From Candidatus Hydrogenedens sp. (GTDB lineage Bacteria > Hydrogenedentota > Hydrogenedentia > Hydrogenedentales > Hydrogenedentaceae): a DNA stretch of 64,000 bases. How positions within the stretch are numbered: the first letter of the stretch is position 1; every line of letters starts with the position of its first letter. This document shows positions 1 through 64,000 of this stretch, piece by piece. The stretch is taken from the NCBI GenBank assembly GCA_049968235.1, contig JBMFRC010000003.1:203463-267462 (forward strand), in the 5' to 3' direction. The notes under the pieces are model-generated. The model saw only the letters and a program-made list of their open reading frames with translations. It made no database searches and was not told where the DNA came from. The translations under genes and the position numbers were made by a program.

Positions 1-597
1 GAGGGGGGAAAAGGAGGTCCAGCAGGGAAACCTTTTAACACGGAGTTTCAAGTAAATCGTAACACCATAAGCGTTCCCACCTTTTTACATAGATCCAATC
101 GACTTTCGGCAGACTTAATATTACAGGAAATTGCGTTACGTAAAATAGGACTGCAGGATTTGCTCAAAGGGGTAGAGGCAAAAAATGTTAAGATTGAGCG
201 TACACCAAATAGTTGGCCTCTTGCGAGACGGATGGGTAAGTTGACGTCCTATTTTGGATATCGTATAGACCCATTCACGCGGAGAATAAAACATCATGAT
301 GGATTGGACATTTCAGCACCTTACGGCACGCAGGTAATATCCGCTGGTAAAGGGACGGTAAGTTTTGCGGGGCGTGAAGGGGATTATGGGAAGATGGTTA
401 TTATTGACCATGGCGATGGTATGCAGACTGCATATGCTCATCTATCACAGATTCATGTTACTGTGGGTCAAAAAGTGGAAAAAGGACAGGTTATCGGTGC
501 AGTAGGGAGCACAGGTAGAAGTACAGGTCCGCATTTACATTTTGAAGTCCGAATTGGAAAGCAATCCGTAAATCCGTTAAAATACTTGAGTAGATAA
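1..597 (+). CDS. M23 family metallopeptidase (LytM domain), 5' partial
   Basis: The frame is open from base 1, so the gene probably starts upstream of the window. C-terminal LytM/M23 motifs are present: HxxxD-like 'KHHDGLDI', 'DHGDGMQTAYAHL', 'GSTGRSTGPHLHFE'. Confidence 0.75.
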   Translation, partial: EGGKGGPAGKPFNTEFQVNRNTISVPTFLHRSNRLSADLILQEIALRKIGLQDLLKGVEAKNVKIERTPNSWPLARRMGKLTSYFGYRIDPFTRRIKHHDGLDISAPYGTQVISAGKGTVSFAGREGDYGKMVIIDHGDGMQTAYAHLSQIHVTVGQKVEKGQVIGAVGSTGRSTGPHLHFEVRIGKQSVNPLKYLSR

Positions 598-665
598 CAA
601 TTGTTGGCTTTTTAATAAATCGGTCTTTTATAAAAACCAAGTGAATTAAAGAGTAGGAAAGTATT

Positions 666-1043
666 ATGTTAGATGTAAGAAAGAAAGGTCCTGGTGAAAT
701 GGATGTAAAGAGTGTAATTGGTCCGGGCACAGTAGTAAATGGTGATATAACATCAGAAGGCTCACTCCGAATAGAAGGAGAGGTCATCGGTAAGATCACC
801 AGTAAAGATACTGTTGTAATTCATGATAACGGAAAAGTTAAAGCAGAGATTCGGGGACAGCAGGTTATCGTAAGCGGTGAAGTCCAAGGAAATATCTTTG
901 CAACGGAGCGATTGGAAATTACCGCTTCCGGTAGAGTTATTGGGGATATTACTGCTCCCCGCGTTAGTATTGCAGAAGGAGTCGTGTTTGAAGGAAAATG
1001 TACCATGAAACCCCCTTCATCTCCGAAATCTCAGCAGAAGTAA
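666..1043 (+). CDS. bactofilin (polymer-forming cytoskeletal protein, DUF583)
   Basis: 125 aa. Repetitive beta-helical bactofilin core 'VNGDITSEGSLRIEGEVIGKITSKDTVVIHDNGKVKAEIRGQQVIVSGEVQGNI...'. SD 'aggaaag' lies 6 nt upstream of the ATG. Confidence 0.8.
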   Translation: MLDVRKKGPGEMDVKSVIGPGTVVNGDITSEGSLRIEGEVIGKITSKDTVVIHDNGKVKAEIRGQQVIVSGEVQGNIFATERLEITASGRVIGDITAPRVSIAEGVVFEGKCTMKPPSSPKSQQK

Positions 1044-1076
1044 AAGAGAGTATTCAAGTCTGATAGGTCGGATGTA

Positions 1077-1553
1077 TCAGGTACTATTATCTTTCAATTT
1101 CATTTTTTTTAGTTTCCTCCAGAGTGTGTTTCTGCCAATACCTAATCTGCGTGCTGTTTCTGAACGATTAAAATGACATTCTGCCAGAGTTTTTAGTATG
1201 GTTTCGGTTTCCAGTTCCATGAGCGTTACGGATTTTTTTTCGAGCATAGTTTTACCCGTTTTCCATTGTCCAAGGGCTCTTTGTATCATCATGGCTACTT
1301 CATCCGGCTGGAAAGGAATAAAAATATATCCATATACTCCTTGTCTCATTAATTCTACCGCCTGAGGTATTTGTTGTGCTGAAGCAAGAACGAGCGTGGG
1401 TTGATTTTCTGCATGTCGCAATGCAAACGAATAATCATCGGTAATCAATACATCAGCGGAATCGTTTACAATAACGTATCCATATGCCTCAATGAGCATT
1501 TTCAGAGTAAACTCGTTGATAGGTTGTTGAATAACTAATTTTATACGAGCCAT
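1077..1553 (-). CDS. Fis-family HTH transcriptional regulator with N-terminal receiver-like domain (no AAA+ module)
   Basis: C-terminal NtrC/Fis-type HTH 'NRSETARRLGIGRNTLWRKLKK'. N-terminal ~100 aa has a CheY-like fold pattern with 'VLITDD'. Confidence 0.55.
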   Translation of the reverse strand: MARIKLVIQQPINEFTLKMLIEAYGYVIVNDSADVLITDDYSFALRHAENQPTLVLASAQQIPQAVELMRQGVYGYIFIPFQPDEVAMMIQRALGQWKTGKTMLEKKSVTLMELETETILKTLAECHFNRSETARRLGIGRNTLWRKLKKMKLKDNST

Positions 1554-1640
1554 GTAAACAATCCTTTTACTTTCCTTTTTTTATACATAGTATAATACAT
1601 TCCAAAAAGAATTAATATAGAAGGGAACTATCGGAAATTT

Positions 1641-3041
1641 ATGTCTCAATCCGTTTATGAAAATACTACTGCCAAACATTTACTATGGGTAGAAGCCATT
1701 CGTGAAGTGTTCTATATGTCCTGGCCTATTGTGTTAGGTTCCCTTTCCTATACGGTTATGGAATTCTGTGATAAATGGATGGTCGCTCAATTAGGAACGG
1801 TATCTCTGGCGGCGGTCGGTTCTGCAGGAATATGGTCCTATACGATGAGCACATTACTGTTGGGTATTGTCGGTTGCACAGGGACATTCGTGGCACAGTC
1901 GTATGGTAAAGAAGTGTGGAAAGATTGTTCGAGGTATACATGGCAGGGAATTTATCTGGCATTGTTCTCTATCCTGTTGGCAGGGGTATTGTTCGTTTTT
2001 TCAGAGTTGTTGTTTTCATGGATGAAGCACAGTCCCGAAGTAACCCGCCAAGAACTAATTTATTTCCGTATCCGATTACTGGGCTATTTCCCGATGGCTA
2101 TGGGTTCCGCTTTAGCATCATTTTTCCCTTCTATCAACAAACCTCGTGTTCCCATGTATTCTGCCATTATAGGAAATATCTTAAATTTAATATTAAACTA
2201 TATTCTGATTTTTGGTAAATTAGGATTTCCACGGCTGGAAATAGCTGGCGCCAGTTATGCTACTGTAATCTCGCAATGGACGCAGACATTAATTCTATTC
2301 TTTCTCTTTCTGAAACCGAAATTACATCAAAAATTTGGGACACGGACATATCATCATTTTGATTTACGACGGATGAAGGAATTAATACGAATTGGGATAC
2401 CTGCGGGTCTATCTATGTTTTTAGATATTTGTAATTGGAGTATATTTACCAGTTTCATCGTAGGTAGGTTTGGAGATGTTTCCCTTGCATCCCACAATGT
2501 AGCCATCAGTTTTATGCACTTGTGTTTTATGCCTGCAGTTGCTGTGAGTATTGGTATATCTGCCATTGTAGGGCAGTGGTTGGGAAGGCGTGAAGTGCAG
2601 ATAGCCAAACAACGGGTTTATGTAGCACTGGCGCTTTGTATGGGGTATATGGTAACAATGGGTATTATTCTTGCCGTTTTTGGGGGTAAACTTATTTACC
2701 ATATATTTAGTAAAGACCCGGAGGTTGTCCGTTTTGGACATCGACTATTAATTTTGGCTGCTTTATTTCAAGCATTTGATGCCGTTAATATTATTTGTTT
2801 AGGTGCCTTGCGGGGTGCTGGCGATACCCGCTGGGTTATGTGGGCAATGGTTATCAATGCATATTGCCTTTTCCTCCCTCTGGCAATTATTATGGGCTTC
2901 ATTTTGGGTTGGGGTGCTTTTGGTTCCTGGATTTCTGCTACTATTTACATTGCTGTTTTAAGTATGACACTCATATATCGTTTCCTTTCTGAAAAGTGGA
3001 CGAAAATTATTATTTTTTCGGAACAAGTGCCAACTCAATAA
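1641..3041 (+). CDS. MATE family efflux transporter
   Basis: 466 aa, 12 predicted TM helices in a duplicated 6+6 layout typical of MATE/NorM. Confidence 0.75.
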   Translation: MSQSVYENTTAKHLLWVEAIREVFYMSWPIVLGSLSYTVMEFCDKWMVAQLGTVSLAAVGSAGIWSYTMSTLLLGIVGCTGTFVAQSYGKEVWKDCSRYTWQGIYLALFSILLAGVLFVFSELLFSWMKHSPEVTRQELIYFRIRLLGYFPMAMGSALASFFPSINKPRVPMYSAIIGNILNLILNYILIFGKLGFPRLEIAGASYATVISQWTQTLILFFLFLKPKLHQKFGTRTYHHFDLRRMKELIRIGIPAGLSMFLDICNWSIFTSFIVGRFGDVSLASHNVAISFMHLCFMPAVAVSIGISAIVGQWLGRREVQIAKQRVYVALALCMGYMVTMGIILAVFGGKLIYHIFSKDPEVVRFGHRLLILAALFQAFDAVNIICLGALRGAGDTRWVMWAMVINAYCLFLPLAIIMGFILGWGAFGSWISATIYIAVLSMTLIYRFLSEKWTKIIIFSEQVPTQ

Positions 3042-3171
3042 AACTTCTATTTAAGATTTGCTTTTTATTTTATTGTCGGTTTTCAAATCTATGTTAAATG
3101 TGGTATTATGAAATTTAATGCAAATGTGGAATGTTCAGAAAAGATAAAACCATTATTAGAAGGAGCAATAT

Positions 3172-3858
3172 ATGAATTACAAAAGGACACTGTCAATAAT
3201 GTTCACAATGATTATTTTTGTGTTCTCAATTATGATGTTTCTTAAAGCAGAGGACTCAAAATCTGCAGAGAAAGGCGATTGGATTTCATTATTTGATGGG
3301 AAATCATTACAGGGTTGGGTTCAATTTATTCCTGACCCCAATGCAGACCCTTCAAAAACATGGATGATAAAAGACGGAGTTATTCTTTGTACCGGGAAGC
3401 CAGCCGGTTATATTCGCACAGACAAAAAATTTGGGAATTATCAGTTACAATTGGAATGGCGTTGGGCAGGCTCTCCCGGAAATAGTGGCGTCCTGCTTCA
3501 TGTTCAGGATAAAGATGAAGTCTGGCCTAAATCTATCGAGGCACAACTCATGCATAAGAATGCGGGAGATTTCTGGGTAATTGGGGGTACAGATTTTGAG
3601 GAGCATCAGAAACACGCAAGCAAAGATGATGACCGTCGTGTGCCAAAGCGGGAGAAATGTAGTGAAAAGAAGCCTGGCGAGTGGAATCAATATGATATTT
3701 GGTGCGATGGGGATACCATTCGTGTTTTTGTAAATGGTGTATTACAAAATGAAGCACATAAATGCACCGTAACAGAGGGTTATATTGGATTACAAAGCGA
3801 AGGGGCCCCTATTGAATTTCGTAATATCAAATTAAGAAAGTTAGAACCCAAAAAGTAA
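3172..3858 (+). CDS. DUF1080 / 3-keto-disaccharide hydrolase domain protein (secreted)
   Basis: Signal peptide followed by a LamG-like jelly-roll with hallmark 'WISLFDGKSLQGW...W...DGVI' and 'GYIGLQSEGAPIEFRNIKL'. Confidence 0.7.
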   Translation: MNYKRTLSIMFTMIIFVFSIMMFLKAEDSKSAEKGDWISLFDGKSLQGWVQFIPDPNADPSKTWMIKDGVILCTGKPAGYIRTDKKFGNYQLQLEWRWAGSPGNSGVLLHVQDKDEVWPKSIEAQLMHKNAGDFWVIGGTDFEEHQKHASKDDDRRVPKREKCSEKKPGEWNQYDIWCDGDTIRVFVNGVLQNEAHKCTVTEGYIGLQSEGAPIEFRNIKLRKLEPKK

Positions 3859-4041
3859 CCATTCAGAAAGTAATTTTTATCAATTTTGTTTTGTTGTATA
3901 ATTCTAAAAGTAAAGATATAACTCATTTCTAATAAGCAAGTTGTGTAAGTTAAAATGGATGAAAATAATTTTTAACTTAAAAAAGAGAAACGAAATGAGT
4001 ATTCAATGTAATATACTTATAGGAGTAAAAAATAACATATA

Positions 4042-4446
4042 TTGAAGGAAAACACAATGAAAACTTTCTTTTCTTTCCATTGGATATTTACTTCCCTGTT
4101 ATTACTATGTATTATGGTATTTTTAACAGGATGCCCCAAACCGGATTTGCAGGTATCCGCATTATCACATCATTTTGGCGGGGATATATATACCGGTACT
4201 ATAGAGACGGACTGGGAGTTTCAAATTTGGAACGCCGGTGACAAAAACTCTACCCTATTCTATAAAGTGGAACCTACAAGAAATTGGATTCTTGTAAATC
4301 CAGATTCCGGAAAAATTGCTCAATCTGATAAACCGGTAAATATTTCTGTTCATATCAACCGTAGTAACAATCAAAAGGGATTGCCTTCTTTTGCCACAGG
4401 ATATATTAAAGTTTCAGGAGGTGGGAAAAAAAAACAATTACAGTAA
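4042..4446 (+). CDS. hypothetical lipoprotein (lipobox LTGC); possibly the N-terminal part of a frameshifted longer gene
   Basis: Signal peptide plus lipobox 'FLTGC'. Ends in GGGKKKQLQ* immediately after an A9 homopolymer (4426..4434). Confidence 0.5.
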   Translation: MKENTMKTFFSFHWIFTSLLLLCIMVFLTGCPKPDLQVSALSHHFGGDIYTGTIETDWEFQIWNAGDKNSTLFYKVEPTRNWILVNPDSGKIAQSDKPVNISVHINRSNNQKGLPSFATGYIKVSGGGKKKQLQ

Positions 4447-4505
4447 CAACAGTTCCTAATTTCTATACTGAAGTATTTGGTGGATTTTATAATCGACCTT
4501 TTGAT

Positions 4506-5111
4506 TTGTCCAATACCACATTGGTGTTTATACCGGACAGTAATAGCCTTCATTTCTATAAGCAGGGAATAAAGAAAAATGTCCAACAATTTCCTCAACA
4601 AACACCAGATATAGGACAACCTGCCTTTTTTTCAATTAGGGACCCATTTTATATAAAATCCACAATAGCCCCGATACCTTTTTATGGAGTTAAATATGAT
4701 GATATTTACATTTCCAGTAAAGGATTTATCTCTTTCGGAGCAGAGGGATTGGAACCTACAAGTGTGGGCAGACATTTTGCATATCCACAAATTTCCCTTT
4801 TACCTCTGGATGTATTGAAAGCAGATGAAGATGGCGGTGTTATTTACACTATTCTACCTCAAAAGTTAGTTATTTCATGGATAAACATTCCTCTTGCACA
4901 AAATCCGACAATCGGTGAAGATGGTAAGGCATATAAAAACAATATTCAGGTTGAGTTGTTCTATGATGGGAAGATTCAGATAACTTATCTTAGCATTGAT
5001 CCGAAACAATTTGTCGCTGTTGTTGGTTTATCTTGTGGTGGGGGTGATGGAACAAACCCTCCTGTGCAGGATTTTGTTATCAGTGATTTATCAAGTGCTC
5101 CGGAAATATAA
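4506..5111 (+). CDS. hypothetical protein; frame is open from 4410 and may be the C-terminal part of the upstream lipoprotein
   Basis: No signal peptide and no SD; TTG start. The reading frame is open upstream back to the poly-A tract. Confidence 0.4.
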   Translation: MSNTTLVFIPDSNSLHFYKQGIKKNVQQFPQQTPDIGQPAFFSIRDPFYIKSTIAPIPFYGVKYDDIYISSKGFISFGAEGLEPTSVGRHFAYPQISLLPLDVLKADEDGGVIYTILPQKLVISWINIPLAQNPTIGEDGKAYKNNIQVELFYDGKIQITYLSIDPKQFVAVVGLSCGGGDGTNPPVQDFVISDLSSAPEI

Positions 5112-5126
5112 ATTTTCTAAAATAAA

Positions 5127-5160
5127 ACGCTCCGAACACCTGAGTTGGGAGCGTTTTGTT
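5127..5160. terminator. bidirectional rho-independent terminator between convergent genes
   Basis: Hairpin 'AAACGCTCC gaacacctgagttg GGAGCGTTT' followed by TGTTTT. Flanked by T-rich sequence on both strands. Confidence 0.6.
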
Positions 5161-5200
5161 TTCGATTATCTCTTGTGCTTGTACTAAATGGAACAAATTT

Positions 5201-5404
5201 CTATTGAACTGTTTCGGATTCCATAATAGAACGGGATACCGCTTTGATTAGCCTTCTACGGCGGCGTTCCGATGGTTTTTCATAATGGCGGAGTTCACGA
5301 AGTCTCTGCATAATACCATCTTTATTGCACTTTTTCTTAAAACGCCTCATAGCCTTATCAAAAGACTCTTCCGGCTTAATTCGAACCTTTGTCAAAGAAA
5401 TCAA
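5201..5404 (-). CDS. rpsU: 30S ribosomal protein S21
   Basis: 67 aa, 'EESFDKAMRRFKKKCNKDGIMQRLRELRHYEKPSERRRRR' matches the S21 family. Confidence 0.85.
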   Translation of the reverse strand: MISLTKVRIKPEESFDKAMRRFKKKCNKDGIMQRLRELRHYEKPSERRRRRLIKAVSRSIMESETVQ

Positions 5405-5628
5405 CCTCCTTTCAATATAAATTTATGAGTTGAAAAGGATTTTTATTATATAACAAATAGGGGTAATATTTCAATAGATAATCTATTTTTATTTTTACTT
5501 CTATTTATGCTAAAATAATAAATCAATGTAGTGGAGATGGGGTTCTCCTAAATCGCCGATGTGGCTGATGACTCCTACCTGAAATATCCTCAATGTAACT
5601 CTCTTTATTTTTATGAAAGGAATATGAC

Positions 5629-6822
5629 ATGGAACATCTATATCTATCTGCATCAATCTGGTTATTTCTCGCCCTAACCTCCGCTATCATTGCATATTAC
5701 TTGAAGGTTTCTATTGCTTTGATAGAGATTTGTGTAGGTATTATCGCAGGATATATAGCGACCCATTTTCTACAGACCGATTTGCTTAATAATAATGAAG
5801 AATGGTTAAAATTTCTTGCAGGTAGTGGAGCCATTTTTCTTACTTTCCTTGCAGGTGCTGAATTAGAGCCTACTGTGATTAAAAATAAATGGAAGGAGGT
5901 TCTTCTTATCGGCTTGATTGGATTTTTTTCTCCATTTGTCGGTTGTTCATTGATTGCTCATTTTTTGTTAGGGTGGGACCCGAGAGCCAGTTTGCTATGT
6001 GGTGTAGCCCTATCAACTACTTCAATGGCTGTGGTTTATGCGGTGATGATTGACACAGGATTAAATGTTACAGAATTTGGGAAGGGCATATTAGGTTCTT
6101 GTTTTATCAATGATATCGGGACCGTTCTCGCTTTAGGAATCATCTTTGCACCGTTTACCTACAAGACCTTTATCTTTATTACTATAACAATTATTTATCT
6201 TGTTCTTTTCCCGTTTTTTACCAACCATCTGACGAAGGTATATGGGAATCGAACTGCTGCAATTCGAACCAAATGGATTTCATTCACACTGTTCGGATTA
6301 GGTGCATTAGCACTATGGTCGGGCAATGAAGCAGTCTTGCCTGCCTATATAGCGGGTATGGTCCTTGCAGAATTCAGTCAAAGAAATCCTATATGGTTAC
6401 GAAGATTACGAACTTTGACCATCGGATTTCTTACCCCATTTTATTTTTTAAGGGCAGGCACACTTGTATCCGTTCCTGCATTAATTTCTGCACCATTTCT
6501 TATCGTTGCCCTATTAGGGGCAAAAGTAGTTTCCAAGATATTTGGACTATACCCTTTTATCATACAATTTCGGAAAGAAAAAAATGAACGATGGTATTAC
6601 ACCTTGATGATGTCCACAGGACTCACCTTCGGAACTATCTCTGCTCTATTTGGATATTCTCATAATATTATCAATACAGAACAATATTCCTATATAGTAA
6701 TTGCTGTTATTGCAAGTGCTGTAATTCCAACTATGTTTGCATCCTACCTCTTCACACCGAGACATCTTTTATCTCAGAAAATTCATGTCTCAAAATCTAT
6801 ACATGAATTATCTGAGGAATAG
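5629..6822 (+). CDS. cation:proton antiporter (Na+/H+ exchanger family)
   Basis: 397 aa polytopic membrane protein with CPA-type N-terminal helices ('ICVGIIAGYI') and 10-12 TM segments. Confidence 0.6.
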   Translation: MEHLYLSASIWLFLALTSAIIAYYLKVSIALIEICVGIIAGYIATHFLQTDLLNNNEEWLKFLAGSGAIFLTFLAGAELEPTVIKNKWKEVLLIGLIGFFSPFVGCSLIAHFLLGWDPRASLLCGVALSTTSMAVVYAVMIDTGLNVTEFGKGILGSCFINDIGTVLALGIIFAPFTYKTFIFITITIIYLVLFPFFTNHLTKVYGNRTAAIRTKWISFTLFGLGALALWSGNEAVLPAYIAGMVLAEFSQRNPIWLRRLRTLTIGFLTPFYFLRAGTLVSVPALISAPFLIVALLGAKVVSKIFGLYPFIIQFRKEKNERWYYTLMMSTGLTFGTISALFGYSHNIINTEQYSYIVIAVIASAVIPTMFASYLFTPRHLLSQKIHVSKSIHELSEE

Positions 6823-7057
6823 TAACCCCGTTACAATGTAAATAAATTGAATATTCCCTTTAATTTATGCGATAATATAGTCCCCGATAAGTAAAGAGAG
6901 CGGTGAGGGGGAAATAATCAGGAAAAAATGCTTCCGTTCTAAAAGACGGATTGTTAATTGTTAATATACATTTGCAAAATAAAATCACTATATAGCAAAC
7001 AAGTATTCGTATAAATAAAAACCAAACAAATAACTTTTAACAAGAAAGGGTTCAGTT

Positions 7058-8056
7058 ATGGCAATCAAGGTTGGTATTAATGGTTTTGGTCGTATTGGTC
7101 GCACGGTATTTAAACTTTTGGTAAAAAGCGCTGATTTTGAGGTTGTTGGCGTTAATGATATTACCGATGCGAAAACTCTGGCTCACTTGCTCAAATACGA
7201 CAGTGTATTTGGTGTTCTCGATGCAGAAGTAAAGGCAACGGAAAATTCAATTATTGTTAATGGGAAAGAATACAAAGTAACTGCAATAAAAGACCCGGCA
7301 CAACTTCCCTGGAAAGATTTAGGTGCGGAAATTGTAGTTGAATCAACAGGGATTTTTACCAAGAAGGATGATTGCTTAAAGCATGTTTCTGCGGGTGCTA
7401 AAAAAGTTTTGTTAACAGTCCCACCGAAGGATGAAGTGGATGCTATTATCGTTATGGGTGTAAATGATGAAACATTGAAACCTACGGATGTCGTCGTTTC
7501 TAATGCCAGTTGCACTACGAATTGTCTTGCTCCTGTTGCCAAAGTCCTTCACAAGAATTTTGGAATTATTCGTGGCTTTATGACTACGGTTCATGCTTAT
7601 ACAAATGACCAGCGTGTGCTTGATATGCCTCATAAAGACCTTCGTCGTGCCCGTGCTGCTGCGAATTCCATTATTCCTACTACAACCGGTGCAGCAAGAG
7701 CGGTTGGTAAAGTATTACCTGAATTAAAAGGGAAATTAGATGGTTTTGCCATGCGTGTTCCGGTTATTGATGGTTCTGTGGTTGATCTTGTTGCGGAATT
7801 GGAAAAGAAAGCGACGAAAGAAGATATTAACAAGGCAATTAAAGAGGCATCCGAAACCTTACTTAAAGGCATCCTTGCATACACGGAAGACCCGATAGTC
7901 TCCTGTGATGTAATCGGCAACTCACATTCCAGTATTTTCGATGCACAAAGCACTATGGTAATGGGCGATAACTTTGTAAAAGTAGTATCCTGGTATGATA
8001 ACGAATTTGGTTATTCCAACCGTTGTGTCGATTTGCTTAAATTGATGGCAAAATAA
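7058..8056 (+). CDS. gap: glyceraldehyde-3-phosphate dehydrogenase (type I)
   Basis: Rossmann 'INGFGRIGR' and active-site 'SNASCTTNCLAP'. 332 aa. Confidence 0.95.
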   Translation: MAIKVGINGFGRIGRTVFKLLVKSADFEVVGVNDITDAKTLAHLLKYDSVFGVLDAEVKATENSIIVNGKEYKVTAIKDPAQLPWKDLGAEIVVESTGIFTKKDDCLKHVSAGAKKVLLTVPPKDEVDAIIVMGVNDETLKPTDVVVSNASCTTNCLAPVAKVLHKNFGIIRGFMTTVHAYTNDQRVLDMPHKDLRRARAAANSIIPTTTGAARAVGKVLPELKGKLDGFAMRVPVIDGSVVDLVAELEKKATKEDINKAIKEASETLLKGILAYTEDPIVSCDVIGNSHSSIFDAQSTMVMGDNFVKVVSWYDNEFGYSNRCVDLLKLMAK

Positions 8057-8104
8057 CCTGTTTAACATATAGAAATAAAAAACAACACACCTTATTGAAA
8101 GGAT

Positions 8105-9358
8105 GTGGATATGAATAAATTAACATTAAAAGATATTGATGTCCGTGGTAAGCGTGTTCTTATGCGGGTAGATTTCAATGTTCCGCAGAATGAAGACGGC
8201 TCTGTCCGTGATGATACCCGTATTCGCGCCGCTTTACCCAGCATTCAGTATGTTCGTGAGAACGGTGGAAAATTAATCCTGATGTCACATTTAGGAAGAC
8301 CGAAGGACTATATTAAAGCAGGAGATACCGAAGGCTTAAAGAAATTGAAGTTAGATCCCGTTGCAGACCGTTTGCGTGAGTTAATAGGTGGTAATGTGAA
8401 GAAGGTTGACCAGGTAGTCGGTCCCGAGGTTGAGAAAGCAGTAGCGGAAATGCAACCGGGTGATATTGTATTACTTGAAAACACACGATTTGAAAAAGGT
8501 GAAGAGAAAAACGACCCGGAACTTTCCCAGCAATTGGCGAAGTTAGGGGATGTTTATGTAAGCGATGCCTTTGGTACCGTGCACCGTGCTCATGCTTCTA
8601 CCGAAGGTGTAACGAAGTTTATGCCTGTAAGTGTTGCAGGTTTTCTGGTAGCCAAAGAAATTGAATACTTTGAAAAAGTATTAAAGAATCCGGAACATCC
8701 TCTGGTGGCGATATTAGGTGGCAAGAAGGTAAATGACAAGATTAAGGTCATTGAGAACCTGCTCAACCTGGTAGATGTTCTGATTATTGGTGGTGGTATG
8801 TCTTATACCTTCTTGAAAGCCATGGGCTATGAAATTGGCGATTCGCTTTTAGATAAGGAAGGAATTGAATTTGCTAAAAATGCAATGGAAAAAGCCAGAG
8901 AACGCAATATTCCTTTATTATTACCGGAAGACATTGTCGTTGCTAACCGTTTTGCCGTAGATGCAGATACGAAGGTTGTTCCCGCAGATGGAATAGAACC
9001 CGGCTGGATGGGTATGGACATTGGTCCGAAGACAATCGAAAATTTCTGCGATGAAATTCGTAAGGCAAAGATGGTGGTTTGGAACGGACCCGTCGGTGTT
9101 TTTGAAATGGAGCCTTTTGCAAAGGGTTCTCGGGCGATTGCAGAATGCCTTGCCAATAGCGATGCGATTAGTGTTATCGGTGGTGGTGATACCGCAGCAG
9201 CCATTGAAGCCTTTGGTTTAACAGATAAGATGTCCCATGTATCCACCGGTGGCGGTGCATCTCTCGAAATGTTAGAAGGGAAACAATTACCCGGTGTAGT
9301 TGCCCTTACAGATATTGATGCAGTCTCCGGATGTGGTTGTGGATGCACTTGCTGTTAA
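8105..9358 (+). CDS. pgk: phosphoglycerate kinase (with unusual C-terminal Cys/Gly tail)
   Basis: Full-length PGK motifs ('RVDFNVP', 'MSHLGRP', 'GGGMSYTFLKA', 'GGGDTAAA'). Ends '...SGCGCGCTCC'. Confidence 0.95.
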   Translation: MDMNKLTLKDIDVRGKRVLMRVDFNVPQNEDGSVRDDTRIRAALPSIQYVRENGGKLILMSHLGRPKDYIKAGDTEGLKKLKLDPVADRLRELIGGNVKKVDQVVGPEVEKAVAEMQPGDIVLLENTRFEKGEEKNDPELSQQLAKLGDVYVSDAFGTVHRAHASTEGVTKFMPVSVAGFLVAKEIEYFEKVLKNPEHPLVAILGGKKVNDKIKVIENLLNLVDVLIIGGGMSYTFLKAMGYEIGDSLLDKEGIEFAKNAMEKARERNIPLLLPEDIVVANRFAVDADTKVVPADGIEPGWMGMDIGPKTIENFCDEIRKAKMVVWNGPVGVFEMEPFAKGSRAIAECLANSDAISVIGGGDTAAAIEAFGLTDKMSHVSTGGGASLEMLEGKQLPGVVALTDIDAVSGCGCGCTCC

Positions 9359-9428
9359 ATCGCTTTTTGAGATAGGACAACTTTTAAGTTTATAATAGAA
9401 ATGTAAATTTAACTACCCAGCACCTGGA

Positions 9429-9453
9429 GAGGGGAGATGTGAACCCCTCTCTA
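9429..9453 (+). promoter_or_regulatory. perfect 8-bp stem hairpin in the rpsO leader (candidate S15 autoregulatory or attenuator element)
   Basis: GAGAGGGG-agatgtgaa-CCCCTCTC lies about 15 nt upstream of the rpsO SD. There is no trailing T-run, so it is unlikely to be a simple terminator. Confidence 0.35.
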
Positions 9454-9479
9454 AGGTTGGGCGAATGAAAGGAAAAAAT

Positions 9480-9749
9480 ATGGCTTTAACAAAGGAGAAA
9501 AAGCAAGAACTTATTCAGGAATTTGCACGAACCAATGAAGATACGGGTTCTCCTGAAGTGCAGGTAGCAATTCTCACGGAAAGAATTCGCGAGCTCACAG
9601 AACACTTGAAAAAGCATAAGAAGGATTTTGCAAGCCGTCGTGGTTTACTGCAAATGGTAGGGAAACGGCGTTCTTTATTAGCATACCTTCGCAAGAGTGA
9701 TTTTGAACGCTATCAGGCTCTCATTGATAAACTTAATCTTAGAAAATAA
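9480..9749 (+). CDS. rpsO: 30S ribosomal protein S15
   Basis: 89 aa from the second in-frame ATG, which has an SD 'aagga'. S15 family sequence '[36 protein letters not shown]'. The ORF-track start at 9465 adds 5 aa. Confidence 0.9.
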
Positions 9750-9787
9750 CAATCATAATTCACGCCTAAATGTAAAGAAAATTAAAT

Positions 9788-12031
9788 ATGGTAGAAAGAA
9801 TTTCAGTAACAATCGGTACCAAAGAAGTTTCATTTGAAACGGGGAAAATAGCAAAGCAGGCACAGGGGGCTGTAATATGCCAATGTGGTGATACGATGGT
9901 GCTATCCACTGCTTGTGTGGACCTGAACACGAAATTGGATGTGGACTTTTTCCCGCTGACTGTTGATTATCGCGAAAAATTTTATTCCGTCGGTCAAATT
10001 CCCGGCAACTTTTTCCGTCGGGAGTCCAAACCTTCGGAGCGTGAAGTTCTCGTATCGCGATTGACAGACCGTCCTTTAAGACCTTTATTCCCCAAGTCTT
10101 TCAAGAACGAAGTTCAGGTATGTCAAACGGTCCTGTCCGCAGATAATGTTCATGACCCGGATGTATTGTCCATTAACGCTGCTTCTGCGGCACTCCATAT
10201 TTCGCCTATACCATTTTTAGAGCCTATTGGTGCGGTTCGTATCGGTTATATTGATGACAATTTTGTTGTAAATCCCACCATTGCGGAAATGAAAAACAGT
10301 CTAATTGATATTGTAGTTGCAGGGACAGAAAGCGCCATTTGCATGGTGGAAGGTATGGCGAAGGAAGTTTCAGAACAATTAATGATAGAAGCCCTTGAAT
10401 TTGGTCATATCTGGATAAAAAAACTGGTTTCCGCTATTGAAGAGTTACGAAGTAAATGTGGTAAGGAAAAATTACATGTTGAAGAGCCTGTTAAGAACGA
10501 AGCGTTAGAACAAGAAATTCAGCAATGGCTTTCCGGAAAAATGGAAGGTGTCTTATTCCAGACTGTAAAGCAGGAACGTAGGGAAGGGATTAGCAAACTT
10601 AAAGAAGAATTGCTTGCTTTTTTAAAAGAAAAATATGGGGAAGAACAATATCCTGAAATAGAAATACAAGCAAAAGAAATTTATGAAGAAATGGTTCGTA
10701 ATACATTGCGGGGACGGGTTATTAAAGAAAATCTTCGTGTAGATGGTCGTAAACTGGACGAGATTCGTCCTATCAGTATAGAAGTGGGGGTTCTCCCGCG
10801 TGCTCATGGTTCCGCATTGTTTACAAGAGGCGAAACTCAGGCTTTAGTAACAACGACATTGGGAACCAGTCAAGATGAACAGCGGTTGGATGAACTAACC
10901 GGTGATTCGATGAGTCGTTTCTTCTTGCATTACAATTTCCCGCCATGGTCTGTAGGGGAAGTGGGACGATTAGGTGCACCTGGAAGACGCGAAGTCGGGC
11001 ATGGAAAATTAGCGGAACGTGCTCTAACATGTGTTCTTCCATTCGACCCGAACGATTCCACCGTTGTAACGGACCCGACAACATGTTTCCCTTATGTCGT
11101 TCGTGTAGTATCCGACATAACCGAAAGCAATGGTTCGAGTTCAATGGCATCTGTTTGTGGTGGGTCATTAAGTTTAATGGATGCAGGTGTCCCCATTAAG
11201 TCTCATGTGGCAGGAATTGCTATGGGCTTAATCAAAGAAGGGGAAGAATTTCGTGTCCTGACGGATATCTTAGGAGATGAAGACCATCTCGGAGATATGG
11301 ATTTTAAAGTCTGTGGTACCCGTAAAGGAATTACTGCGTTCCAGATGGATACAAAGATTAAAGGTGTTCCTCGTTCTGTTATGGAGCAAGCCCTTGAACA
11401 GGCACGACAGGGACGCTTGTTTATATTAGATAAAATGGAAGCAGTTCTACCTCAACCACGCCCAGAAATTTCTCCGTATGCTCCACGAATATATACCATC
11501 AAAATTGACCCGGATAAAATCCGTGAGGTTATTGGTCCCGGAGGAAAAGTTATTCGTGATATACAGATGAAAACAGGGACAGAGATTACTATCCAGAACG
11601 ATGGGACAGTATTGATTGCTGCGGTTGATAGCGAGAGTGCGGCCAAAGCAACCGCGATGGTATCGGGTATTACCGCAGAAGTTGAGGTTGGAAAAATCTA
11701 TCATGGAAAAGTTACACGAGTTATGAACTTCGGTGCCTTTGTCAGCATACTGGGAAATCGAGAAGGTCTCGTGCATGTATCCGAATTGGCTCCCCACCGT
11801 GTCCAGGAAGTTACAGATGAAGTGAATATAGGTGATGAGATAGATGTGAAAGTAATTGAAGTAGATAAATTTGGTCGTATCAATCTTTCCAAAGTTCAGG
11901 CGGATATGGAAATGGGAAAAATTCCCAATGCACCGAGGAATAAAAGTAATCATTCCCAACCGCATTATGAAAGAAAGGACCGGGGGGGAAGGAATTTCAA
12001 TCGTAACGACTCCAATAGACATCGGCGTTAA
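9788..12031 (+). CDS. pnp: polyribonucleotide nucleotidyltransferase (PNPase)
   Basis: Two RNase PH domains, KH and S1 domains ('[13 protein letters not shown]'), and a basic C-terminal tail. In the conserved rpsO-pnp arrangement. Confidence 0.95.
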
Positions 12032-12072
12032 TTCATATAGCAGAAATATCTTATCATCAATAAAATAGTTCC

Positions 12073-13383
12073 ATGAAACATTTTAAAAGGGCAAAGCATC
12101 CCATAACCCCTTCATTAGAGGAAAATATCAATTCCTATTCATTACCCAATGGTATCCGGGTATTTACGAAAAGTATTCCGTACTTATTTTCCGTAAATTT
12201 AGGTGTATGGGTGCCTGTGGGTTCCGCATCAGAACCCGAAGGTAAAGAGGGATTGGCTCATTTTTTAGAACATCTTTTCTTTAAAGGCACAAAAACAAGA
12301 AGCACTCGCGATATTATGGAAGCAATTGAATGTAAAGGAGGACAGATTAACGCCTTTACAACACAGGAATATACCTGCTTCTACATTAAAACGCTGACAG
12401 AATATTTATCGCTCGCCATTGAAATTTTATCGGATATCTTAAAGAATTCAACTTTCAAAGAGATAGACAAAGAACGGAATGTTATCCTTGAAGAAATATC
12501 TTTATTGGAAGACACACCGGAAGATATAATTTTAGACCTATTTCACCAATTTGTATGGCAAAAGCATCCCCTTTCACGACCCATATTAGGAACCATTTGT
12601 TCTATAAAACACCTGACACGACAGGATATTATCTCGTTTTATAGAAAAGTTTACTCCGCACAGAATATAATAATCACAGCGGTTGGAAATTTTAAAGAGC
12701 AAGAACTTCTCCATACTTTCCAATACTGGTTTCAGGACTTTCCAAAAAAGAACCTGAGAAAGGAAATAGAACACAAGCCAATATTTCATACCGGTGTAAA
12801 ACATCATTCACGCGATATATCACAAATGCATTTCTGTTTGGGTTATCCTGCATCATCGATAACGGATCAAGAGCGATTTGTCTGTGAATTAGCAAGTAAT
12901 ATATTAGGAGGGGGCTCTACTTCTCGACTTTTTTATCGTATTCGCGAGCAGGAAGGGCTTGCATACAATATATTTTCTTTCCACGACCTATTCCGGCAGG
13001 CAGGGACTTTCGGTGTATATGCAGGTGTGGCACCGGAGAATTTCAGGGATGTAGTCCATATTATCCTGAATGAGATAAAAAAATTGCATGATACACCTAT
13101 TACAGAAGCAGAACTTGATTTATATCGTCAGGAGCTCAAAGGTGAATTGCTCATGGCTCATGAACATGCGGAAACACACATGACGCGTATTGGTAAAAGC
13201 ATCATTTATCATAATCGTATTCTCTCCATCAAAGAAATCCTTTCTGCCCTTGACCTGATTACTCCCTTACAGATTTGTCAATTCTTCCGTAAGTATTGCA
13301 CATTCAATAATATTGCTCTGGTGTCATTAGGTCCTGCAAAATATAAGCTATCTGTTAAAGATATTCGAAGAGAATTACTCTGA
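12073..13383 (+). CDS. M16 family zinc peptidase (pitrilysin/insulinase-like)
   Basis: Inverted zinc motif 'HFLEHLFFKGT'. ~430 aa two-domain architecture; commonly found downstream of pnp. Confidence 0.8.
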   Translation: MKHFKRAKHPITPSLEENINSYSLPNGIRVFTKSIPYLFSVNLGVWVPVGSASEPEGKEGLAHFLEHLFFKGTKTRSTRDIMEAIECKGGQINAFTTQEYTCFYIKTLTEYLSLAIEILSDILKNSTFKEIDKERNVILEEISLLEDTPEDIILDLFHQFVWQKHPLSRPILGTICSIKHLTRQDIISFYRKVYSAQNIIITAVGNFKEQELLHTFQYWFQDFPKKNLRKEIEHKPIFHTGVKHHSRDISQMHFCLGYPASSITDQERFVCELASNILGGGSTSRLFYRIREQEGLAYNIFSFHDLFRQAGTFGVYAGVAPENFRDVVHIILNEIKKLHDTPITEAELDLYRQELKGELLMAHEHAETHMTRIGKSIIYHNRILSIKEILSALDLITPLQICQFFRKYCTFNNIALVSLGPAKYKLSVKDIRRELL

Positions 13384-13634
13384 TAAATATCTATTCTAAA
13401 AACTGTCTGGGTAAGGCTTTCTATTTATTTTTTTATAGGAGCGATGAGGGTAAGGCAGACCTGTCTGATATGTGTATTCCTCTTTTTTAGTTACTATCAT
13501 CGGTCTCTTCAGTTCGTCTGGGTTAATATGAAAAGTTGAAAGGTTACTTCTCCTATAAAATAAAAGAGTGTATAATTATGTTAAAAGAAAAAAAGGTATG
13601 AAACGGATAATCTGAATTGGAGGATTAAGAACAT

Positions 13635-14291
13635 TTGAGAATACATCAGCATGTAAACCCGCTGAATAAAAAATATCTTGTTGTTCCACCGATGCCCCAA
13701 TGGTCGAATGTTTATAAGGAACCTTTTCTTCCCCTTCATCTTGATTTAGGTTCTGCGAGTGGTAAATTCTTGCTCCAAATGGCACAAAAGAATAGGGATT
13801 GGAATTATTTAGGATTGGAGATACGTGAACCGTTGGTAGAACGAGCCAATCGCTGGAAAGATGAGTTAAGACTTACCAATCTTTACTTCTTTTTTGGGCA
13901 TACGCATGTTGTTTTACATCCTCTTCTTGAAAGTTTACCTGTTGGCGTATTGCACTATGTAAGTATTAACTTTCCAGACCCGTGGTTCAAGAGACGCCAC
14001 CATAAACGGAGATTGGTTACGCCAGAACTGGTTCAGATATTGGCAAAATATTTACAGCCTGAGGGAAAGGTATTTATTCAAACCGATGTTGAAGAGTTAA
14101 GTAAGAATATTTGTGATGCCTTTGTAAATAGTTCTCATTTCCGAATTGTAAATACACCGACAGAACAAAATCCTTTTGGTATCCCGACAGAACGAGAAAT
14201 GTCTGTGGCACGATTAGGTCGTTATATATATAGAACTGTATTGGAACGGAAAATTGAAATTTTGAAAGAAATCAATCCAAACAACAATTAG
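13635..14291 (+). CDS. trmB: tRNA (guanine46-N7)-methyltransferase
   Basis: 218 aa with TrmB motifs 'LDLGSASGKFLLQMA', 'NYLGLEI' and 'INFPDPWFKRRHHKRRL'. TTG start with an upstream GGAGG. Confidence 0.85.
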   Translation: MRIHQHVNPLNKKYLVVPPMPQWSNVYKEPFLPLHLDLGSASGKFLLQMAQKNRDWNYLGLEIREPLVERANRWKDELRLTNLYFFFGHTHVVLHPLLESLPVGVLHYVSINFPDPWFKRRHHKRRLVTPELVQILAKYLQPEGKVFIQTDVEELSKNICDAFVNSSHFRIVNTPTEQNPFGIPTEREMSVARLGRYIYRTVLERKIEILKEINPNNN

Positions 14292-14300
14292 GACATAAAT

Positions 14301-16601
14301 ATGACCATGCGAGGATATTTTATCCCTTTAATTTTTCTCTTATCCTTTACAGCAATTCTTCCTTCTTTTGCAGGCGAGAAAATTAAATATCAATTAACAA
14401 TTAAGAGAGTTGGTGATGAAGGGATTGTAAATCCTGGAATTGGGACTTTCTACTATGATGCAGGGACCACTGTTTTTCTCAACGCTATTCCGACTGCAGA
14501 CTGGGCATTTGACCACTGGGAAGGTGCTGTTTCAGGGACAGACTTATTTACTCAAGTGCTGATGGACAAACCAAGGACAGTTACCGCTGTTTTTGTACCA
14601 GCACAATGGAGGCTGACCATTGAGCATAGTGGGAATGCTACCGGTACAACTTTCCCTGCTCCCGGGGTCTATGGATTTTTAGATGGTAGAACGGTAGGAG
14701 TTAGCTCTGGCACTTCGCCGGGTGTATATTTTGGAGGCTGGAGGGGTGATGTGATAAGTAATGAAGAATTTGTACAGGTGGTTATGAATTCTGACAAATA
14801 TATAAATGCACGATTCACGGATACAGGGTATACCCTTAGTATAAGTGTAATTGGTCCGGGAGGAACAACCCCCTGGCAAGGGACAGTGCATCGGTATTCA
14901 GAAGGATTATCTATATCTGTTGTATCTTATTCAACAAATCCTTTATGGCGGTTTGACCATTGGGAAGGTGATATAGGCGATAACGAATCACGATATTATA
15001 TCCTGTTGCAACTAACTATGGACCAGGACCGAAATATCACCGCGGTATTCATTGAGAAGCCATATTATAACCTTACATTGGAAATCGTTGGCGAAGGAGG
15101 TGTTTCTTTTCAACAGGGCTTTGATGACCCCGTAACTCTATCCACAGGTATCCATGAATTTAGCATTATTGAGTGGACCTATATTCGATGTGAAAAAATA
15201 ATCACTTCACCCACATGGAAATTTCTCCACTGGGAAGGAGATTTTGGTGATACATTGCCTACCTATTATCGATGTGCTTTCTCTATGGACAAAAACCGTT
15301 ATGTCCGTTGCATTTTTACCAATTTGACACAGGTCCCTGATGTTATAGGAACACCTCAAAATATCGCAGAAACGACCATTATAAATGGAGATTTGATAGT
15401 CGGTAACATTACAGAAATATGTAATGATAATTATGTATCAGGATATGTAATAGACCAATATCCACCTGCAGGGACTACTGTAGAAATAGGAAATTCTGTA
15501 TCACTCTGGGTTTCCACAGGACCTTGTCCTGTATCAGTGCCAAATCTTATCGGATTAACCATAGAAGAGGCAGAGAATGCAATAAATAGTGCCGGCTTAA
15601 CGCTGGGTAATGTGATGAACTCGTGTAATGATGAAATTGGGATGGGAATAGTATTTGGTCAAAATCCATTAGCGGGAGAGCAATTATTCCCCGGTAGTTC
15701 TGTAAATATTGAGGTATCTTCAGGACCCTGCCCGGCGGAAGGGATTATAGAAGGTGAAGGGATGGAGGAAGGTATGCCCGAAGGAGAAGGGACACCCGAA
15801 GGAGAGGTATGCGTCTGGATGGGAGCTTGTCCTAACTTTAGTTATGAAGGAATAAAAATGGGATATTTTGTCGGACAATTATGGAATAACTGCGATATTA
15901 ATCAATCCGAAATCCCCGATGCATGGGAGATAGAAATTGTTAAGTATTTGCTGTGCAATCCTCAGGGAATATGGGAGGATAAATTTATTTGTAAATTTAT
16001 TGAAAATTATAATATTCTGGCAACGGAGTCTTTATTCCATACAACTTATTATTCCTTCCGGCATATTTTAACAGGACTTCTTACTATAGGAACCAATATG
16101 GATATTTTAAGAAACACTTTCTTTCTAACCAAAAACTATTATCCATTTGAATATCCATCGGATAATTTCCCGTTATTGCCGGATGCGGATATTGATAATG
16201 ATGAATTAACTAATTATGAGGAATACCTCAGGGTAGTCGAACTTAACGGAAGTAACAATGCATTTATTCGGAACATTTTCAATCCTTCGCCTGTTCCTCC
16301 CATTCACTCCGCAGATATAAATCAGAACCATAGAATAGAGTTGACAGAACTACTTCGCATTATTCAATTCTTTAATTCTTCAGGATTCCACTGTGAAAAT
16401 GGGACAGAAGATGGTTATGCGCCGGGTTATGACGAGAGTTTCGATTTTTCATGTGAACAACACACGGCGGATTATTTGCCCCACGATTGGCATATTAGCC
16501 TTGAAGAAATTCTAAGGATGGTTCAGTTTTTCAACGCAGATGGCTATCAGATGTGTCCCTTTATTTCTGAAGATAGTTACTGTCCTATTTTCTCTGAGTA
16601 A
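14301..16601 (+). CDS. large secreted multi-domain surface protein: InlB-B-repeat-like modules, two PASTA domains, E/G-rich acidic linker, C-terminal dockerin/EF-hand-like module
   Basis: Signal peptide. About four repeats of the '(F/W)DHWEGD...TAVF' type (Listeria-Bacteroides repeat-like). PASTA-like 'VPNLIGLTIEEAENAINSAGLTLGNV...' appears twice. 'EGEGMEEGMPEGEGTPEGE' linker. C-terminus has 'DADIDNDELTNYEEY', 'DINQNHRIELTELLRIIQFFN' and 'ISLEEILRMVQFFN'. Confidence 0.6.
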   Translation: MTMRGYFIPLIFLLSFTAILPSFAGEKIKYQLTIKRVGDEGIVNPGIGTFYYDAGTTVFLNAIPTADWAFDHWEGAVSGTDLFTQVLMDKPRTVTAVFVPAQWRLTIEHSGNATGTTFPAPGVYGFLDGRTVGVSSGTSPGVYFGGWRGDVISNEEFVQVVMNSDKYINARFTDTGYTLSISVIGPGGTTPWQGTVHRYSEGLSISVVSYSTNPLWRFDHWEGDIGDNESRYYILLQLTMDQDRNITAVFIEKPYYNLTLEIVGEGGVSFQQGFDDPVTLSTGIHEFSIIEWTYIRCEKIITSPTWKFLHWEGDFGDTLPTYYRCAFSMDKNRYVRCIFTNLTQVPDVIGTPQNIAETTIINGDLIVGNITEICNDNYVSGYVIDQYPPAGTTVEIGNSVSLWVSTGPCPVSVPNLIGLTIEEAENAINSAGLTLGNVMNSCNDEIGMGIVFGQNPLAGEQLFPGSSVNIEVSSGPCPAEGIIEGEGMEEGMPEGEGTPEGEVCVWMGACPNFSYEGIKMGYFVGQLWNNCDINQSEIPDAWEIEIVKYLLCNPQGIWEDKFICKFIENYNILATESLFHTTYYSFRHILTGLLTIGTNMDILRNTFFLTKNYYPFEYPSDNFPLLPDADIDNDELTNYEEYLRVVELNGSNNAFIRNIFNPSPVPPIHSADINQNHRIELTELLRIIQFFNSSGFHCENGTEDGYAPGYDESFDFSCEQHTADYLPHDWHISLEEILRMVQFFNADGYQMCPFISEDSYCPIFSE

Positions 16602-16697
16602 TTTTACAAATTGTGAAATAAACGGTTCTTCTTCTACAATATCTCATACACATAAGAAAGTAATTCACTTATAACATATCCGTAGAGAACCTTTTTT

Positions 16698-17858
16698 ATG
16701 AAGAATAAACTGCTTTTTTTATGCTTATTTATTTCCCTGATAAATATGCAGTCCGCTATTCACGCGGAAGTGATTTTTGAAAAAGATTTCAAAACAAGTA
16801 GTATTCCTGAAACAAAAATTATCCGTTACAGAGTACTAAGTCATAATGACGAAAAAAAGGGCTATACTTTTTCATTTCTGGGGAAAGTTCTGAAAGGACA
16901 GGTTACTATTCAGATTGAAGATACTGAGAAAAACATTATTGAAAAAAGGGAAATTCCCGCTTTTTCTTTACTACACTGGCATTTTACATTGTCCGAAGAA
17001 AAAGGACTGGATAATATTTATATATCCTTACACCTAAAGGATATGGTTGGAAATATTTACTCCGTAGTTGTTCCCACTATACAAAGCCAGCAGGTTTACA
17101 TTGTTCAGGGGATAGTCGTATCTATGAACCTCCTTTTATTTTTCGCATGTATATATATCATCAGAAGAAAATCCCTTTATCTCTCATGGTGGGGTTGGGG
17201 AATACTGCTTGGGATTTCTGCAAAGGTTCTCTTTTATATTGTTGATTATATTGACTTTTTACCCACCACACTATTAATCAATTCTACAACCCTTGAAGAT
17301 GACCTTTCGGATTATCTTTTCTCTATCTATATCTCTTTACGGGAAACGGCTATCCTTTTCTTGATATTAGGCTTCTTCTCAAGCAGGTTATTATCGTTAG
17401 AACATAAAAAACAAATGGCTATAAGCATTTCTCTGGGTATTGCTCTTATATTCTTAACTTTCACCATTTTTGAGGGAGTATTACGAACATTTCAAATTAT
17501 GCCATCATTAAATATATCTCCCTATTCCCTGGCTCTCTTTTCTGTGCAGATAGCACGAACACCCTTTTATTACTTCCTCATTCCATTAAAAAATATAATT
17601 CTATTGATATTATGGTTTAGTGCTTTTTATCTAGCACTATCCGGTGCAATACAGGCAGAAAGAAGAACGGTAATTCGCGGAATATTAATATTTATCTTCA
17701 CAGAAGCAGTGCTCGTCTATTTTGAAAATTCCTATTTCATCTATCATAACTCCAGTTGGTGGGTTGTAGTTTCGGTATTAGTAATTAGTTTTTTCCCTGT
17801 GTTCATTTACAAATTCAAAACGTTTATATACGCCGAACCATCTCCCATCAAAAAATAA
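16698..17858 (+). CDS. membrane protein with N-terminal extracytoplasmic domain plus 7-8 TM helices (7TMR-DISM-like, no cytoplasmic output domain)
   Basis: Signal peptide, ~120-aa periplasmic domain, then seven to eight hydrophobic helices. The protein ends shortly after the last TM. Confidence 0.45.
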   Translation: MKNKLLFLCLFISLINMQSAIHAEVIFEKDFKTSSIPETKIIRYRVLSHNDEKKGYTFSFLGKVLKGQVTIQIEDTEKNIIEKREIPAFSLLHWHFTLSEEKGLDNIYISLHLKDMVGNIYSVVVPTIQSQQVYIVQGIVVSMNLLLFFACIYIIRRKSLYLSWWGWGILLGISAKVLFYIVDYIDFLPTTLLINSTTLEDDLSDYLFSIYISLRETAILFLILGFFSSRLLSLEHKKQMAISISLGIALIFLTFTIFEGVLRTFQIMPSLNISPYSLALFSVQIARTPFYYFLIPLKNIILLILWFSAFYLALSGAIQAERRTVIRGILIFIFTEAVLVYFENSYFIYHNSSWWVVVSVLVISFFPVFIYKFKTFIYAEPSPIKK

Positions 17859-17892
17859 ATCATCTTATACCCGACAAATTTCATATGAGACC

Positions 17893-18582
17893 TCTGAATA
17901 AGTCATCCGAGTTAGGTAGTATATAAGAAGGGGATGAGAGGAAAGATGAAACGAGAAGAGAAACTATTGAGGGTTGAATAACAAAGGAAGGAAAAACTAA
18001 AAATGAAGAAAGGTCTACACAGTATGGTAAAAAAGATAGAGCAAACAAGTTTTATAGATTACAAGATATCCCATCAAAGACAGCCCCGTCGTAGATGCTT
18101 TTTGAAACAGATGCAAGAGGTGATACGATGGATGGAATTTGAGCAGAGCTGCATAGAGAAAGGAGTATATAAATCGAATGGGCTAGAGCGAAGGCTTCCG
18201 TCTTTACTATTTTGTGCATTGTTGAGCAGTGAGTGATGATTTCTCTGTATTCTCTGTGGTTGATTATGTTTTTTTCCCACCACGGAGGACACGGAGGGTA
18301 CGGAGAGGCACAGAGAGGCACAGAAAGGCACAGAGAGAGGAACCTATCATTTCTTGTTAATGACTGCATATAATTTGAAGTGGATGTATGGGGAATTAAG
18401 GTTAAAAAGGATCAATATGCATGGATAACCAAAAGATAGAAAAATTGACATAAAACAGCACATAAAATAGTAAAAGTAGATTTATAGACTTTTGTATTTT
18501 AATTTCTTATCAGGATTTTATCTCATAAAAACATATATAAGTTATACCCTAACCTCTTACACTAATTGTTAAGAGGTCTCAT
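17893..18582 (+). mobile_element. degenerate IS5-family-derived element with 17-bp terminal inverted repeats, a transposase N-terminal remnant and a CACAGAGA-unit hairpin array
   Basis: Left end 'CATATGAGACCTCTGAA' (17895..), right end 'TTAAGAGGTCTCATATG' (..18582). The element contains a DUF772 fragment at 18003..18236. About 330 bp of it is repeated in inverted orientation at 49012..49340. Confidence 0.45.
18003..18236 (+). pseudogene. IS5/InsH-family transposase N-terminal (DUF772) fragment
   Basis: 77 aa 'QTSFIDYKISHQRQPRRRCFLKQMQEVIRWMEFEQ' resembles the InsH N-terminal domain (xxSFADxE...R..FLxxMxxVxPW). No DDE domain follows. Confidence 0.5.
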
Positions 18583-18890
18583 ATGTATTTTATTTCTTCA
18601 CTCTGCCCTATTATTCAGTACATTGCATATATTGTATCTGGCTCATTTTTATTCCCTGTTAGTGAGACACTACCAATACTTTTCCATTACAAGCAGAATA
18701 CCTCTTCGGTACTCCATTTTTCTTGTATGATTGTGGCAAAGAAGTTCTCTTTTTTGCCTGTGCTGATTGTTAGTTGGCGGTAATAGGGTGGCTATTTTTA
18801 CTTTTCTTTATTAACTGTAATAAACTATCTTATTATCTGTGCTTCAATAGAGTAAACAATAACAATAACTTACAAGAAGGAAAGATAACA

Positions 18891-20306
18891 ATGAAAAAGA
18901 ATGAATGGTCAAAAATGACACGAAGGGCATTTTTAGCCACATCCACAACAGTAGTAACAGCGGGTGCTTTTGCACAGACCCCGTCCACCCAGAATACGGC
19001 ACAGGTTGTTCCCCGTAAGATTTCTCCGAACGAGAAATTGAATGTAGCTGCGATTGGTGCTGGTGGGAAAGGACTTTCTGATATTATGAGTTGCTTTAAG
19101 TTGGGACACAATGTTGTTGCTCTTTGCGATGTAGATTGGAAACGGGCTGAAGAGGCATTTTATCGTTTGCCGAAAGCGAAAAAGTATAAAGATTATCGTA
19201 ATATGTTAGAAGAGATGAAGGAAATTGATGCGGTTACGATTTCTACTCCCGACCATTCTCATGCCCCTGCTGCATATATGGCAATGAAGATGGGGAAACA
19301 TGTATATGTTCAGAAGCCGTTAACGCATACGATTGCAGAGGCGAGATTGCTTACCCTCACGGCACGCGAGACAGGTGTCGCAACACAAATGGGGAATCAG
19401 GGGCATTGTGGTAATGGAGTGCGTCAATTGTGCGAAATGATTTGGAGTGGTGCTATCGGTAATGTGAAAGAAGTTCATATATGGACACATCGTCCGGTAT
19501 GGGATAATCAGGGAATGACAGAGCCATTACCGCCGGAAGTAACACCCGAAGATATGGACTGGGACCGCTGGATTAACTGTGCACCATGGCGTCCCTATAA
19601 CCATAAATTGGCTCCGCATGATTGGCGAGCCTGGCAGGATTTCGGTTCCGGTTCTCTGGGCGATATGGCTTGCCATATTATGGACCCGGCATACTGGGCG
19701 TTGAAATTGTATGAGGCACCGGAATTTTCTGTTGAAGTGGTCTTTCAGAAGGGACAAAATAGACAAACATTTCCGATTGCAACCACAGTAAAGTATTCCT
19801 TTGTGGCACGTGGCGATATGGGACCTGTTGATGTTTATTGGTATGATGGACACTGGAAGGATGAAGCCACCGGTCAGGAAATCTATAATCGTCCCAAACG
19901 ACCCGAAGGAGTGCCGGAGGATGAAGTATTGGGCGATGATAATATGAATGGTTCCATGTTTATTGGTGATAAAGGCATTCTTACAGCAGGGGAATATGGT
20001 GGAGAACCGCGATTGGTTCCTTCTTCTTTGATGAAGGATTATACCCTACCACCGCAAACGATTGAGCGTATCCCGATGGAAAGTCCATATTTTGACTGGC
20101 TTCGTGCTTGCAAGGAAGATAAGCCCGCCTGTTCGAATTTTAATTACTCCGGTCCCTTCACAGAAATGGTGCAGTTTGGCAATGTCGTCGTCAAATCAGG
20201 TCAAAAGTTAATCTGGGACAATATTAACGGTGTTGTTAAAAATGTATCCGACCCGAAATCAATTATAAGTAAAGAATATCGTAAAGGCTGGGAACTTCCC
20301 TGCTAA
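18891..20306 (+). CDS. Gfo/Idh/MocA family oxidoreductase with twin-arginine (TAT) signal
   Basis: 'MTRRAFLATSTTVVTAGAFA' TAT motif and Rossmann 'LNVAAIGAGGKG'. Start moved to the ATG at 18891, which has an SD 'aaggaaag'; the ORF-track start at 18774 lacks an RBS. Confidence 0.85.
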   Translation: MKKNEWSKMTRRAFLATSTTVVTAGAFAQTPSTQNTAQVVPRKISPNEKLNVAAIGAGGKGLSDIMSCFKLGHNVVALCDVDWKRAEEAFYRLPKAKKYKDYRNMLEEMKEIDAVTISTPDHSHAPAAYMAMKMGKHVYVQKPLTHTIAEARLLTLTARETGVATQMGNQGHCGNGVRQLCEMIWSGAIGNVKEVHIWTHRPVWDNQGMTEPLPPEVTPEDMDWDRWINCAPWRPYNHKLAPHDWRAWQDFGSGSLGDMACHIMDPAYWALKLYEAPEFSVEVVFQKGQNRQTFPIATTVKYSFVARGDMGPVDVYWYDGHWKDEATGQEIYNRPKRPEGVPEDEVLGDDNMNGSMFIGDKGILTAGEYGGEPRLVPSSLMKDYTLPPQTIERIPMESPYFDWLRACKEDKPACSNFNYSGPFTEMVQFGNVVVKSGQKLIWDNINGVVKNVSDPKSIISKEYRKGWELPC

Positions 20307-20328
20307 CAGAAGATTTATTGATTATTTA

Positions 20329-20368
20329 ACGACAGGACCCGATGTTGAACAGCATTGGGTCCTGTTTT
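20329..20368. terminator. bidirectional rho-independent terminator
   Basis: ACAGGACCC-gatgttgaacagcatt-GGGTCCTGT followed by TTTTG, between convergent genes. Confidence 0.6.
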
Positions 20369-20382
20369 GTGTTCGGGGTAGA

Positions 20383-21588
20383 TTATTCATAGCGCAGGGC
20401 TTCAACGGGGTCAACACTTGCCGCTTTCAAAGCAGGATATACACCGGAGATAACACCGACAGCAGAACTGAAAAGGAAAGCAGTCATTACAGACCATAAG
20501 GATAGACCTATAGGTAAGTTGGGGTAAAGGGCACGGATAATGGCGGAACCCATAAAACCGAGAAAGATACCGGTCATCCCACCGAGAACACTAAGGGTGA
20601 TGGATTCAACGAGAAATTGCAAACCAATATCGGTACGGGTGGCTCCTACTGCCATACGAATACCCACTTCACGTGTGCGTTCCCGCACGGATACTAACAT
20701 AATATTCATAATTCCAATGCCACCTACCAGTAGCGATATGCATGCGATACCTACTAACATAAGTCGAAGCATACTGAAAATTCGTGAGAAAGCGGAAAGC
20801 ATACTATCTTGATTTGTAATGGTAAAATCTTCTTCGTTATCGTGAGCAGAACGGACGATTTTTCGTGCTGATTCTGTAGCACGGGGAATATCTTCCTGTG
20901 TGCGTGCACCTATAAGAATTTCCATGACTTCTTCGACATTAAAAATGCGTTGTGCACTGGGTAGAGGGATAATAACAATATCTCCGAGGTCAATCCCCAA
21001 TGCCATTCCGCGTTCTTCTAAGATGCCCACAACGGTATGTTTTGAACCGTTGATTGAAATTTTTTCATACAAAGCACGGTGTGTTCCGAACAATTCTTTT
21101 TTTACAGTTGTTCCGATGATGCAGACACGGCTATTGCGTTCAATATCTTCTTCCGTGAGGAAACGACCTATTTGTGTGTATAATTGGCGAACTTTCTCAA
21201 AGTCCGGGGTTGTGCCGATAAGTAAAACATTCCGCTGACGATTTTTATATCGGATATTGGCTAATCCTAATGTGTTGGAAGCCACACCGATGATACCGGG
21301 GACTTTCCGTTTTACCTGTCGGGCAATTTCATAAGTAAGTTTTTTGTGACTTCCCGCACTGATGGGAAACATACCTGTTGTTTCTTGTTTACCGGGGGTA
21401 ATAATGATGACATTGCTACCCATAATGGCGAATTCCCGTTCTACATAGGCTTGTGCAGACTCTCCTAAGGCAATTAACAATATTACAGACATAACCCCAA
21501 TGATTACCCCTAATGCGGTCAATGCGGCACGCATTTTGTTCTGATTCAGTGCAATGATAGCGGATCGTATAAGTTCCCAGAAAGACAT
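20383..21588 (-). CDS. ABC transporter permease, FtsX/MacB/DevC family
   Basis: 401 aa. N-terminal TM, large periplasmic domain (MacB_PCD-like), and three C-terminal TMs (FtsX domain). Confidence 0.8.
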   Translation of the reverse strand: MSFWELIRSAIIALNQNKMRAALTALGVIIGVMSVILLIALGESAQAYVEREFAIMGSNVIIITPGKQETTGMFPISAGSHKKLTYEIARQVKRKVPGIIGVASNTLGLANIRYKNRQRNVLLIGTTPDFEKVRQLYTQIGRFLTEEDIERNSRVCIIGTTVKKELFGTHRALYEKISINGSKHTVVGILEERGMALGIDLGDIVIIPLPSAQRIFNVEEVMEILIGARTQEDIPRATESARKIVRSAHDNEEDFTITNQDSMLSAFSRIFSMLRLMLVGIACISLLVGGIGIMNIMLVSVRERTREVGIRMAVGATRTDIGLQFLVESITLSVLGGMTGIFLGFMGSAIIRALYPNLPIGLSLWSVMTAFLFSSAVGVISGVYPALKAASVDPVEALRYE

Positions 21589-21593
21589 TACGA

Positions 21594-22841
21594 TTACTCT
21601 CCAAGTGAGGGAACGATTTTGATTCTAACTCCGTCTGTCAATCCTTTAATTCCAACGGAAGTAATTATGGTATCGCCTTCTTTCAATCCTTCCACAATTT
21701 CACGTGTTTCCCAGTTCCCGATACCTAAAGTTACCGGTTTACGAACAGCACGGTCTCCTACTACCACATAAGCAAATTCATCGCGGATAAGGCTTTCACT
21801 TGGGACATAAAGGACATTATCTTTTTCAGATACGATTACCGTTACATCCGCAGACATTCCTGCAAGGAAATTGCCCTGTTCCAGAAATCGAACCTTTACT
21901 GTAAAGGTTCGAGTAAATTCCTTTGTAATGGTAATTACTGGGGATATTTCAAATATTTCACCCATAAAAACCTGTCCCGGGAAGGCGTCTAATTCAATCC
22001 TTGTCTTTTGGTTCAATGAGATTTGTCCTGCATTGGCTTCGTCAAAAGGTGCTTCAATGTATAGGTCAGAATTGTCAAGCAGATACATTAGAGGCACGCC
22101 GATAGCAATACCTTCTCCTTCATGCACATTGATGGTGGCAACAACCCCATCGAAGGGTGCTTTAATAATGGCTTTATCTCTAATGGCTCTGGCTGAATTT
22201 AAAGCAGATTCCGCCTGTATGATGGCGGTTTCTCCCGCTTTTACTTCTTGTTCACGAACTTGTAGTTCTTTTACACTCGTGAGGGCAGATTGGTATGCCT
22301 CTTTTGCCACCTTGTAAGCCAGTTCCACTTTTTCCTGTTCTCCTGGTGAGAGAATTCCCTGTTCACGAAGTTTTTTAGCACGTTCTAAATCCGATTCCGC
22401 TTGCTTTAATTGTGCTTGCGTTTGATTGATTTGTGATTCAGAAAGATTTTTAGCCACCTCATAACCGACGCGTGCTTGTTCCAGTCGTGTCTTTGCAACG
22501 AGCAGGTTTGCTTCAGAAAGGGCTACCTGTGCGTCAAGGTCTTCATGGCTTAATTCAATAAGAATTTCATCTCTGGCAACATGTTGTCCTTCCTTTACAT
22601 GAACCTTAGAGATGATACCCATCATTCCGCTTGCAATCATCGAGCGACGATGTGCCATAATTGTTCCGGAAGCGAAAGCGGAAACCGTTTGCTGGACCTT
22701 CCCCTTCTTTACAGTATCTACGGTAACCTGTATTGGCGATGTGTAGAAAAAGAAATAATGAACTATACCTGCTACGATTAAAGCGAGAATGAATAAGAAG
22801 ATTAATCGGATTAGGTAATTTTTGTAATTTACTTTTGCCAT
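21594..22841 (-). CDS. efflux periplasmic adaptor subunit (HlyD/MFP family, MacA/DevB-like)
   Basis: N-terminal TM anchor, long coiled-coil hairpin, beta-barrel 'biotinyl-like' ends. Overlaps the upstream ATPase gene by 13 nt. Confidence 0.8.
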   Translation of the reverse strand: MAKVNYKNYLIRLIFLFILALIVAGIVHYFFFYTSPIQVTVDTVKKGKVQQTVSAFASGTIMAHRRSMIASGMMGIISKVHVKEGQHVARDEILIELSHEDLDAQVALSEANLLVAKTRLEQARVGYEVAKNLSESQINQTQAQLKQAESDLERAKKLREQGILSPGEQEKVELAYKVAKEAYQSALTSVKELQVREQEVKAGETAIIQAESALNSARAIRDKAIIKAPFDGVVATINVHEGEGIAIGVPLMYLLDNSDLYIEAPFDEANAGQISLNQKTRIELDAFPGQVFMGEIFEISPVITITKEFTRTFTVKVRFLEQGNFLAGMSADVTVIVSEKDNVLYVPSESLIRDEFAYVVVGDRAVRKPVTLGIGNWETREIVEGLKEGDTIITSVGIKGLTDGVRIKIVPSLGE

Positions 22842-23527
22842 TCGTCTGATATTACCTTTCCATCTCTGAAGTGAATAATTCGTTGGGCACGAGACGCTAC
22901 ATCTTTTTCATGTGTAACCATGACAATAGTATGTCCTTTGCTATGTAATTCATCAAATAATTCAAGGATACTTTCCCCGCTTGCTGTGTCCAGATTTCCT
23001 GTGGGTTCATCTGCTAATATTGTGGAAGGATTGTTTATCAGTGCCCGTGCAATAGCCACGCGTTGTCGCTGACCTCCGGAAAGTTCGTTGGGTCTGTGAT
23101 ACATACGGTCTCCAAGCCCAACGGCGATTAATGCCTCTTGAGCCCGTTGCCTTCGTTCTTTTCGTGGAACACGGTCATATATGAGAGGTAATTCCACATT
23201 TTCTAACGCAGTAGCACGACTTAATAGGTTAAAATTTTGAAAAACAAAACCTATCTCATGATTTCGCAGTTCTGCAAGTCGCATTTCAGAAAATTTATGA
23301 ACCTCTTCACCTTTATACCAATAGGAGCCTGCGGTAGGTCTGCTAAGACATCCTAAAATATCAAGGAAAGTTGTTTTCCCTGAGCCGGAAGGACCCATAA
23401 TTGCAACATAAGACCCCGCATCAATTGTCAAATCAACACAGTTTAAGGCTATAACTCTATTGTCACCGACTTCATAAACCTTTTCAAGATTTTGCACATA
23501 AATTAATCGAGACAAACTTTCGCTCAC
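22829..23527 (-). CDS. ABC transporter ATP-binding protein (MacB/LolD-like)
   Basis: Walker A 'GPSGSGKTT', signature 'LSGGQRQRVAIARAL', Walker B 'ILADEPTGNLD', H-loop 'VTHE'. Confidence 0.9.
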   Translation of the reverse strand: MSESLSRLIYVQNLEKVYEVGDNRVIALNCVDLTIDAGSYVAIMGPSGSGKTTFLDILGCLSRPTAGSYWYKGEEVHKFSEMRLAELRNHEIGFVFQNFNLLSRATALENVELPLIYDRVPRKERRQRAQEALIAVGLGDRMYHRPNELSGGQRQRVAIARALINNPSTILADEPTGNLDTASGESILELFDELHSKGHTIVMVTHEKDVASRAQRIIHFRDGKVISDEWQK

Positions 23528-23574
23528 AAAACCCTCCTATTGAGGATTCGTAGTTTTTTCTTAAAATGTATATA

Positions 23575-25056
23575 TTATTTGTTTAAAAATCCTTTGGGTA
23601 ACTCAGCAGGTGGCTCATATTTATAAGGTTCAATATCGGGAACTATGCGAACAGGTGTTGTAAAGGTGAAAGTGGTATTATCCGGTCCGGGAAAACTCAT
23701 TTCAATAAGGTATGCTTTCCATCCTTTTTCCGGAGGATTTACTTTCCCAACATAGACGCCTTTTTCTTGCTCCGTTAGTTCCTTTGCCTGATAGGCTTTG
23801 CCAAGAACATTTAAACGGAAGTCCCGTGCTTCTGGATTGGTGGCTTCCCATAAAGTAACTTTACCGGGTTTATCTTTTGTCCTGACTACAATAGTACAAT
23901 CATCTGGAAATTCCCAGGAATATTGCGGAAGAGGTTTTTTCATAACAATAGCCTTGTAGAATGCAGATACACTGCTGACAACTTCTGGTTTAAGTCCATG
24001 ACCTGTATTCGGCACATATCGGATATATGTAGGTGCAGGTAGGTCTGCAAGATAAAATTTCCATGAATCTGGCAGGAAAAATTCATCACCTGCGGAATTA
24101 ATGATGAATTTGGGCATGGTTAGTCTATTAAGGTAACTATACGGGTCAACAATCTTCAACATGGCTGAAAATTCAGGAGTGGTTAACCAGTCCATAATAT
24201 TCATTTCTACATAATCATCTATTGCGGGAGCCCAACCTCCATATACCGCATAGTGATGTTTAAATGAGGGGACTAAATTTAGTAAATCAATAACCATGGG
24301 TACACATGCCACTACTCGTTTATCTACGATAGTAGTTGTCCATGTGGTCCAGCCGCGTTTGGAAGCACCTGCTACTACAAATTCATTTACTTTCACTTTT
24401 CCGCCTTCTTTACTTGCACAAAATTCCTGCACGGTATCCATAGCCCGAACGACCGCTTTTGTCATCGGCATACGTGTTAACCATTCCGCTTCTCCTGTTT
24501 TCAAATATTTATCCCAATTATATGCGATAATAGCGTCTTCGCTACGCTTTCTGTCGTTATCATTTGCAAAGACCAGAGGTTGATTCGGTATTTGCTTTAT
24601 TTCCGCCACTACAGTTTGCACATCTTTGGCTATTGTTCGTAATAAGGGACTAGAAGATGTCGGCGGTTCATCACTATTTCCCCCACCGGAAATAATAAGT
24701 AATGCGGATGAATACTTCACCTTTTTAGGAACAACAATTGTTAGCCAGTGTGTCCAGATGGGACGGTCAACTTCTTCAGGAGAACGCCAACTCTGGGAAG
24801 TGAGATGAATGTAATAAATAGTGAATTTGTCCGCTTGTTCTGTTTTTACAAGTTTATAACTGTAATTGGGGTCAGGTTTATAAACATAGGTATCCAGGGG
24901 GCCCGGATTTTTTGTTTCTCGGGCATTTGTAGAAGCAATAACCTTTTGTGATTCTGATATAGGTGCTTTTGTCGCACAGCCAATAACAGAAGTAACAAGC
25001 AAGATAGACAGTAATATGGACAATAATTTCTTACTATTTAAAATCCGTTGTATCAT
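23575..25056 (-). CDS. secreted PhoPQ-activated pathogenicity-related (PqaA-like, PF10142-type) protein
   Basis: 493 aa with signal peptide. A 'GASKRGWTTW' motif is recalled from this family; assignment is from memory of the family only. Confidence 0.4.
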   Translation of the reverse strand: MIQRILNSKKLLSILLSILLVTSVIGCATKAPISESQKVIASTNARETKNPGPLDTYVYKPDPNYSYKLVKTEQADKFTIYYIHLTSQSWRSPEEVDRPIWTHWLTIVVPKKVKYSSALLIISGGGNSDEPPTSSSPLLRTIAKDVQTVVAEIKQIPNQPLVFANDNDRKRSEDAIIAYNWDKYLKTGEAEWLTRMPMTKAVVRAMDTVQEFCASKEGGKVKVNEFVVAGASKRGWTTWTTTIVDKRVVACVPMVIDLLNLVPSFKHHYAVYGGWAPAIDDYVEMNIMDWLTTPEFSAMLKIVDPYSYLNRLTMPKFIINSAGDEFFLPDSWKFYLADLPAPTYIRYVPNTGHGLKPEVVSSVSAFYKAIVMKKPLPQYSWEFPDDCTIVVRTKDKPGKVTLWEATNPEARDFRLNVLGKAYQAKELTEQEKGVYVGKVNPPEKGWKAYLIEMSFPGPDNTTFTFTTPVRIVPDIEPYKYEPPAELPKGFLNK

Positions 25057-25213
25057 AGGAAAACCCTTTCTTTTGTTTAATGAAGAAAATAGACTGCGTA
25101 AAAATGAACTTTAAATTGACTAAAAGATAATACAATTTGTTTCAGTCTAAAAGCAATATAGCCGATACAATTTTGTATCGGCTATATGTATTATTAAAAG
25201 ATTCTGTTCGTAA

Positions 25214-26584
25214 TTATTTTTGTGTTTGAGCCGGTTCTTGCTGAGGAGGTGTAGTTGGTTTGGGTAACTGGTCTTTGGGTGGAATTTTAATAGAGGTTGG
25301 GGGCAGTTTGTGTGGCATGTTGGGTCCCTGTTGCGGATTCGGTTTTATCTCGCCACCCATAACATTCCGGGGTCTTGTGCTAAAATTCGGAATATCAATT
25401 ACACGGAAAGGAATTTTAACTTCAGGTTTTGTTGTAGATGTTGTCTTTACAATAATTTCTTTGTCTTTCAAAGAATTGTCCATAGGGATATTCTTAACAA
25501 GTAACAGATAGTCACCGGCACTGCGTTCTGTTACTTCGACCTGAATATCGGGGGTGGGAGGAATAACTTCGACAATCTTTAATCCTTTCTCTTTACCTTC
25601 TTTGATACGTAAATATTGTTGCGTTTTGGCTTGAGGGTCTTCCTTATTTACTCGATAACTAATGACTTCTGGCGATACATCTATGGCACCGAGAAATCTA
25701 CCATACATGGAAACATTGATATTCCTTAACGATGTTATCGATGGGTCATTTACATCTTTACCGGGAATTGTAGCATCTGTCTGGATAGTGAAAGTTTTGG
25801 ATAATGTAATGCCGGGTTCCACTTTCTCTATCTGTTTAATTCTTATTTTGTAATATTTACCGGGTTCTACGGTTTCTACTTCTGCCTTGAATTGAGGCAA
25901 ATTACTCATATCCACATTTGTAATGTTGAAAGTCAAATCGGGGAGATTGGATTTCACTTCCACAATTTTTTCTTCTACAAAATCCTCTATAATGGAATAA
26001 CCCAAATTGACGGTCCGTGGTTCTATAATAATGGGTGCCGAAGCAATACCTTTCAGGGTTAATGTTAATACAGGAGTTTCCGGGTCATTGGATTCAACGG
26101 TTATATTTTTTGTCTGGGGTCCCTGGCGATTTGCAAGAGTAAGGGTTGCTTTAATCTTTGTAGATTCTCCGGGTTGAAGTTCTTTCTTTTCTGGTTGGGC
26201 GACGGTGCACCCGCAGGTCGTTTTTACTTTGTCAATTAGCAGTAATCCATCACCTGCATTTTTAACGACGAATTCGTGTTCCACCTTTTCATCGTTCCTT
26301 TTTTCACCGAAATCAAATTCTGGTTCATCGCATACGATTTTAGGTTTTCCCCCTGCTGTAGCGGAAGGGACCGCTTTTTGTTCTGCAGGTTGAGCAAGTG
26401 CCTTTTCTGCAGGAGGCGGTGTCGATGGTTTCTCTACTTTCTCTGTATCGGTTGCGGTTTTCCCTGCCTGCTGAGCAGGTGCCGGAGTAGATGGCTCTGA
26501 CTTTTGTCCACCACAGGAATTGAGAATCACAATTAATGTTAGTACGAATACAAGACCCAGAAAAACTTTCATACCCTTACTCAT
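25214..26584 (-). CDS. DUF1573 domain lipoprotein with Pro/Ala-rich linker
   Basis: Lipobox 'LNSC'. Low-complexity PA-rich spacer. DUF1573 signature 'VKTTCGCTVAQP'. Pro/Gln-rich C-terminus. Confidence 0.6.
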   Translation of the reverse strand: MSKGMKVFLGLVFVLTLIVILNSCGGQKSEPSTPAPAQQAGKTATDTEKVEKPSTPPPAEKALAQPAEQKAVPSATAGGKPKIVCDEPEFDFGEKRNDEKVEHEFVVKNAGDGLLLIDKVKTTCGCTVAQPEKKELQPGESTKIKATLTLANRQGPQTKNITVESNDPETPVLTLTLKGIASAPIIIEPRTVNLGYSIIEDFVEEKIVEVKSNLPDLTFNITNVDMSNLPQFKAEVETVEPGKYYKIRIKQIEKVEPGITLSKTFTIQTDATIPGKDVNDPSITSLRNINVSMYGRFLGAIDVSPEVISYRVNKEDPQAKTQQYLRIKEGKEKGLKIVEVIPPTPDIQVEVTERSAGDYLLLVKNIPMDNSLKDKEIIVKTTSTTKPEVKIPFRVIDIPNFSTRPRNVMGGEIKPNPQQGPNMPHKLPPTSIKIPPKDQLPKPTTPPQQEPAQTQK

Positions 26585-26766
26585 AAAACTTACCCTTTCT
26601 ATTTTATTTTTTGAAATGTTTGGTTATCTATAAGAGTAAAATTTTCACAATAATAACAAAAAACTCATTTATACTAAAAATGAATATAGGACTTTATAAA
26701 AACGAAAATGGTATATAATAATGTTGACATAAAATAGAATACTCTAAGAATTAAGGAAGATTATGA

Positions 26767-28050
26767 ATGAATATAGTAAATTTTTTAATGTGTTTGTTTT
26801 TTGTTTCTTTGGCAGGAAATGAGCCAGATAAAGTAGATTTTATTTTAAGTAAACATACAACGATATCCCCTTCAGGTGCTTTTTGCTGGTTTCAAGATCC
26901 ACGGGCTATTTATTTAGCAGGACAGCATCGACGAACTTATGTTGGCTGGATTTCCTCTCAGGGTAAGTTGGAAATAGGCTATTATGACCATGACACAGAT
27001 GAAGTTAATACAAAAACAATAAAAGAATTCTGGGATATCGATGACCATAATGTCCTATCTTTGCTTGTATTACCTGATTTGCGTCTTATGATTTTCTATG
27101 CCCGGCATAATAAAGAAAATCTTTATGCACGCCAGAGCCTCAAACCCGAAGACATAACGACATGGGGAGATGAGATTGTGGTGGCGAAAATGGCGAAAGT
27201 AACATATAGTCATCCTGTATTTCTGCATAGCGAAAATTGTTTCTATGTTTTTTGGCGGGGAGAAACATGGAAACCTACTTTTGCTGTTTCTGAAGATAGT
27301 GTCCATTGGTCAGAACCTAAGGTCCTCTTTCAGGATAAAGGGAAGGAATCGGAGAATGTGCGTCCTTACTTGAAAGTGGTATCGGATGGTAAAAGAAGAA
27401 TTGACTTTGCGTTTACAGATGGACATCCGAGAAATGAGCCGTTTAATTCGGTATATTATGCCCGTTATGAATCGGGAAAATTTTATCGTGCAGATGGGAC
27501 AGTAATAGGTTCTATGGATACCCTTCCCATATTGCATTCTAATTGTGATAAGGTATATGACGCAAAAGTAACAGGTGTGCGGGCATGGGTCTGGGATATT
27601 GCCTTGACCACGGAAGGGAACCCTGTAATTGCTTATACACGATTACCGGAAGAAGACACACATTTTTATCATTATGCCTTATGGGACGGGAAGCAATGGA
27701 TTGACCATGAAATTACCTTCGCTGGTCCCTGGTTTCCCGAAACACCCAAAGGTAAACAAGAGCCGGAACCTCATTATTCTGCGGGTATTTGTATCAACCA
27801 TGCAAATACCGCAGAAGTTTATTTATCTCGACGGGTAAATGCTACTTTTGAGATTGAACGATGGATAACTTCGGATAAGGGCAAATCATGGAACTATATC
27901 TCTATTACAAAGAATTCGACAGTTATTAATGTTCGTCCTATCGTCCCATGGGGGTATAATAAAGAGAAGGGGCATGTCATCTGGATGCGTGGGCATTATA
28001 CCCATTACACTCAGTTTCAGACATCTGTTCAATGCTGGATTGAACAATAA
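26767..28050 (+). CDS. secreted BNR/Asp-box repeat (sialidase-like beta-propeller) protein
   Basis: Signal peptide. Asp-box-like 'SEDSVHWS' and 'TSDKGKSW'. Confidence 0.4.
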   Translation: MNIVNFLMCLFFVSLAGNEPDKVDFILSKHTTISPSGAFCWFQDPRAIYLAGQHRRTYVGWISSQGKLEIGYYDHDTDEVNTKTIKEFWDIDDHNVLSLLVLPDLRLMIFYARHNKENLYARQSLKPEDITTWGDEIVVAKMAKVTYSHPVFLHSENCFYVFWRGETWKPTFAVSEDSVHWSEPKVLFQDKGKESENVRPYLKVVSDGKRRIDFAFTDGHPRNEPFNSVYYARYESGKFYRADGTVIGSMDTLPILHSNCDKVYDAKVTGVRAWVWDIALTTEGNPVIAYTRLPEEDTHFYHYALWDGKQWIDHEITFAGPWFPETPKGKQEPEPHYSAGICINHANTAEVYLSRRVNATFEIERWITSDKGKSWNYISITKNSTVINVRPIVPWGYNKEKGHVIWMRGHYTHYTQFQTSVQCWIEQ

Positions 28051-28137
28051 ATTGTAAGTTTAAAATGTCGAGATAGTATTGATATACTCTTTATTTTTAC
28101 GTGAAAAATAATGGACTACTAATCGGAAGATGGATAC

Positions 28138-29550
28138 ATGATTGCTTGTGGGATAGATTACGGGACAACTAACACCAGTGTTGCGATTGCAAAAGAGAAT
28201 GGGCAGATTCAGGTTATAGAACTGGACGAGGAAAATGTTCCCTCGACCTCACTACCTTCTCTTGTTTATATCGGGTCTGATGGCTCTATTTTTACGGGGC
28301 GAAAAGCAGCCAATGTGTTTATTCAGAACAATGTTGGACGAGAAGTTATCATGCAATCGGAAGAAACGGGGCTGGAAATATCATCTATTAGCAGGGCAGA
28401 GCCGGATAAAAGCGAATTTTATAATCCGAATTTAACAGACCCAGATATTCTGGAAAAAATATCTATAAAGACGCTTGTAGATGTGAACATGCCTGGACGA
28501 TTGTTTCAATCCCTTAAAACAAAGTTAAAATATGTGGACTTCAAAGGAACCGATGTTTTCGGAAAGCATTACCAGATAGAGGAATTGGTCTCCCTTATTT
28601 TGAAACGATGTAAAGAAAAAGCGGAGCAATATGTTTCTGATACGATTGATATTGCGGTAATAGGTAGACCCGTCCTTTTCTCTCATAGCGAATTTGAGGA
28701 CCAGATAGCAGAACGAAGATTGCGAAATGCGGGAATGATTGCTGGATTTAAGGATGTAATTTTTTTCTATGAGCCCGTATCCGCTTCAATTGAATATATA
28801 AGCACAACATCCACGGAAGACCAGTTGGTAATGGTTGTGGATATTGGTGGAGGAACCTGTGATATTTGTATTATGAAATTTGAAAAGGCAGAGACGATAG
28901 AGGAGAAACTCAAACGAAGTGCGGTGCTATCTATTTCCGGAGATACTGTCGCCGGGGATATGATTGATAAAGAGATTATTCGCAAACGATTGTTCCATTA
29001 TTTCGGTAGTACGGCAAGATATGGTCAGAATCATCTTCCCATGCCTAAAAACATCTTAAATGTTGTATTGGATTGGCAAAATTTGTATCGACTAAATACA
29101 GAAGAAACCATTAACTGGTTGATAGCGGTAGAAACTTTTAGTGACCAGCCGGAAGCCATAAGGGCTTTACGATTATTAATCCAGAAGAACTGTGGCTATC
29201 CTCTGGCTTTAGCCGTTGAAAAGGCAAAGAAAGAATTAAGTTTTCAAGAACAGGCAACAGTTCATTTCCAATTTGAAGGGTTGGACATAGAGGAAACAAT
29301 TAATCGGGATGAATTCAGCAAAATTATCGAGGATATTTTAGAGCAGATTCATTCTTTAATTGTGGAAGCGGAACAGAAAGCAGGAGTGAAACCTGGCGAT
29401 ATTAACCTGGTTCTAACTACCGGTGGCACCTGTCTTATCCCGGCAATACAAAAGATGCTACAAGAACGATATGGTTCATATCGAATTATTTCACGCGATA
29501 CATTTACCAGTGTTGCCCGTGGTTTAGCGGTGGTCAGCCGTTTTCTATAA
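28138..29550 (+). CDS. Hsp70-family ATPase lacking a canonical substrate-binding domain (YegD-like)
   Basis: Phosphate-1 'IACGIDYGTTNTSVAIA', phosphate-2 'DIGGGTCDICIM', adenosine motif. 470 aa, too short for the DnaK SBD. Confidence 0.7.
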   Translation: MIACGIDYGTTNTSVAIAKENGQIQVIELDEENVPSTSLPSLVYIGSDGSIFTGRKAANVFIQNNVGREVIMQSEETGLEISSISRAEPDKSEFYNPNLTDPDILEKISIKTLVDVNMPGRLFQSLKTKLKYVDFKGTDVFGKHYQIEELVSLILKRCKEKAEQYVSDTIDIAVIGRPVLFSHSEFEDQIAERRLRNAGMIAGFKDVIFFYEPVSASIEYISTTSTEDQLVMVVDIGGGTCDICIMKFEKAETIEEKLKRSAVLSISGDTVAGDMIDKEIIRKRLFHYFGSTARYGQNHLPMPKNILNVVLDWQNLYRLNTEETINWLIAVETFSDQPEAIRALRLLIQKNCGYPLALAVEKAKKELSFQEQATVHFQFEGLDIEETINRDEFSKIIEDILEQIHSLIVEAEQKAGVKPGDINLVLTTGGTCLIPAIQKMLQERYGSYRIISRDTFTSVARGLAVVSRFL

Positions 29551-29600
29551 TTTTTTCGATTCACATACCGTTTTTTTTATCAACGATAAGGTATCCGTTT

Positions 29601-30971
29601 ATGAGCATGAACTTTTCAGGAAACACATCAAAAGTCCCGATGATTCAAACAACGGCCGGAGACTGGGAATCTGAACGCTTTTCACGAAGACAAAATTTTA
29701 TAGAAGCAATGGTGGTTATGCTTATTATTCTTTGTGCCTTATGGCTGGTAGCCTATCCTTTCGGTGTGGTGATGAAAATACAAGCGGTCAACTTCATCGT
29801 AAATTTACTGCTGGTATTAGGTGGGGCATATCTCCTCTTTGTAGCACCCTTTTTACATAAAGATACAGCCCAATCATGGGGACTGGGAAATCCGGTTCAA
29901 TATTGGCATTTGATTACAAACGGTCCAATGATAAAAAGAGCAGTAATTCTCATATCCTCTGTTACCGTTTTTATAGGGCTGAATATTGTTAATTATCGAC
30001 AATGGCATTATGTTGCTCGTTTTTTCCAGATGCAGGCATTGGCACGCACTTTCGGATTGTCTGTAGATGTTTATCAATTACCACACCATTTCCCCGGTGT
30101 GCTTTTTGTATTCCTTTTTGGTGTCATTATATCCGCCCTGATTACCTTTTGTGCTATCCGTTATGATAATTTTCACACAGCATTTCGAACTGCAATGATT
30201 ATCGCATTGCCTTTGCTGATAGTAATTTTTATTTCTGCCTATATTCAACGGGGAATGGATGCTTTTCAGCATCTCAGTTTTTCTCGCTGGGCATTGGGGG
30301 TATTTGGCTATATTTTCTGGGGTTTCGTTCAACAACTATTATTCAGTTCCTATTTTGGCACGCGATTTCGTAAAGCATTTGCACCCTCCAATCATCCTTC
30401 CAACAAAGTAACCGGAGAAGAACAAATAAAGAAATCTCTTATGTTTGGTATTTGGGGTGCTTTGGGAGCAATTGTCTTTACCTGCCTTAGTATTTCCATT
30501 GCTTATGGGACAAAGGCGATACCCTCTATAACGGTTTGGATTCAAATTATTCTCTGGTTAACGGTTTTCTTCTTCCCTATGGGTTTTATTTATGGCTATT
30601 TTTACTGTAAAGATAAAAAAAGGATGCTGGTCGCAACTTTAAGTGCTTCCTGCTTTGGTATGATACACATTGATTCGTATGGATTGGTAGCAGTCACCTG
30701 GATGTTAGGAATCATGCTGGTATATGTTTTTATGGAAGAGAAAAATCGCAATTTAGTAGCCTTAGGATTTATCCATGGATTGTTAGGGAGCACTTTTGGA
30801 GAAATGTTCTCAAAAAGTTCTGCGGGTGTCTTAAATGTAGATTATTCTGTTGGTCCCTGGAATGTAGAAGAACCAACATGGGGGGTACTCATTATACCTG
30901 TAATTGTTATCGTTATATATGTCTTTATATTTATAACTTATCTAAACAAAGCACCCGAGGCAAAAAGTTAG
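29601..30971 (+). CDS. polytopic membrane protein (possible CPBP/Abi-type intramembrane metalloprotease fold)
   Basis: About 12 TM helices. Weak 'EEKNR...FIHG' arrangement reminiscent of CPBP motifs 1 and 2. Confidence 0.4.
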   Translation: MSMNFSGNTSKVPMIQTTAGDWESERFSRRQNFIEAMVVMLIILCALWLVAYPFGVVMKIQAVNFIVNLLLVLGGAYLLFVAPFLHKDTAQSWGLGNPVQYWHLITNGPMIKRAVILISSVTVFIGLNIVNYRQWHYVARFFQMQALARTFGLSVDVYQLPHHFPGVLFVFLFGVIISALITFCAIRYDNFHTAFRTAMIIALPLLIVIFISAYIQRGMDAFQHLSFSRWALGVFGYIFWGFVQQLLFSSYFGTRFRKAFAPSNHPSNKVTGEEQIKKSLMFGIWGALGAIVFTCLSISIAYGTKAIPSITVWIQIILWLTVFFFPMGFIYGYFYCKDKKRMLVATLSASCFGMIHIDSYGLVAVTWMLGIMLVYVFMEEKNRNLVALGFIHGLLGSTFGEMFSKSSAGVLNVDYSVGPWNVEEPTWGVLIIPVIVIVIYVFIFITYLNKAPEAKS

Positions 30972-31318
30972 GTTCTACGGGTGTTTTGAAATCATTGGTT
31001 CTCATCCGATAGTCATGAACGGTCAGACAGCATTTTCTCATCCGTCTTATGTTTTCTATCAGTCCATTTTGTTAATGGAGATATGAAATACCTTCATTCG
31101 GCGAGTTCAACTTATTTTTTTATGAGAAGCAACAAATCTCTAACTTCAAAAATTGACTTTTATACCTGTTGTAACAACAGGTCCTTCTATATCTTGTTTA
31201 TGTTCTCTCTCAAAACTTTTCACATCAAAGCCGAATAAGTATCCAATTCCCAAAAAGACATCCATTCGTCGAGTTGCCGGAAAGTCTAAAGAAACAAAGG
31301 GAATAACAGATATAATAT

Positions 31319-32086
31319 CTATTTTTTCTTCCTTGTATATTTTATTGGGAAATTGAAAATTCCAATTTTTGCGTCGCCTGATGCTTCAAAACGGGAGTAA
31401 TTAATATTTAATGAGAGATAAGGTTTTGTATCGAATAGAGTTCTTTTCAAACGGTTTAAGAAAGTTTCATTTTTAACAGGACGATACTCTGTTTTCCCGA
31501 AAGGGAAATAATCCATTCCTGCTTCAAGGAGGAATTCCTCTCCTGTTAGGTCTAAACGGATTTTTAATGGACCGTATCGATTGTTATTATTAATTTTCCA
31601 TATTCCACCACCCATGCCACTCCAGAAAGAAAGATATTTCCCACAATGCAAACCGATTCCTGCCCAAATATCCCCAAAAAGACCGATTTTCCGCATATCT
31701 TTAAATGTAATAAGGTTTTTCCAGCCCGGCACCATCCCTCTACCTATTTCATTGACTATATATACCGGCTTTTCCGAATTCAATTCAGGGAAATATGCGT
31801 AATGTCCCATTATAAAATATAATCCCTTTGTCTTATCTATTCCTTTATCCTCTTCCTGAGAGTGGCTACAAAGTGTTGTATTCCCTTGTAGAGCAAGTTT
31901 TTCTTTTCCACTATTATATAATGGTGAAATTTGTTCGTCTGTCCGTTCTGTAAGAAAAATTTGTTTTTCATCCGCATGTATAGAAAATGGAGTTATTATC
32001 AGGAATACAATAAAAAACCTTCTTACTTTTATGTAGTGATATGTAATATTTTGTATGATATTCAGAGACATTCTATTCCTCAACAA
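31319..32086 (-). CDS. hypothetical secreted/outer-membrane protein
   Basis: Hydrophobic N-terminal segment and an aromatic-rich beta-strand pattern. Confidence 0.3.
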   Translation of the reverse strand: MLRNRMSLNIIQNITYHYIKVRRFFIVFLIITPFSIHADEKQIFLTERTDEQISPLYNSGKEKLALQGNTTLCSHSQEEDKGIDKTKGLYFIMGHYAYFPELNSEKPVYIVNEIGRGMVPGWKNLITFKDMRKIGLFGDIWAGIGLHCGKYLSFWSGMGGGIWKINNNNRYGPLKIRLDLTGEEFLLEAGMDYFPFGKTEYRPVKNETFLNRLKRTLFDTKPYLSLNINYSRFEASGDAKIGIFNFPIKYTRKKK

Positions 32087-32301
32087 ACTTCTCTCTCTTT
32101 TATATTTATATTTTCTCTGCTCTTTATTTATTTTATAGATTTCATGTCAAATAATTCCATATCAGGGCGATATTGTTAAATGTTATAAAACAATTTGCAA
32201 ATGAAAATATAAAATATTCATACTACTTTAATGTCTATAAAAATTAGACCTTAAAAGATATATAAAAAAGTTTAACTCCATAAATAGAAGGAGATTGTTC
32301 T

Positions 32302-33546
32302 ATGAGTGAAAAGTTTCGTTTAACACGGAGACAATTTAACAAAGCGGCAGCGCTTGCAACCTTTGCAGTGATTTCCAGGAACATGGATGCAGCAGAAACG
32401 AACAGCGGGACCTTGAAAATTGGTTTAATCGGTTGTGGGGGGCGAGGTTTTGGTGCCGTAAAGGATTGCATGGAAGGGAATGACAATATAAAAATCGTGG
32501 CACTGGCAGATGTTTTTGAAGACCGACTTAAAGAATGCAGGAAAAAATTGGAATCTATGCAGGGCAGGATGTATAAAGGGAAAGTGGAAATTGATGATGG
32601 ACATTGCTTTGTTGGTCTGGATGCGTATAAAAAGATTTTGGAGACCGATATTAATGTCGTTATTCATGCAACACCGCCTTATGCCCGTCCTATGCATATT
32701 GAAGCGGTAATTGATGCGGGAAAACATGTATTCACAGAAAAACCTTTAGCGGTTGACCCTGCGGGTATCCGTCGATTTATCAAAACTGCTCAAAAGGCAA
32801 AAGAAAAGAATCTGTGTCTGCATACAGGCACACAAAGACGCTCCAGCAATGCATACCGTGAGACGGTTAAGAAGATACAGGATGGTGCTATTGGTGATAT
32901 TATTGCAGCGCGTGTCTATTGGAATGGTGACCTACCGTTCTCTCATGACCGTAAACCCGGCTGGAACGATTTGGAATATCGCCTGCGTAACTGGTATAAC
33001 CAGATATGGACCTGTGGAGATAATATCGTGGAACAACATATACATAATATCGATATTATCAACTGGATAATGGGTACCCATCCCGTGAAGGTAGTGGGGT
33101 CTGGAGGCAGAGCATGGAAACCGCGTGAAGAGAAATATGGAGACCTTTGGGACCATTTCGAATGCGATTATGAATATCCAAATGGTGTGCATATGTTCAG
33201 TTTCTCACGCCATTGGAATAATTCGAAGAACGATGTCTTCGAACAAGTATTTGGCACAAAAGGAAAGAGCATGTGCAATGATATGGGTAAAGATACCATA
33301 AATCCGTATGTTCAGGAGCATATTGACCTTATTAAAGCCATTCGTGGGGAAGCCCCTTATGTGAATACAGGTATTGAATGTGCAGAAAGCACAATGACTG
33401 CTATCATGGGTCGTATGTCTGCCTACACAGGACAGGAATTAACATGGGATGATGCATTAAACGCAGATTTAAGTATTGTTCCGGAAGATTTAGACTGGAG
33501 CAAATCTTACCCGATAGGTCCTATCCCTGTTCCTGGTAAAGCATAA
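32302..33546 (+). CDS. Gfo/Idh/MocA family oxidoreductase with TAT signal
   Basis: 'LTRRQFNKAAALATFAV' TAT signal, 'KIGLIGCGGRG' Rossmann fold, C-terminal GFO_IDH_MocA_C region. Good SD 'aaggag'. Confidence 0.85.
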   Translation: MSEKFRLTRRQFNKAAALATFAVISRNMDAAETNSGTLKIGLIGCGGRGFGAVKDCMEGNDNIKIVALADVFEDRLKECRKKLESMQGRMYKGKVEIDDGHCFVGLDAYKKILETDINVVIHATPPYARPMHIEAVIDAGKHVFTEKPLAVDPAGIRRFIKTAQKAKEKNLCLHTGTQRRSSNAYRETVKKIQDGAIGDIIAARVYWNGDLPFSHDRKPGWNDLEYRLRNWYNQIWTCGDNIVEQHIHNIDIINWIMGTHPVKVVGSGGRAWKPREEKYGDLWDHFECDYEYPNGVHMFSFSRHWNNSKNDVFEQVFGTKGKSMCNDMGKDTINPYVQEHIDLIKAIRGEAPYVNTGIECAESTMTAIMGRMSAYTGQELTWDDALNADLSIVPEDLDWSKSYPIGPIPVPGKA

Positions 33547-33555
33547 TTGTAGATA

Positions 33556-33590
33556 ATATGGGCGGGTTAGATGTTTTATCTGCCCGCCCA
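33556..33590. terminator. hairpin between convergent genes
   Basis: ATGGGCGGG-ttagatgttttatct-GCCCGCCCAT, a 9-10 bp GC-rich stem. Flanking T-run is weak. Confidence 0.45.
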
Positions 33591-33631
33591 TGTCAATATA
33601 TACCGCTCGTTATTACTCCTATGTATTTTCA

Positions 33632-35293
33632 TTAAATGCGGTCAAAGATTTTTTCGATGACTTCAATAATATGAGTTGGGCAGGCGTAAACACCTTTTAC
33701 AGGTAGGGTAAGGATTCTTTCTACTTCTTGTAATAAATAAGTATTATCCGGTTCCGTTGTTGATAGTAAAACTTGAGTTGTGTCGTTGATTCGTAAGGGG
33801 AGTAATAGATATTTCATACAAAAAGTGTAATCAAGTAAATATGCTTGTTCGATGTTTACATGCTTTTCATTTATAAATAATAAGGGGATATTTTTTTGTA
33901 GGGACAACGTCTGAAATAGAACAATTTCATCAATCCATCCCTGTTCTAATAATAAGGTTCCTAATCGGCAATATCGTTTATCTTTCTGTAAAATAAGCAT
34001 TTCTTCCAATTGGGTATTTGTAATGAAGTTTGCTTTAACGAGCAATTCTCCTAATTTTAAATAAGGTTTTTCTGCCTCTTGAAGTGCCATAACCAAACGG
34101 ATGTAAGTTTCTTCATATTTTCTTTTTCCTTCATAATTCTGTTCGTCTCCCAACAGCATCAATTGCTCCTGCAATGTTTCTACCTGATATTGCCAGTATT
34201 TCACGGATTCAGATAGTTCTTCATTGCGTTTCATAGAAACTCTGTATTCCTGCTGGAAACGCTCTTTTTCTTTTTTCAGTCCTTCGATTGTTCGCAAGAG
34301 TTCCTTACATTGTTCAATAATTTCTTGATGTTTTTGCTCCAATTTTTGCTGTTGTTCTTCCTGTTTCTTTTGTCCCAATATTGCCTTTGCCATCTCTGTG
34401 GATAATTTTTGATTTTCTTTGAGAAGTACTTCTTTTTCTTTTATCAATTTATCTAATAATTGCTGTTGCGTATCAATGTAAGTTTTTAATGTTGTGATAT
34501 TCGCCTGTAATTGTGCAATTTGCGTGTTAAGTTGGTTGTTTTCAAATTGAGATTTTTTAATTTCATCTTCTTTGTCTTTCAATAGCAACTTTTGTTTTGA
34601 CAATGTATCTTCTAACATCTGTTCTGTACTTTCTAATTCTGCTATCCGAACTAGGGCATTGCTTAAATCTACAGTTGTAGTCTGTATTTTTTTTATAAGG
34701 TTGGAAATTATTTCCTCCGATTCAGCATGACGGGTTGCTATTTCTATATTTTCCTGTTCCTTTTGATGAAGTTTTTCCTGTAATTCCCTTACCTTTGTTT
34801 TTTCTGCATGGTGGTCCACCTGGGTAGAATATAATTGCTGTTCCAATGCCTTTGAGGATAGTTCCGTTTCCTGCAATTGTTTTTTAAGGAGTTGTATTTC
34901 TTCATTTAATAAACTTTTTTGCTGTTCAAATCTTTTTTTATCCTCTTGAAGGTTCTGTATTACCTGCTGTAATTGCTCGTTTTGTTTTTGTTCCTGCAGT
35001 AGTTCCGATTTTAATTCCATTAAATCCAGAAGAAAATTATTCAATTGTTCGCTAAGGAAAGAAAGTGTTGATGAAGATGTGTCTTTTTCTTGTTTATCAG
35101 CAGGTATTGTTGGATATGTATGATAAATCTTCGATTTTTTCTTTTCTTCTCCATAACCACTTCCGCCTAACGGTGAGTAAATAATATGAAACTTCGGAGT
35201 AAAGATGGATTGCAAAAGGAAGGTGAGGTCTTTTTTTAGATAAGGAAGATATGTCTGGCTTCTTCTAACGAAATATTTAGTAAATGAGTTCAT
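33632..35293 (-). CDS. long coiled-coil protein with C-terminal MshEN-type (T2SSE_N) c-di-GMP-binding domain
   Basis: About 320 aa of heptad-rich Q/E/K/L sequence, then tandem motifs 'KLGELLVKANFITNTQLEEMLILQ' and 'RLGTLLLEQGWIDEIVLFQTLSLQ' (nt ~33896..34057). The second matches RLGxx(L/V/I)(L/V/I)xxG(L/V/I)(L/V/I)xxxxLxxxLxxQ exactly. Confidence 0.65.
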   Translation of the reverse strand: MNSFTKYFVRRSQTYLPYLKKDLTFLLQSIFTPKFHIIYSPLGGSGYGEEKKKSKIYHTYPTIPADKQEKDTSSSTLSFLSEQLNNFLLDLMELKSELLQEQKQNEQLQQVIQNLQEDKKRFEQQKSLLNEEIQLLKKQLQETELSSKALEQQLYSTQVDHHAEKTKVRELQEKLHQKEQENIEIATRHAESEEIISNLIKKIQTTTVDLSNALVRIAELESTEQMLEDTLSKQKLLLKDKEDEIKKSQFENNQLNTQIAQLQANITTLKTYIDTQQQLLDKLIKEKEVLLKENQKLSTEMAKAILGQKKQEEQQQKLEQKHQEIIEQCKELLRTIEGLKKEKERFQQEYRVSMKRNEELSESVKYWQYQVETLQEQLMLLGDEQNYEGKRKYEETYIRLVMALQEAEKPYLKLGELLVKANFITNTQLEEMLILQKDKRYCRLGTLLLEQGWIDEIVLFQTLSLQKNIPLLFINEKHVNIEQAYLLDYTFCMKYLLLPLRINDTTQVLLSTTEPDNTYLLQEVERILTLPVKGVYACPTHIIEVIEKIFDRI

Positions 35294-36231
35294 GGTTTTA
35301 CAGGATTTATAAGTGCCTCTATCAGACTGTTTTCAAATTGTTCTCTATTTTTCCATGTTAAGGCACAACGCACGGGTCTTCCGTTATCATCCGGATAGGT
35401 CTTTCCTTCTTTATCAATGGACAGGTTCAAGGTTTTAATTTCTACAGCCTCTTCGGACCATGTGCAATAACCTGCTAATGTATCATATAACACACTACTT
35501 TCATCTTTAGGATAATGTTTGCGATTTGTCCAGATGTTATAGTTTTCAATGACTACTTTTGCGAATGGGGATTGTGATTCCTCAATCTTTCGATAGTTAT
35601 CTCCTTTTAGAATGATAGTCCCGCAGGTATCTAATGGGATAATGGTAATCTCCCAAGGTGCGGAAAAGACCTTTCGGGCGCTTTCCACATCTCTACAAAT
35701 ATTGTATTCGCAATCTCTACTGTTCTTCCCGCCATATCCGATATAAACACTTCCTGCCATAGAAACAATTCGTGCTTTTTGAGCAATATCCGGTGCCATT
35801 TCTAAAGCCTTAGCAATATTCATCATAGGACCTATAACACAAAGTATGGTGGGTTCCTGAGCACTCCGTATCATTTCAATCATAGTTTTTACACCCTCTT
35901 CATGGATTTTCCCTTTATAATTGTCCAATGAATATTTTTCTATCCATGATAACTGATTAATATCTTTATTACTTGTTTTTACCCCTTTACCTATGGGAAT
36001 ATCTGTCCTTTCGACAGTTTCCAGCATTCGTGCCACCAGTTTTACCTTAGTTTCTGTGTTATCGCATGCAGTTACAATAAGTTTCAGATCTACTTTCCCC
36101 GCACCTAAAAGATGCATCAATGCCCATGTATCGTCAATATCGTCACCAATGTCCGTATCGAGAATAATTTGAGGCAGAGACATTGCACTGCATGAAAATA
36201 GCCATAGTAGGAGAAATAGATATTTATTCAT
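35290..36231 (-). CDS. inosine-uridine preferring nucleoside hydrolase family protein (secreted)
   Basis: Signal peptide followed by the IUNH signature 'ILDTDIGDDIDD'. Its start overlaps the stop of the downstream MshEN gene (ATGA). Confidence 0.8.
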   Translation of the reverse strand: MNKYLFLLLWLFSCSAMSLPQIILDTDIGDDIDDTWALMHLLGAGKVDLKLIVTACDNTETKVKLVARMLETVERTDIPIGKGVKTSNKDINQLSWIEKYSLDNYKGKIHEEGVKTMIEMIRSAQEPTILCVIGPMMNIAKALEMAPDIAQKARIVSMAGSVYIGYGGKNSRDCEYNICRDVESARKVFSAPWEITIIPLDTCGTIILKGDNYRKIEESQSPFAKVVIENYNIWTNRKHYPKDESSVLYDTLAGYCTWSEEAVEIKTLNLSIDKEGKTYPDDNGRPVRCALTWKNREQFENSLIEALINPVKP

Positions 36232-36247
36232 ACGAAATCCCTTATAG

Positions 36248-37204
36248 TTATGGGGTTATTAATTTTCCAGCCAGTAATAACGCACCTACAAGAACCACCT
36301 GTTCCCCTAATTCACAAGGAGATATTTCATACTGGTTGCGAAATGGAGTAAATACTAATCGGTCAACGACCGCACGAATTCGGTTTAAAAGCACATCCCC
36401 CATTAATGATACTCCCCCTCCTAACGCAATTTTTTCAGGATGGAATAATGTAATAACATTGGAGATAGCAATACCAACCGATTGAGCAATACGGTCTAAT
36501 TCTTCACAGGCAAAAGAGTCTTCCTCCTCCGCACACTTACCTAAAAGGACACAGGTCATAAGGTTGAGATTCCCTCCTGTTTTTGCCCACAAAGAACTTT
36601 TTTGTGGCACATAATTTTCCGTTTGTAATCTTCGTTCAATGCTCCAGCCCGAACAGATATTTTCCAGTTTATTGTAGGCACCCCGTTCTTCTTGTGTCCA
36701 ATCGGGAACATAAGTATGACCTATTTCTCCAGCGCCCAATCCCTGTCCATCATGCAATTTCCCATCTATAATAAGGGCTCCGCCAATGCCACTGCCAATA
36801 TTCATATAAAAAAAGTTTCGTGTCCCTTTACCTCTGCCACAAACAAATTCAGCCCAGCCTGCAGAATTTGCATCATTTGCAAGAACTGTCGGAATGGAAA
36901 AGGTATCTTCGAACCATTGTCGGAGAGGGAAACCTTGCCAGCCCGTGATTTGATGTGAAATCAGAACTTTCCCCTCAACACTATCAACAGGTCCACCAAA
37001 GCCTATTCCAATACTTTGCACTCGTTGTCCTTCTTGCTCCGCTTTTTGAATTTGATTTTTTGTCGTTTCTGTTACCCAATCTAAAATCTCGCGGGACTGC
37101 CAATCTTTTTGAACCGTTCCACGCTCTAAATGATAAATATTCCCTTTTTCATCACCTAAAACAACCTGCAATTTTGTTCCACCAATTTCAATCCCTATCA
37201 ACAT
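36248..37204 (-). CDS. ROK family sugar kinase (glucokinase-like)
   Basis: 'MLIGIEIGGTKLQVV' phosphate-1 motif, ROK 'GxGxGGA' core 'NIGSGIGGALIIDGKL', 'CSGW'. Confidence 0.8.
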   Translation of the reverse strand: MLIGIEIGGTKLQVVLGDEKGNIYHLERGTVQKDWQSREILDWVTETTKNQIQKAEQEGQRVQSIGIGFGGPVDSVEGKVLISHQITGWQGFPLRQWFEDTFSIPTVLANDANSAGWAEFVCGRGKGTRNFFYMNIGSGIGGALIIDGKLHDGQGLGAGEIGHTYVPDWTQEERGAYNKLENICSGWSIERRLQTENYVPQKSSLWAKTGGNLNLMTCVLLGKCAEEEDSFACEELDRIAQSVGIAISNVITLFHPEKIALGGGVSLMGDVLLNRIRAVVDRLVFTPFRNQYEISPCELGEQVVLVGALLLAGKLITP

Positions 37205-37222
37205 TATGACTTCCTCTTTTCT

Positions 37223-38266
37223 TTATGAACTCCGGTGTTTGTCTTGTGAAGAACAATGCAGTTTATTATTTAAAGTATCCGTGGACCTCTTCTTCGCACA
37301 AAGAGACGGAATGGATTGTTCCACCTGTGGATTTTTACCTTTCTTCTCAAAATATTCGCGTATTACCTTTTGAGAAAAACTGGGCTCATATTTATTATAA
37401 ATTTCAAATCGTTTTTGCACTTCGGGTAGATAAAATTTGTTGCAATATTTCTTTTCCAGGATATTCAATACAATATGTTTTCGCATTGCCCAGAAATGGG
37501 AATTATTATATGACTCGTCAAATCCGGGGGTTATATAATTTCTCAAATCTATCTGCCGAACCAATTTCCATTTTCCATCTATCCGCTCAATATAGGGAGG
37601 TTTCCCTCCACATAGGTCTCGTGCTAAGCAAAATCCTTGAAAATTTGCCTCCAAATCACCATGAGAGAATATCCCATCAACCAATTTTCCGACGAGATTA
37701 TCTTCATGCACAATTCCCCACATTACAACTTTTTTCATGGCTTCCTCCTCAGTGTATCCTTCCCGCAAATGACGGCAATATCTCTGGTAGTATCTTCTGC
37801 CAAAGCCCAAAAAGTGGCACATTTTATCTATACCGAAATATACATCTCCTACGCGTATCGTTCGAGCCATAGGTAAAAAGAAATAGGGAAAAGCAAATCC
37901 CCGGTGTATACTCATTTTCAAATAAGTTTGCTTGCCTATACTAAGGTCGGGGAATTTTTCAATCTGTGGGTCATGGCGTATGAATGTGCGTAAACGCGAC
38001 CAGCCGAGGAATTGAAAGAAATGGTAATAAATGGCAATGGTTAATTCCTCCGGGTCTTCAATTGGCTTTGTCCGTTTATTGACCTCATCAAGATATTTCG
38101 ATAAAGTCTCATTAAAATAGCAATTCAGTTCATCTGCAGAATCTTTCAATTCAATACCCCAGGTTAGATATTGGTCTGTTTCTGCACTATAAGAAACTGA
38201 TAAAATAAACAAGTTTAGAATGGCAATAGAGGAAATAAAAACAGATTTTTTCATAACACCACCCAA
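37223..38266 (-). CDS. hypothetical secreted protein
   Basis: N-terminal signal peptide. No recognizable motifs. The opposite-strand ORF 37225..37872 is judged spurious. Confidence 0.35.
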   Translation of the reverse strand: MGGVMKKSVFISSIAILNLFILSVSYSAETDQYLTWGIELKDSADELNCYFNETLSKYLDEVNKRTKPIEDPEELTIAIYYHFFQFLGWSRLRTFIRHDPQIEKFPDLSIGKQTYLKMSIHRGFAFPYFFLPMARTIRVGDVYFGIDKMCHFLGFGRRYYQRYCRHLREGYTEEEAMKKVVMWGIVHEDNLVGKLVDGIFSHGDLEANFQGFCLARDLCGGKPPYIERIDGKWKLVRQIDLRNYITPGFDESYNNSHFWAMRKHIVLNILEKKYCNKFYLPEVQKRFEIYNKYEPSFSQKVIREYFEKKGKNPQVEQSIPSLCAKKRSTDTLNNKLHCSSQDKHRSS

Positions 38267-38544
38267 AATCTTCCATATAAATTAAATTTTTTCAAGTAAA
38301 ATATTTTAACAAAATAAAAGCAGATTAACAATTTGTTAAATTACCCGTTATAAATCACATAAAAAATGTGCCGAAGTGATGGTCCCCGAAAAAGTTCCCA
38401 CAGATTATTTTATAGGTATTGTAGTTTTTTGTAAATCAGCATTGGATAAACTTATAGAACTATGTCCGTATACATGTAGAAATAAATTAGAAAAAATGGT
38501 TACAAATAAGCCTTCACACTTTTTATTTTGAGAGGTAGGGACAA

Positions 38545-38991
38545 ATGATTTCATATATATCCAATTGCAATGTTTTTGAAAGTTGTGCAGATGCCCTAGT
38601 TAATCCTGAAAATTGTAAGGGCGTAATGGGTAAAGGGATTGCCCTCGAATTTAAGAAACGTTTCCCTGAAATTATGCAGATTTATAAGGAAGTTTATAAT
38701 AATAAAAAACTGGCTCCGGGGATTCTTCTATTCTTTCGTGTTGAATTTCAACTCGATTTGTGTGAGGTGAAGAAACCTGCTTTGATTCTTTTCCTAACGA
38801 AAAACCGTTGGAGAGATAAATCAAAAATGGAATGGATAGAAAAGGGGCTTATTTTCTTAAAAGAACATTATAAAGAATGGGAATTAAATTCTGTCACAAT
38901 GCCTCAAATTGGTTGCGGTTTAGGCGGATTATCTGGGAGGCAAGTAAAAGTTGTATCGAAAAATATTTTGCAGAGTAACCTTTACAGATAG
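38545..38991 (+). CDS. macro domain protein (ADP-ribose binding/processing, Macro_2-like)
   Basis: 'ADALVNPENCKGVMGKGIALEF' and 'MPQIGCGLGGLS' correspond to the two macro-domain glycine-rich loops. 148 aa. Confidence 0.55.
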   Translation: MISYISNCNVFESCADALVNPENCKGVMGKGIALEFKKRFPEIMQIYKEVYNNKKLAPGILLFFRVEFQLDLCEVKKPALILFLTKNRWRDKSKMEWIEKGLIFLKEHYKEWELNSVTMPQIGCGLGGLSGRQVKVVSKNILQSNLYR

Positions 38992-39064
38992 AAGTATACA
39001 TCAAGAACGCGATTCCCAGAGATGGTAAGTAAGACTAAATATTAATTCTCTGATGTAAAAAGAG

Positions 39065-39148
39065 TGCCGGAGAGGGGACTTGAACCCCTATGCCCTTGCG
39101 GGCACATGGACCTGAACCATGCGTGTCTGCCAATTCCACCACTCCGGC
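39065..39148 (-). tRNA. tRNA-Leu (anticodon CAG)
   Basis: Reverse complement GCCGGAG-TG-GTGG...: acceptor 7 bp, anticodon stem CATGG/CCATG with loop TTCAGGT, long variable arm, T-loop GGTTCAAGTCC. CCA not encoded. Confidence 0.85.
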
Positions 39149-39315
39149 AGATGAATAGCATGTTGAATATTTTAACGGATAAACTCGTTTTATGTCAAAG
39201 ACCATGTATAGGTTTTGTAAAAATTTGTAAAAATGTGAAAAGGGAGGTTATCCTCAGCTATGATGTGTTTTGAGATTTTCATGTATTTTTGATATAATAT
39301 TATCTCTTTTATGGC

Positions 39316-39391
39316 GGACGGGTAGCTCAGGTGGAAGAGCATCGGACTTTTAATCCGGTGGCCGCGGGTTCGAGTCCCGCCCCGTCTACCA
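39316..39391 (+). tRNA. tRNA-Lys (anticodon UUU)
   Basis: GGACGGG-TA-GCTC-AGGTGGA-AGAGC-A-TCGGA-CTTTTAA-TCCGG-TGGCC-GCGGG-TTCGAGT-CCCGC-CCCGTCT-A-CCA. CCA is encoded. Confidence 0.85.
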
Positions 39392-39435
39392 TTATGTAAA
39401 AATAGTAGGTAAATAAAAAATTAAAAAAGGAGGAT

Positions 39436-40146
39436 TTGATTATATGTCGTTTATTAGGTGTAATTGCTAACAAAAGTGTAAGTTTTGGATTTTCATTCAG
39501 AAAATTTAAGGAATTCGGTGAAAAGAATCCGCATGGTTGGGGTGTCGGTTGGTATGACAGTTCCGGCAAAGCAAATATAAGAAAAGAAGGTTGCTTCTCA
39601 AAGAAAAGTAAAATCTATGACGATATATCTGATGTCCATTCTCATTTAATTATCGAACATGTGCAATATCGCACAACTGGCTCTGTGTGTGAAGAAAATG
39701 CTCATCCTTTTATATTCGCCAACTGGATATTTGCACACAATGGTTTTATAGACCATGATTCTTTATATGAAGAAATTGAACCTGATTATAGAACTGGATT
39801 AAGAAAAGATTGCACGGATTCAGAGGTATATTTCCGTTTCCTTTTGCAAAATATAAACAAGCAAAATGGTGATACCATTTTAGGTATTCGCAATGGATTA
39901 AAAGAAATTATTGGTAGCAACAATTATGGAAGTTTAAATTTCCTTCTTTCAAACGGACAATACTTATACGCCTATCGCAATGGAATGGAACTCTCCATGC
40001 TTAAACGGTTCTATGTTAATCCCCATGGCAATAAAGAATTTCAGGCACTCTCAAAGGAAACGCAGTTCCTTATAAAGAGCAAATCTCTAAACCGAGAAAA
40101 GGCGGTAGTAATTTGTTCTGAATCTATATCGGACGAAGCTAATTGA
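39436..40146 (+). CDS. class II (Ntn-type) glutamine amidotransferase, YafJ/EgtC-like
   Basis: 'CRLLGVIANKS...HGWGVGWYD' N-terminal nucleophile fold. Catalytic Cys is codon 4 of the TTG-started ORF. A strong SD AGGAGG (39428..39433) is positioned for initiation at ATA 39442, immediately before the Cys. Confidence 0.65.
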   Translation: MIICRLLGVIANKSVSFGFSFRKFKEFGEKNPHGWGVGWYDSSGKANIRKEGCFSKKSKIYDDISDVHSHLIIEHVQYRTTGSVCEENAHPFIFANWIFAHNGFIDHDSLYEEIEPDYRTGLRKDCTDSEVYFRFLLQNINKQNGDTILGIRNGLKEIIGSNNYGSLNFLLSNGQYLYAYRNGMELSMLKRFYVNPHGNKEFQALSKETQFLIKSKSLNREKAVVICSESISDEAN

Positions 40147-40348
40147 GAAGGAATAGGCCAGGGAGAATTAATCGTTATTGGTAACAATCTTAATATCACC
40201 AGAGAACAGATATACTAAAATTTACATAAAAAGTTTATATACACTTTTATTATTTAGTTTAAACAGCAGGGCCGGATTGTCAAAATAATAGAACAGGGAC
40301 AAATGGATATTTGTCCCTGTTGAATAAGGGTTCTTGTTTCAGATATAA

Positions 40349-42178
40349 CTAAAATGCTTCTGCAAATGCATCTGATGGTTCTGGCGGTTCTTCTTCTACT
40401 TTGGGTACCTCACGGGTTTTAATGAAAGGACCTGTTACCATGTCTTTGTATCCCATACCGGGACCCACCATTGGGAAAACGAGAGCTTTTTTATCAACCA
40501 CAACCTCAAGAAAAGCGGGACCGTTATCGAATTTAATGAACTCCTCAAGTGTTTTATGAAGTTCTTCACGATGTGTAACACGCTTTGAGAACTTAAACCC
40601 ATCCGCTTCCGCAGATTTGACAAAATCCTTTTTATGAAGGGATTTATCCGTGCCGGAAAATCGTCCTTCAAAGTAGAGTGTTTGCCATTGAACGACCATA
40701 CCATCACCGTGATTGTTCAACAACAATATTTTAACGGGTATATTGTAATTCGTGCATGTTTCCATTTCACCAAAGTTCATTCGCAGACTTCCATCTCCAT
40801 CAATATCAATTACAATTTTATTAGGTTTTGCCAGTTTAGCACCTATTGCCGAAGGTAGCCCAAATCCCATCGTTCCCATACTACCTGAGGTAATATAGGT
40901 TCGTGGATGTTTGATATGGAGATACTGTGCGGCGAATATCTGATGTTGACCGACGCCTGTGGTGAAGATGGCTTCTCCTTTTACAATATCATTTAACGCT
41001 TCTATGACTTCTGCGGGCTGTATTTTTTGAGCGTTACGGTCGTAGTTTAATGGGAATTCTTTTTTCAATTGTTGAACATGTTTAAGCCATGCATCATGCT
41101 TTAAGGTTATATTTTTCCCATATTGCATGAGCGATTTCAATGCCTTGCCCGCATCGCAGACATGCGACCAGACCACAGGTTTGACTTTACCTATTTCCGC
41201 TGCATCAATATCGATATGTAAAACTTTTGCGTTCGGAGCAAACTCACTGGCTAATCCTGCTACACGGTCATCAAACCGTGTTCCCACAGCAATAAGCAGG
41301 TCACAATCTAAAACGGCATAATTCGCATAGGCTGTTCCATGCATACCTAACATGTGCAGACAAAGGGGGTCATGTGTATTCATTGCTCCGATACCCATCA
41401 CTGTGGTTACAACTGGGATACGGAACATTTTCACGAATTCTTGTAATATGTGTGAAGCATTACTGGATATAATTCCGCCGCCAACATAAAGCAGAGGTCG
41501 TTTCGATGCTTTCAAAAGGGCAAAAAATTCTTTTGCCTCATCGGGAGTAATCTCGTTCTCGTTAATTTTTTGCATACGACTTTGATACCCATGAAGAGGG
41601 AGTAAACCTTTCCCTTTAAACACACATTCGTAATTCTGAACATCTTTTGGAACATCGATAACTACGGGACCGGGTCTGCCCGTTCGTGCAATGTAAAAGG
41701 CTGTTCTAACAATCTCCTCTAATTGTTCTGGCTCTTCCACTAAAAATACATGTTTGGCGCAGGAGGACATTAAATTAAATACAGGTGCTTCTTGAAAGGC
41801 GTCTGTGCCCACAGCGGAGCGAGCCACCTGACCACTAATCATAACCAGTGGTATAGAATCTGCCATCGCATCTCGTATTGGCGTAGTTGCATTGGTAGCA
41901 CCGGGACCTGAAGTAACTAATAACACACCAACCTCTCCCGATGCGCGGGCATAACCGGATGCCATAAAACCGGCTCCTTGTTCATTTGCCGGTACAATCA
42001 AATTTATGGGATGTCCTTTATGTTCACGATTCCAGCGAAAAATGGCATCATAAGTTGGTAATATCGCACCCCCACTATAACTGAAAATAACCTTTACCCC
42101 TTCATCAGCAAGCACCTGTAAAATTATCTCTGCCCCTTTCATTTTCGTACCTGCCAATTCATGCTTTTTTGTAACCAT
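40349..42178 (-). CDS. acetolactate synthase large subunit-like thiamine-diphosphate enzyme
   Basis: TPP_enzyme N/M/C domains and ThDP-binding motif 'GSMGTMGFGLPSAIGAKLA...DGDGSLRMN'. Acidic C-terminal extension. Confidence 0.75.
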   Translation of the reverse strand: MVTKKHELAGTKMKGAEIILQVLADEGVKVIFSYSGGAILPTYDAIFRWNREHKGHPINLIVPANEQGAGFMASGYARASGEVGVLLVTSGPGATNATTPIRDAMADSIPLVMISGQVARSAVGTDAFQEAPVFNLMSSCAKHVFLVEEPEQLEEIVRTAFYIARTGRPGPVVIDVPKDVQNYECVFKGKGLLPLHGYQSRMQKINENEITPDEAKEFFALLKASKRPLLYVGGGIISSNASHILQEFVKMFRIPVVTTVMGIGAMNTHDPLCLHMLGMHGTAYANYAVLDCDLLIAVGTRFDDRVAGLASEFAPNAKVLHIDIDAAEIGKVKPVVWSHVCDAGKALKSLMQYGKNITLKHDAWLKHVQQLKKEFPLNYDRNAQKIQPAEVIEALNDIVKGEAIFTTGVGQHQIFAAQYLHIKHPRTYITSGSMGTMGFGLPSAIGAKLAKPNKIVIDIDGDGSLRMNFGEMETCTNYNIPVKILLLNNHGDGMVVQWQTLYFEGRFSGTDKSLHKKDFVKSAEADGFKFSKRVTHREELHKTLEEFIKFDNGPAFLEVVVDKKALVFPMVGPGMGYKDMVTGPFIKTREVPKVEEEPPEPSDAFAEAF

Positions 42179-42332
42179 TGTGAAACTCCTTCTGTATAGG
42201 GTTGATATTTATAACAATTGAAAGTTATTTTTTATTTGAAACAATAGATAGATAATTTTAAAGTTAAGGCGCCGCAGAACAGGAATGTCTGCAGCGCCGA
42301 AATTTTCAATCTCCGCACTTTTCTGTGGGAAT

Positions 42333-44201
42333 TTATTCAGCAGGCGGAGGTTCTTCCGCTGGCGCCGCAGGTTCCGGCGCCTCACCTACACCTACCTCTG
42401 GGTTCTCCTTTGTATGAATTAATTCTTCCGCTACTTCTTCAATAGATTTTCCTTGTTGAAGAAGTTCTGTCGGCAAAACATCTTTTAACATAGAACCGAC
42501 ATCCACAGGTTCACCTGCGGTATGTGTTTGCATAATTTCACCTTCAAGGTCTTTCTGATATTCGCGAATGCTCAGTCCGACTTTCCGTTCCACAGGGCTT
42601 ATGCTAATAATTTTCGCCATAGCCCTCTGTCCAATATGAAGGAGATCTTCTGGACGCTGGACTTTCTCTAAGGACATTTCGCTTAGATGAATAAGTCCTT
42701 CGATTCCATTGTCCAACTTGGCAAAAGCACCGAAGCTAACCAATTTTGTTATCTCTACTTCGACATGTTTACCGATGGGCATTTCTTCGACCAGTTCCTG
42801 CCATGGGTCGGGTTCTAATTGTTTCAAACCGACACTGATTTTTTCCATTTCGGGGTCAATACTTAGTATCTTAACTTCCAATTCCTGGTCTTTGGTTAAT
42901 ACTTCTGCCGGATTGGTAATTTTCTTTGTCCATGAAATATCGCCTACATGCAGAAGTCCATCAATACCTTCTTCAATCTCAATAAATGCACCATAATCCA
43001 TTAAAGCACGAACATGACCTTTCACCACAGACCCTTCCGGATATTTTTCCGCCATTAGTTTCCATGGATTGGGTTGTGTTTGTTTCAATCCTAAGGATAT
43101 TTTTTGTTCTTCGGGGTCTACATGAAGCACCATAACATGGACTTCATCGCCAATATTCAATATTTCAGATGGATGCCTGACTCTGCGTGTCCAACTCATT
43201 TCACTAATATGTATCATTCCTTCAAGTCCATCGTCCATCTGAATGAATGCACCATAATCTGCAAGGCTTATCACGGTACCTGTAACAATAGAACCTACAG
43301 GATATTTCTCCTGGGCTGTTAACCACGGATTAGGCGTCTTCTGTTTCAAACCGAGACTTACCCGATGTGTATCAGGGTCATAGGTAAGTACCACCACATC
43401 AATCTTTTGCCCAATCTTTAACATCTGATGTGGATTTTTCGGTCTTCCCCATGTCATATCGGAAACATGGAGTAAACCATCTAAACCACCTAAATCAATA
43501 AAGGCACCGAAATCGGTGATGTTTTTCACTTCGCCCTGAACAATAGCACCTACCTTAATAGTTTCTAACAATTGTTTACGCTCTTCTTCTCTACGTTCTT
43601 CTAAAAGTTTCCGATGACTTACCACCACATTACGCCGCTTCGGATTAAGGCTCAAAATGCGTAATTCTAACCGCTTTCCAACAAACTCGTCAAGGTCAGC
43701 AATGGGTCTTGTGCTAACCTGACTTCCCGGTATAAAAGCATCAACACCAATATCCACTTTTAGACCGCCTTTGACCTTTCGAATAACGGTTCCCTCAATC
43801 ACACCCTCTTCTTCAAATACTTTCTGGACATATTCCCAGTTCTTGATACGGTCTGCCTTCGTTTTGGATAACACAGGCATTCCTTCTTCGTTTTCCGGAA
43901 CCTCAATGTAAAAGTCGTATGTGGCTCCCTCTTTCAATTCGGAACGGTCGGGAAAATCCGTTATTCTGACAACACCTTCACTTTTATAACCAATGTCTAC
44001 CAGAACACGGTCGTCCAGTATTGCAACTACTTGTCCTTTTATTACCTCACCTTCCTGAAAATGTAACATTCCCTCCTGGAGAAATTGGTCCACATCGGGT
44101 GCTGTCAAAAAAGAATTTAACTCTTCTTTTAATGACTGTGACAACGCCTGTGTTGCCATTTCATCCACTTTTGCATTAAGTTCTGAATACTTATAACCCA
44201 T
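42333..44201 (-). CDS. rpsA: 30S ribosomal protein S1
   Basis: 622 aa with six consecutive S1 domains (repeated 'G.V....DFGAF(V/I)'). Pro/Ala/Glu-rich tail. Confidence 0.9.
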   Translation of the reverse strand: MGYKYSELNAKVDEMATQALSQSLKEELNSFLTAPDVDQFLQEGMLHFQEGEVIKGQVVAILDDRVLVDIGYKSEGVVRITDFPDRSELKEGATYDFYIEVPENEEGMPVLSKTKADRIKNWEYVQKVFEEEGVIEGTVIRKVKGGLKVDIGVDAFIPGSQVSTRPIADLDEFVGKRLELRILSLNPKRRNVVVSHRKLLEERREEERKQLLETIKVGAIVQGEVKNITDFGAFIDLGGLDGLLHVSDMTWGRPKNPHQMLKIGQKIDVVVLTYDPDTHRVSLGLKQKTPNPWLTAQEKYPVGSIVTGTVISLADYGAFIQMDDGLEGMIHISEMSWTRRVRHPSEILNIGDEVHVMVLHVDPEEQKISLGLKQTQPNPWKLMAEKYPEGSVVKGHVRALMDYGAFIEIEEGIDGLLHVGDISWTKKITNPAEVLTKDQELEVKILSIDPEMEKISVGLKQLEPDPWQELVEEMPIGKHVEVEITKLVSFGAFAKLDNGIEGLIHLSEMSLEKVQRPEDLLHIGQRAMAKIISISPVERKVGLSIREYQKDLEGEIMQTHTAGEPVDVGSMLKDVLPTELLQQGKSIEEVAEELIHTKENPEVGVGEAPEPAAPAEEPPPAE

Positions 44202-44430
44202 GATTTAAAAAACTCCTTTCGGAAAAAAATATCCTGTTGTAAAAACAGGTAATTAATTATACTATTTTTATATAATTAAACTCAAATATTGTAAACAATA
44301 GTTTTTCATAATAAAAACAGATGATTTTTTATCGCGTTATCCTTGTCTGTTCCTATGGAACTTCTTTATACCAGAAGTATTATAGTAATAAAGAAATTAT
44401 GTGTTAAATTAAAAATTAAAATAAAAGGGA

Positions 44431-44652
44431 ATGAAAATGAACAAAAACTTACTCTTGAAAATTGTAAACTCAATCCTATTACTTTTATTTATAAGTCAGG
44501 CATGTTCAGGTCTTTTTCATCACGCACTCTCTCATAAAATGTTTGAAGTTATCCATGAGGGAGGAGGAATTGTTTTGGTTATAATGTCCTCTATACACCT
44601 TATTCTCAATTGGAACTGGATTCGTAACAACTTTTTGAGGATAAAACAATAA
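44431..44652 (+). CDS. small hypothetical secreted/membrane protein
   Basis: 73 aa with an N-terminal hydrophobic helix. Weak support. Confidence 0.25.
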   Translation: MKMNKNLLLKIVNSILLLLFISQACSGLFHHALSHKMFEVIHEGGGIVLVIMSSIHLILNWNWIRNNFLRIKQ

Positions 44653-44681
44653 GAAAAAAAGACTTTTTTACCGAGTATTTT

Positions 44682-45359
44682 TTACAGCACGCGTTCAAGG
44701 TAGATTTGGCGTAATAATTCCGCTTTTTGACGGACGCCTTTCTGGAGAATTTCGTTAGCACGGGGACAATTTGGATTTTTACGCAGTGCTGTTTGTGCGG
44801 ATTCAAGTTCGCGGTCAATTATGGAGACAGACCGCAATTGGCGAGAAAAATAACCTGTATTGTTCCTAAATATAGGGGATAAGGCAGACCCTAACAATTC
44901 TATCTCATGCCAGATATCTTTTTCTGGATTTTTTTCAACAGGAGTCTGAACTTTGGGTGTTGCCATTTGAACGGGGAAACCTGTTTTTCCCGTGGTATCG
45001 TCGAACAAAGAAGGATTGTAAGAAACCCCGAAAAGAATATACCCAACCATAAGCCAGATGGATAAACAAACTGCAACCAGGACCCGCGAATGTTTCTTTA
45101 CGGGTATTGTGTTTTGTTCCATTTTTTGCTTCTGTTCTCGAGCCCGTTTCAGGATTTCTATTGTTAATTCTTTGGGTGGGTCAACTTTGGGGGCGGAGTT
45201 TAAAAACCGTAACGATGAACAGATAGCATCCACTTCAGCAGAGCATTGGGGACATTGTGTTAAATGTCGGGCTATGCCGGAAAAGATAGGTCCACTTCCG
45301 TCTACTAAAGATTCAGCGTAAGTAATTAATTGCGTTCTTGTTGGATGTTTTAGCAACAT
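44682..45359 (-). CDS. zinc-binding (ZAS-type) anti-sigma factor with one TM helix
   Basis: 'HLTQCPQCSAE' matches the HxxxCxxC ZAS motif. TM 'VLVAVCLSIWLMVGYILFGV'. Directly downstream of an ECF sigma gene. Confidence 0.65.
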   Translation of the reverse strand: MLLKHPTRTQLITYAESLVDGSGPIFSGIARHLTQCPQCSAEVDAICSSLRFLNSAPKVDPPKELTIEILKRAREQKQKMEQNTIPVKKHSRVLVAVCLSIWLMVGYILFGVSYNPSLFDDTTGKTGFPVQMATPKVQTPVEKNPEKDIWHEIELLGSALSPIFRNNTGYFSRQLRSVSIIDRELESAQTALRKNPNCPRANEILQKGVRQKAELLRQIYLERVL

Positions 45360-45450
45360 GATATTTTTCGTATATTTTACTTCATATCCAAAATTATTTT
45401 ATCGTCACTATAATTAATCCGAAACCTGCGCCCAAAGTTTCGTAAAAAAA

Positions 45451-46155
45451 CTATTGTTCCGTCAAATATTCACGAAAATGTTCTAAATAAGGTCTCAAGG
45501 CTCTTTCTGCACGAAGGACCCGCGTTTTTGCTGTCCCCAATGGCACATCCAGAATATTTGCAATTTCCTCATAAGACAATTCCAGGAAACGGCGTAAAAC
45601 AAAGGCTTCCCTTTGCCGTTCGGGAATCTTTTTCAATGCATTATTAATCGCTTCTGAAATTTCTGTGCATTTTGTATCCCGCCATACATTCAGATGAGGG
45701 TCAGCATGATGTTCTACGGGATTCCAATTAGTGTCATCTTTAGAACTGTCCAGAGAATGCCACCATTGGGAAAGGCTAAAAAAGCGGGGTTTCCGATTTT
45801 GTTTGCTCCATTCCTTTGAGACAATATTACTGGCAATGGTATATAAATAAGTACTGAATTTCGCCGTTGGCTGGTAGCGTTCCGCACTGGATACTATTGC
45901 CATAAAAACCTCCTGAGTGAGTTCTTCTGCAATGTGCCAGTTATGGACCATGCGGAACATATAATTAAATATACTCCGTTCATATCGACGAACCAATTCC
46001 CCAAAAGCCTCTTCGTTCCCTTCGCCAAAAATAAGCATCAAATCCTCATCGCTCCAATCCGTGAGCGGGACAGCCCTCTCCTTCAGCCGAAGAACGTTTT
46101 TTTGCTCTGGCGTTACTATCTTAAAAGGAACAATATTTTCACGATGACTGTTCAT
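45451..46155 (-). CDS. RNA polymerase sigma-70 ECF subfamily factor
   Basis: Region 2 'VHNWHIAEELTQEVFM' and region 4 HTH 'ELSYEEIANILDVPLGTAKTRVLRA'. Confidence 0.8.
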   Translation of the reverse strand: MNSHRENIVPFKIVTPEQKNVLRLKERAVPLTDWSDEDLMLIFGEGNEEAFGELVRRYERSIFNYMFRMVHNWHIAEELTQEVFMAIVSSAERYQPTAKFSTYLYTIASNIVSKEWSKQNRKPRFFSLSQWWHSLDSSKDDTNWNPVEHHADPHLNVWRDTKCTEISEAINNALKKIPERQREAFVLRRFLELSYEEIANILDVPLGTAKTRVLRAERALRPYLEHFREYLTEQ

Positions 46156-46380
46156 GTAGCCGTATCTTTTTTGTTTTATTATATCATTCCATCAAATTTC
46201 ATTTCTAACAAAATAAGAAAATGCCTTTATAATCCATTATATTATAACGATTAAAAACAATCTCTTATTTAATTTAATGTATTAAGGTTGTAAATTAGTT
46301 TCATAATTTGTATAATAGAAAGTCTCTCTATATTTTTTTACAATTTGTGCGGATAATTATTACAGTTTAACGGAAGGTTT

Positions 46381-47040
46381 TTGTTCATGTATATAGGAAG
46401 AATTGTTTCTGTGGCACAAACAGAAGATGGTAGGCTTTGTGCTATGTATCGAGTATCCAGTCGCTCTTTTCCGAACCGTCAAGCGGTTTTGAATAACAAC
46501 AAAGTATCCATTATTCCGATGGCAGGGTATGAAACAGATGTTCAAAAAAATCCATACATTTCATACAATTGTCTAAGAAACATTTTAGAAGGTGAAGTGG
46601 CTGTATTAAGTAATGGAAGCCATACAGACCCGATTGCAGAAAAGATTATAAATGGCATGCCTACAAGAGATGCTATCGCTTTGACCTTAATGGCACTTGA
46701 TTTTGAAAAAGATGATTATGCGACACCTCGCATTGTTGCAGTCGTTGATAAAGCGGAAGGTTCAGGCTGGTTAGGTGTAGTTCGTTCCGATGGACTGGAA
46801 GTCCGTCGTATGGATTTGAAACCGGGTCGGTTCTTTTATGTCGCAACCTACGAGGAAAACTTTATCAGTTCCTGCCATAGTGGCGTTTTCCCTGCCATGT
46901 CAGCAGAAGAAGCCTGTGCCTTTATTTTAGGTGGAGGTGTCTTCTCAGAACGGACACATCCAATTACTGCTGTTACTGCAATGGCAACGGAGGATGGCTT
47001 TGACATTGTAATTCAAAATAGTCCTATTTTTGCTAAGTAA
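46381..47040 (+). CDS. purO: archaeal-type IMP cyclohydrolase PurO
   Basis: 'MYIGRIV...YRVSSRSFPNR', 'NPYISYNC', 'SNGSHTD', 'TPRIVAV', 'THPITAV' match the PurO family as recalled. The likely true start is the ATG at 46387. Confidence 0.65.
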   Translation: MFMYIGRIVSVAQTEDGRLCAMYRVSSRSFPNRQAVLNNNKVSIIPMAGYETDVQKNPYISYNCLRNILEGEVAVLSNGSHTDPIAEKIINGMPTRDAIALTLMALDFEKDDYATPRIVAVVDKAEGSGWLGVVRSDGLEVRRMDLKPGRFFYVATYEENFISSCHSGVFPAMSAEEACAFILGGGVFSERTHPITAVTAMATEDGFDIVIQNSPIFAK

Positions 47041-47092
47041 TTAAAATATACATCTATTGTACATAAATGCTTAAAACCAGAGGGGTCTGAGC

Positions 47093-48529
47093 ATGAAAGA
47101 TTATAACCAGTATATAAGTCCATTTGTTGAGCGATTTGCCACAAAAGAAATGATTGCTCTCTGGAGTCCACAAAAAAAATTTTCCACATGGAGAAGGTGC
47201 TGGCTTGCTCTGGCAGAAGCAGAAAAAGAGTTGGGGCTTGAAATTACAGATGAACAAATTGAAGAGTTGAAGAATCACCTTGATGATATTGACTTTGAAC
47301 AGGCTCGGAAATATGAAGAGAAAACAAGGCATGATGTGATGGCACACATCCTTACCTATGGAGATGTGGCACCTAAGGCAAAACCCATTATTCATTTAGG
47401 GGCTACCAGTTGCTTCGTTACGGATAATACAGACCTTATTTTATGTCGTGAAGCCCTTGTTCTCATTAGAAACAAAATTGTAGCAGTATTGAAAAGATTA
47501 AGAGATTTTGCCATTACATATAAAGACATGCCCGCTTTAGGTTTTACCCATTTTCAGCCGGCACAATTAGTAACTGTCGGTAAACGTGCATGTCTCTGGG
47601 CTCAGGACCTTGTCCTTGATTTCCAGCAAATAGAACATTTCCTTTCCACAATTAAATGCAGAGGAGTGAAAGGGGCAACAGGAACACAGGCATCTTTCCT
47701 GGTTCTGTTCAATGGAGACCATGATAAGGTGAAACAATTAGACCAGCGTGTGGCAGAAAAATTAGGTTTTGTAGAAACAATCCCTGTTACAGGGCAGACT
47801 TACACTCGAAAAATAGATACACAAATCCTCCAAATCTTAGCAGGTATTGGTGAATCTGTCCATAAATTTGGAACGGACCTTAGGCTGCTTCAAAACATGA
47901 AAGAAATGGAAGAACCCTTTGAAAAATCGCAGGTGGGTAGTTCTGCCATGCCCTATAAACGTAATCCCATGCGTGCAGAACGAGCATGTTCCTTAGCACG
48001 CTTTGTAATGGGCATCCCGATATATAGTGAATTTACAACGGCTGTCCAATGGATGGAACGCACCTTAGATGATTCTGCTATTCGCCGAATTATCATACCT
48101 GAATCTTTTATGGCAACAGACGGCATACTTAATCTGTATTTGAACATTATGGAAAATCCTGTTGTTTACCCAAAGGTAATTGAAAAACATGTCCGCGAAG
48201 AATTACCCTTTATGGCAACAGAAACACTTCTAATGGCAGGTGTAAAAAAAGGTGGAGACCGTCAAAAACTCCATGAAATTATTCGTAAACATGCACAATC
48301 TGCCGGTGAAAGAGTTAAAATGGAAGGAAAAGAGAATAACTTGTTGCAAGAACTTGCCCGGGACCCCGAGTTCCCGTTAAACGAGGAGGAAATCAACGCA
48401 TGTCTTGATGAAAAAGACTTTGTTGGAAGAGCACCGCAACAAGTAGCAGAATTCATAAATGAGGTGATAGAACCAATTTTACAAAAGTATTCCTCCGCGA
48501 TTGAAATTTCTTCTTCTATTTCCGTTTAA
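47093..48529 (+). CDS. purB: adenylosuccinate lyase
   Basis: Fumarate-lyase signature 'GSSAMPYKRNPMRAE'. 478 aa. Confidence 0.9.
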   Translation: MKDYNQYISPFVERFATKEMIALWSPQKKFSTWRRCWLALAEAEKELGLEITDEQIEELKNHLDDIDFEQARKYEEKTRHDVMAHILTYGDVAPKAKPIIHLGATSCFVTDNTDLILCREALVLIRNKIVAVLKRLRDFAITYKDMPALGFTHFQPAQLVTVGKRACLWAQDLVLDFQQIEHFLSTIKCRGVKGATGTQASFLVLFNGDHDKVKQLDQRVAEKLGFVETIPVTGQTYTRKIDTQILQILAGIGESVHKFGTDLRLLQNMKEMEEPFEKSQVGSSAMPYKRNPMRAERACSLARFVMGIPIYSEFTTAVQWMERTLDDSAIRRIIIPESFMATDGILNLYLNIMENPVVYPKVIEKHVREELPFMATETLLMAGVKKGGDRQKLHEIIRKHAQSAGERVKMEGKENNLLQELARDPEFPLNEEEINACLDEKDFVGRAPQQVAEFINEVIEPILQKYSSAIEISSSISV

Positions 48530-49011
48530 AAAGGCATTTAATTATCTATTTCCACATCCTTTTTCTACTCAATTTATGAGGTCTATAAATACTTTTCCAC
48601 AACTTATTCACATACTATTCCAACAGAATATCCTCAAAAGATTTCAAATGCTATTTTATTATTTATCAATGACTTATACTTGATTTTAGAATATTATTGA
48701 CAAAATTTCGTGTTTTATTTCTTGACAATTCACCAGTTTATTCACATCATTAAAAATACCTGTTTTTCGATATTTTCAATCCGATAAACCAAGAACAGAA
48801 AAAGTTAAAAATGAGTGTATAAAGTAGGAGAAAAGCTTAGAACAACCAGGCAAATACGACAGGTTTTTTGTAAATTATTGATAGCATATATAAACAATTT
48901 TTATATGCTTTTATCAATTTTCTGTTTCCTCCTGTGTAAAAAACTCACTTGTTATTTATCTGTGACCTTTGAACAAGTGGTGTAAGAGGTAATAAGGTAA
49001 TAGTATAAATT

Positions 49012-49340
49012 ATACAGGAGACCTCTGAACAATTCATGTAAGAAATTATGGTATAAACTACATATGTTTTTATGAGATAAAATCCCGATGAGAAATTAAA
49101 ATACAAGAGCCTATATCTCTACATTTACCTATTTTATTTGTTATTTTCTGTCAGTTCTTCTATTTTCTTATTACCTATGCATACCTCCCCCCTTACTTCC
49201 TTAATTCCCATACATCCGATTCAAATTATATGCTGTTATTAACAAGAAATGATAGGCTCCTCTCTCTGTGTCTGTCCGTGTCCTCCGTGGTGGGAAAAAT
49301 GTATTTCGCCACAGAGAACACAGAGACACACGGAGAAAAG
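49012..49340 (-). repeat. second, shorter copy of the CACAGAGA-unit/IS-derived repeat, in inverted orientation relative to the 18.2-18.6 kb copy
   Basis: The reverse complement aligns to 18243..18582. Examples: 'cctatcatttcttgttaa', 'catataatttgaa', 'ggatgtatggg(g)aattaagg', 'ttgtattttaatttct', 'gattttatctcataaaaacatat', 'gttcagaggtctc'. The transposase-fragment segment is absent. Confidence 0.45.
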
Positions 49341-49443
49341 GGAGAAGAAATCGTTCTACCGCTACCATTCAAATTACATGCGAAGGGAACACAAAGGTTT
49401 TTGAAAGAAAGATATAAGTGGAAAATTTAGGTATTGTTATGTT

Positions 49444-50154
49444 TTAGATATTTTCCGGGATACAAGCTACTTTTTGTAGTCGTTGAATAAGTATATTTAG
49501 GGCATCTTCAACTTCTTTTCGGGTATTTTCAACCTGATGTTCGTCTTCTGATGAAGGGGGAGGAATTATAGGTCCAAAACCGACATAAATTTTAGAAAAA
49601 GGTTTCGGAACAGGAAAACGGTCCCATGATTTTAGATGCCAGCACTTATTAACTATAGCCCCCATAGGAACAATGGGTGTTTTTGTTCTTGCAGAAAGAA
49701 CTGCAATACCGGGTTTTGCAATTCGACGCGGACCTTTGGGTCCGTCCAATGTCCAGCCTACACACCCCTGATGTTCCAGTGCTTTTTGTAGCCCTTTCAA
49801 TGCCTCGCTCCCACCGCTGGAACTTGACCCGCGAACAGCCTCCAATCCGAAACGATGAACAATACGCGAAGCCAATTCTCCATCATAACTATAACTTGTA
49901 AGGGTATGGAAATGTGTTGCCTGGAATAAGTAGGCTCCAAAAGCCATGTGTTCATGCCAGAAAGCGATTAATACTCGTCCTTCCGTTTCCATCGTGTGGT
50001 CAACATATTCCTCTTTATCAAATACAGTCCATTCACAGAGGGTAAAAAGATTTTTTAGAAGAAACGAAATAACAGGAGGAAGAATTGTTAATGCAATTTT
50101 TTGTCTTCGTGAAAAAATATAAGGACTGTCGTATGGTATTTCAGGCAATCTCAC
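49444..50154 (-). CDS. DUF374 / lysophospholipid acyltransferase (LPLAT) superfamily protein
   Basis: 'TLDGPKGPRRIAKPGIAVLSARTKTPIVP' matches the DUF374 core. Overlaps panE by 14 nt. Confidence 0.6.
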   Translation of the reverse strand: MRLPEIPYDSPYIFSRRQKIALTILPPVISFLLKNLFTLCEWTVFDKEEYVDHTMETEGRVLIAFWHEHMAFGAYLFQATHFHTLTSYSYDGELASRIVHRFGLEAVRGSSSSGGSEALKGLQKALEHQGCVGWTLDGPKGPRRIAKPGIAVLSARTKTPIVPMGAIVNKCWHLKSWDRFPVPKPFSKIYVGFGPIIPPPSSEDEHQVENTRKEVEDALNILIQRLQKVACIPENI

Positions 50155-51037
50155 GCTGTTCTAAACTCCGAACCAACTGATAAACCGTCTTCGTTCGTGG
50201 TGTTGTGAGAAATGCAGATGTTCCACGCCGGACGATTTCGCCACTTATGGCATCTATTTCGGTCCGTTTCCCGGCGCGTATATCCTGCAACATAGAGGAG
50301 ATATTGTTTGCTGTTTGCTCACATACTTCTTCTGCCACTTCTACCAAACTTCGTGAGAAACGATAGCCCTCTGTCCCGGCTACCTTTGATGCTTCTATTA
50401 CAAGTTCACGAAGTAATTCCCGTGCTTCTCGAATTTTTAACAGCATTCCGTTGGGGAGATTAAGGATAGCGGTTAGAGGATTAATGCCCGCATTAATAGC
50501 GGTTTTCTCCCAGATAACCTGACTGGGGCTTCCGGTAATTTCCACGCGGAACCCTGCTCTTTCTAAAATTTCCATAGGCTCTTTTACGGATGCGGTAGTC
50601 CAGCTTCCGAAGGTTGTTAGTCCTGATGCTGTATGTCGAACTTTCCCCTCTTCTATTAATGTGCATGCTTCTGTAGTTATTCCTGCAAGAATATTCTCTA
50701 CCCCTGTTTTTTTACAAAGGGTTTCGACATTTCCCAATCCATTTTGTAATGTGAGAACAGGCGTGTCCGGAGGCAGGGTTAAATTGCCTGTTGAATAAGA
50801 TTTCACTAAAACAATAATCAGGTTTTGTGTGGTGGGGATATGTCCGGTTACATGTACATAATATTTCTCGCTCTGGTCGTTTTCTATGATTTCTATCCCA
50901 TTTTTCAATAATCGATTAATTCGTTCCTGCTGATAGTCAATTAAATGGACACGAAATCCCGCTTTTGCAAGTTTTCCTGCAAAAAGACATCCTAAAGCAC
51001 CTGGTCCGACCACACTCACAGCATATACATTATTCAT
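50141..51037 (-). CDS. panE: 2-dehydropantoate 2-reductase
   Basis: 'VVGPGALGCLFAGKLAKAG' Rossmann fold. ApbA N/C domains, 298 aa. Confidence 0.75.
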   Translation of the reverse strand: MNNVYAVSVVGPGALGCLFAGKLAKAGFRVHLIDYQQERINRLLKNGIEIIENDQSEKYYVHVTGHIPTTQNLIIVLVKSYSTGNLTLPPDTPVLTLQNGLGNVETLCKKTGVENILAGITTEACTLIEEGKVRHTASGLTTFGSWTTASVKEPMEILERAGFRVEITGSPSQVIWEKTAINAGINPLTAILNLPNGMLLKIREARELLRELVIEASKVAGTEGYRFSRSLVEVAEEVCEQTANNISSMLQDIRAGKRTEIDAISGEIVRRGTSAFLTTPRTKTVYQLVRSLEQREIA

Positions 51038-51111
51038 TTGTTTTGCCTCCTTTGGCTCTCATTGGCAATTTGTTTTTTATATTATAGACGAAGATATAAT
51101 CTGTAAAAAAA

Positions 51112-51948
51112 CTATTTCTGCGGTTTAACAATAAATGCCTTTTTGAAATCGGGTTCTTGTGAAAGAATCTTCAACGATTCTCTCGCTGTCTTTTCGTCAG
51201 GGATATTTGTAACGATAATTTTATAAAACTTTCCATCTGGCTGAATTTTGAATACGAAATGGCTCCCGTATTTTTTCTGCAATTTATCCACCATACTTCG
51301 GGCTCTTTTTTCTGCATCATCACCTGTTAAAGCAGATAACTGGATACTGTATGTTTTCGGTTTTTGTTTTATATTAACACTGGCAGTTACATCCTTTGGA
51401 GATGCAGTTTGTTTTGGGGCAGGAGATGTAATCATATCCTGGTCAATGGGCGGAGTTATTGGTGTTAACTCAACTTGGTTTGCAGGTTGTGAGTTATTGT
51501 TTATAGGGCTTGGGGTTGAGGTATCCGAAACAGGTGTTGTTGGTTTTTCATCTGTTTTCGGGGCTTCTGCATTGCTTTCCTTATTGGAAGGAGAAACGGT
51601 ATTATTCCCTGTTTGTTCGGAAGTAGTTTTCTCAGAAGGAGAAGTAGTTTCTTCTTTTTCTGTTGTTCCTTCTGTGGAGGTTATATTTGTATCTCCGGTT
51701 GCAGGAATTTCATTTTTGGGTAATTCCGTTTTCTCTATATTTTTTGTTTCATCTGCCGTTTCTGTTTGTTTTGGGGGTTGTGCCAATTGCGTTGCAAATT
51801 CTTTTTTGCCTATGTAAACTCCGAACAGAAATACAAAAACGAAGAAGAAAATCAAACCGACCAAAATAAATAAGAATTTTTTTAGAGAGATATAAATCCC
51901 CCACGGTTCTTTCTTATTCGTCATCGGTGAATGAAAATCATTATACAT
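51112..51948 (-). CDS. SPOR domain-containing protein (septal peptidoglycan binding)
   Basis: N-terminal TM, Thr/Pro/Ser-rich linker, C-terminal SPOR fold 'YSIQLSALTGDDAEKRARSMVDKL...FKIQPDGKFYKIIV'. Confidence 0.7.
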   Translation of the reverse strand: MYNDFHSPMTNKKEPWGIYISLKKFLFILVGLIFFFVFVFLFGVYIGKKEFATQLAQPPKQTETADETKNIEKTELPKNEIPATGDTNITSTEGTTEKEETTSPSEKTTSEQTGNNTVSPSNKESNAEAPKTDEKPTTPVSDTSTPSPINNNSQPANQVELTPITPPIDQDMITSPAPKQTASPKDVTASVNIKQKPKTYSIQLSALTGDDAEKRARSMVDKLQKKYGSHFVFKIQPDGKFYKIIVTNIPDEKTARESLKILSQEPDFKKAFIVKPQK

Positions 51949-52483
51949 GGGAAATACTATCTTGCGGGTTTGGGTTTTCCTTTTCGGGGTTACCTTCGAG
52001 TCGCTCTAAAACAATTTTTTTGGCTTCTTCCATTTCAGAGAAAGAAAAATTGGGGTCTCTTACCTCAATAACACGGTCGTCTATACGGTCAATATACATG
52101 ATTATATAACCATCTCTCTGGGAGATTGCTATTTCTTTTATCTTTTTAAATATTTTTTCCCTTCTTAATAATTGGGAAGTAAGAAAAGCGATAGCAAGTT
52201 CCATACGCGAGTGTTCTTTTTCTGCAGATTCATAAAAAAGTTTTCGGAGAGGAGAATCTATGGTTTCTTGTTCTTTTCTTTGGACTTTTATATCAATATA
52301 GCGATGTCGCCATTGTGATAACGACTCTTGCTTGCCCTGCTGTTCCCAGCACGAAAGACAAAAGTCTTGCCGTAACCATTCTTTGTTTTTTTCAAGAATC
52401 CGTGACCAAATCCATTCTTCGTGTATAAACGGTTTCTCACAGGAAAGACATTTTATTCCATTCCGAGATATCTTTATTTCCAT
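51941..52483 (-). CDS. hypothetical zinc-ribbon protein
   Basis: N-terminal 'CLSC...CLSC' pair. Its stop overlaps the SPOR gene start. Confidence 0.3.
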   Translation of the reverse strand: MEIKISRNGIKCLSCEKPFIHEEWIWSRILEKNKEWLRQDFCLSCWEQQGKQESLSQWRHRYIDIKVQRKEQETIDSPLRKLFYESAEKEHSRMELAIAFLTSQLLRREKIFKKIKEIAISQRDGYIIMYIDRIDDRVIEVRDPNFSFSEMEEAKKIVLERLEGNPEKENPNPQDSISHV

Positions 52484-52536
52484 GTCAACATCACCTCCAT
52501 TTCACAAACAATTATCGCAAATTGTGGAGATATACT

Positions 52537-55500
52537 TCATTTTGGAGGACCGGTTGTTGAGCCAAGCACACCCCCACCTAATTTGAGCAAATCCACCAAT
52601 ATTTTACGCGGTATATCAATAACACGGAAGGCTTCTGTTGTAATTTCCGCTGCACCACTGACCAGTGTAACTACGAGGGGGGGTAATTCTTTGACCTGTC
52701 CCTTAGGGCTAAATGAAGGTCCATGAACACGGAAACCTAATTGTATCGGATTCTGGATAATCTGATGTCCACGAATATTAAAACTATCTCGAATTACGGC
52801 TATTTGCGAAGCCAGTTGGGGTGATAATGTTACAGATAAATCATAATCCATATCGCCATCAATAATGAACTGTCCACTACCATTTATCTGCAAGCCTTCT
52901 GAACGGAATTGGACATTCGGAGTTTTGACGAGGTCTTTTTCCATCTGGACATCGCTTGTAAAGGTATAGAAGGGCAGGGTTGCGGGAAAATTTGTAGGGG
53001 ACATTTCCGGAGCAAATCGGCTGAGAAAAAGGTCAGTCTTCACTTTCCCATTAACTACCTGGAAGGACCCTTTTCCGGATAGAGTATTGGAGTCATCCAA
53101 ATCCAGTGAGTATTCTACATTCCCTGTGCAATTACCTTCCATAGCCTCCGGCAGATTTAGATGGCGAACAAGATAAATAACGGGAATGTTTTTCCATTGG
53201 GCTTTCAAAATACTCAAATTTTCAGGAGAAGTAACGGAATAGCTACCTTCTAATGTTCCATCTCCAACCTGAGCAGAAAAACGGTCTAATCCTGAAATTT
53301 GTGGTTTGTCATAAGCAATTCCCTTGAAGGAAGTTCCTTCCCATGGACTCATGGTTATCTTATCTGCATTTAAGGCAAAGGTCCAGTATTCCGGTGCTGA
53401 AGGGGGTTCTTTTTTTCGTATTCGTTCTGCCTCTGCTTCTTCTTTTGAACGTAAAGGTAACAACCATTTCACCCCGATTGGAGGGATATTTGCTTCTTTG
53501 GCAGTGATTGTGAAAGTGCGTGTGCGATTATTCAGGTCTCGTTCATCAATAAACGCCTGGAGTGATATGCCTTTTGCTTCCAGAGGAATGTCTGTTCCCT
53601 TCGCAAGGAAGGAAGCCCAATCAATATCCATTCCAATCCGCATGGTTTCCCCATATTTTTCTGTTCGTGTCTTCTTCTCCCAGAGGAAAGAACCATTTGT
53701 TGCGATGCCCCCTCGACCTTCATACGGGACACGCAAACACTTGCTTGCGGTATTAACATCTAATGCTTTTGTAGTTACATTTACTCTTCGCAGATTGAAT
53801 TTCTTATTGTAGTAAGCATATTCAAACTTTGCATCCAATGGTGTCGATTCCAGCAAAGCGGAACCTTCTATTGTTAATGTTTTTTGAGGAACGAAAGTAA
53901 TATTTAAATTAGGGATTGTCGCCCCGATACCGGAATGTTTACGAAACCACCACTGGAAACTTACATCAGCAGAGGTTAATTCTGCATTTAATTGGGTTGT
54001 TATTTTTTCCGGGTGATAATCTATAACTGCCTGAAAAGTGGCACTTCCTGCTAAAGAGACATCATCATCTTCTTTTAAAAAGGGTAGTTTTTCCAGAGTA
54101 TTCAATGTTCCACTAATGGTAAAGTTCCCTACTTTCTCTGCAACTTTATAAATTCCTTTTGCTGTAATGGGGGAATTGTTATAAATCCCTGACAACGAAT
54201 CTACCGTTATTTTATCTGTATCCAGAATACAGGTTGCAGAAATTCCATCTATTTTGACCTTCAAAGGAGCATACTCAATAACACCTTCTTTAAGGACTAA
54301 TGTCCCTTGTGGTAATTTGCCTGCTGTTGCCCAGCCTACTTTCACCAATTCCAGTTTAGCACGGAGTGAAGGGAGTTCCGGACGAGTTGGTGTAAATTCT
54401 AATGTTCCATTGGTTACATCGGCTAATGCCTCCAAAATAGGTTTAGAAAATGGCCCCCGAATCCCCAAACGCAAATTATTTAACTGGTCAAAACTTAATA
54501 CAAAATCGCCATAAGGTTTTATCTGTTGTTGTGTTAGAGAAGTAATAATATCCTCCAGCGGTATTTTACGAACTTCCAATGTTAGGTCTAATTCAGGAAT
54601 AGGTTTATCAAGGAAGAGCAACCCTGAAAGACTTCCATCGAATTGCGGAGAAGTAATATCTGCTGTAGTGATTCGCAAACGCTTTTCCGATAACTTCAAA
54701 TCTGCCAGAGCCATAATTTCTCCCGTTATTGTTTGAAAAGGGATATCTGGCGATTTAGCTTTGATATTTTCAAAAGGTGCTTCTACCGCAATAATCAATG
54801 TCTGATTGGGGTATCCTGCCACGCGCAACGAAGGCGTTATAGAACCTTCCGGATACAGGAAATCAGAAAAAGGAAGAAGTTTTTCCAACTGTGTTAACAG
54901 GATCTTATCACTGGAGGCTCGAACATCAAAATCTTCGATAGAACGAAATCGGACATCCAGATTGATTGTATTTTCTTCTGGAATCTCCGGCAGATAAGAA
55001 ACCGTCGTTTCTACTTTTGCTCGGAATTCCGAAGAATCTGCGAAACGATAACAGTCAAATTGTAATTTTTTCAACTGCAATTCATGCTCCGGAATAAGTC
55101 CAAAAATAGAAATATTATTCCTTTCTCCAACAACACGAAACGAAATATCCTTCCAATCTATGGAAGTGTTTCCCTTTGAAGATTTTCGTATCTCTTCCCA
55201 GAAGGATGGGTCTTCAATATTTACTTTTATATCCGACTGGCTAACTTCAATACGGTCGAAACTCCATTCACCATAAAGTAAATTAATCCAGTTTACATGT
55301 ACTATTGTGCGTGGAATGGTCATATCTGCCTTCATTCCCTTATAATCCACACGAAGGGAAATGTCATCAATTCGAAGCCCTCGTAATCCATTGGGGAGAA
55401 TTCTACCTACAGAAAGTTTCCCATTTACTTTTTGGCTTATTTCTTGCTCAAAATTTGACTTCAATGCTAACAGTTTATACCGAGCATACAGGAAGCCCCC

Positions 55501-55548
55501 GGATAATAAAAGGGCAAGTAAGATAAAAAGTATGGAAATAAGACGCAA
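52537..55548 (-). CDS. AsmA/TamB-like outer-membrane biogenesis family protein
   Basis: 1003 aa. Single N-terminal TM anchor followed by a long predominantly beta-sheet periplasmic region. N-terminus resembles AsmA. Confidence 0.45.
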   Translation of the reverse strand: MRLISILFILLALLLSGGFLYARYKLLALKSNFEQEISQKVNGKLSVGRILPNGLRGLRIDDISLRVDYKGMKADMTIPRTIVHVNWINLLYGEWSFDRIEVSQSDIKVNIEDPSFWEEIRKSSKGNTSIDWKDISFRVVGERNNISIFGLIPEHELQLKKLQFDCYRFADSSEFRAKVETTVSYLPEIPEENTINLDVRFRSIEDFDVRASSDKILLTQLEKLLPFSDFLYPEGSITPSLRVAGYPNQTLIIAVEAPFENIKAKSPDIPFQTITGEIMALADLKLSEKRLRITTADITSPQFDGSLSGLLFLDKPIPELDLTLEVRKIPLEDIITSLTQQQIKPYGDFVLSFDQLNNLRLGIRGPFSKPILEALADVTNGTLEFTPTRPELPSLRAKLELVKVGWATAGKLPQGTLVLKEGVIEYAPLKVKIDGISATCILDTDKITVDSLSGIYNNSPITAKGIYKVAEKVGNFTISGTLNTLEKLPFLKEDDDVSLAGSATFQAVIDYHPEKITTQLNAELTSADVSFQWWFRKHSGIGATIPNLNITFVPQKTLTIEGSALLESTPLDAKFEYAYYNKKFNLRRVNVTTKALDVNTASKCLRVPYEGRGGIATNGSFLWEKKTRTEKYGETMRIGMDIDWASFLAKGTDIPLEAKGISLQAFIDERDLNNRTRTFTITAKEANIPPIGVKWLLPLRSKEEAEAERIRKKEPPSAPEYWTFALNADKITMSPWEGTSFKGIAYDKPQISGLDRFSAQVGDGTLEGSYSVTSPENLSILKAQWKNIPVIYLVRHLNLPEAMEGNCTGNVEYSLDLDDSNTLSGKGSFQVVNGKVKTDLFLSRFAPEMSPTNFPATLPFYTFTSDVQMEKDLVKTPNVQFRSEGLQINGSGQFIIDGDMDYDLSVTLSPQLASQIAVIRDSFNIRGHQIIQNPIQLGFRVHGPSFSPKGQVKELPPLVVTLVSGAAEITTEAFRVIDIPRKILVDLLKLGGGVLGSTTGPPK

Positions 55549-55640
55549 CCTGTGATGGCTGTCGTGTTTCTCTCTCAGTTTTGATATGTTCTCTGAATGC
55601 GGAGCGATTCGTTTGTTCCTTACTTCTCTTAATAATTTAA

Positions 55641-56681
55641 CTACTTTTCTTTCGTTTCAGGTGAATTTACAATGCCGTGTTTTTCCAGAACCTTGTTGCG
55701 AATTTGGGAACACAATTCCGGGTTTTCCTTCAGGTATCTGCGAGCAGATTCTCTTCCCTGTCCAATATTTTCACCATTGTAAGAGAACCAGGCACCACTC
55801 TTTTGTATAATTTTCTCATCGATAGCGAGGTCAAGCAAATCACCTTCATACGAAATTCCTTCATCAAACAAAATATCAAATTCCGCAGAACGGAAGGGTG
55901 CGCTCAACTTATTTTTGACAACTTTTGCACGTACCCGGTTTCCTATATCCACTTCTTTTTCCTTTACGGAACTAATTCTTCGCATATCAATTCGCATACT
56001 TGCATAAAATTTTAATGCTTTGCCTCCCGTAGTAACCTCGGGATTTCCATAAGTTCCACCTATCTTATCCCGAATTTGATTAATAAATATAACCAGTGTT
56101 TTAGAACGACTAATAACCCCCGTAAGCCGACGTAACGCCTGAGACATAAGTCGTGCCTGTAATGCCATGTGTTGGTCTCCAATTTCACCTTCAATCTCTG
56201 CTTTCGGAACCAATGCTGCTACGGAATCGATAACAATTACATCAAAGGCATTACTTCGCACCAAATTCTCACATATATCTAAAGCCTGTTCCGCATAGTC
56301 TGGCTGGGATACTAATAAATTGTTTATATCCACTCCTATTTTTCCTGCAAATGATGGGTCTAAAGCATGTTCCGCATCAATATAACATGCGATACCCCCT
56401 TCCTTTTGTGCATTGGCTACAACATGAAGAGCCAGTGTCGTTTTACCTGACGATTCCTGACCAAAAATTTCAACCACACGCCCTAAAGGCATTCCTCCAA
56501 TTCCCGTGGCAAGGTCCAGAGATAAACAACCTGTAGAAATGGAACGTATCCCCTGCGTAAAACGGTCATCACCCAAGCGAATTAATGTTCCTCTCCCATA
56601 TTGCCGTTCCAGTTGAGAGAGTGCAATTTCCAGTGCCTTATTTTTTGCTTTTGCATCTTCAGCGTTTGGTATCGTTGACAT
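55641..56681 (-). CDS. recA: recombinase RecA
   Basis: '[20 protein letters not shown]' Walker A and '[15 protein letters not shown]'. 346 aa. Confidence 0.97.
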
Positions 56682-56984
56682 TTCTTTTCTCCATGGATTG
56701 CTTTGTTAAAATTTATTATGTGAAAAATATTTCACTATATATAGTATTATGCATATTTTCTTATACAATGTCAATTATACTACTTTTTTATTATACCTTT
56801 TCACTATTAACAGAAGAAATGCACACTTCGGTATCATTTTTTTACTGCTCTTTGCTTCTAAATTACTTCTACTTATTCAAAGATTTTATATACCTGTTTC
56901 AGTTAAAATATAAGGGAAATAAATAGTCCTTCTGACATAATTACCATTTTATGCAGGAACCGTTTTTAAAAGTATTTTGGATGT

Positions 56985-58391
56985 ATGAAACATTTTGACG
57001 AGGAAATTGTTTCGGGGAATGTTCTAAATTCCCTATGGAAATTGACCTGGCCATTGGTTCTATTAAATCTAATCAATGGAATGCATGGGTTTATTGACCA
57101 GGTGTTGATAGGTCATTTTGTTCCGGGCAAAAACAATGAGGGTAATGCGGCGGTGGGTGTGGCATGGCAGTTGTTTATTGTAATGGTGGTATTAATTGCC
57201 TCTATTTCTCATGGGATGAATGTATTAATAGCGAGATATGCCGGGCGACAGAACCGAAAAATGGTGAACACAATATTCTTCGATGCCTTTTTAACCGGGG
57301 CTTTTTTTCTGGTTGGAATTGTGGCCCCTTTAGGATATATTTTCAGTCCACAACTATTACGATTTATTGGTGTTGAGGAAAGGGTTTATCATCTATCACT
57401 TCCTTATTTGCGACTTCTATTTGTATTCAACTGGACTTTGTTTTTGATGATACTGCTTACAGGGGCATTTCAAGCAGCGGGGGAACCCAAATTAGCGTTG
57501 ATGCTAAACATATTGAATGCGGGACTGAATATTGTTATCAGTTTTGTCCTTATTACAGGATTGGGTATTTTCCCTTCATTCGGTGTTATAGGGGCAGGGA
57601 TAGGAACAGTTCTGGCACCAGGAATTTCTTTACTACTGGCGTTCTATTTAATGTTACGAGGAAAGACATTAATACAACTCCCTTCCCAATGGCGCTGGTT
57701 CCCCAATTTCCATGTTTTGAAAATGATAATCCGTGTTGGGTTACCGACAGGGATACAGGGGGTTGTTCTGAATATTGCGGGGGTCCTTTTAATCAAATAT
57801 ATCAGTAGCATGCCCAATAGCACGGCGGGACAGTCCGCTTATACTATTTGCTACACTCAATTGTTCTCAATTGTAACATGGACATCTTTTGGTCTTCGTT
57901 CCGCATGTTCTACTGTGATGGGGCAGAATATAGGCGCCGGCAATCCGCAACGGGGCAAAAAAGCAGTTCAGGCGGGTGCTTATTTAGGAGCCTTATGGGG
58001 AGCTACGATTGGAGTTATCTTCGTTTTCTTTCCAACACCTCTGCTGTATATATTTAATGCTCAATCCGAATTGGTTTTGGAATATGGAAAGGCTTTACTG
58101 CAATGTCTGGCTTTTTCAGGGATATTACTGTCTGCAACTCTTGCTATGACAGGTGGAATTCAGGGTTCCGGCGCAACGCGATTACCTATGATAATTGCGA
58201 TGGTATCACAGTTCGGAGTGCTGTTAGGAGTATGTGAAGTGCTGTATCTATTAGGGATGTTAAATATTTATCGAATCTGGTATGTCATTTTACTTGCCCA
58301 TTTTGTCCGTTATGTGTTGACATTGACGATATTCAAAACAGATGGCTGGACAAAAACAAGGGTAGAAATTTCCCCACAATTCGAAAATTAA
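56985..58391 (+). CDS. MATE family efflux transporter
   Basis: 468 aa, 12 TM helices. Paralogous in topology to the gene at 1641..3041. Confidence 0.75.
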   Translation: MKHFDEEIVSGNVLNSLWKLTWPLVLLNLINGMHGFIDQVLIGHFVPGKNNEGNAAVGVAWQLFIVMVVLIASISHGMNVLIARYAGRQNRKMVNTIFFDAFLTGAFFLVGIVAPLGYIFSPQLLRFIGVEERVYHLSLPYLRLLFVFNWTLFLMILLTGAFQAAGEPKLALMLNILNAGLNIVISFVLITGLGIFPSFGVIGAGIGTVLAPGISLLLAFYLMLRGKTLIQLPSQWRWFPNFHVLKMIIRVGLPTGIQGVVLNIAGVLLIKYISSMPNSTAGQSAYTICYTQLFSIVTWTSFGLRSACSTVMGQNIGAGNPQRGKKAVQAGAYLGALWGATIGVIFVFFPTPLLYIFNAQSELVLEYGKALLQCLAFSGILLSATLAMTGGIQGSGATRLPMIIAMVSQFGVLLGVCEVLYLLGMLNIYRIWYVILLAHFVRYVLTLTIFKTDGWTKTRVEISPQFEN

Positions 58392-58393
58392 AG

Positions 58394-61300
58394 TTATGGA
58401 CTTTTCTGAACGCTAAATGTGAATTTAGGACCGAAAAGAGCGCGATTAAAACTCTCCATAGTTAATTGCACGGACGGATTGTTATTCACGGGAATTTCAA
58501 AGTGGAAAGCGGTTGTTTCTCCGCGTTTTAGCGATTTATTTAACGGGACTTGTTGCTGTTTTTGTCCGCTACATATAAGTAAAGAGACATTACCTTCCGA
58601 CAAGTCTTGTTTTGAACCTGCAATCCATTCAGCCTCCCCTAAATTGGTGCATATCACCCGTAACTTTATTTTCTCTGTTTCCTTCGGCAATCGGATTATA
58701 TCGCCTTTATAAACAACTTTTTCCTCTGGATTATTTATCCATACGACAGAGTCAAAAAATGCATCTAAATATTTAGGGGGATTGCTACTGTTATAGGGGA
58801 CATTACCTACCGCTAATAAAGGACAATTTCGTGAATTTGTTCCTGTTGCTTCACTTACTAATTTTGGATTTTTCCCTTCTTCTATCAACCGCCAGAATGT
58901 TTCTTTAATATTGTTATAAATACCATAAACACCCATCGAAGTCTTATCACGGTCAATTTTTATTTCGCAATCATAAGGCTGAAATTTCTGTTTATGAAAA
59001 ATTTTTGTATGTTCCTTTATAACCGTAGTAGCGGGACGATAGGTCCCATCCGGATTAATAATTCCATAATCACTTTTCTCGTTTACACGATAGCCACCGG
59101 GATACCACCAGAAATAGACCCCGTCAGAACCACTTCGGGATAGCATTTTATAAAAATCCGTGAAAAAGTCTGCCTGAAACTTTAATGCACGCTGAGTTTG
59201 TTCCTCATTTTTTCGATAGACACTATATCCTATCTCTGCCCAGATTAAGGGTATATCGGGATTGCAAAATGTGCCATATTTTACCTGAAACCAGCCCGGT
59301 TTGACCATCTCCCAGTTCCCAATTCTACCATAGGCTTCCGGCTCGAGTATATCTACTGCCTGCGACAAGTAATACCAATCATACGGAAGTGGATTTGCCC
59401 AATTGTTGGTAGGATTGGAGCCTTCTGTCATACGGAAACTTACCGCATGATTTGTATCTACAGAACGGACTAATGTCCTTGCTCGATTGTAATATTCGTA
59501 CAGGAGTGTATCCAGAAAACGGCGATACGCACATACCATGACGCGCCATTCGCCATCGTTTGTCATCATCTTATCGGTGGGGTTTGTGATATTCCCATTC
59601 TCATCTCGCTGTATGGGATATTTCCAGTCCTTTTCTGCATTTTCAATAGAGCCATATCGTTCTGTTACCCATCCCGCCCATTCCTTGTCCCAACGTTTTC
59701 TCCCTTCGTGTCCCGGAAACATAGGTTCCCATGCTAAATCATAAGCGAACACCTCATCATGCTCCGATAACCGATAATACTCTATCATTTCCTTTATTTT
59801 ATCCCACTCAAAGTCAAAGGGTGTGCCAGGTCGCAAAGATAAATTGACCTTCAATCCTAACCGGTCTGCACGATACAACAAATCAAGCAGGTTCTGGTCT
59901 TTCATTACATCGTGATACTGAAATACACTGATGGAATTCAGCCCTATTCCCGCAATCCGTTCTAAATCGCGTTGAATAACCCATGGATCGTATGCTTCTG
60001 CTCCCATCCAATATTCGAAATAATGCCACCACTCTACACCTATTCCTGAGGAAGGCATATAGTTTACCCCATGCGGACACCAACGCTTCCCACGATAGAT
60101 AAAATCACCCCGCTTCACCTTGACAAATTCTTTTTTTGTTCGTGGTTTCCAGCAATTTAACTCGTGATATACATAATCTTTGGTTTCCCCATTTACAATA
60201 AGATAACATTCCACCCTGACATTGTCCCCTGCAATTTGCGGATAAGGGATACTTTCTTCAATTCGAGATATTTGCTGTTTGCCCGGTTGGATAGGCAAAT
60301 CATCTTTCCATAATACTTTGCCACTGTTACCCCGTAATAGCAATTGTATATCTGCATTCGGATAATCCGCATCAGATGTCATAAGAACAGTAGCCCCCAT
60401 CGGTAACTCCTGGTCCGAAAAAACAGTGTAATAAGAACATCCCCCATCAACAAAAAAAACACCCTCCCTTAATTTTTTAATCCATTCGGAAAAGTAGTTA
60501 ACAAATTGTTCGCATAAATACCATTCTGGGTCCTGAACAGCAAAACAGGCTTGAACAGAATTTTTATAAGGTTCATTATTGTATATCATCATTGCGGAAA
60601 TAGTCCCACGATAATCCTTTCCCTTGCCCCAGGCATGCATTAACGGGACCCATCGCCATGAACGACGCTTATCAAAACCTCCACCACGAGGACGAGGATG
60701 AATTAATAAAAATTGTTTAGGAACAGGCATCGTCACTTCTTTTAGAGCTAACTCTGTATCCGTTGAAACGAAATGAACATTATTTGATGTATAAAATTTA
60801 TATTCCGGATAGAACAGTTCTAATTTAGGTAGATCTGTCGTCTGTAGGAGTATTTGATACTGCGGTGTCATCGGTGCAGTGCCCAATCCTGCAAACCAGA
60901 ATTCATGCCTGCCACCCGCGATAGGCGAATGGCTCATTGTTAAGCCTATATAAACCTTAACTGCGTTTTGTGGGTTAAATGTCGTTCTTGAACGCGAAGG
61001 AGATTCCCACAACTTAAATCTATCCGGTGTCAGTACATAAAACTGCCAGTCTGTGCTTAATGGAACAGATGTAATCCATCGCGAACCATCTTTCTCTCGC
61101 CATTCAACAGTGAGATAATCTGTTGTCTTAGTCCCTCTGGCAAAAAAAACGGTAACTTGATGATTATCCGGAAACGGATTTTCCAGAGCGGGAGACGCAA
61201 AAATATCCCAGCCTTTCATATCTATAATAAAAGCATGAAAGCCGTGGAAAGTTTGGTTCGGGATAATATCGTTTAATGGCTGATATTCAAAAACGACCGG

Positions 61301-61789
61301 CGATTGCATGTTATTGCTTTCCCGTTGCCAATCTTTCACATCCCCTTCCGCAAAAGAAAACAAATGGGGAAGTAATGAGGAAAAATGTTCCTTAACAAAT
61401 TGTATAGGTTTTACACAACGTTTGCCATCCCATATAAAATCATTATTCCAGAGTGGTGCCCCAAACACCAGTAAATCACCACCTCGTTTTATGAATTCCA
61501 TAATTACAGGAGCGGTCAAAGCAGGTAAAGAAAAACCAGGAACAACTACCAGCAAATCTGTACTATTGAATACATCTGTGTTAGGAATAAAATCCTCTAT
61601 TCGAATATTCTTTGTTTGATATAAATCATTGTTCAAAATAGTAGAAATCTGTTCTCCAATAGAATTCCATTCGGAACTATTATTTGTATACAAAATAAGG
61701 GCATTCGGAATATTCTCAGTAGATAATGCCTCCCTGGATGATAGAAGGAAGAAAAAAAGTATCAAAGATAATCCCAATAAATACCTCAT
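58394..61789 (-). CDS. large secreted protein with central TIM-barrel glycoside-hydrolase-like (GH5/GH42-like) region
   Basis: Signal peptide. 'WCPHGVNYMPSSGIGVEWWHY...LERIAGIGLNSISVF...LLDLLYRADRLGLKVNLSL' resembles (beta/alpha)8 cellulase-superfamily hydrolases. Confidence 0.4.
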   Translation of the reverse strand: MRYLLGLSLILFFFLLSSREALSTENIPNALILYTNNSSEWNSIGEQISTILNNDLYQTKNIRIEDFIPNTDVFNSTDLLVVVPGFSLPALTAPVIMEFIKRGGDLLVFGAPLWNNDFIWDGKRCVKPIQFVKEHFSSLLPHLFSFAEGDVKDWQRESNNMQSPVVFEYQPLNDIIPNQTFHGFHAFIIDMKGWDIFASPALENPFPDNHQVTVFFARGTKTTDYLTVEWREKDGSRWITSVPLSTDWQFYVLTPDRFKLWESPSRSRTTFNPQNAVKVYIGLTMSHSPIAGGRHEFWFAGLGTAPMTPQYQILLQTTDLPKLELFYPEYKFYTSNNVHFVSTDTELALKEVTMPVPKQFLLIHPRPRGGGFDKRRSWRWVPLMHAWGKGKDYRGTISAMMIYNNEPYKNSVQACFAVQDPEWYLCEQFVNYFSEWIKKLREGVFFVDGGCSYYTVFSDQELPMGATVLMTSDADYPNADIQLLLRGNSGKVLWKDDLPIQPGKQQISRIEESIPYPQIAGDNVRVECYLIVNGETKDYVYHELNCWKPRTKKEFVKVKRGDFIYRGKRWCPHGVNYMPSSGIGVEWWHYFEYWMGAEAYDPWVIQRDLERIAGIGLNSISVFQYHDVMKDQNLLDLLYRADRLGLKVNLSLRPGTPFDFEWDKIKEMIEYYRLSEHDEVFAYDLAWEPMFPGHEGRKRWDKEWAGWVTERYGSIENAEKDWKYPIQRDENGNITNPTDKMMTNDGEWRVMVCAYRRFLDTLLYEYYNRARTLVRSVDTNHAVSFRMTEGSNPTNNWANPLPYDWYYLSQAVDILEPEAYGRIGNWEMVKPGWFQVKYGTFCNPDIPLIWAEIGYSVYRKNEEQTQRALKFQADFFTDFYKMLSRSGSDGVYFWWYPGGYRVNEKSDYGIINPDGTYRPATTVIKEHTKIFHKQKFQPYDCEIKIDRDKTSMGVYGIYNNIKETFWRLIEEGKNPKLVSEATGTNSRNCPLLAVGNVPYNSSNPPKYLDAFFDSVVWINNPEEKVVYKGDIIRLPKETEKIKLRVICTNLGEAEWIAGSKQDLSEGNVSLLICSGQKQQQVPLNKSLKRGETTAFHFEIPVNNNPSVQLTMESFNRALFGPKFTFSVQKSP

Positions 61790-61833
61790 GAATTTATCCT
61801 TTTTTATACAGAAGATATAGTATAATTATATTA

Positions 61834-61935
61834 GATTTTACAATATAAGCCCTTTGAACATATAAAACCTGTAATGGGGAGGATATCAGCACTTGAAATG
61901 ATTTTACAATATAAGTCCTTTGAACATATAAAACC
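61834..61935. promoter_or_regulatory. tandem 36-bp direct repeat (35/36 identical) in the divergent promoter region upstream of the surface-protein paralog
   Basis: 'gattttacaatataag(c/t)cctttgaacatataaaacc' at 61834..61869 and 61900..61935; ends 20 bp before the ATG at 61956. Confidence 0.4.
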
Positions 61936-61955
61936 CAAAACAGAGGATATTGAAA

Positions 61956-64000
61956 CATGTGGGGGAAAAACTATACGGAATGGCTGGTCATACTCTTACC
62001 GGCTCTTTTTATAACATCAACATTATTGGCACAGGAAAAAATCCTTTCAGGAACAAGCCTGTATGCACAGGTTGATAGAAATAAAATAAAAGCAGTCATT
62101 GATGATTTACCTAAAACAACATTCCGATTAACAATAACTCATAGTGGGGATGCTACAGGGACTACTTTCCCGGGTCCGGGTGTTTATGAATATTCCTCTG
62201 GACAAACAGTAGGGATTAGCGTTGCAACCTCCGATGGCGTTTATTTCGGCGGTTGGTCCGGTGACTCAGCAGGTTCCAGTGAGTTTATACAGGTGGTAAT
62301 GGACCGTGATAAAACGGTGGATGCCCGATTTACCAGTACGGGACACATACTAAATATTTATATTGAAGGGGAAGGAGGAACAACTCCGGGTCCCTTCGGA
62401 AATCCACATCGGTACTCAAGCGGTTTATATATCGATATAACAACTTACCAAACAAACCCATTGTGGCGATTTGAACACTGGGAAGGTGACATTGGTGAAA
62501 ATGACCCCAGAAGTTATGTTATCTATAACCTGCTAATGGACCAGGACCGTAATATAGCCGCAGTGTTCATCGAAAAACCATATTACGACTTAACAGTAGA
62601 AATCATAGGAGAAGGAAATGTCTCTCTACAGGAAGGTTATGAAACCCCCATCATTCTAACCCCAGGTGTGCATACATACTCCTACCTCGAATGGACATAT
62701 ATCCGCTGTGAAAGAATAGAAACAAACGAAGATTGGAAATTTCTTCGATGGGAAGGGGACTTTGGGGATACCTTGCCAACATATTTCAGATGCAGTTTCT
62801 CAATGGACAAAAACAGATACATCCGCTGTATATTTACCAATAATACTCAGGTCCCTAATGTGGTCGGTATCACTCAATCTAGTGCAACTACTGCTATTAC
62901 CAAAGCATGGTTAACTGTCGGGGAAATTACCGAGATTTGCAATGATGAATATCCTTCCGGGTATGTTGTCGACCAGGACCCGCCCGCAGGTACAACAGTA
63001 GAAATTAATACTCCCGCAGCACTCTGGGTATCCTCCGGTCCCTGTCCAGTACCCGTCCCAAATGTAATGGGGAAAACTCAAACAGAAGCGGAAGACGACA
63101 TCACCTTAGCAGGATTAATTTTAGGAAATGTATCCGAGCAATGTAATGACGAAGTGGAACAAGGTAAAGTAATTAACCAAAACCCTCAACCCGAAGAATT
63201 AGTGCCACCCGGTAGTCGCGTAGATATTGTGCTTTCCTCCGGTCCCTGTCCTATCACCGTGCCAAATATTGTCTGGCAATTTCAACAGGATGCAGAAACG
63301 ATAATAGCCAATGCGGGATTAGCCGTAGGGATAGTAACCGAGCAGTGTGATGACACCATACCAGATGGCAGAGTAATAAGCCAGAATCCATACGCCGGAA
63401 CACAGGTTCCACCTGGCACAGCAATCAACTTTACCGTTTCCACCGGTCCGTGTCTGGTAACTGTCCCCAATGTGGTGCAATATTCACAAACAATAGCAGG
63501 ACAAATACTTACATCCGCAGGACTAACCGTTGGCAATATTAGCCTGCAATGCCATAATAGTATTCGGACTGGACTCGTAATAAGCCAATCCCCATCAGCA
63601 GGCGAAAAAGTGCTACCAAACAGTGCTGTAGACCTTATCATTTCCTCCGGACCATGCATAGAAGGCTCACCCGAAGGAACCACAGAGGGCGAAGGTTTTG
63701 TTGAAGGGACTCCCGAAGGAACACCTGATGGTGAAGGGACAGTTGAAGGAACAACAGAAGGTAATGCCGAAGGTGAAGGCACCGTCGAAGGTACAACGGA
63801 AGGTATATCCGAAGGTAGTGCTGATGGCGAAGGTACCGTGGAAGGAGCAGTAGAAGGCGAAGGGACTAACGAAGGAGCCACTGAAGGTGAAGGTATGGCA
63901 GAAGGTGAAGGAGAAACACCATCACATAGTGCAGACCAAAATGGAGATTGGCAGATAAATCTACCCGAGTTATTACGCGTGATACAATTTTTCAATATAC
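61956..64000 (+). CDS. paralog of the 14301..16601 surface protein, 3' partial: InlB-B-repeat-like modules, four PASTA domains, E/G acidic repeat, start of dockerin-like module
   Basis: 'MWGKNYTEWLVILLPALF' signal. 'FEHWEGDIGENDP...AAVF' and 'FLRWEGDFGDTLPTYFRCSFSMDKNRY' repeats. Four PASTA-like 'VPN(V/I).G...A...(L/I)...GL..G......C.D' units. '(T/A)EGEG' repeats. 'DQNGDWQINLPELLRVIQFFN' at the window end. Absent from the ORF track because it has no stop within the window. Confidence 0.6.

Follow-up and report, generated by a model that had tools for sequence, protein, structure and literature searches.

Dockerins, whose calcium-binding loops typically carry Asp at loop position 12, are the closest described counterparts of the module that we analyze here. 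Two other groups bear on it as well, the EF-hand pairs, which commonly dimerise, and the PASTA domains, which in some kinases have been linked to the binding of muropeptides. The module ends a protein of the Hydrogenedentota, a globally distributed, uncultured phylum on which the published work that we found concerns metabolism, not the cell surface. Searches of the literature for the motif strings, for Hydrogenedentes in combination with dockerin or cohesin, and for PASTA or B-repeats in the phylum returned no earlier description of it. It is a previously undescribed module, common to thousands of secreted Hydrogenedentota proteins, which we identified in a 64-kb stretch of DNA from Candidatus Hydrogenedens sp. 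(the window).

Results

Architecture of the protein

An ORF check returned the reading frame that had been proposed from the bare letters, 766 codons and a stop (Table 1), and at this length the label of a "giant" protein was dropped. The N-terminus, MTMRGYFIPLIFLLSFTAILPSFA followed by GE, reads by eye as a Sec-type signal peptide with no lipobox Cys, in line with the signal peptide that had been proposed. Behind it, Pfam placed Flg_new_2, the divergent InlB B-repeat (PF18998), in three stretches (E 2.3e-16, 60 bits against a cut-off of 23.6), while self-alignment resolved four units (aa 27-100, 101-174, 175-253, and 254-341) whose W/G positions are invariant, in agreement with the roughly four InlB-type repeats of ~70 aa that the sequence-only reading had described. 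The same holds for its two PASTA-like domains ending in S(T/S)GPCP: PF03793 was matched twice at full length (1-64/64; E 5.5e-26, 90.7 bits against a cut-off of 23.2), and each domain has a conserved Cys pair (374/409 and 442/477). In NCBIfam, the model NF033483 (PknB_PASTA_kin) reached 81.2 bits against an equivalog cut-off of 450 with a match confined to aa 343-478, on which grounds we ruled out a PASTA Ser/Thr kinase. The acidic EGxG/MPEGEG low-complexity linker is also where it had been seen, with the sequence AEGIIEGEGMEEGMPEGEGTPEGE; similar linkers, often far longer, lie upstream of the module in 28 of the 92 relatives that had enough upstream sequence.

Table 1. Features of the secreted protein and its paralog, numbered by position in the 64-kb window
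Feature	Residues	Position	Strand	Basis
Whole ORF, predicted secreted multi-domain protein	1-766	14301..16601	+	Pfam, sequence, syntenic orthologs
Sec-type signal peptide, ...PSFA/GE, no lipobox	1-24	14301..14372	+	by eye
Four divergent InlB B-repeat units (Flg_new_2)	27-341	14379..15323	+	Pfam PF18998, self-alignment
Two PASTA domains	343-410, 411-478	15327..15734	+	Pfam PF03793, Cys positions
E/G-rich low-complexity linker	479-502	15735..15806	+	sequence
All-alpha middle domain, ~160 aa	504-664	15810..16292	+	
Middle domain, EF-hand-type loop	532-543	15894..15929	+	
Middle domain, EF-hand-type loop	630-641	16188..16223	+	
Pro-rich connector NPSPVPP, overlapping the final residues of the middle-domain model	661-667	16281..16301	+	sequence, pLDDT
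Terminal module (putative attachment module), two ~48-aa units	668-766	16302..16598	+	alignments, column statistics, AF2 model
Module loop 1	672-683	16314..16349	+	
Module loop 2	724-736	16470..16508	+	
Paralog, running past the window end		61957..64000	+	LLRxIQFFN match, Pfam, sequence

What had been taken for a single C-terminal region of ~250 aa consists of two independent domains, which are separated by a linker in other proteins. The middle domain, which has two EF-hand-type loops, represents a lineage-specific family that is in neither Pfam nor NCBIfam. Its structure was predicted from an alignment of database proteins only, and the model shows low pLDDT at its end. All three of the Ca-loop-like segments previously listed are present, but the count fell short by one, as the loop DINQSEIPDAWE of the middle domain (aa 532-543) had been overlooked.

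Syntenic orthologs of the gene were found at two loci, L001 (58% identity over 745 aa) and L002. The label "uncultured Nitrospirales" that L001 carries would suggest a second phylum; we rejected this because L001 is syntenic with the window locus and because the M16 peptidase of the window is 72% identical to one from a Ca. Hydrogenedens MAG. Neither the conserved multi-TM neighbor nor its ortholog had a Pfam match at E<=10, and a scan for promoters and terminators stayed within shuffle expectation, which says nothing on operon structure.

Sequence and predicted fold of the terminal module

Each of the two units of the module comprises a Ca loop, a 12-residue helix, and a hairpin closed by Cys residues (pairs 698/718 and 752/761), which are probably disulfide-bonded. 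Across 283 instances, the columns of loop 1 were D1 (100%), N/D3 (90%), D/N5 (95%), I8 (87%), and E12 (100%), a fit to the canonical EF-hand pattern of ligands at 1, 3, 5, and 12 with a hydrophobic residue at 8. Loop 2 is one residue longer and as conserved, and in both loops Glu occupies position 12 in 99-100% of the instances. In the same set, conservation reaches 96-97% for Cys31/Cys48 and about 75% for Cys82/Cys90, while the aromatics Y29, Y39, Y55, W60, Y79, and F/Y89 and the E-D-G motifs are highly conserved across distant lineages (96-100%). Many residues of the module are near-invariant across lineages of 37-65% GC. The claim of a tail with Ca-binding, EF-hand-like segments is therefore well founded as far as the loops are concerned, and their conserved ligand positions suggest that they bind Ca2+.

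The AF2 model of the module (pLDDT 94.9) has helices at 20-31 and 73-83, no helix ahead of either loop, and no TM helix. With both loops conserved, it is not the disordered tail devoid of EF-hand-like loops that the sequence-only reading had set as the outcome against its own proposal. In a fold search, dockerins were the best structural matches of the model and its only structural neighbors. The model has the tandem Ca-loop-plus-helix units without entering helix that define an F-hand, but at ~48 aa instead of ~22. The fold is confidently predicted: its core repeats a Ca loop and helix, probably in a dockerin-like topology, and a Cys-closed hairpin extends each half.

Membership in the dockerin family itself, a literal reading of the dockerin-like tail that had been proposed, is largely refuted by sequence comparison. 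Dockerin_1 (PF00404) gave no match even at E<=10, either with the whole protein or with isolated C-terminal pieces, and hhalign of the module profile against the verified CelS/CelD dockerins aligned 16 columns, the Ca loop only, with a probability of 9.6%. Because of these results, and of the Glu in place of Asp at position 12 and the ~48-aa units with their extra Cys-closed hairpin, we do not place the module in that family. The query also scored below the cut-off for EF-hand_6 (13.3 bits against 25, E 0.076), which only some relatives pass (for example, loop 1 of P0142 with 26.2 bits). A search of PDB sequences with the module profile returned nothing significant, the best sub-threshold matches being EF-hand pairs such as hippocalcin (E 0.17), and the module corresponds to no family in Pfam or NCBIfam.

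Distribution, placement, and cargo of the module

The LLRxIQFFN signature occurs twice in the 766-aa protein and once in the paralog at the 3′ end of the window; the window holds two module copies. The signature, which had been singled out from the sequence, is no chance string: the family that it marks comprises at least 3000 clusters at 50% identity in a protein database search at E<=1e-3 (1050 at E<=1e-30). Reference genomes contain at least 587 module loci, and three MAGs account for 20, 18, and 17 of the best 80 of these. In the paralog, a signal peptide, B-repeats, four PASTA domains, and an (E/T/G)-rich linker of ~90 aa are followed by the module, which starts at nt 63922 directly behind the linker, with no middle domain.

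The module lies at the extreme C-terminus in 120 of 130 full matches and right after the N-terminal signal peptide in another nine. A single C-terminal copy is present in 100 of 140 cluster representatives; internal copies also occur, and some proteins have two to four modules (P0142 and P0149 have three each), which is a habit of binding modules, not of sorting signals. Pfam families found in 65 representatives include Bact_surface_Ig-like, Flg_new_2, Beta_helix, Ig_3, CHRD, PKD, InlK_D3, FGE-sulfatase, Chlam_PMP, HYR, PASTA, and the peptidases M14/M4, so that the cargo consists mostly of adhesin-like repeats, not glycoside hydrolases. The domain order of the window's protein, which the sequence-only reading did not know as described, is common in the phylum: among 91 module ORFs, 20 have PASTA domains and 12 have both PASTA domains and B-repeats.

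A cohesin and dockerin operon in module-bearing lineages

Lineages with the module share a conserved operon for a small dockerin, a ~430-aa dockerin protein, and three single-cohesin proteins. The product of its third gene ends in a TM helix and a basic tail in one variant (L087-L092, L095, L096) and in the module in the other (L081, L083, L093, L097-L099, L101), and in L095/L096 another cohesin has a canonical dockerin at its C-terminus. The best cross-variant matches of the module-bearing cohesins are the TM-anchored ones, and some of the TM-plus-basic tails are preceded by a CGC/GCGCG motif. In cohesin paralogs, the module swaps with a TM anchor or a dockerin, and it therefore fills the slot of known attachment elements.

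All cohesin loci seen encode single-cohesin proteins, with no multi-cohesin scaffoldin among them; a cohesin profile search of a 5.8-billion-protein database gave six short matches only, and the window has no gene for a cohesin or for any other candidate receptor. A dockerin-like tail had been taken to imply a cohesin partner, and a search for cohesin-like domains had been suggested. That search was fruitful insofar as the same lineages encode cohesins, some of them fused to the module. Nevertheless, canonical Dockerin_1 proteins adjoin these cohesins and are their more obvious ligands, which weakens the step from module to cohesin; the operon therefore does not show cohesin binding by the module.

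Discussion

A candidate attachment tag

Our best explanation, to which we give a probability of roughly 45%, is that the ORF encodes a Sec-exported, non-enzymatic, adhesin-like multi-domain protein of Hydrogenedentota, and that its terminal module, although outside the dockerin family, works like a dockerin as an attachment tag, most likely tethering secreted proteins to a common receptor as dockerins do in cellulosomes. Attachment is supported by the terminal placement behind linkers, the unrelated cargos, the expansion of the family, the conservation of Ca and Cys positions, and the substitution for other anchors. The four B-repeat beta domains and the two PASTA domains, presumably braced by disulfides, would form "cargo and stalk", followed by the flexible E/G linker, the helical two-Ca-loop domain, and the 100-residue tag as an address. 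Once exported and loaded with Ca2+, the module would dock onto a receptor of the cell envelope and so tether this protein together with dozens of others per genome, among them Ig/PKD/beta-helix adhesin-like proteins, peptidases, FGE-sulfatase-family proteins, and lipase-like proteins. We favor a protein as receptor, for which the membrane-anchored single-cohesin proteins of the operon would be the best candidates. AsmA/YhdP matches below Pfam cut-offs and MacB/HlyD components in the window are only suggestive of an outer membrane, and the proteins may reach the cell surface or stay in the periplasm.

The attachment reading competes with four others. A module that anchors proteins to a non-protein polymer of the envelope (lipopolysaccharide, capsule or S-layer glycan, peptidoglycan), in the manner of SLH, LysM, or the Ca2+-dependent LPS-binding domain of S-layer proteins, would account equally for terminal placement, cargo diversity, expansion, and replacement of the TM anchor. 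The strong conservation of aromatics and E-D-G motifs suits an invariant ligand, as would the near-invariance across the GC range; the proteins with tandem copies resemble SLH/LysM arrays, and PASTA domains stand directly upstream of linker and module in the 20 of 91 ORFs that have them. Given that the sole structural neighbors are protein-binding dockerins and that the module has no likeness to any carbohydrate-binding family in Pfam or NCBIfam, we hold such an anchor to be a tentative second choice. It is considerably less probable that the module has no dedicated receptor and acts as a self-associating, Ca2+-dependent lattice element or as a folding or stabilizing cap. The dimerization of EF-hand pairs, the sub-threshold hippocalcin match, the multi-module proteins, and the second Ca-loop domain ahead of the module in the 766-aa protein would agree with this, but termini that follow long, flexible linkers would be unexpected sites for a mere cap, as would the place of a TM anchor or dockerin in cohesin paralogs.

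A sorting or secretion signal of the kind of the T9SS C-terminal domain, PEP-CTERM, or MYXO-CTERM, read and possibly cleaved off by a specialized export or sorting apparatus, would likewise be mostly C-terminal, sit on secreted proteins of many kinds, and be strongly expanded in a single phylum, and the TM-plus-basic tails with which the module alternates in cohesin paralogs, some with CGC/GCGCG, do look like sorting signals. Yet such signals, LPXTG included, are obligately C-terminal, with a TM helix and basic tail in the CTERM/LPXTG types, and about 7% of the modules (9/130) stand first in the mature protein while others lie internally or come in two to four copies, the predicted structure is a folded, Cys-paired Ca-loop domain with no TM helix, and the sole NCBIfam match of the protein is its PASTA region, with no sorting-signal model among the matches; we consider this role improbable. 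Least probable of all, and by our estimate very unlikely, is a true dockerin whose partner is a scaffoldin cohesin in a multi-enzyme complex of the cellulosome type: dockerins do lead the structural matches and cohesins do occur in the same lineages, but the sequence tests of membership failed, the cohesin proteins seen are single-cohesin ones in operons with canonical dockerins of their own, and the cargo of the 65 representatives is mostly adhesin-like repeats, not glycoside hydrolases.

If the module is an attachment tag, a phylum-wide display may be imagined, in Hydrogenedentota and perhaps in neighboring lineages, in which dozens of adhesin-like proteins and hydrolases per cell are hung on the envelope by docking onto the membrane-anchored single-cohesin proteins of the non-cellulosomal operon. 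We regard this wider picture as rather doubtful; were it true, a diderm candidate phylum would have a hierarchical assembly similar to a cellulosome, with a new type of module beside canonical dockerins. A single tag on thousands of secreted proteins would define the exported and displayed proteome of the phylum and offers a simple handle for annotation. Two new domain families, the terminal module and the helical two-loop domain, are added, and the link to an operon of canonical dockerins and single-cohesin proteins gives concrete receptor candidates. The operon itself is a natural example of cohesin-dockerin-type assembly outside cellulose degradation, and a docking module of 100 residues, with predicted Ca2+ and disulfide stabilization, could serve as an orthogonal tag for protein assembly.

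Comparison with known systems

With PASTA-containing PBPs and Ser/Thr kinases (PBP2x, PknB/Stk1), the 766-aa protein shares two bona fide PASTA domains; it has neither a transpeptidase nor a kinase domain, and its PASTA domains, with their conserved Cys pair, form a stalk that adjoins linker and module. Like an EF-hand pair (EF-hand_6/7 clan), the module has two loops, the first of the form D-x-[DN]-x-[DN]-x-x-I-x-x-x-E, but they are about 50 residues apart with no entering helix in the model, the query falls below the EF-hand_6 cut-off, and the module is probably extracytoplasmic and disulfide-containing. SLH domains and the PEP-CTERM, MYXO-CTERM, and T9SS C-terminal signals are likewise lineage-expanded terminal tags common to diverse secreted proteins, and in cohesin paralogs the module takes the place of a C-terminal TM/basic anchor; it resembles none of them in sequence or fold, has no TM segment, and, unlike C-terminal sorting signals, can be N-terminal, internal, or repeated.

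Type I dockerins (PF00404) share with the module the internally duplicated "F-hand" core, the position as a small terminal module behind flexible linkers on many secreted proteins per organism, and the C-terminus of cohesin paralogs, where the two alternate. In contrast to dockerins, with their units of about 22 aa and Asp at position 12, the module has units of about 48 aa, Glu at position 12, a longer second loop, and a conserved His placed three residues ahead of each loop, with no detectable sequence homology outside the Ca loop. A conserved E-D-G hairpin, which a predicted disulfide closes, extends each unit, and the module occurs in a probably diderm candidate phylum, beside canonical dockerins.

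Architecture of the target protein

The target is encoded exactly where the sequence-only reading had placed it (coordinates in the table below), and two of the domain types proposed there were recovered by Pfam: two PASTA domains (E 5.5e-26), each with a conserved Cys pair and an S(T/S)GPCP ending, and divergent InlB B-repeats (Flg_new_2, E 2.3e-16), of which about four had been counted and four were resolved by self-alignment. By its sequence, the N-terminus is a probable Sec signal peptide lacking a lipobox; the last 263 aa follow an E/G-rich linker (aa 479-502). The sole NCBIfam match was that of the PASTA segment to a PknB-type kinase model, far under its cut-off. In Pfam, the C-terminal 263 aa alone gave sub-threshold matches (EF-hand_6, E 0.076; DUF7515, E 0.13).

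The C-terminal region, first read as one module of about 250 aa, is present but comprises two domains that are separable in relatives. Of 22 proteins retrieved from the database with the 263 aa as query, just two matched over the full length and the rest over the last ~100 aa, and long linkers part the two domains in relatives such as the database proteins P0003 and P0007. The middle domain, which is helical and carries two EF-hand-type loops, has neither a Pfam model nor a solved structural relative. It forms a family of its own, with further members in P0201 and the loci L045, L071 and L011, and often occurs in tandem arrays (6, 4 and 3 copies).

The second domain, the module, has the unit consensus HSADxNxDxxIxLSELLRVIQFFNSGGYHCxxGTEDGYAPGxGDxxC. 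Across 283 instances its first loop is a canonical EF-hand loop (D1 100%, N/D3 90%, D/N5 95%, I8 87%, E12 100%), in agreement with the Ca-binding-loop-like segments originally noted; the second is equally conserved and one residue longer (D-Y-N-P-Q-D-W-x-I-x-L-S-E). Also conserved in these instances are two Cys pairs (96-97% and about 75%), a His three residues ahead of each loop and an E-D-G motif behind each helix (both about 90-100%). Structure prediction, which had been proposed as a check, returned a folded rather than disordered module: the AF2 model, built from a 70-sequence alignment, was very confident (pLDDT 94.9, pTM 0.84), and in each modelled unit the loop, which no helix precedes, is followed by a 12-residue helix and a small hairpin. 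In Foldseek, as in another fold comparison, dockerins ranked at the top of the matches to this model, in both cases at non-significant values (Foldseek: E about 1, target-normalised TM about 0.5). A profile of the module found nothing significant among PDB sequences, EF-hand pairs being the best matches. The dockerin call itself was not upheld, as the target has no dockerin match in Pfam and profile-profile comparison with two real dockerin sequences, verified against the PDB, aligned just the 16-residue Ca loop (probability 9.6%).

Coordinates of the features (window positions unless a locus or aa is named)
Feature	Position	Strand	Remarks
Target ORF	14301-16601	+	766 aa
Middle domain	15810-16292	+	within target
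Module	aa 668-766 of target	+	tandem of two ~48-aa units
Multi-TM protein	16698-17858	+	386 aa; signal peptide, ~125-aa extracytoplasmic part, multiple TM helices
MacB/HlyD/ABC efflux set	20383-23527	-
PhoPQ_related (PF10142) gene	23575-25056	-
AsmA/YhdP-like protein	52537-55548	-	1003 aa; below Pfam cut-offs
1131-aa ORF	58394-61789	-	divergent to adjoining paralog
Paralog	from 61957		extends past window end
Dockerin/cohesin operon	L081 8021-12659; L083 7866-12562; L086 1141-6670; L087-L099; L101
EF-hand-pair protein	L083 5036-7810	-	924 aa
Dockerin-like ORF	L060 1667-2125	+

Distribution and cargo of the module

An exhaustive profile search covering 1.84 billion cluster representatives found at least 3000 module proteins at E<=1e-3, of which 2555 reached E<=1e-10 and 1050 reached E<=1e-30. 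A word-indexed search gave 605 matches, and the named ones were nearly all from Candidatus Hydrogenedentes/Hydrogenedens, besides one Kiritimatiellae protein and one from a 'Paceibacterota' MAG. One-genome-per-species reference contigs held at least 587 module-encoding loci; to the best 80 of these, a single MAG contributed 20 and three more contributed 18, 17 and 9. MAGs titled 'uncultured Nitrospirales bacterium' (CAZJTZ01, CAYXPO01, CAYYRW01, CAZZMK01, CAYMLC01) hold dozens of modules (loci L001, L005, L008, L009, L012, L014 and others), and this label looks wrong, because L001 is a syntenic ortholog of the window's Hydrogenedentota locus. For the module, the middle domain and the operon variants described below, no description was found in Pfam (2025 copy), NCBIfam release 20 or the searchable literature. 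The target is unexceptional within a large undescribed family, and its architecture, at first regarded as unfamiliar, is common here: Cys-braced PASTA stands directly upstream of linker and module in 20 of 91 module ORFs, 12 of which also carry B-repeats (up to 16). The paralog combines B-repeats, four PASTA domains and a long linker, followed directly by the module.

The module lies at the extreme C-terminus in 120 of 130 full matches and directly behind an N-terminal signal peptide in nine (e.g., the FGE-sulfatase-family proteins P0006 and P0015). It often follows an E/G-rich linker. A single C-terminal copy was found in 100 of 140 cluster representatives, and some have two to four (four in P0141, three in tandem in P0142). 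Its cargo in Pfam consists of domains typical of extracellular proteins, namely bacterial Ig-like, PKD, beta-helix, CHRD, HYR, Chlam_PMP, InlK_D3, FGE-sulfatase, M14 and M4 peptidases, NHL and FG-GAP. Three to five module matches per protein were seen in P0141 (2552 aa), P0142 (356 aa), P0149 (657 aa) and P0190, which may act as adaptors or cross-linkers or may instead be fused gene calls; P0142 is little beyond its three modules behind a signal-peptide-like start.

Genomic surroundings

The target's neighbors are housekeeping genes (GAPDH, PGK, PNPase, M16 peptidase, TrmB). The window belongs to Hydrogenedentota, and the neighboring M16 peptidase shares 72% identity with one from a Ca. Hydrogenedens MAG. 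Only 9 bp (14291-14301) separate the stop codon of trmB (tRNA m7G methyltransferase) from the target's start codon, an adjacency that recurs in L001 and suggests co-transcription. By synteny (TrmB, target, multi-TM protein), the target has orthologs in L001 (58% identity over 745 aa) and in L002, and the multi-TM protein directly downstream (38% identity in L001, 25% in L002) has no Pfam match even at E<=10. The 1131-aa ORF has no Pfam family at E<=1e-3. From their sequences, the AsmA/YhdP-like protein and the efflux set suggest a diderm envelope. Promoter and terminator scans stayed within shuffle expectation, and the 64-kb window contains no cohesin or canonical dockerin gene. The PhoPQ_related gene likewise occurs near the operon in L081.

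Cohesins and the dockerin/cohesin operon

Several small module proteins consist of a signal peptide, a cohesin and the module; the cohesin scores above the Pfam threshold in P0020 and just below it in P0016 and P0019, and a local cohesin HMM matched it in P0158, P0213, P0242 and L076. On three independent contigs such genes cluster with canonical Dockerin_1 genes and two or three more single-cohesin genes, whose products end in a TM helix and basic tail. This conserved operon, which turned up again and again, in two variants, when metagenomes were scanned with a cohesin alignment, occurs in contigs spanning 37-65% GC. It encodes a canonical dockerin protein of ~170 aa and a protein of ~430 aa with a dockerin at its N-terminus and TSP3-like Ca repeats at its C-terminus, followed by three single-cohesin proteins. 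The third gene encodes a short cohesin with a TM anchor in L087-L092, L095 and L096, and a short cohesin with the module in L093, L097-L099, L101, L081 and L083, the clusters in L097-L099 and L101 having 37-38% GC, like the window. Cohesin-domain similarity links the two forms, and in L095/L096 another operon cohesin ends in a canonical dockerin. Membrane anchor, canonical dockerin and module are therefore interchangeable C-terminal elements in one cohesin protein family, and the operon parts appear to be non-cellulosomal assembly parts.

The EF-hand-pair protein of L083, with EGEGEG linkers between its repeated pairs and the module at its end, is encoded next to the operon. In L060, from a low-GC MAG, a canonical dockerin-like ORF (local HMM, E 2.4e-11) lies immediately upstream of a gene for a protein with middle domain and module; canonical dockerins and the module therefore share genomes.

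Function of the module

We read the module as a probable terminal Ca-loop docking or anchoring module, and the strongest evidence that it is an attachment device is its interchangeability with a membrane anchor and a canonical dockerin. In the most likely account (probability about 0.45), drawn from sequence and model, the target would be exported by Sec; once outside the cytoplasm, its domains would fold with Ca2+ and disulfides and its terminal module would dock on a common protein receptor, displaying the B-repeat/PASTA stalk as an adhesin-like surface protein. As for the cohesin partner expected from the dockerin call, cohesins exist, some fused to the module, but their obvious ligands are the canonical dockerins of the same gene clusters, which weakens the idea that the module binds cohesin. 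A module-bearing cohesin could be an adaptor docking through its module on membrane-anchored cohesins, by analogy with hierarchical cellulosomes; alternatively, the module's receptor could be another protein or a glycan.

Anchoring to a non-protein envelope polymer is a less probable but serious competitor to protein docking, given the many near-invariant module residues, aromatics included, the tandem multi-copy proteins and the frequent PASTA neighbors. Self-association or pure stabilization seems improbable. A sorting signal is more improbable still, as N-terminal, internal and repeated copies exist and the module has no TM segment, and a true dockerin-family member in a cellulosome is the least probable reading, the sequence tests of family membership having failed.

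Comparison with known systems

Non-cellulosomal cohesin- and dockerin-like modules are already known as a phenomenon (Peer et al., 2009, as cited in PMC10066038), and terminal docking modules are known as a kind. In two cohesins, one each in L081 and L083, a CGC/GCGCG motif ahead of the TM tail is reminiscent of MYXO-CTERM-type signals. The module combines a predicted dockerin-like topology with EF-hand-type loops, but differs from dockerins in its unit length, the Glu at loop position 12, the longer second loop and its additional hairpins with predicted disulfides.

Follow-up and report, generated by a model that had tools for sequence, protein, structure and literature searches.

An intergenic segment of a Candidatus Hydrogenedens genome has inverted repeats at its ends, a fragment of a transposase reading frame within it and, directly after that fragment, an array of short repeats that folds back on itself. 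The question raised by this locus is what kind of element these parts make up, and whether a known insertion sequence (IS) accounts for all of them. We refer throughout to the window, which is the whole stretch of DNA that was analysed (64 kb). Our conclusion, to which we assign a probability of about 0.9, is that window positions 17887–18580 are a non-autonomous, internally deleted IS5-family derivative, a long MITE-like element inserted at ATAT between two genes. A sequence-only reading had also described a MITE-like, non-autonomous IS5-family derivative, and this description is borne out by the inverted repeats, the 4-bp target duplication, the transposase remnant, the multiple copies and a full-length parent-type IS; the span of ~690 bp that it had bracketed contains a real element, but the extent is 694 bp at 17887–18580. 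The kind of element is already known, and what is new is the individual case, an ordinary jumping-gene fossil. Its parts are listed below.

17883..17886, unstranded: left target-site duplication ATAT; an identical 4-mer follows the right end
17887..17906, plus strand: left terminal inverted repeat and subterminal sequence GAGACCTCTGAATAAGTCAT; 11/12 complementary to 18569–18580
17907..18002, plus strand: transposase 5' UTR remnant, purine-rich, with the conserved ATGAAACGAGA motif; collinear with the 5' UTRs of L016, L010 and L009
18003..18236, plus strand: 77-aa ORF, an IS5-family transposase N-terminal remnant and pseudogene fragment (tblastn, profile search)
18237..18341, unstranded: fold-back array CACAGAGA at the deletion junction (TRF, repeat families, copy alignment)
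18240–18259: left arm of the array, two TTCTCTGTR units
18260–18279: loop of the array, T-rich
18280–18341: right arm of the array, about six CACGGAGG / GGCACAGAGA-type units
18342..18428, plus strand: C-terminal transposase remnant TYHFLLMTAYNLKWMYGELRLKRINMHG ending in a stop, ~28 codons (tblastn, blastn; frame and stop read from the sequence)
18429..18568, plus strand: 3' UTR remnant of the parent, including the copy-conserved block TTGTATTTTAATTTCTYATCRGGATTTTATCTC (blastn, 18489–18584 versus parent 1275–1369, 71%)
18569..18580, minus strand: right terminal inverted repeat TTAAGAGGTCTC; matches the parent right end TTCAGAGGTCTC
18581..18584, unstranded: right target-site duplication ATAT (read from the sequence and from relatives)

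Ends of the element and target-site duplication

The element is bounded by the inverted repeats GAGACCTCTGAA and TTAAGAGGTCTC, which are complementary at 11 of 12 positions. When the CATAT/ATATG flanks are included, CATATGAGACCTCTGAA at 17882–17898 and TTAAGAGGTCTCATATG at 18569–18585 are complementary at 16 of 17 positions, and the extended terminal arms match at 22 of 26. Inverted repeats of 17 bp had been reported from the sequence alone, and they do exist, but the left one starts at 17882 and not at 17895 (13 nt off) and the right one ends at 18585 and not at 18582 (3 nt off). With up to three mismatches allowed, the 64-kb window contains three matches to the 17-mer versus 0.19 expected, a count reached in none of 100 shuffles; the third match, at 49013, marks a second, partial copy of the element. 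The left end GAGACCTCTGAATAAGTCAT has 95% identity over 21 nt to the left end of the parent IS and is identical in the sister copies L002 and L040, and the right end is 91% identical over 23 nt to that of the parent L016.

In L016 and L002, as in the window copy, ATAT stands on both sides of the GAGAYC...GRTCTC core. As this 4-mer is a palindrome, a duplication in the window copy alone is indistinguishable from a 4-nt extension of the inverted repeats, and the boundary is set by three relatives. The full-length, frameshifted L042 (74% identical to L016) reads AACT|GAGATCTC...GAGGTCTC|AACT, a clean 4-bp duplication, and L007 is flanked on both sides by ATTT, so that the duplication is unambiguous in both. 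In L026 (2036–2503), an older copy of a related IS (76% identical) hosts a parent-type IS in its 5' leader, and the ATAT preceding the insertion can be aligned with sequence that belongs to the host element. Taken together, L042, L007 and L026 indicate that the lineage begins at GAGAYC and duplicates 4 bp of an AT-rich target, the length expected for IS5-type elements. Two other models of the ends, a 2-bp (AT) duplication and ATAT as part of the inverted repeat, were rejected on the same three elements. Decayed copies have imperfect duplications, ATAT/ATTT in L040 and ACAT/ATAC in L032, and the flanks of L009 (AAAT/ATTT) are likewise an imperfect duplication. The ends also contain NdeI (CATATG) and BsaI (GAGACC) sites; an origin as a cloning artefact was rejected on the presence of diverged copies at seven loci in independent assemblies.

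The parent-type IS

Transposases of the IS5-type group combine DUF772 and DDE_Tnp_1 domains in about 326–345 aa, and their elements make a 4-bp target duplication. The parent-type transposase P0004 (343 aa) has DUF772 at residues 65–138 and DDE_Tnp_1 at 150–328 (Pfam) and scores 252 bits against the NCBIfam model NF033581, ‘IS5 family transposase’ (cut-off 140). The parent is placed in the IS5 family by these domains, by the match to a curated family model and by the 4-bp duplication of its relatives. Through the contigs of P0004 and its relatives, and a metagenome scan with the left-end 19-mer, we recovered the metagenome contig L016, which carries a complete IS of ~1.37 kb with an intact 343-codon transposase. 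Its layout is ATAT|GAGATCTCTGAATAAGT, a 155-nt leader, the transposase, a 3' UTR of ~170 nt and TTGTTCAGAGGTCTC|ATAT, and its ends (GAGATCTCTGAATAAGT / TTCAGAGGTCTC) are near-identical to those of the window element. L016 thus provides an autonomous, cognate IS whose ends match those of the element; the examined contigs of the window genome showed no such partner. The closest full-length ISs come from metagenomes or from another Hydrogenedens MAG, and the transposase remnant is only 59% identical at the protein level. Against the IS5-family transposases that are annotated on sequenced plasmids, the parent transposase reaches no more than 37% identity, and the parent-type 3' UTR is unusually long (about 170–190 bp).

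In another Candidatus Hydrogenedens MAG, a related intact IS5-family element with a 336-aa transposase (P0021) lies in a chemotaxis operon, with cheX on one side and cheW on the other (L006/L007/L008:2330–3700). The site is shared by three samples.

What the deletion removed and what it left

The window element is collinear with the L016 IS at both ends and over IS positions 156–383, 1107–1207 and 1275–1369. Window positions 18003–18230 correspond to IS positions 156–383, and 18345–18444 match 1107–1207 at 76% (blastn). At the protein level, P0004 residues 1–76 align with 18003–18230 at 59% identity (tblastn, E 1.9e-22), and residues 316–336 with 18339–18401 at 81% (E 5.9e-6). A profile built from the ORF and its short homologues retrieves the same N-terminal residues 1–76 of P0004 (HMMER, 1.84 billion representatives, E 5.7e-29). 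The 77-aa ORF itself has no Pfam or NCBIfam match, so its homology is shown through the profile search and tblastn. The suspected IS similarity of the 77-aa fragment is thereby confirmed. It had been assigned to the N-terminal DUF772 domain of an InsH/IS5 transposase lacking DDE; the IS5 transposase N-terminus and the missing DDE domain hold up, but the domain name is imprecise, since the remnant overlaps only ~12 residues of DUF772 (parent 65–138) and lies mostly upstream of it.

Residues 1–76 and 316–343 of the 343-aa transposase are thus represented in the element, the C-terminal remnant being in frame with the N-terminal ORF and separated from it by the stop codons of the array. The sequence-only reading had overlooked this second remnant and the homology in the 3' UTR. 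About 723 bp (parent IS 384–1106) have been lost, comprising the remainder of DUF772 and the entire DDE catalytic domain. DDE_Tnp_1 is absent from the element (Pfam, tblastn), and so is a DUF772 match in the 77-aa ORF. We therefore regard the element as IS5-derived and not itself an IS5-family IS; lacking the catalytic domain, it cannot be autonomous. At 694 bp (below ~1 kb), without a functional transposase gene and with coding remnants, it falls at the long end of the MITE size range.

The noncoding segments are retained as well. The 5' UTRs of L016, L010 and L009 have GTGAAACGAAACGAGAGGG / ATGAAACGAAAGAGAG in common, and the 5' UTR remnant is conserved in the sister copies. We note that a conserved (A/G)TGAAACGA(A/G)A motif lies in the purine-rich 5' leader at window 17934–17975 and in the leaders of L016, L009 and L007, where it starts a small upstream ORF in every case (MKREEKLLRVE and a stop in the window). 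Conservation of the 3' UTR was found in c2, L002, L032, L033 and L040. One ~33-nt block of it (GAGATAAAATCCYGATRAGAAATTAAAATACAA, minus strand; window 18448–18540 and 49075–49110) is conserved far above the rest of the element in c1, c2 and L002, differs at just a few positions in L032, L033 and L040, and may be a candidate subterminal transposase-binding site.

Two minus-strand ORFs, 18052..18369 and 18074..18331, run antisense to the transposase remnant and the array and have no Pfam match above the cut-off. This is consistent with their earlier dismissal as spurious, and they are best treated as annotation artefacts. A promoter and terminator scan found no terminator, and fewer promoter-like sites than in shuffled sequences.

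Copies in the population genome

The neighbouring 386-aa protein is identical in assemblies GCA_049971155.1 and GCA_049969095.1, contigs of which match the window at 99.9% identity over 7.1 kb and 4.3 kb, respectively; at this identity the two assemblies and the window represent one population genome. Across the three we found the element at at least seven distinct loci with unrelated neighbours, including a partial copy in the window itself at 49018–49397; the refutation that a lack of further genomic copies would have brought therefore fails. The copies are as follows.

c1, window 17887–18580: the element under study; ORF intact
c2, window 49018–49397, minus strand: right inverted repeat, 3' UTR, C-terminal remnant, strong fold-back and a ~60-nt insert
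L001, at a contig end: 77-aa ORF intact
L002: both ends present; stops in the ORF
L032: both ends present; ORF frameshifted
L033 (the same as L034): left end lost; ORF truncated
L040 (the same as L041): both ends present; ORF frameshifted

Pairwise identity among copies is 71–84%. The partial copy c2, which the sequence-only reading had not connected with c1, has neither the ORF nor the left end; it is 81% identical to c1 over 18315–18593 (blastn), and P0004 residues 316–334 match it at 49260–49204 with 79% identity (tblastn). Only c1 and L001 retain an unbroken ORF, and stops, frameshifts or truncation are found in the other four of the six copies that have the region (L002, L032, L033 and L040). 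With the missing DDE domain, this supports the decayed state proposed from the sequence alone. Since the copies diverge by 16–29% and the ends are degenerate in some, we infer that the family is largely fossil today. The only orthologous loci retrieved were L035 and L036, where the element is present or the contig ends inside it; no empty site or presence/absence polymorphism was found among them, so mobility is deduced rather than directly observed.

Both terminal inverted repeats and the subterminal sequences, which are what a transposase supplied in trans needs, are in place, and a cognate IS5-family transposase acting in trans probably spread the copies. Alongside these, the element retains dead remnants of the transposase gene, namely the 5' UTR with the first 76 codons and the last ~28 codons with the 3' UTR. 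The fold-back was presumably born at the deletion event or shortly after it, and its units would then have expanded and contracted through slippage, copy by copy.

The assignment has some value for annotation. The 77-aa ‘hypothetical protein’ of Hydrogenedens MAGs (P0001–P0003 and related fragments) is a transposase pseudogene fragment, and the repeat family explains contig breaks in these MAGs, with L036 and L001 terminating within copies. It also documents, for a candidate phylum that has received little study, an IS/MITE pair of the IS5 lineage whose ends are defined and whose target is 4 bp long and AT-rich.

The fold-back array at the deletion junction

A fold-back of ~105 bp occupies the place of the ~723-bp internal deletion and, as homology to the C-terminal remnant and the 3' UTR is retained beyond it, the array lies exactly at the deletion junction. 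TRF resolves it into 2.8 copies of a 9-mer and 3.5 copies of a 10-mer. In an alignment of the central region, no part of the element varies more than the array: the right arm of c1 has six units and its arms are unequal, L032 has a compact hairpin with two units per arm, the left arm of L040 is down to one unit and L002 has a diverged version. The left arms of c2, L001 and L033 contain an extra ~60 nt bracketed by TTCTCTGTGTTCTC-like repeats. The predicted stability of the hairpin relative to shuffled sequences varies correspondingly among copies.

c1: DNA z −1.1, RNA z (sense) −1.5; not significantly above shuffled
c2: DNA z −4.05, RNA z (sense) −7.7
L032: DNA z −6.3, RNA z (sense) −6.6
L033: DNA z −3.2, RNA z (sense) −5.0
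L002: DNA z +0.6, RNA z (sense) +0.8; hairpin lost

The imperfect, hairpin-forming palindrome previously noticed after the ORF is present at 18240–18341, with a weak hairpin in c1. Neither the array nor the ~60-nt insert has detectable similarity to four parent-type ISs and, with no source for the fold-back detected in the parent, an account by simple internal deletion is incomplete. A suggestion from visual inspection, that LEKNG codons gave rise to the last array unit, found no support; the comparison with the parent IS gave only noise. Rfam covariance models run over 17000–19500 gave nothing at the gathering score and only sub-threshold chance matches (E 3–10), and there is no terminator-like tail at the fold-back. 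A protein search with the spurious ORF over the c2 array found nothing, so arrays of exactly this type are not widely called as proteins. The simplest reading is that the array is junction DNA, palindromic when the deleted element was founded, that has since drifted by slippage and point mutation. A variable fold-back at a deletion junction is a small curiosity on how such derivatives form and does not amount to a new type of system.

One match outside the population genome bears on this part of the element. Three GTDB species genomes other than that of the Candidatus Hydrogenedens organism contain the left-end 20-mer. In one of these, an unrelated MAG of 50% GC (L005:3817–4000), an identical 22-nt left end ATGAGACCTCTGAATAAGTCAT is followed after 6 nt by a CACAAAG/CTTTGTG fold-back and then by the right-end-like CAGAGCTCTC. 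The L005 site is possibly a mini-element of ~145 bp, and it probably represents a far smaller derivative of this kind carried by a different bacterium. In the 257 kb scanned, clusters of the CACRRAG/CTYYGTG type were found only at copies of the element and at the L005 site. We also observe that an outer arm upstream of the 22-mer in L005 pairs with the far arm, a feature that the simple model leaves unexplained.

Alternative explanations

Two important questions for our model are (i) whether the fold-back is more than junction DNA and (ii) whether the 77-aa ORF is still in use. For the first, the fold-back might be a functional or mobile payload, either a hairpin in the sense-strand RNA or an independent small palindromic repeat joined to ends of this IS lineage across bacteria. 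Three copies form a very stable hairpin (RNA z −7.7, −6.6 and −5.0), and in all four hairpin-bearing copies the transposase-sense RNA, with its G.U pairs, folds better than the antisense, although the strand difference in z-score is small. One inner-stem change in L002 is two-sided (CTGTGG/CCACAG to CTTTGG/CCAAAG). Against a payload, the hairpin is lost in L002 (z +0.6 to +0.8), c1 folds weakly (z −1.1 to −1.5), and the left arm of L040 retains one unit. The pairing of an identical left end with a fold-back and CAGAGCTCTC in L005, and the confinement of the motif clusters to these elements, would fit a payload. Within the window, however, the arrays are found only inside copies of the element, the unit number varies freely, as neutral slippage predicts, and Rfam matches and a terminator-like tail are lacking. 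We consider a payload distinctly unlikely. A broader version, in which the CACRRAG/CTYYGTG fold-back is a recurrent companion of these IS-lineage ends across unrelated bacteria, whether as a hairpin selected at the RNA or DNA level or as a product of deletion and repair (snap-back synthesis at a break), also seems improbable to us.

For the second question, truncated transposases that act as inhibitors are known from other transposons, and the 77-aa ORF could by analogy be a working gene whose product, a truncated transposase N-terminus, binds the inverted repeats and represses or titrates transposition. In both c1 and L001 the 77-codon frame is unbroken and stops at the same position, and dN/dS between them is below 1 (0.52). 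That value rests on 12 synonymous and 29 non-synonymous differences, however, and is far more relaxed than the 0.16–0.18 obtained against the parent, a pattern that fits relaxed constraint on a dead fragment. The frame is broken in four of six copies, there is no promoter-like site upstream of it, and its homologues among 5.8 billion proteins are other copies of the element: a word-indexed search returned only three short ‘hypothetical proteins’ of Candidatus Hydrogenedens MAGs, all from further copies. A working gene is thus highly unlikely, and we retain the view that the ORF is a pseudogene fragment within a deleted IS5-family derivative.

Comparison with known elements

The Correia elements of Neisseria and RUP of Streptococcus pneumoniae are noncoding, dispersed intergenic repeats with the potential to fold, the inverted-repeat ends of which are recognised in trans. 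The window element follows the same logic of ends recognised by a transposase supplied in trans. Correia elements and RUP, however, are 100–160 bp long, lack coding remnants and belong to other IS lineages, whereas the 694-bp window element is still recognisable as a deleted IS.

The nearest published analogue is the BrickBuilt MITE of Porphyromonas gingivalis (Klein et al. 2015), the ends of which (GAGACCTTTGCA) were set beside those of ISPg1/ISPg9 and ISNme1 (PMC4596501). The terminal inverted repeats of these IS5-family elements (ISNme1 and ISPg1/ISPg9) start with GAGACC, as in the window element (PMC4596501). Both derivatives are non-autonomous, intergenic and multi-copy, with ends of the IS5-family type (GAGACCTTTGCA in BrickBuilt and GAGACCTCTGAA in the window), and both contain an internal tandem repeat that varies in number between copies. 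BrickBuilt has a variable 23-nt minisatellite of direct repeats and no transposase remnant (PMC4596501), whereas the window element has 8–10-nt units in two complementary arms together with N- and C-terminal transposase remnants. Compared by the table of that paper, the likeness in sequence is limited to the first nucleotides of the ends (PMC4596501).

Matches elsewhere

The two other occurrences of the left-end 20-mer are of a different character from L005. In another uncultured bacterium (L003:3913–4341, minus strand), GAGACCTCTGAATAAGTCAT and an inverted, imperfect copy of it, ACTTATTCAAGGTCTTC, lie ~410 nt apart, and both terminal-repeat copies are flanked by AAAA; this may be a MITE made of two left-type ends. 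In a Pseudomonadales MAG (L004; sites 5459–5503 and 5754–5773) the 20-mer is intergenic, and a 45-bp palindrome, GGGGACCTCTGATCAAG...CTTGATCAGAGGTTACC, with arms that resemble the terminal repeat, lies ~260 nt upstream of it. The palindrome directly follows a citrate-synthase-like gene and could be a chance occurrence or a terminator.

The metagenome scan with the right-end pattern found nothing, and a scan of viral contigs gave only chance matches in coding sequence. The left-end 19-mer was found at 20 metagenome loci, six of which are the parent IS. Another seven (L013, L018, L020, L022, L028, L029 and L031) were discarded as chance matches to the ..NDLFRDLI.. codons of a eukaryotic gypsy-type reverse transcriptase; the retrotransposon with this match occurs in several JGI metagenomes. 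The other loci are singletons, at about the level expected by chance.

Two further repeats in the window are coding and unrelated to the element. Tandem repeats of 42/54-nt units at 63700–63915 encode GEGT/EGT-rich segments, and 18-nt units at 15768–15812 encode EGMPEG repeats in a 766-aa PASTA-domain protein.

Follow-up and report, generated by a model that had tools for sequence, protein, structure and literature searches.

A coiled-coil protein of Candidatus Hydrogenedens with a C-terminal MshEN domain is a candidate c-di-GMP effector

The window, by which we mean the whole 64,000-nt stretch of Candidatus Hydrogenedens sp. DNA that was analysed, carries on its minus strand a gene for a 553-residue protein in which a long coiled coil precedes an MshEN domain. 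This gene, the target of our analysis, is the last of a four-gene operon, and it holds the same position at each orthologous locus with enough flanking sequence. From upstream to downstream, the genes are as follows.

37223..38266, minus strand: first gene of the operon, encoding a protein of about 343 aa whose N-terminus resembles a signal peptide (likely start ATG 38254)
36248..37204, minus strand: ROK-family sugar kinase (Pfam ROK, 188.9 bits)
35290..36231, minus strand: nucleoside hydrolase (IU_nuc_hydro, Pfam 123 bits) with a hydrophobic N-terminus, directly upstream of the target
33632..35293, minus strand: coiled-coil-MshEN gene, 553 aa plus stop (ORF list, ATG start)

The ATG of the target overlaps the stop codon of the hydrolase gene by 4 nt (ATGA; junction CCATGAAC), as it does at every orthologous locus, and the hydrolase adjoins the target at all loci examined. 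The target is probably co-transcribed with the hydrolase, the ROK kinase and the secreted protein, with translational coupling. Downstream, only 85 nt separate its stop codon from a convergent gene, and our scan found no terminator-like site between the two; across the operon, the promoter and terminator scan returned sites no more numerous than in shuffled sequence. Judging from their signal-peptide-like N-termini, the hydrolase and the first-gene protein are probably exported. The latter has no match in Pfam, NCBIfam or PADLOC and is 80–87% identical across orthologous loci, while the kinase scores 173 bits against the NCBIfam ROK glucokinase subfamily, under the cut-off of 260. The operon partners, of which one is a sugar kinase and the other two appear to be exported, point to no partner or output for the target. 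A role in a defense system was rejected, as neither the target nor its operon partners match any PADLOC model. Genes for secretion or pili are absent from the neighborhood of the target at every locus examined. A regular-expression scan of the window and related loci for GGDEF, HD-GYP and T2SSE Walker motifs found no diguanylate cyclase or phosphodiesterase gene in the window or at orthologous loci, the only HD-GYP gene being at unrelated loci (L012, L013); because the sequence scanned was limited, this says little about the genome as a whole.

Within the target protein, we distinguish a head, a rod, a linker and a two-part C-terminal domain.

35066..35293, minus strand: variable N-terminal region, aa 1-76 (alignment, AF2)
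34142..35065, minus strand: predicted coiled-coil rod of 44 heptads in one register, aa 77-384, 308 aa (register analysis, AF2)
34058..34141, minus strand: linker, aa 385-412, with a helix at 388-406 and then the helix breaker P410 (AF2 secondary structure)
33896..34057, minus strand: MshEN_N four-helix bundle, aa 413-466, holding both motifs and a 6-aa spacer (NF053729, AF2)
33986..34057, minus strand: candidate c-di-GMP motif 1, KLGELLVKANFITNTQLEEMLILQ, aa 413-436 (translation, 5HTL alignment)
33896..33967, minus strand: candidate c-di-GMP motif 2, RLGTLLLEQGWIDEIVLFQTLSLQ, aa 443-466 (translation, 5HTL alignment)
33635..33895, minus strand: MshEN_C (T2SSE_N1-type) alpha/beta subdomain, aa 467-553 (PF05157, AF2, Foldseek)

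The first-pass annotation, made from the sequence alone, had proposed that the C-terminus adopts the MshEN fold of the T2SS-E N-terminal domain and had named a search with PF05157 as the check. Both the family match and the fold bear this out. A complete MshEN domain with both subdomains occupies aa 413-553. The Pfam model PF05157 matches aa 469-551 with 35.3 bits (cut-off 23.1, E 1.1e-8), the NCBIfam 'c-di-GMP_motif' model NF053729 matches aa 413-466 with 41.6 bits (cut-off 38), and sequence matches in the PDB are to the N-domains of PilF (8e-16), PilB (1e-9) and MshE (5HTL, 1.9e-8). An AF2 model of aa 405-553, built for the domain alone on a 101-sequence alignment, has a pLDDT of 93.2 and a pTM of 0.83, and Foldseek places it closest to c-di-GMP-bound PilF GSPII-B (8PKZ, TM 0.76) and MshE (5HTL, TM 0.76–0.80, rmsd 2.7 Å over 139 columns). 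In this model the MshEN_N helices span residues 414-420, 426-438, 444-451 and 456-467, and MshEN_C consists of three strands and three helices with pLDDT above 90, matching 5HTL, 8PDK and the Xanthomonas PilB-N:PilZ complex 7LKO.

MshEN domains bind c-di-GMP through two 24-residue copies, about five residues apart, of the consensus (R/K/L)LGxx(L/V/I)(L/V/I)xxG(L/V/I)(L/V/I)xxxxLxxxLxxQ, and the ligand is contacted by positions 1-3, 17, 21 and 24 of each copy, 12 in all (PMC5013675). Both motifs are present in the target, as had been claimed, yet the second does not fit the consensus at every position: it has W453 in place of L/V/I at position 11, where VcMshE itself has F48. The N-for-G substitution noted in the first motif is likewise real (N422) but is not its sole departure, K413 standing for R and F423 for L/V/I. 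A strict regular expression fails for both motifs, and the relaxed one of PMC5013675 matches motif 2 only. The spacer between the motifs is 6 aa (KDKRYC), against 5 in MshE. Despite these departures from the consensus, all 12 contact positions are kept in alignments to solved complexes. Relative to 5HTL, motif 1 aligns K413 with R9, L414 with L10, G415 with G11, N422 with G18, L429 with L25, L433 with L29 and Q436 with Q32, and motif 2 aligns R443 with R38, L444 with L39, G445 with G40, G452 with G47, W453 with F48, L459 with L54, L463 with L58 and Q466 with Q61.

Conservation among the nine orthologues (59–81% identical to the target, with a common C-terminal end) follows the ligand site. K413, L414, G415, L433, Q436, L444, G445, L459, L463 and Q466 occur in 9/9, and L429 and R443 in 7/9. 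The contact positions are thus conserved in 7–9 of the nine while the two turn-glycine positions drift: N422, in place of the glycine of the alpha1-alpha2 turn, is peculiar to the source genome (G in 6/9), and the second turn glycine (452) is E in 4/9. The contact residues are intact and under purifying selection. By analogy with characterized receptors, K413 would be no defect, because K at position 1 is allowed by the extended (R/K/L)LG consensus and accompanies tighter binding in PilF GSPII-B (KD 6 nM; PMC11731258), as well as nanomolar affinity more generally in PilF GSPII-B, DgPilB2 and CtPilB (PMC11731258). In PilF GSPII-A, binding is silenced by a block at helix alpha1, an extended N-capped helix (PMC12002112). 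In both AF2 models of the target, helix alpha1 starts at residue 414 with no N-terminal extension, and all orthologues have P or G within five residues ahead of K413 (P410 in the target); if the models are right, the domain would therefore avoid this block.

The domain might nonetheless serve only for docking, with no ligand, so that the protein would be a constitutive tether, for example to machinery for type II secretion or type IV pili. Precedents exist in the N1 domains of XpsE and GspE with GspL, in Xanthomonas PilB-N with PilZ and in the non-binding PilF GSPII-A, and docking modules of MshEN fold are among our structural matches, including PilB-N:PilZ (7LKO), GspE-N1:GspL (4PHT) and the partner-binding 2D27/2D28. 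The loss of the turn glycine (N422), E452 in four of the nine orthologues and a spacer one residue longer than that of MshE are all compatible with such a role, and even a perfect, conserved motif is no proof of binding, since it may fail owing to its context (PMC12002112). These same features (N422, E452, the 6-aa spacer and the context dependence of binding) count against reading the protein as a c-di-GMP effector, as do the lack of a cyclase or phosphodiesterase gene in the limited sequence scanned and the uninformative operon partners. However, all ligand-touching residues are kept and show higher conservation than the residues of the structural turns, which would be difficult to account for if no ligand were bound, whereas XpsE and similar non-binders have lost many contact residues (PMC5013675). 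The NCBIfam c-di-GMP_motif model also scores above its cut-off, and the loci examined place no secretion or pilus gene beside the target. We regard a purely docking function as unlikely.

Ahead of the domain lies the predicted rod. The long heptad coiled coil of the first-pass annotation, put there at about 320 aa, is borne out at 308 aa and 44 heptads, with hydrophobic residues at 62% of a and d positions against 16% elsewhere (z = 11.3 versus 2000 shuffles) and no proline between residues 65 and 409. AF2 predicts helices at 76-154 and 169-378 (pLDDT 70–92), and the weak patches of the rod fall at 154-167 and 301-321. Asparagines occupy 'a' positions 105, 182, 252, 294 and 357; N294 and N357 are invariant among orthologues, N182 and N252 nearly so, and the conserved 'a'-position residues include Lys as well. 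Because conserved Asn at 'a' is a signature of parallel, in-register pairing, we infer that two chains associate in this way, and a two-stranded dimer of this length would measure about 45 nm (308 × 0.148 nm). The surface of the rod appears constrained too, as b, c and f positions are 67–74% identical across orthologues, compared with 79–80% at a and d. The full-length AF2 model, a monomer built on a 9-sequence alignment, has a pTM of 0.27 and a pLDDT below 50 in the C-terminal domain.

The rod had also been likened to SMC proteins or myosin tails. This holds for composition only, and kinship to SMC, Rad50 or myosin was rejected: the SMC_prok_B model of NCBIfam reaches 32.8 bits where 567 are required, the Rad50 model reaches 9.4 where 1087 are required, and both sub-threshold matches are confined to the coil. 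The accompanying claim that the coil is attached to no ATPase is sound. MshEN is the sole Pfam match of the target at E ≤ 1 and its last domain, PF00437 (the T2SSE ATPase) has no match, the protein lacks a Walker A motif, and only 85 nt follow before the convergent gene. Neither another enzyme domain nor a transmembrane segment was found in the target.

At the other end of the rod, residues 1-76 begin with a basic and aromatic stretch that gives way to a G/S/K-rich, low-complexity one. This region is 15% identical to distant orthologues, versus 62–69% for the remainder of the protein, has a pLDDT below 50 and lacks about 41 aa in three orthologues. An amphipathic membrane anchor is unsupported here, given this deletion and a modest hydrophobic moment of at most 0.48.

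The orthologous family is limited to the genus Hydrogenedens and one distant relative; scans with the family alignment found three loci on genome contigs and three on metagenome contigs, all in genus-level relatives. Wider homologues came from an exhaustive search of representatives. Among the 150 nearest 50%-identity clusters (the best 150 of 2937 matches), 13 combine a long coiled coil with a C-terminal MshEN domain, and all named clusters of this architecture in that set are from Hydrogenedentota. Their coiled coils range from about 60 to more than 600 residues, the genes lie in contexts unrelated to that of the target, and relatives carry source labels such as 'hypothetical protein', 'PilB, partial' and 'chromosome segregation ATPase'. 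Several of these proteins (P0085, P0123, P0066 and P0194; named members all of the same phylum) resemble the target in joining a coiled coil to a single C-terminal MshEN with no ATPase, but their MshEN domains are 26–36% identical to that of the target, they are between 262 and 1275 aa long in total, their genes have other neighborhoods, and they bear a conserved N-terminal 'DIL-RL--AI--W--EV--AQ' head that the target family lacks. That the target shares this 'W-head' was rejected (hhalign probability 0.2). The literature searched, including Supplementary Table 4 of PMC5013675 and a search on Hydrogenedentes and c-di-GMP, held no description of a coiled-coil-MshEN architecture. The earlier suggestion of an undescribed architecture thus stands for the literature searched but not as a claim of rarity: the combination is common in Hydrogenedentota and no rarity in sequence databases.

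Compared with characterized receptors, the target shares the two-subdomain fold of V. cholerae MshE (5HTL) and T. thermophilus PilF GSPII-B (8PDK/8PKZ; TM 0.76–0.80), including the two successive 24-residue motifs, in which every ligand-contact residue aligns, and, as in the 6-nM binder PilF GSPII-B, a K that opens motif 1 (PMC11731258). In those proteins, however, the domain is N-terminal on hexameric T2SSE ATPases and tunes pilus assembly, whereas the target carries it C-terminally behind a 308-aa coiled coil, with no ATPase, the first turn Gly replaced by N and one more residue in the spacer (6 aa against 5). The placement is closer to that in the E. coli glycosyltransferase NfrB, a non-ATPase whose C-terminal MshEN regulates the module upstream of it (PMC10118264). 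NfrB-type models are also the best partial NCBIfam matches (aa 409-544, E 4e-13 and 8e-12), though the full-length models score 44–48 bits, far under their cut-offs of 537–1170, and the output of NfrB is an inner-membrane enzyme, while the target has neither a catalytic domain nor a transmembrane segment. Myxococcus xanthus FrgA (MshEN-UNK-HEAT) and Pseudomonas aeruginosa PA3740 combine MshEN with regions of no apparent activity and have motility phenotypes (PMC5013675, Supplementary Table 4). They follow the same logic of a receptor on a structural module, but with MshEN at the N-terminus and with HEAT repeats or a divergent N1 domain in place of a heptad coil, and we saw no sequence kinship between these partner regions and the rod. 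Coils also occur with other c-di-GMP receptors: ComFB/CdgR proteins may carry N-terminal PspA-like coiled coils (PMC12448109), and RsiG is built from an antiparallel coil (PMC10118264). As in the target, a small receptor is joined to, or made of, coiled-coil helices, but the ComFB and RsiG folds are unrelated to MshEN and bind the ligand in a different mode.

In its long proline-free heptad rod, probable parallel dimer and short non-helical head, the target further resembles crescentin, FilP, Scy and the cyanobacterial CCRPs. We know of none among these that carries a nucleotide-sensing domain. The first-pass annotation had called the protein filament- or scaffold-forming; in a filament version of this reading, the rod would polymerize into intermediate-filament-like filaments, as crescentin, FilP and other coiled-coil-rich proteins do, with assembly gated by c-di-GMP at the MshEN domain. 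A long, stutter-free rod with conserved surface positions would suit this, and the architecture recurs in the phylum over the full range of rod lengths given above, with two short relatives (P0197 and P0205) having precomputed Pfam matches to PF19220, presumably the crescentin family. Yet the target rod itself matches neither PF19220 nor any other Pfam family at E ≤ 1, intermediate-filament-like models included, and its head shows little conservation and is missing in part from some orthologues. A sequence does not reveal whether a protein forms filaments, and among long coiled coils of bacteria many serve as adaptors or tethers and do not polymerize. We consider a filament distinctly improbable.

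The conserved operon raises a different question, namely whether the target regulates its partners and so couples c-di-GMP to nucleoside or sugar salvage through the hydrolase or the ROK kinase. The four-gene order and the ATGA overlap with the hydrolase are kept down to 60% identity of the target; still, the loci all come from one genus-level group, so this synteny may merely reflect a short divergence time. In addition, the hydrolase and the first-gene protein are probably exported and hence apart from cytoplasmic c-di-GMP, other coiled-coil-MshEN genes lie elsewhere, and the target diverges much faster than its neighbors (60% versus 80–84% identity), all of which makes such regulation very unlikely. 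Finally, the idea that the ORF is an artefact, either a decayed remnant of a PilB- or MshE-type ATPase (as the label 'PilB, partial' given to relatives by some sources might suggest) or a chance ORF in low-complexity DNA, is already refuted by the conservation data, as at least eight independent assemblies carry full-length orthologues that begin and end at the same points, the MshEN domain is C-terminal, the opposite of its place in PilB, protein-level conservation tracks heptad phase, and the convergent gene is only 85 nt beyond the stop.

On balance, we think it probable that the target is a cytoplasmic, non-enzymatic c-di-GMP effector, predicted to be a parallel dimeric rod with two sensors. 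Two chains would pair in parallel and in register to form the rod of about 45 nm, and this pairing would bring the two MshEN domains next to each other at one tip, opposite the variable head with its basic, low-complexity sequence. Every MshEN_N bundle would bind one extended c-di-GMP between its two (K/R)LG...L...L..Q motifs. Binding may remodel the first turn of helix alpha1, as in PilF GSPII-B; in the target, this helix is predicted to start three residues past the P410 breaker, which closes the linker after the rod. MshEN_C could then re-orient against MshEN_N, changing the binding partners of the T2SSE_N1-type subdomain or of the rod surface, much as the C-terminal MshEN of NfrB regulates the module that precedes it (PMC10118264). 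The level of c-di-GMP would in this way govern recruitment, tethering or self-association rather than catalysis. For a dimeric rod of this length with two putative sensors, the most likely role is that of an adaptor or scaffold.

A broader and, in our estimate, rather doubtful extension of this effector model is that Hydrogenedentota possess a phylum-specific set of c-di-GMP-gated rods of varied length, each ending in MshEN, which act as tethers, rulers or filaments in positioning machinery, the target being one branch. If that were true, c-di-GMP would directly control an element resembling a cytoskeleton, and to our knowledge this has been shown for no MshEN protein.

PilZ, MshEN and, more recently, ComFB are c-di-GMP receptor domains widespread over bacterial phyla. 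All MshEN proteins with a worked-out mechanism that we know of have an enzymatic output, either an ATPase or a glycosyltransferase, and an MshEN domain joined solely to a long coiled coil would show the signal directed to a purely structural or localization output. The target is easily testable: its 149-aa domain is soluble, modelled with confidence and open to clear-cut point mutations. Should it bind c-di-GMP with no unusual action, it would lengthen the published list of MshEN architectures by one entry. Hydrogenedentota are known from metagenomes and enrichment cultures, and we know of no c-di-GMP pathway described in the phylum; the coiled-coil-MshEN family is a possible entry point to c-di-GMP signaling there.

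The coiled-coil–MshEN protein is encoded by a single ORF of 553 codons and is the product of a real gene. Its nine orthologues come from independent assemblies, are full-length or nearly so (59–81% identity), and are assigned to Candidatus Hydrogenedens or carry no taxon name; genome and metagenome scans for relatives added Ca. Hydrogenedens terephthalaticus and five further contigs. In every locus with sufficient flank (the window and the orthologous loci L001/L008, L002, L003–L005/L007, L006, L014, L015 and L016), the gene closes a series of four transcribed in one direction:

37223–38266 (−): gene 1, protein of ~343 aa with a signal-peptide-like N-terminus (MKKSVFISSIAILNLFILSVSYSA)
gene 2, ROK sugar kinase
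35290–36231 (−): gene 3, nucleoside hydrolase (IU_nuc_hydro, 123 bits)
33632–35293 (−): gene 4, coiled-coil–MshEN protein, its ATG overlapping the hydrolase stop (ATGA)

The first 76 residues of the fourth protein are poorly conserved, and three orthologues that lack about 41 of them keep the same overlapping ATG start. The stop codon of gene 4 lies 85 nt from the end of a convergent oxidoreductase gene.

The first-pass annotation had placed a T2SS-E N-terminal (MshEN) fold at the C-terminus, and profile searches bear this out. PF05157 (Pfam MshEN) matches aa 469–551 with 35.3 bits (cut-off 23.1), and NF053729, the NCBIfam model of the 53-residue c-di-GMP motif, matches aa 413–466 with 41.6 bits (cut-off 38). 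Among solved structures, the C-terminal 149 aa also match the N-terminal domains of PilF (8e-16), PilB (1e-9) and MshE (5HTL, 1.9e-8). AlphaFold2, given a 101-sequence alignment, modeled this domain (pLDDT 93.2, pTM 0.83) as a four-helix bundle with a unit of three strands and three helices after it. Foldseek ranks c-di-GMP-bound PilF GSPII-B (8PKZ; TM 0.76) and c-di-GMP-bound MshE (5HTL; TM 0.76–0.80, rmsd 2.7 Å over 139 columns) as the best matches to this model. Together these matches identify both MshEN subdomains, and the protein belongs to the MshEN domain family. As had also been proposed, the domain is not attached to an ATPase: no Walker A motif, ATPase or second Pfam domain was found in the protein, and membership of the T2SSE ATPase family was rejected on these grounds.

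All ligand-contacting residues described for VcMshE (PMC5013675) have a counterpart in the protein, as judged by HMMER alignment to 5HTL:

R9: K413
L10: L414
G11: G415
L25: L429
L29: L433
Q32: Q436
R38: R443
L39: L444
G40: G445
L54: L459
L58: L463
Q61: Q466

The two 24-residue motifs (aa 413–436 and 443–466) had been quoted correctly, but motif 2 does not follow the consensus at every position, as had been claimed; position 11, where the consensus has L, V or I, is W453 (F48 in VcMshE). The asparagine reported in place of glycine in motif 1 is present (N422), but K413 and F423 are two further departures. The inter-motif spacer is six residues, not five. K413 is no weakness: the consensus has been widened to (R/K/L)LG, with lysine at that position linked to KD values of 6–53 nM (PMC11731258). 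N422 stands at the glycine of the α1–α2 turn, a position occupied by G in six of nine orthologues and by N, D or E in the remainder, and the second turn glycine is replaced by E in four of the nine. Ligand-contact positions, by comparison, are conserved in 7–9 of the nine orthologues. Fixed contacts with drifting turn residues are the pattern expected of a working site, here a predicted one.

The main rival reading is that the domain binds no ligand and acts in partner docking alone. The PilB-N:PilZ and GspE-N1:GspL complexes are the nearest precedents for MshEN-fold domains as docking modules, and PilF GSPII-A does not bind even with a repaired motif, being blocked by an elongated, N-capped helix α1 and tight inter-subdomain contacts (PMC12002112). 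In both AlphaFold models of our protein helix α1 starts at residue 414, and all orthologues have a Pro or Gly ahead of it, so a block of this type would not be expected at the putative c-di-GMP site. We consider docking alone unlikely and favor c-di-GMP binding as the probable role.

Upstream of this domain, one heptad register runs through aa 77–384. The earlier description of ~320 aa of uninterrupted heptad coiled coil holds for the register (44 heptads over 308 residues); the core is weak at 154–167 and 301–321. Core hydrophobics occupy 62% of a/d positions versus 16% elsewhere (z = 11.3 against 2000 shuffles), the stretch between residues 65 and 409 is free of proline, and AlphaFold places helices at 76–154 and 169–378 (pLDDT 70–92). 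Asparagines lie at 'a' positions 105, 182, 252, 294 and 357; N294 and N357 are invariant, also in the distant relative P0027 (27% identical). Under coiled-coil rules, buried Asn at 'a' favors parallel, in-register dimers, and for this reason the rod is probably such a dimer, in which 308 residues would span ~45 nm. The rod equals the MshEN sensor in conservation, with 65% against 62–69% identity to the distant orthologues. Since conservation at the outward b, c and f positions falls little short of that in the core (67–74% versus 79–80%), the rod surface appears to be in use, which suggests more than a mere spacer. Kinship with SMC and Rad50 was rejected, the matches to these and similar models being far under cut-offs and confined to the coil; the protein is not an SMC or crescentin family member. 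Filament formation is possible.

Across the same genome pairs (L001 and L003 compared with the window), the protein is ~60% identical versus 80–84% for its three operon neighbors (35290–38266), and evolves much faster. Gene 1, with 80–87% identity across all orthologous loci, has no match in Pfam, NCBIfam or PADLOC; its listed TTG start is probably wrong, the ATG at 38254 being more likely. The hydrophobic, signal-like N-terminus of the nucleoside hydrolase (MNKYLFLLLWLFSCSAMS) suggests an exported enzyme, an unusual trait in this family; against the RihA, RihB, RihC and UriH models the hydrolase always scores far under cut-offs. Flanks beyond the operon vary, and no pilus, secretion or c-di-GMP turnover genes were found near the gene at these loci. 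As all loci with the four-gene order come from one genus-level group, synteny is weak evidence for a functional tie.

Outside the operon, the window carries ordinary chromosomal genes (GAPDH, PGK, PNPase, ribosomal protein S1, RecA, purine synthesis genes, transporters), with several side observations:

14301–16601 (+): 766-aa protein with PASTA domains and a divergent InlB B-repeat (Flg_new_2) domain; at E ≤ 1e-5 neither a kinase nor a transpeptidase domain was reported, an unusual setting for PASTA
16698–17858 (+): 386-aa ORF, no match in Pfam or NCBIfam
28138–29550 (+): 470-aa HSP70/actin-fold protein, closest to NCBIfam PRK11678 'molecular chaperone' (190 bits, under the 331 cut-off), with weak MreB and FtsA matches
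29601–30971 (+): 456-aa protein encoded after it, no family match found
38545–38991 (+): 148-aa Macro-domain protein, whose match to the PADLOC DarG model (143 bits) covers model positions 1–132 only
39064–39148 (−): tRNA-Leu(CAG)
39316–39391 (+): tRNA-Lys(TTT)
58394–61789 (−): 1131-aa ORF, no match in Pfam, NCBIfam or PADLOC

A DarT gene adjoins the Macro gene in L001 (5494–6700) and was not found beside it in the window, where the toxin partner is thus missing. The two tRNA genes are flanked by the DarG-like gene on one side and a class-II glutamine amidotransferase gene on the other, at a spot where orthologous loci differ in gene content.

An exhaustive HMMER search of 1.84 billion cluster representatives with the C-terminal domain (E ≤ 1e-3) returned 2937 proteins. 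Among the best 150, 13 (the protein's own cluster included; 302–1275 aa) combine a heptad coiled coil of at least 100 residues with a C-terminal MshEN and lack Walker A, two of them with a second, partial MshEN match upstream; 17 carry Walker A and are ATPase-like, and another 20 are short stand-alone domains. Beyond these, a group of 215–290-aa proteins joins a short coil to MshEN. All taxon-named coil–MshEN proteins retrieved are from Hydrogenedentota, under the source names 'hypothetical protein', 'PilB, partial' or 'chromosome segregation ATPase'. Most GC-rich members have in common the N-terminal head D-I-L-x-R-L-x-x-A-I-x-x-W-x-x-E-V-x-x-A-Q, placed before rods that differ widely in length, as though both ends matter and spacing varies. 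This head-bearing set (P0085, P0123, P0066, P0071, P0080, P0055, P0089, P0174, P0184, P0194 and P0177; 262–1275 aa) is larger than our protein's family, its named members are Hydrogenedentota, and the L and W of the head are invariant. No similarity between the two was found (hhalign probability 0.2), so our family is a separate branch. The unrelated locus L012 (3940–8239; also L013) has one such pair of MshEN genes in tandem (367 and 285 aa); directly downstream of the pair comes an HD-GYP-type phosphodiesterase gene (motif HHEAYDGTGYP), and a divergent PilZ-YkuD gene adjoins. This other metagenomic contig thus holds a small c-di-GMP module, a context that fits a c-di-GMP role for the class.

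Known MshEN fusions include ATPases, glycosyltransferases, REC, HD-GYP, CheA, CheX, cyclases and kinases, and also 'previously uncharacterized domains', e.g. FrgA and PA3740; no coiled-coil entry was found in that architecture table (PMC5013675). Among precedents, FrgA and PA3740 come nearest in their non-enzymatic partner regions, NfrB in that its C-terminal MshEN controls the module upstream of it (PMC10118264), and ComFB proteins, with their PspA-like coiled coils, in general design (PMC12448109). Our literature search found no paper that ties MshEN to coiled-coil, scaffold or cytoskeletal proteins. The first-pass view of an undescribed architecture thus stands as regards the publications searched, but the architecture is recurrent; the overall sequence observation holds once the motif claims are corrected in minor points. 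Because promiscuous MshEN fusion to uncharacterized modules is already reported, and none of these results shows an unusual mechanism, the finding is of moderate interest: coiled-coil–MshEN is an uncharacterized but recurrent architecture of the Hydrogenedentota.

Follow-up and report, generated by a model that had tools for sequence, protein, structure and literature searches.

A modular PASTA and B-repeat protein of Candidatus Hydrogenedens with a divergent dockerin-like C-terminal module

Tandem PASTA domains of ~68 residues, each with an alpha+beta fold and arranged as beads on a string, form the extracellular arrays of the PknB/PrkC/Stk1 kinases and of the penicillin-binding proteins PBP2x and PBP1. 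The InlB B-repeat/Flg_new_2 family (PF18998), represented in surface proteins of Listeria and Bacteroidota, comprises all-beta modules of ~75-90 residues with the motif W.F..WEGD...A.F. Type I dockerins (PF00404) consist of a duplicated loop-helix (F-hand) with the EF-hand ligand pattern in loop 1, and are mostly found at the C-terminus, where a flexible linker joins them to a wide range of secreted passengers in one genome. The EF-hand itself combines a 12-residue loop (D-x-[ND]-x-[DN]-x-x-[IV]-x-x-x-E) with a following helix. A further C-terminal element, the type IX C-terminal domain of Bacteroidota, is a conserved domain of ~80-100 residues that recurs on dozens of secreted proteins in a single genome of this FCB-group phylum; Hydrogenedentota belongs to the same group. 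To our knowledge, ligand binding has not been established even for many characterised PASTA domains, and we know of no cohesin in Hydrogenedentota.

In a stretch of 64,000 nucleotides from Candidatus Hydrogenedens sp. (the window), the target gene encodes a protein that shares features with each of these systems and departs from each. Its PASTA array resembles those of the kinases and penicillin-binding proteins, but is carried by a protein with no kinase, transpeptidase or membrane anchor, has a Cys pair in every unit, and lies between B-repeat modules on its N-terminal side and an acidic linker followed by a docking-type tail on its C-terminal side. One of its three B-repeat-like modules scores directly as an InlB B-repeat, and the third differs by a 12-residue insertion and three Cys residues. 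The tail module resembles the type I dockerins in having two loop-helix repeats, but these are ~50 rather than ~33 residues apart, a Cys-bearing hairpin comes after each of them, the second loop is non-canonical, and the passengers are not carbohydrate-active enzymes. Unlike an EF-hand, the module has no entering helix in the AF2 model, and position 6 of the loop is W in the target and not G. The type IX C-terminal domain differs from it in sequence and in fold (predicted as two helices and two hairpins in the module, for which Pfam and NCBIfam give no match to such a domain) and in position, as the module also occurs at N-terminal, internal and tandem sites.

The target gene is a routine new member of known domain families and has already been deposited. 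Its tail module, on the other hand, occurs in about 3,000 protein clusters, has no Pfam or NCBIfam model of its own and labels a large part of the proteins secreted by an uncultured phylum. A family definition would improve the annotation of Hydrogenedentota genomes, and the module points to a candidate route for protein docking or sorting in the FCB group. The PASTA units at this locus represent generic extracellular building blocks, outside the kinases and penicillin-binding proteins. A literature search covering the module motif and Hydrogenedentes dockerins, PASTA and surface proteins returned nothing relevant.

Domain architecture of the target protein

The target gene starts at an ATG at 61957-61959 (+), preceded by AGAGGA in the raw sequence, and the window holds the first 681 codons (the 5' 90%) of a gene for a 752-residue protein of a Candidatus Hydrogenedens bacterium. 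The first-pass annotation had placed this ATG at 61956, which is off by one and would set a frame full of stops. From the start codon, residues 1-25 (61957..62031, +) read as a signal peptide, MWGKNYTEWLVILLPALFITSTLLA followed by QEK, with an AF2 helix over residues 6-25. Cleavage would occur after residue 25, and no lipobox Cys is found in the signal peptide. Residues 26-54 (62032..62118, +) represent, by alignment and pLDDT, a disordered remnant of a lost first beta module. The pLDDT of residues 20-52 is below 50 in the AF2 model, and the remnant (~22 residues; 30-50) can be aligned with no more than the final strands of the first module in a paralog from the same window. Because residues 30-50 match only the end of that module, the first beta module has been deleted in the target; among its relatives it is intact in P0004, P0005, P0007 and P0008 and degenerate in P0002 and P0003.

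Three InlB-B-repeat-like all-beta modules follow at residues 55-127, 128-206 and 207-298 (62119..62850, +), as delimited by Pfam, alignment and AF2. The Pfam model Flg_new_2 (PF18998) scores 32.4 bits on residues 59-127, above its gathering cut-off of 23.6. Alignment relates all three modules to one another and to the paralog's four, and AF2 run on the family alignment models them entirely as strands with a pLDDT of about 90.

Four PASTA units, supported by Pfam, PDB and Foldseek matches, occupy residues 299-363, 364-431, 432-499 and 500-567 (62851..63657, +). The Pfam PASTA model (PF03793) matches the target in four stretches with 193.4 bits against a cut-off of 23.2 (E 4.9e-58), the PASTA part matches PDB sequences of Stk1/PrkC/PknB ectodomains (E 1e-15), and its Foldseek match is 3m9g (E 3e-15). 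AF2 predicts a helix and strands for each unit, and the coding region has a DNA periodicity of 204 nt. Two Cys residues with a spacing of 35 recur in every unit; the pair is conserved in the family and would probably form a disulfide. No kinase domain was matched by Pfam in the target, and the model for the Stk1/PknB PASTA kinase (NF033483) scores 209 bits on the ortholog P0002 against a cut-off of 450, over profile positions 363-563 only.

The PASTA array is followed by an acidic E/G(T)-rich linker of 88 residues (63658..63921, +), recognised by its composition (25 G, 24 E and 14 T; 26 acidic and 0 basic residues) and a pLDDT of 22-47, with AF2 disorder over residues 568-657. Its DNA consists of imperfect 42/54-nt tandem repeats with 73-77% matches. 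The window then ends within the C-terminal module, of which the first 26 residues (HSAD-QNGDWQINLPE-LLRVIQFFNI), comprising an EF-hand-type loop and a helix, are encoded at 63922..64000 (+). The last residues quoted earlier, DQNGDWQINLPELLRVIQFFNI, are found at the C-terminal end of the target, and an AF2 helix begins there at residues 669-680. The first reading had called the product a surface protein, and the hallmarks of secretion are present in its signal peptide, adhesin-type beta modules and conserved Cys pairs; neither a beta-barrel nor a recognised outer-membrane export signal was found in the target.

The C-terminal module and its distribution

In full-length proteins the tail comprises ~95 residues with the pattern HSADxNGDWxIxLxELLRVIQFFNxGGYHC...EDGYxPG...C.PHxSDYNPQDWxIxLSELLRLIQFFNxGGYHxC..GEDGYCPG. 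This module is an internal duplication: in each half an EF-hand-type loop leads into a helix (ELLRvIQFFN) and then a Cys-bearing hairpin (GGYHC...EDGYxPG). Among 49 full-length proteins, 12 columns of the family consensus (HSADxNxDxxIxLSELLRVIQFFNSGGYHC...) are invariant and 32 nearly so. AF2 applied to 119 relatives, with P0128 from the same contig as the modelled sequence, gives a pLDDT of 97-99 and predicts a fold of loop, 12-residue helix and beta hairpin, twice over. In loop 1 the EF-hand ligand pattern is canonical (D 95%, N/D 89%, D/N 95%, I/V 95% and E 100%), whereas loop 2, DYNPQDW, is one residue longer, has W in 99% and lacks ligands at positions 1 and 3.

The last residues of the target had been read as a canonical dockerin-type loop-helix, and this reading holds in part. 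Loop 1 has the EF-hand/dockerin ligand pattern, a relative (P0134) passes the Dockerin_1 threshold at 27.2 bits against 22.9 with both halves of the profile covered, and solved dockerins are the top, though weak, structural matches. A Foldseek search with the module returned dockerins as nine of 25 matches and five of the first six, all weak (E >= 1.5, TM 0.41-0.51), and the 56 weak PDB sequence matches are nearly all EF-hand proteins aligned on the loop and the exiting helix. The tail of the target is, however, under every Pfam threshold, and the module has additional Cys hairpins and a non-canonical loop 2. For the ortholog and the conspecific protein P0384, no Pfam model reaches its threshold on the tail; the best is EF-hand_6 (E 0.07-0.11, with 0.11 for P0384), at 12.8-13.3 bits against 25, with the loop pattern present. 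Dockerin_1 gives no match on the tail at E <= 10 for the ortholog or at E <= 1 for the conspecific protein, and NCBIfam models match nothing beyond PASTA on the ortholog, leaving the tail without a model. Among the 119 relatives, EF-hand_6 matches 34 and Dockerin_1 matches three (E <= 0.01). Overall, a divergent dockerin/F-hand variant is the most fitting description of the tail.

A profile search with the module across 1.84 billion representatives identified 3004, 2509 and 1508 clusters at E <= 1e-3, 1e-10 and 1e-30, respectively. The match ends 1-3 residues from the protein C-terminus in about 138 of the 150 best matches; in the other cases (about 12/150) the module is internal (P0243, P0245), tandem (P0244) or N-terminal, just after the signal peptide (P0378). 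A scan of species-representative genomes yielded at least 557 confirmed copies, and at several loci two module-bearing genes lie side by side. The best 80 of these copies derive from 16 assemblies, with up to 17 from one assembly. By their record titles as given, which are not verified taxonomy, seven of the 16 are Candidatus Hydrogenedens/Hydrogenedentes/Hydrogenedentota, six are 'uncultured Nitrospirales' and three are 'uncultured bacterium'. The six assemblies titled 'uncultured Nitrospirales' carry orthologs of the target gene family.

The passengers of the module are diverse. Among 49 complete proteins we found 65 Pfam families, most frequently PASTA (13), Flg_new_2 (9), surface Ig-like (8), CHRD (8), GLUG (6), LRR (4) and papain protease (2) domains. 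Most of 62 related proteins have an E/G-rich linker ahead of the tail module.

Proposed docking role of the tail and its alternatives

The most likely role of the tail is that of a surface or envelope docking tag. On balance, we favour the view that the target is a Sec-exported, non-enzymatic modular protein in which the tail serves as a dockerin-like docking tag and the PASTA/B-repeat part is displayed. The 752-residue protein would be exported by the Sec pathway via its signal peptide, secretion being predicted from that peptide, and its stalk would be made up of the three B-repeat-like beta modules and the four PASTA units, each of these stapled by a predicted disulfide. A long, flexible and strongly acidic E/G linker would join this stalk to the ~95-residue C-terminal module, an autonomous and probably Ca2+-stabilised docking tag that may act like a dockerin. 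Through the module, the passenger would be tethered to a receptor or envelope component shared with other passengers, leaving the PASTA/B-repeat part displayed as a spacer or as a binding array for a putative ligand. The repeat spacing of ~50 residues, the hairpins and the four Cys residues are foreign to dockerins and count against the dockerin-like reading, as do the sub-threshold Pfam scores of the tail and the ligands missing from its second loop. The host is probably a diderm.

More tentatively, and with a probability that we place well short of even, the tail may represent a phylum-specific, non-cellulosomal surface-display system. The module would in that case descend from the dockerin/F-hand fold, be stapled by disulfides and depend on Ca2+, and by it dozens of unrelated secreted proteins per Hydrogenedentota cell would be docked onto a putative receptor (a cohesin analogue or an envelope glycan), with PASTA arrays as the commonest cargo.

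The main rival sees in the C-terminal module a signal for secretion or sorting that a dedicated outer-membrane export or attachment machinery would recognise and perhaps remove, by comparison with the C-terminal domain of type IX secretion in the related FCB-group phylum Bacteroidota. We consider this unlikely, although the position of the module within 1-3 residues of the C-terminus in about 138 of 150 best matches, its frequent recurrence within a genome on unrelated passengers, to which a flexible linker joins it, and the placement of Hydrogenedentota within the FCB group all fit such a signal. Curated models of sorting domains in Pfam and NCBIfam give no match to the module, its predicted fold is a helix and hairpin repeated twice and not a beta sandwich, and it has no hydrophobic or basic tail. 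Moreover, terminal signals are not expected at the N-terminal, internal and tandem positions in which the module also occurs, so that a binding module fits these positions better than a terminal export signal.

A role as a periplasmic, peptidoglycan-associated factor is somewhat more doubtful still. The PASTA units would then bind muropeptide or peptidoglycan, as proposed for PknB and PBP2x, and the tail would serve structure or oligomerisation in a Ca2+-dependent manner. Consistent with this role, the nearest relatives of the PASTA units are the ectodomains of PknB/PrkC/Stk1 and penicillin-binding proteins, the target has no lipobox, beta-barrel or recognised outer-membrane export signal, and the window also encodes a weak AsmA/YhdP-like protein that hints at a diderm envelope. 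However, other proteins with this tail carry extracellular or adhesin passengers (LRR, Ig-like, GLUG and papain proteases), an acidic linker of 88 residues together with beta modules of adhesin-like type points to a reach away from the cell, and the Cys pairs of the PASTA units are lacking in peptidoglycan-sensing PASTA domains.

Family history and completeness of the gene

The window contains a paralog of the target at 14301..16601 (+), deposited from the same contig as MGC8737725.1, which contains four beta modules and two PASTA units, together with an E/G linker of 24 residues, a Cys-rich insert of ~165 residues and a complete C-terminal module. The paralogy proposed earlier is confirmed by pairwise alignment: BLASTP with the translation of 14301..16598 aligns 406 aa at 61% identity (E 3e-176). 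This alignment lies outside the low-complexity region, and a second, offset alignment reveals internal repeats. The peptides that the first-pass annotation quoted from the two paralogs are found in the respective translations, and the differences that it described are likewise real, with four PASTA units in the target against two in the paralog (Pfam E 4.9e-58 and 5.5e-26) and an acidic repeat of 88 against about 24 residues. Pfam matches Flg_new_2 in both proteins and a dockerin model in neither.

Comparison of the region shared by the target, the paralog and their relatives resolves two main clades. The 4-PASTA clade contains the target and P0002-P0010, with identities of 63-92%, and the clade with two PASTA units and the insert contains the paralog, P0011, P0014, P0015, P0017, P0018, P0019 and P0021, with identities of 66-87%; members of different clades are 56-67% identical. 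Other subfamilies have fewer Pfam PASTA units or none, as in P0034, P0035 and P0037, for which none are listed. By these comparisons, each of the two architectures is an old orthologous group, kept across several species, and not the product of recent diversification.

The locus had been interpreted as part of a diversifying surface-protein family, with internal domains that expand and contract between paralogs. Taken further, PASTA units and E/G repeats would expand and contract rapidly, in the manner of antigenic or phase variation. Some of the variation in the family would suit this interpretation: PASTA number differs among subfamilies (four and two in the main clades, none in some), the E/G linker ranges from 39 to 125 residues among orthologs, and the state of the first beta module (intact, degenerate or deleted) depends on lineage. 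We nevertheless regard ongoing diversification as quite improbable. Each architecture forms its own clade that is conserved across several species, and the linker length is the sole part that varies freely. Furthermore, three conspecific assemblies differ at only 3/681 residues and have identical repeat numbers, and the repeats in the linker DNA are just 64-77% alike, which makes them poor substrates for slippage.

The target reading frame is open to the end of the window, as noted before, with 681 stop-free codons from 61957 to 64000, and it is missing from the ORF track because it runs off the end without a stop. An identical 681-aa product with the same initiator Met is available at NCBI (MGC8737762.1, 'PASTA domain-containing protein, partial [Candidatus Hydrogenedens sp.]') from a contig of 267,462 bp. 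The label 'partial' on a contig of this length places the truncation at, or at most 2 bases from, the contig end; the gene is thus truncated as had been described, but by the end of the contig itself and not merely by the window edge.

A conspecific contig, L084 (GCA_049971155.1), matches the window from 58215 to 64000 with 99.91% DNA identity and no gaps, and supplies the sequence beyond 64000 that the first reading had called for. It continues the frame for 71 further codons to a normal TAA stop, giving 752 aa, with no premature stop or frameshift beyond the window. The resulting protein, P0384, is a complete conspecific copy from a sister assembly (same 90% cluster) and is identical to the target at 678/681 positions; a third conspecific copy of the gene breaks within the E/G linker. 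A syntenic ortholog of 806 aa (P0002) from Hydrogenedens single-cell genomes adjoins the same divergent 1131-aa gene, and the orthologs of the target are full length. A pseudogene or genuinely truncated gene, as might be read from the lack of a stop codon in the window and from the NCBI label 'partial', has a negligible probability, since the collinear L084 finishes the frame with the conserved module and a stop, the orthologs are full length and this reading is already refuted for the conspecific genome.

Most of the best matches to the tail are short 'partial' proteins. We infer that this conserved region, present in multiple copies, is prone to assembly breaks, which would explain the frequent ending of these genes at contig breaks. 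P0128, an N-truncated fragment of linker and tail on the same 267-kb contig, was considered as the missing tail of the target and rejected, as the overlapping sequence differs (WKISLSELL against WQINLPELL).

Several other features near the target were also evaluated. A 237-aa open reading frame with PS repeats on the opposite strand (63282..63995, -) is an antisense mirror of the E/G linker and was discarded as an artefact. The 1131-aa syntenic neighbour was considered as a possible partner and set aside, as it has no Pfam or PDB sequence match that would link it to the target. No Rfam match was found in 61500-64000 and the scan for terminators near the target returned none, while a promoter scan gave 4 sites against 1.9 +/- 1.5 in shuffled sequences and is hence uninformative. 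Upstream of the gene, the 167-bp leader contains two copies of a 36-nt direct repeat at 61834-61869 and 61900-61935 (61834..61935, +), with a period of 66 and 97% identity, where none would be expected by chance. This pair is missing from the single-cell-genome ortholog and is present in the conspecific contig L084.

Cysteine pairs and envelope type

Each PASTA unit of the four-PASTA protein carries a conserved pair of cysteines with a spacing of 35 residues, located at residues 328/363, 396/431, 464/499 and 532/567 (window 62938-63657). These pairs are probably disulfides and, if so, would mark an extracytoplasmic variant of the PASTA unit; the PASTA units of PknB and PBP2x are not known to carry such a pair. 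An antisense ORF of 237 aa built of PS repeats (63282-63995, minus strand) mirrors the E/G linker and was rejected as a gene. Elsewhere in the window, a 1003-aa protein (52537-55548, minus strand) has matches to AsmA/YhdP that fall below threshold, and these hint that the organism has a diderm envelope.

The leader and the divergent neighbor

The divergent neighbor of the target gene (58394-61789, minus strand) encodes 1131 aa, including a signal peptide, and this arrangement is found in 3/3 assemblies examined (the window, loci L001-L003 and the conspecific contig L084); no Pfam family or PDB sequence match was obtained for this neighbor. The 167-bp leader separating the two genes contains two copies of a 36-nt direct repeat (61834-61869 and 61900-61935; 97% identical, period 66). 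As the flanks of both copies also share GAGGATAT...ATG, the leader appears to have undergone an old duplication. L084 has the repeat and the single-cell-genome ortholog lacks it; neither an RNA family (Rfam over 61500-64000 gave no match) nor a promoter was assigned to the repeat.

The two-PASTA paralog

In the paralog at 14301-16601 (plus strand), a cysteine-rich insert of approximately 165 residues (15804-16300) lies between the E/G linker and the tail and contains a further acidic DxDxD loop (DADIDNDELTNYEEY). This insert is without a Pfam family and is kept across the whole 2-PASTA clade. Immediately 3' of the paralog is a gene (16698-17858, plus strand) whose 386-aa product has a signal peptide, is predicted to cross the membrane many times and is likewise without a Pfam family.

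Fragmented relatives and source assemblies

A third protein bearing an E/G linker and the tail (P0128, MGC8737668.1) is encoded outside the window on the same 267,462-bp contig and is truncated at its N-terminus. Many relatives, too, are found in public data as "partial" fragments; the E/G linker and tail therefore appear to systematically break short-read assemblies. Several assemblies rich in the C-terminal tail module (L006, L007, L010, L012, L025 and others) are titled "uncultured Nitrospirales bacterium", and these also hold orthologs of the target's gene family. This label looks doubtful because, among the best 80 copies of the module from species-representative genomes, the remaining labeled assemblies are Hydrogenedentota; three others are titled only "uncultured bacterium".
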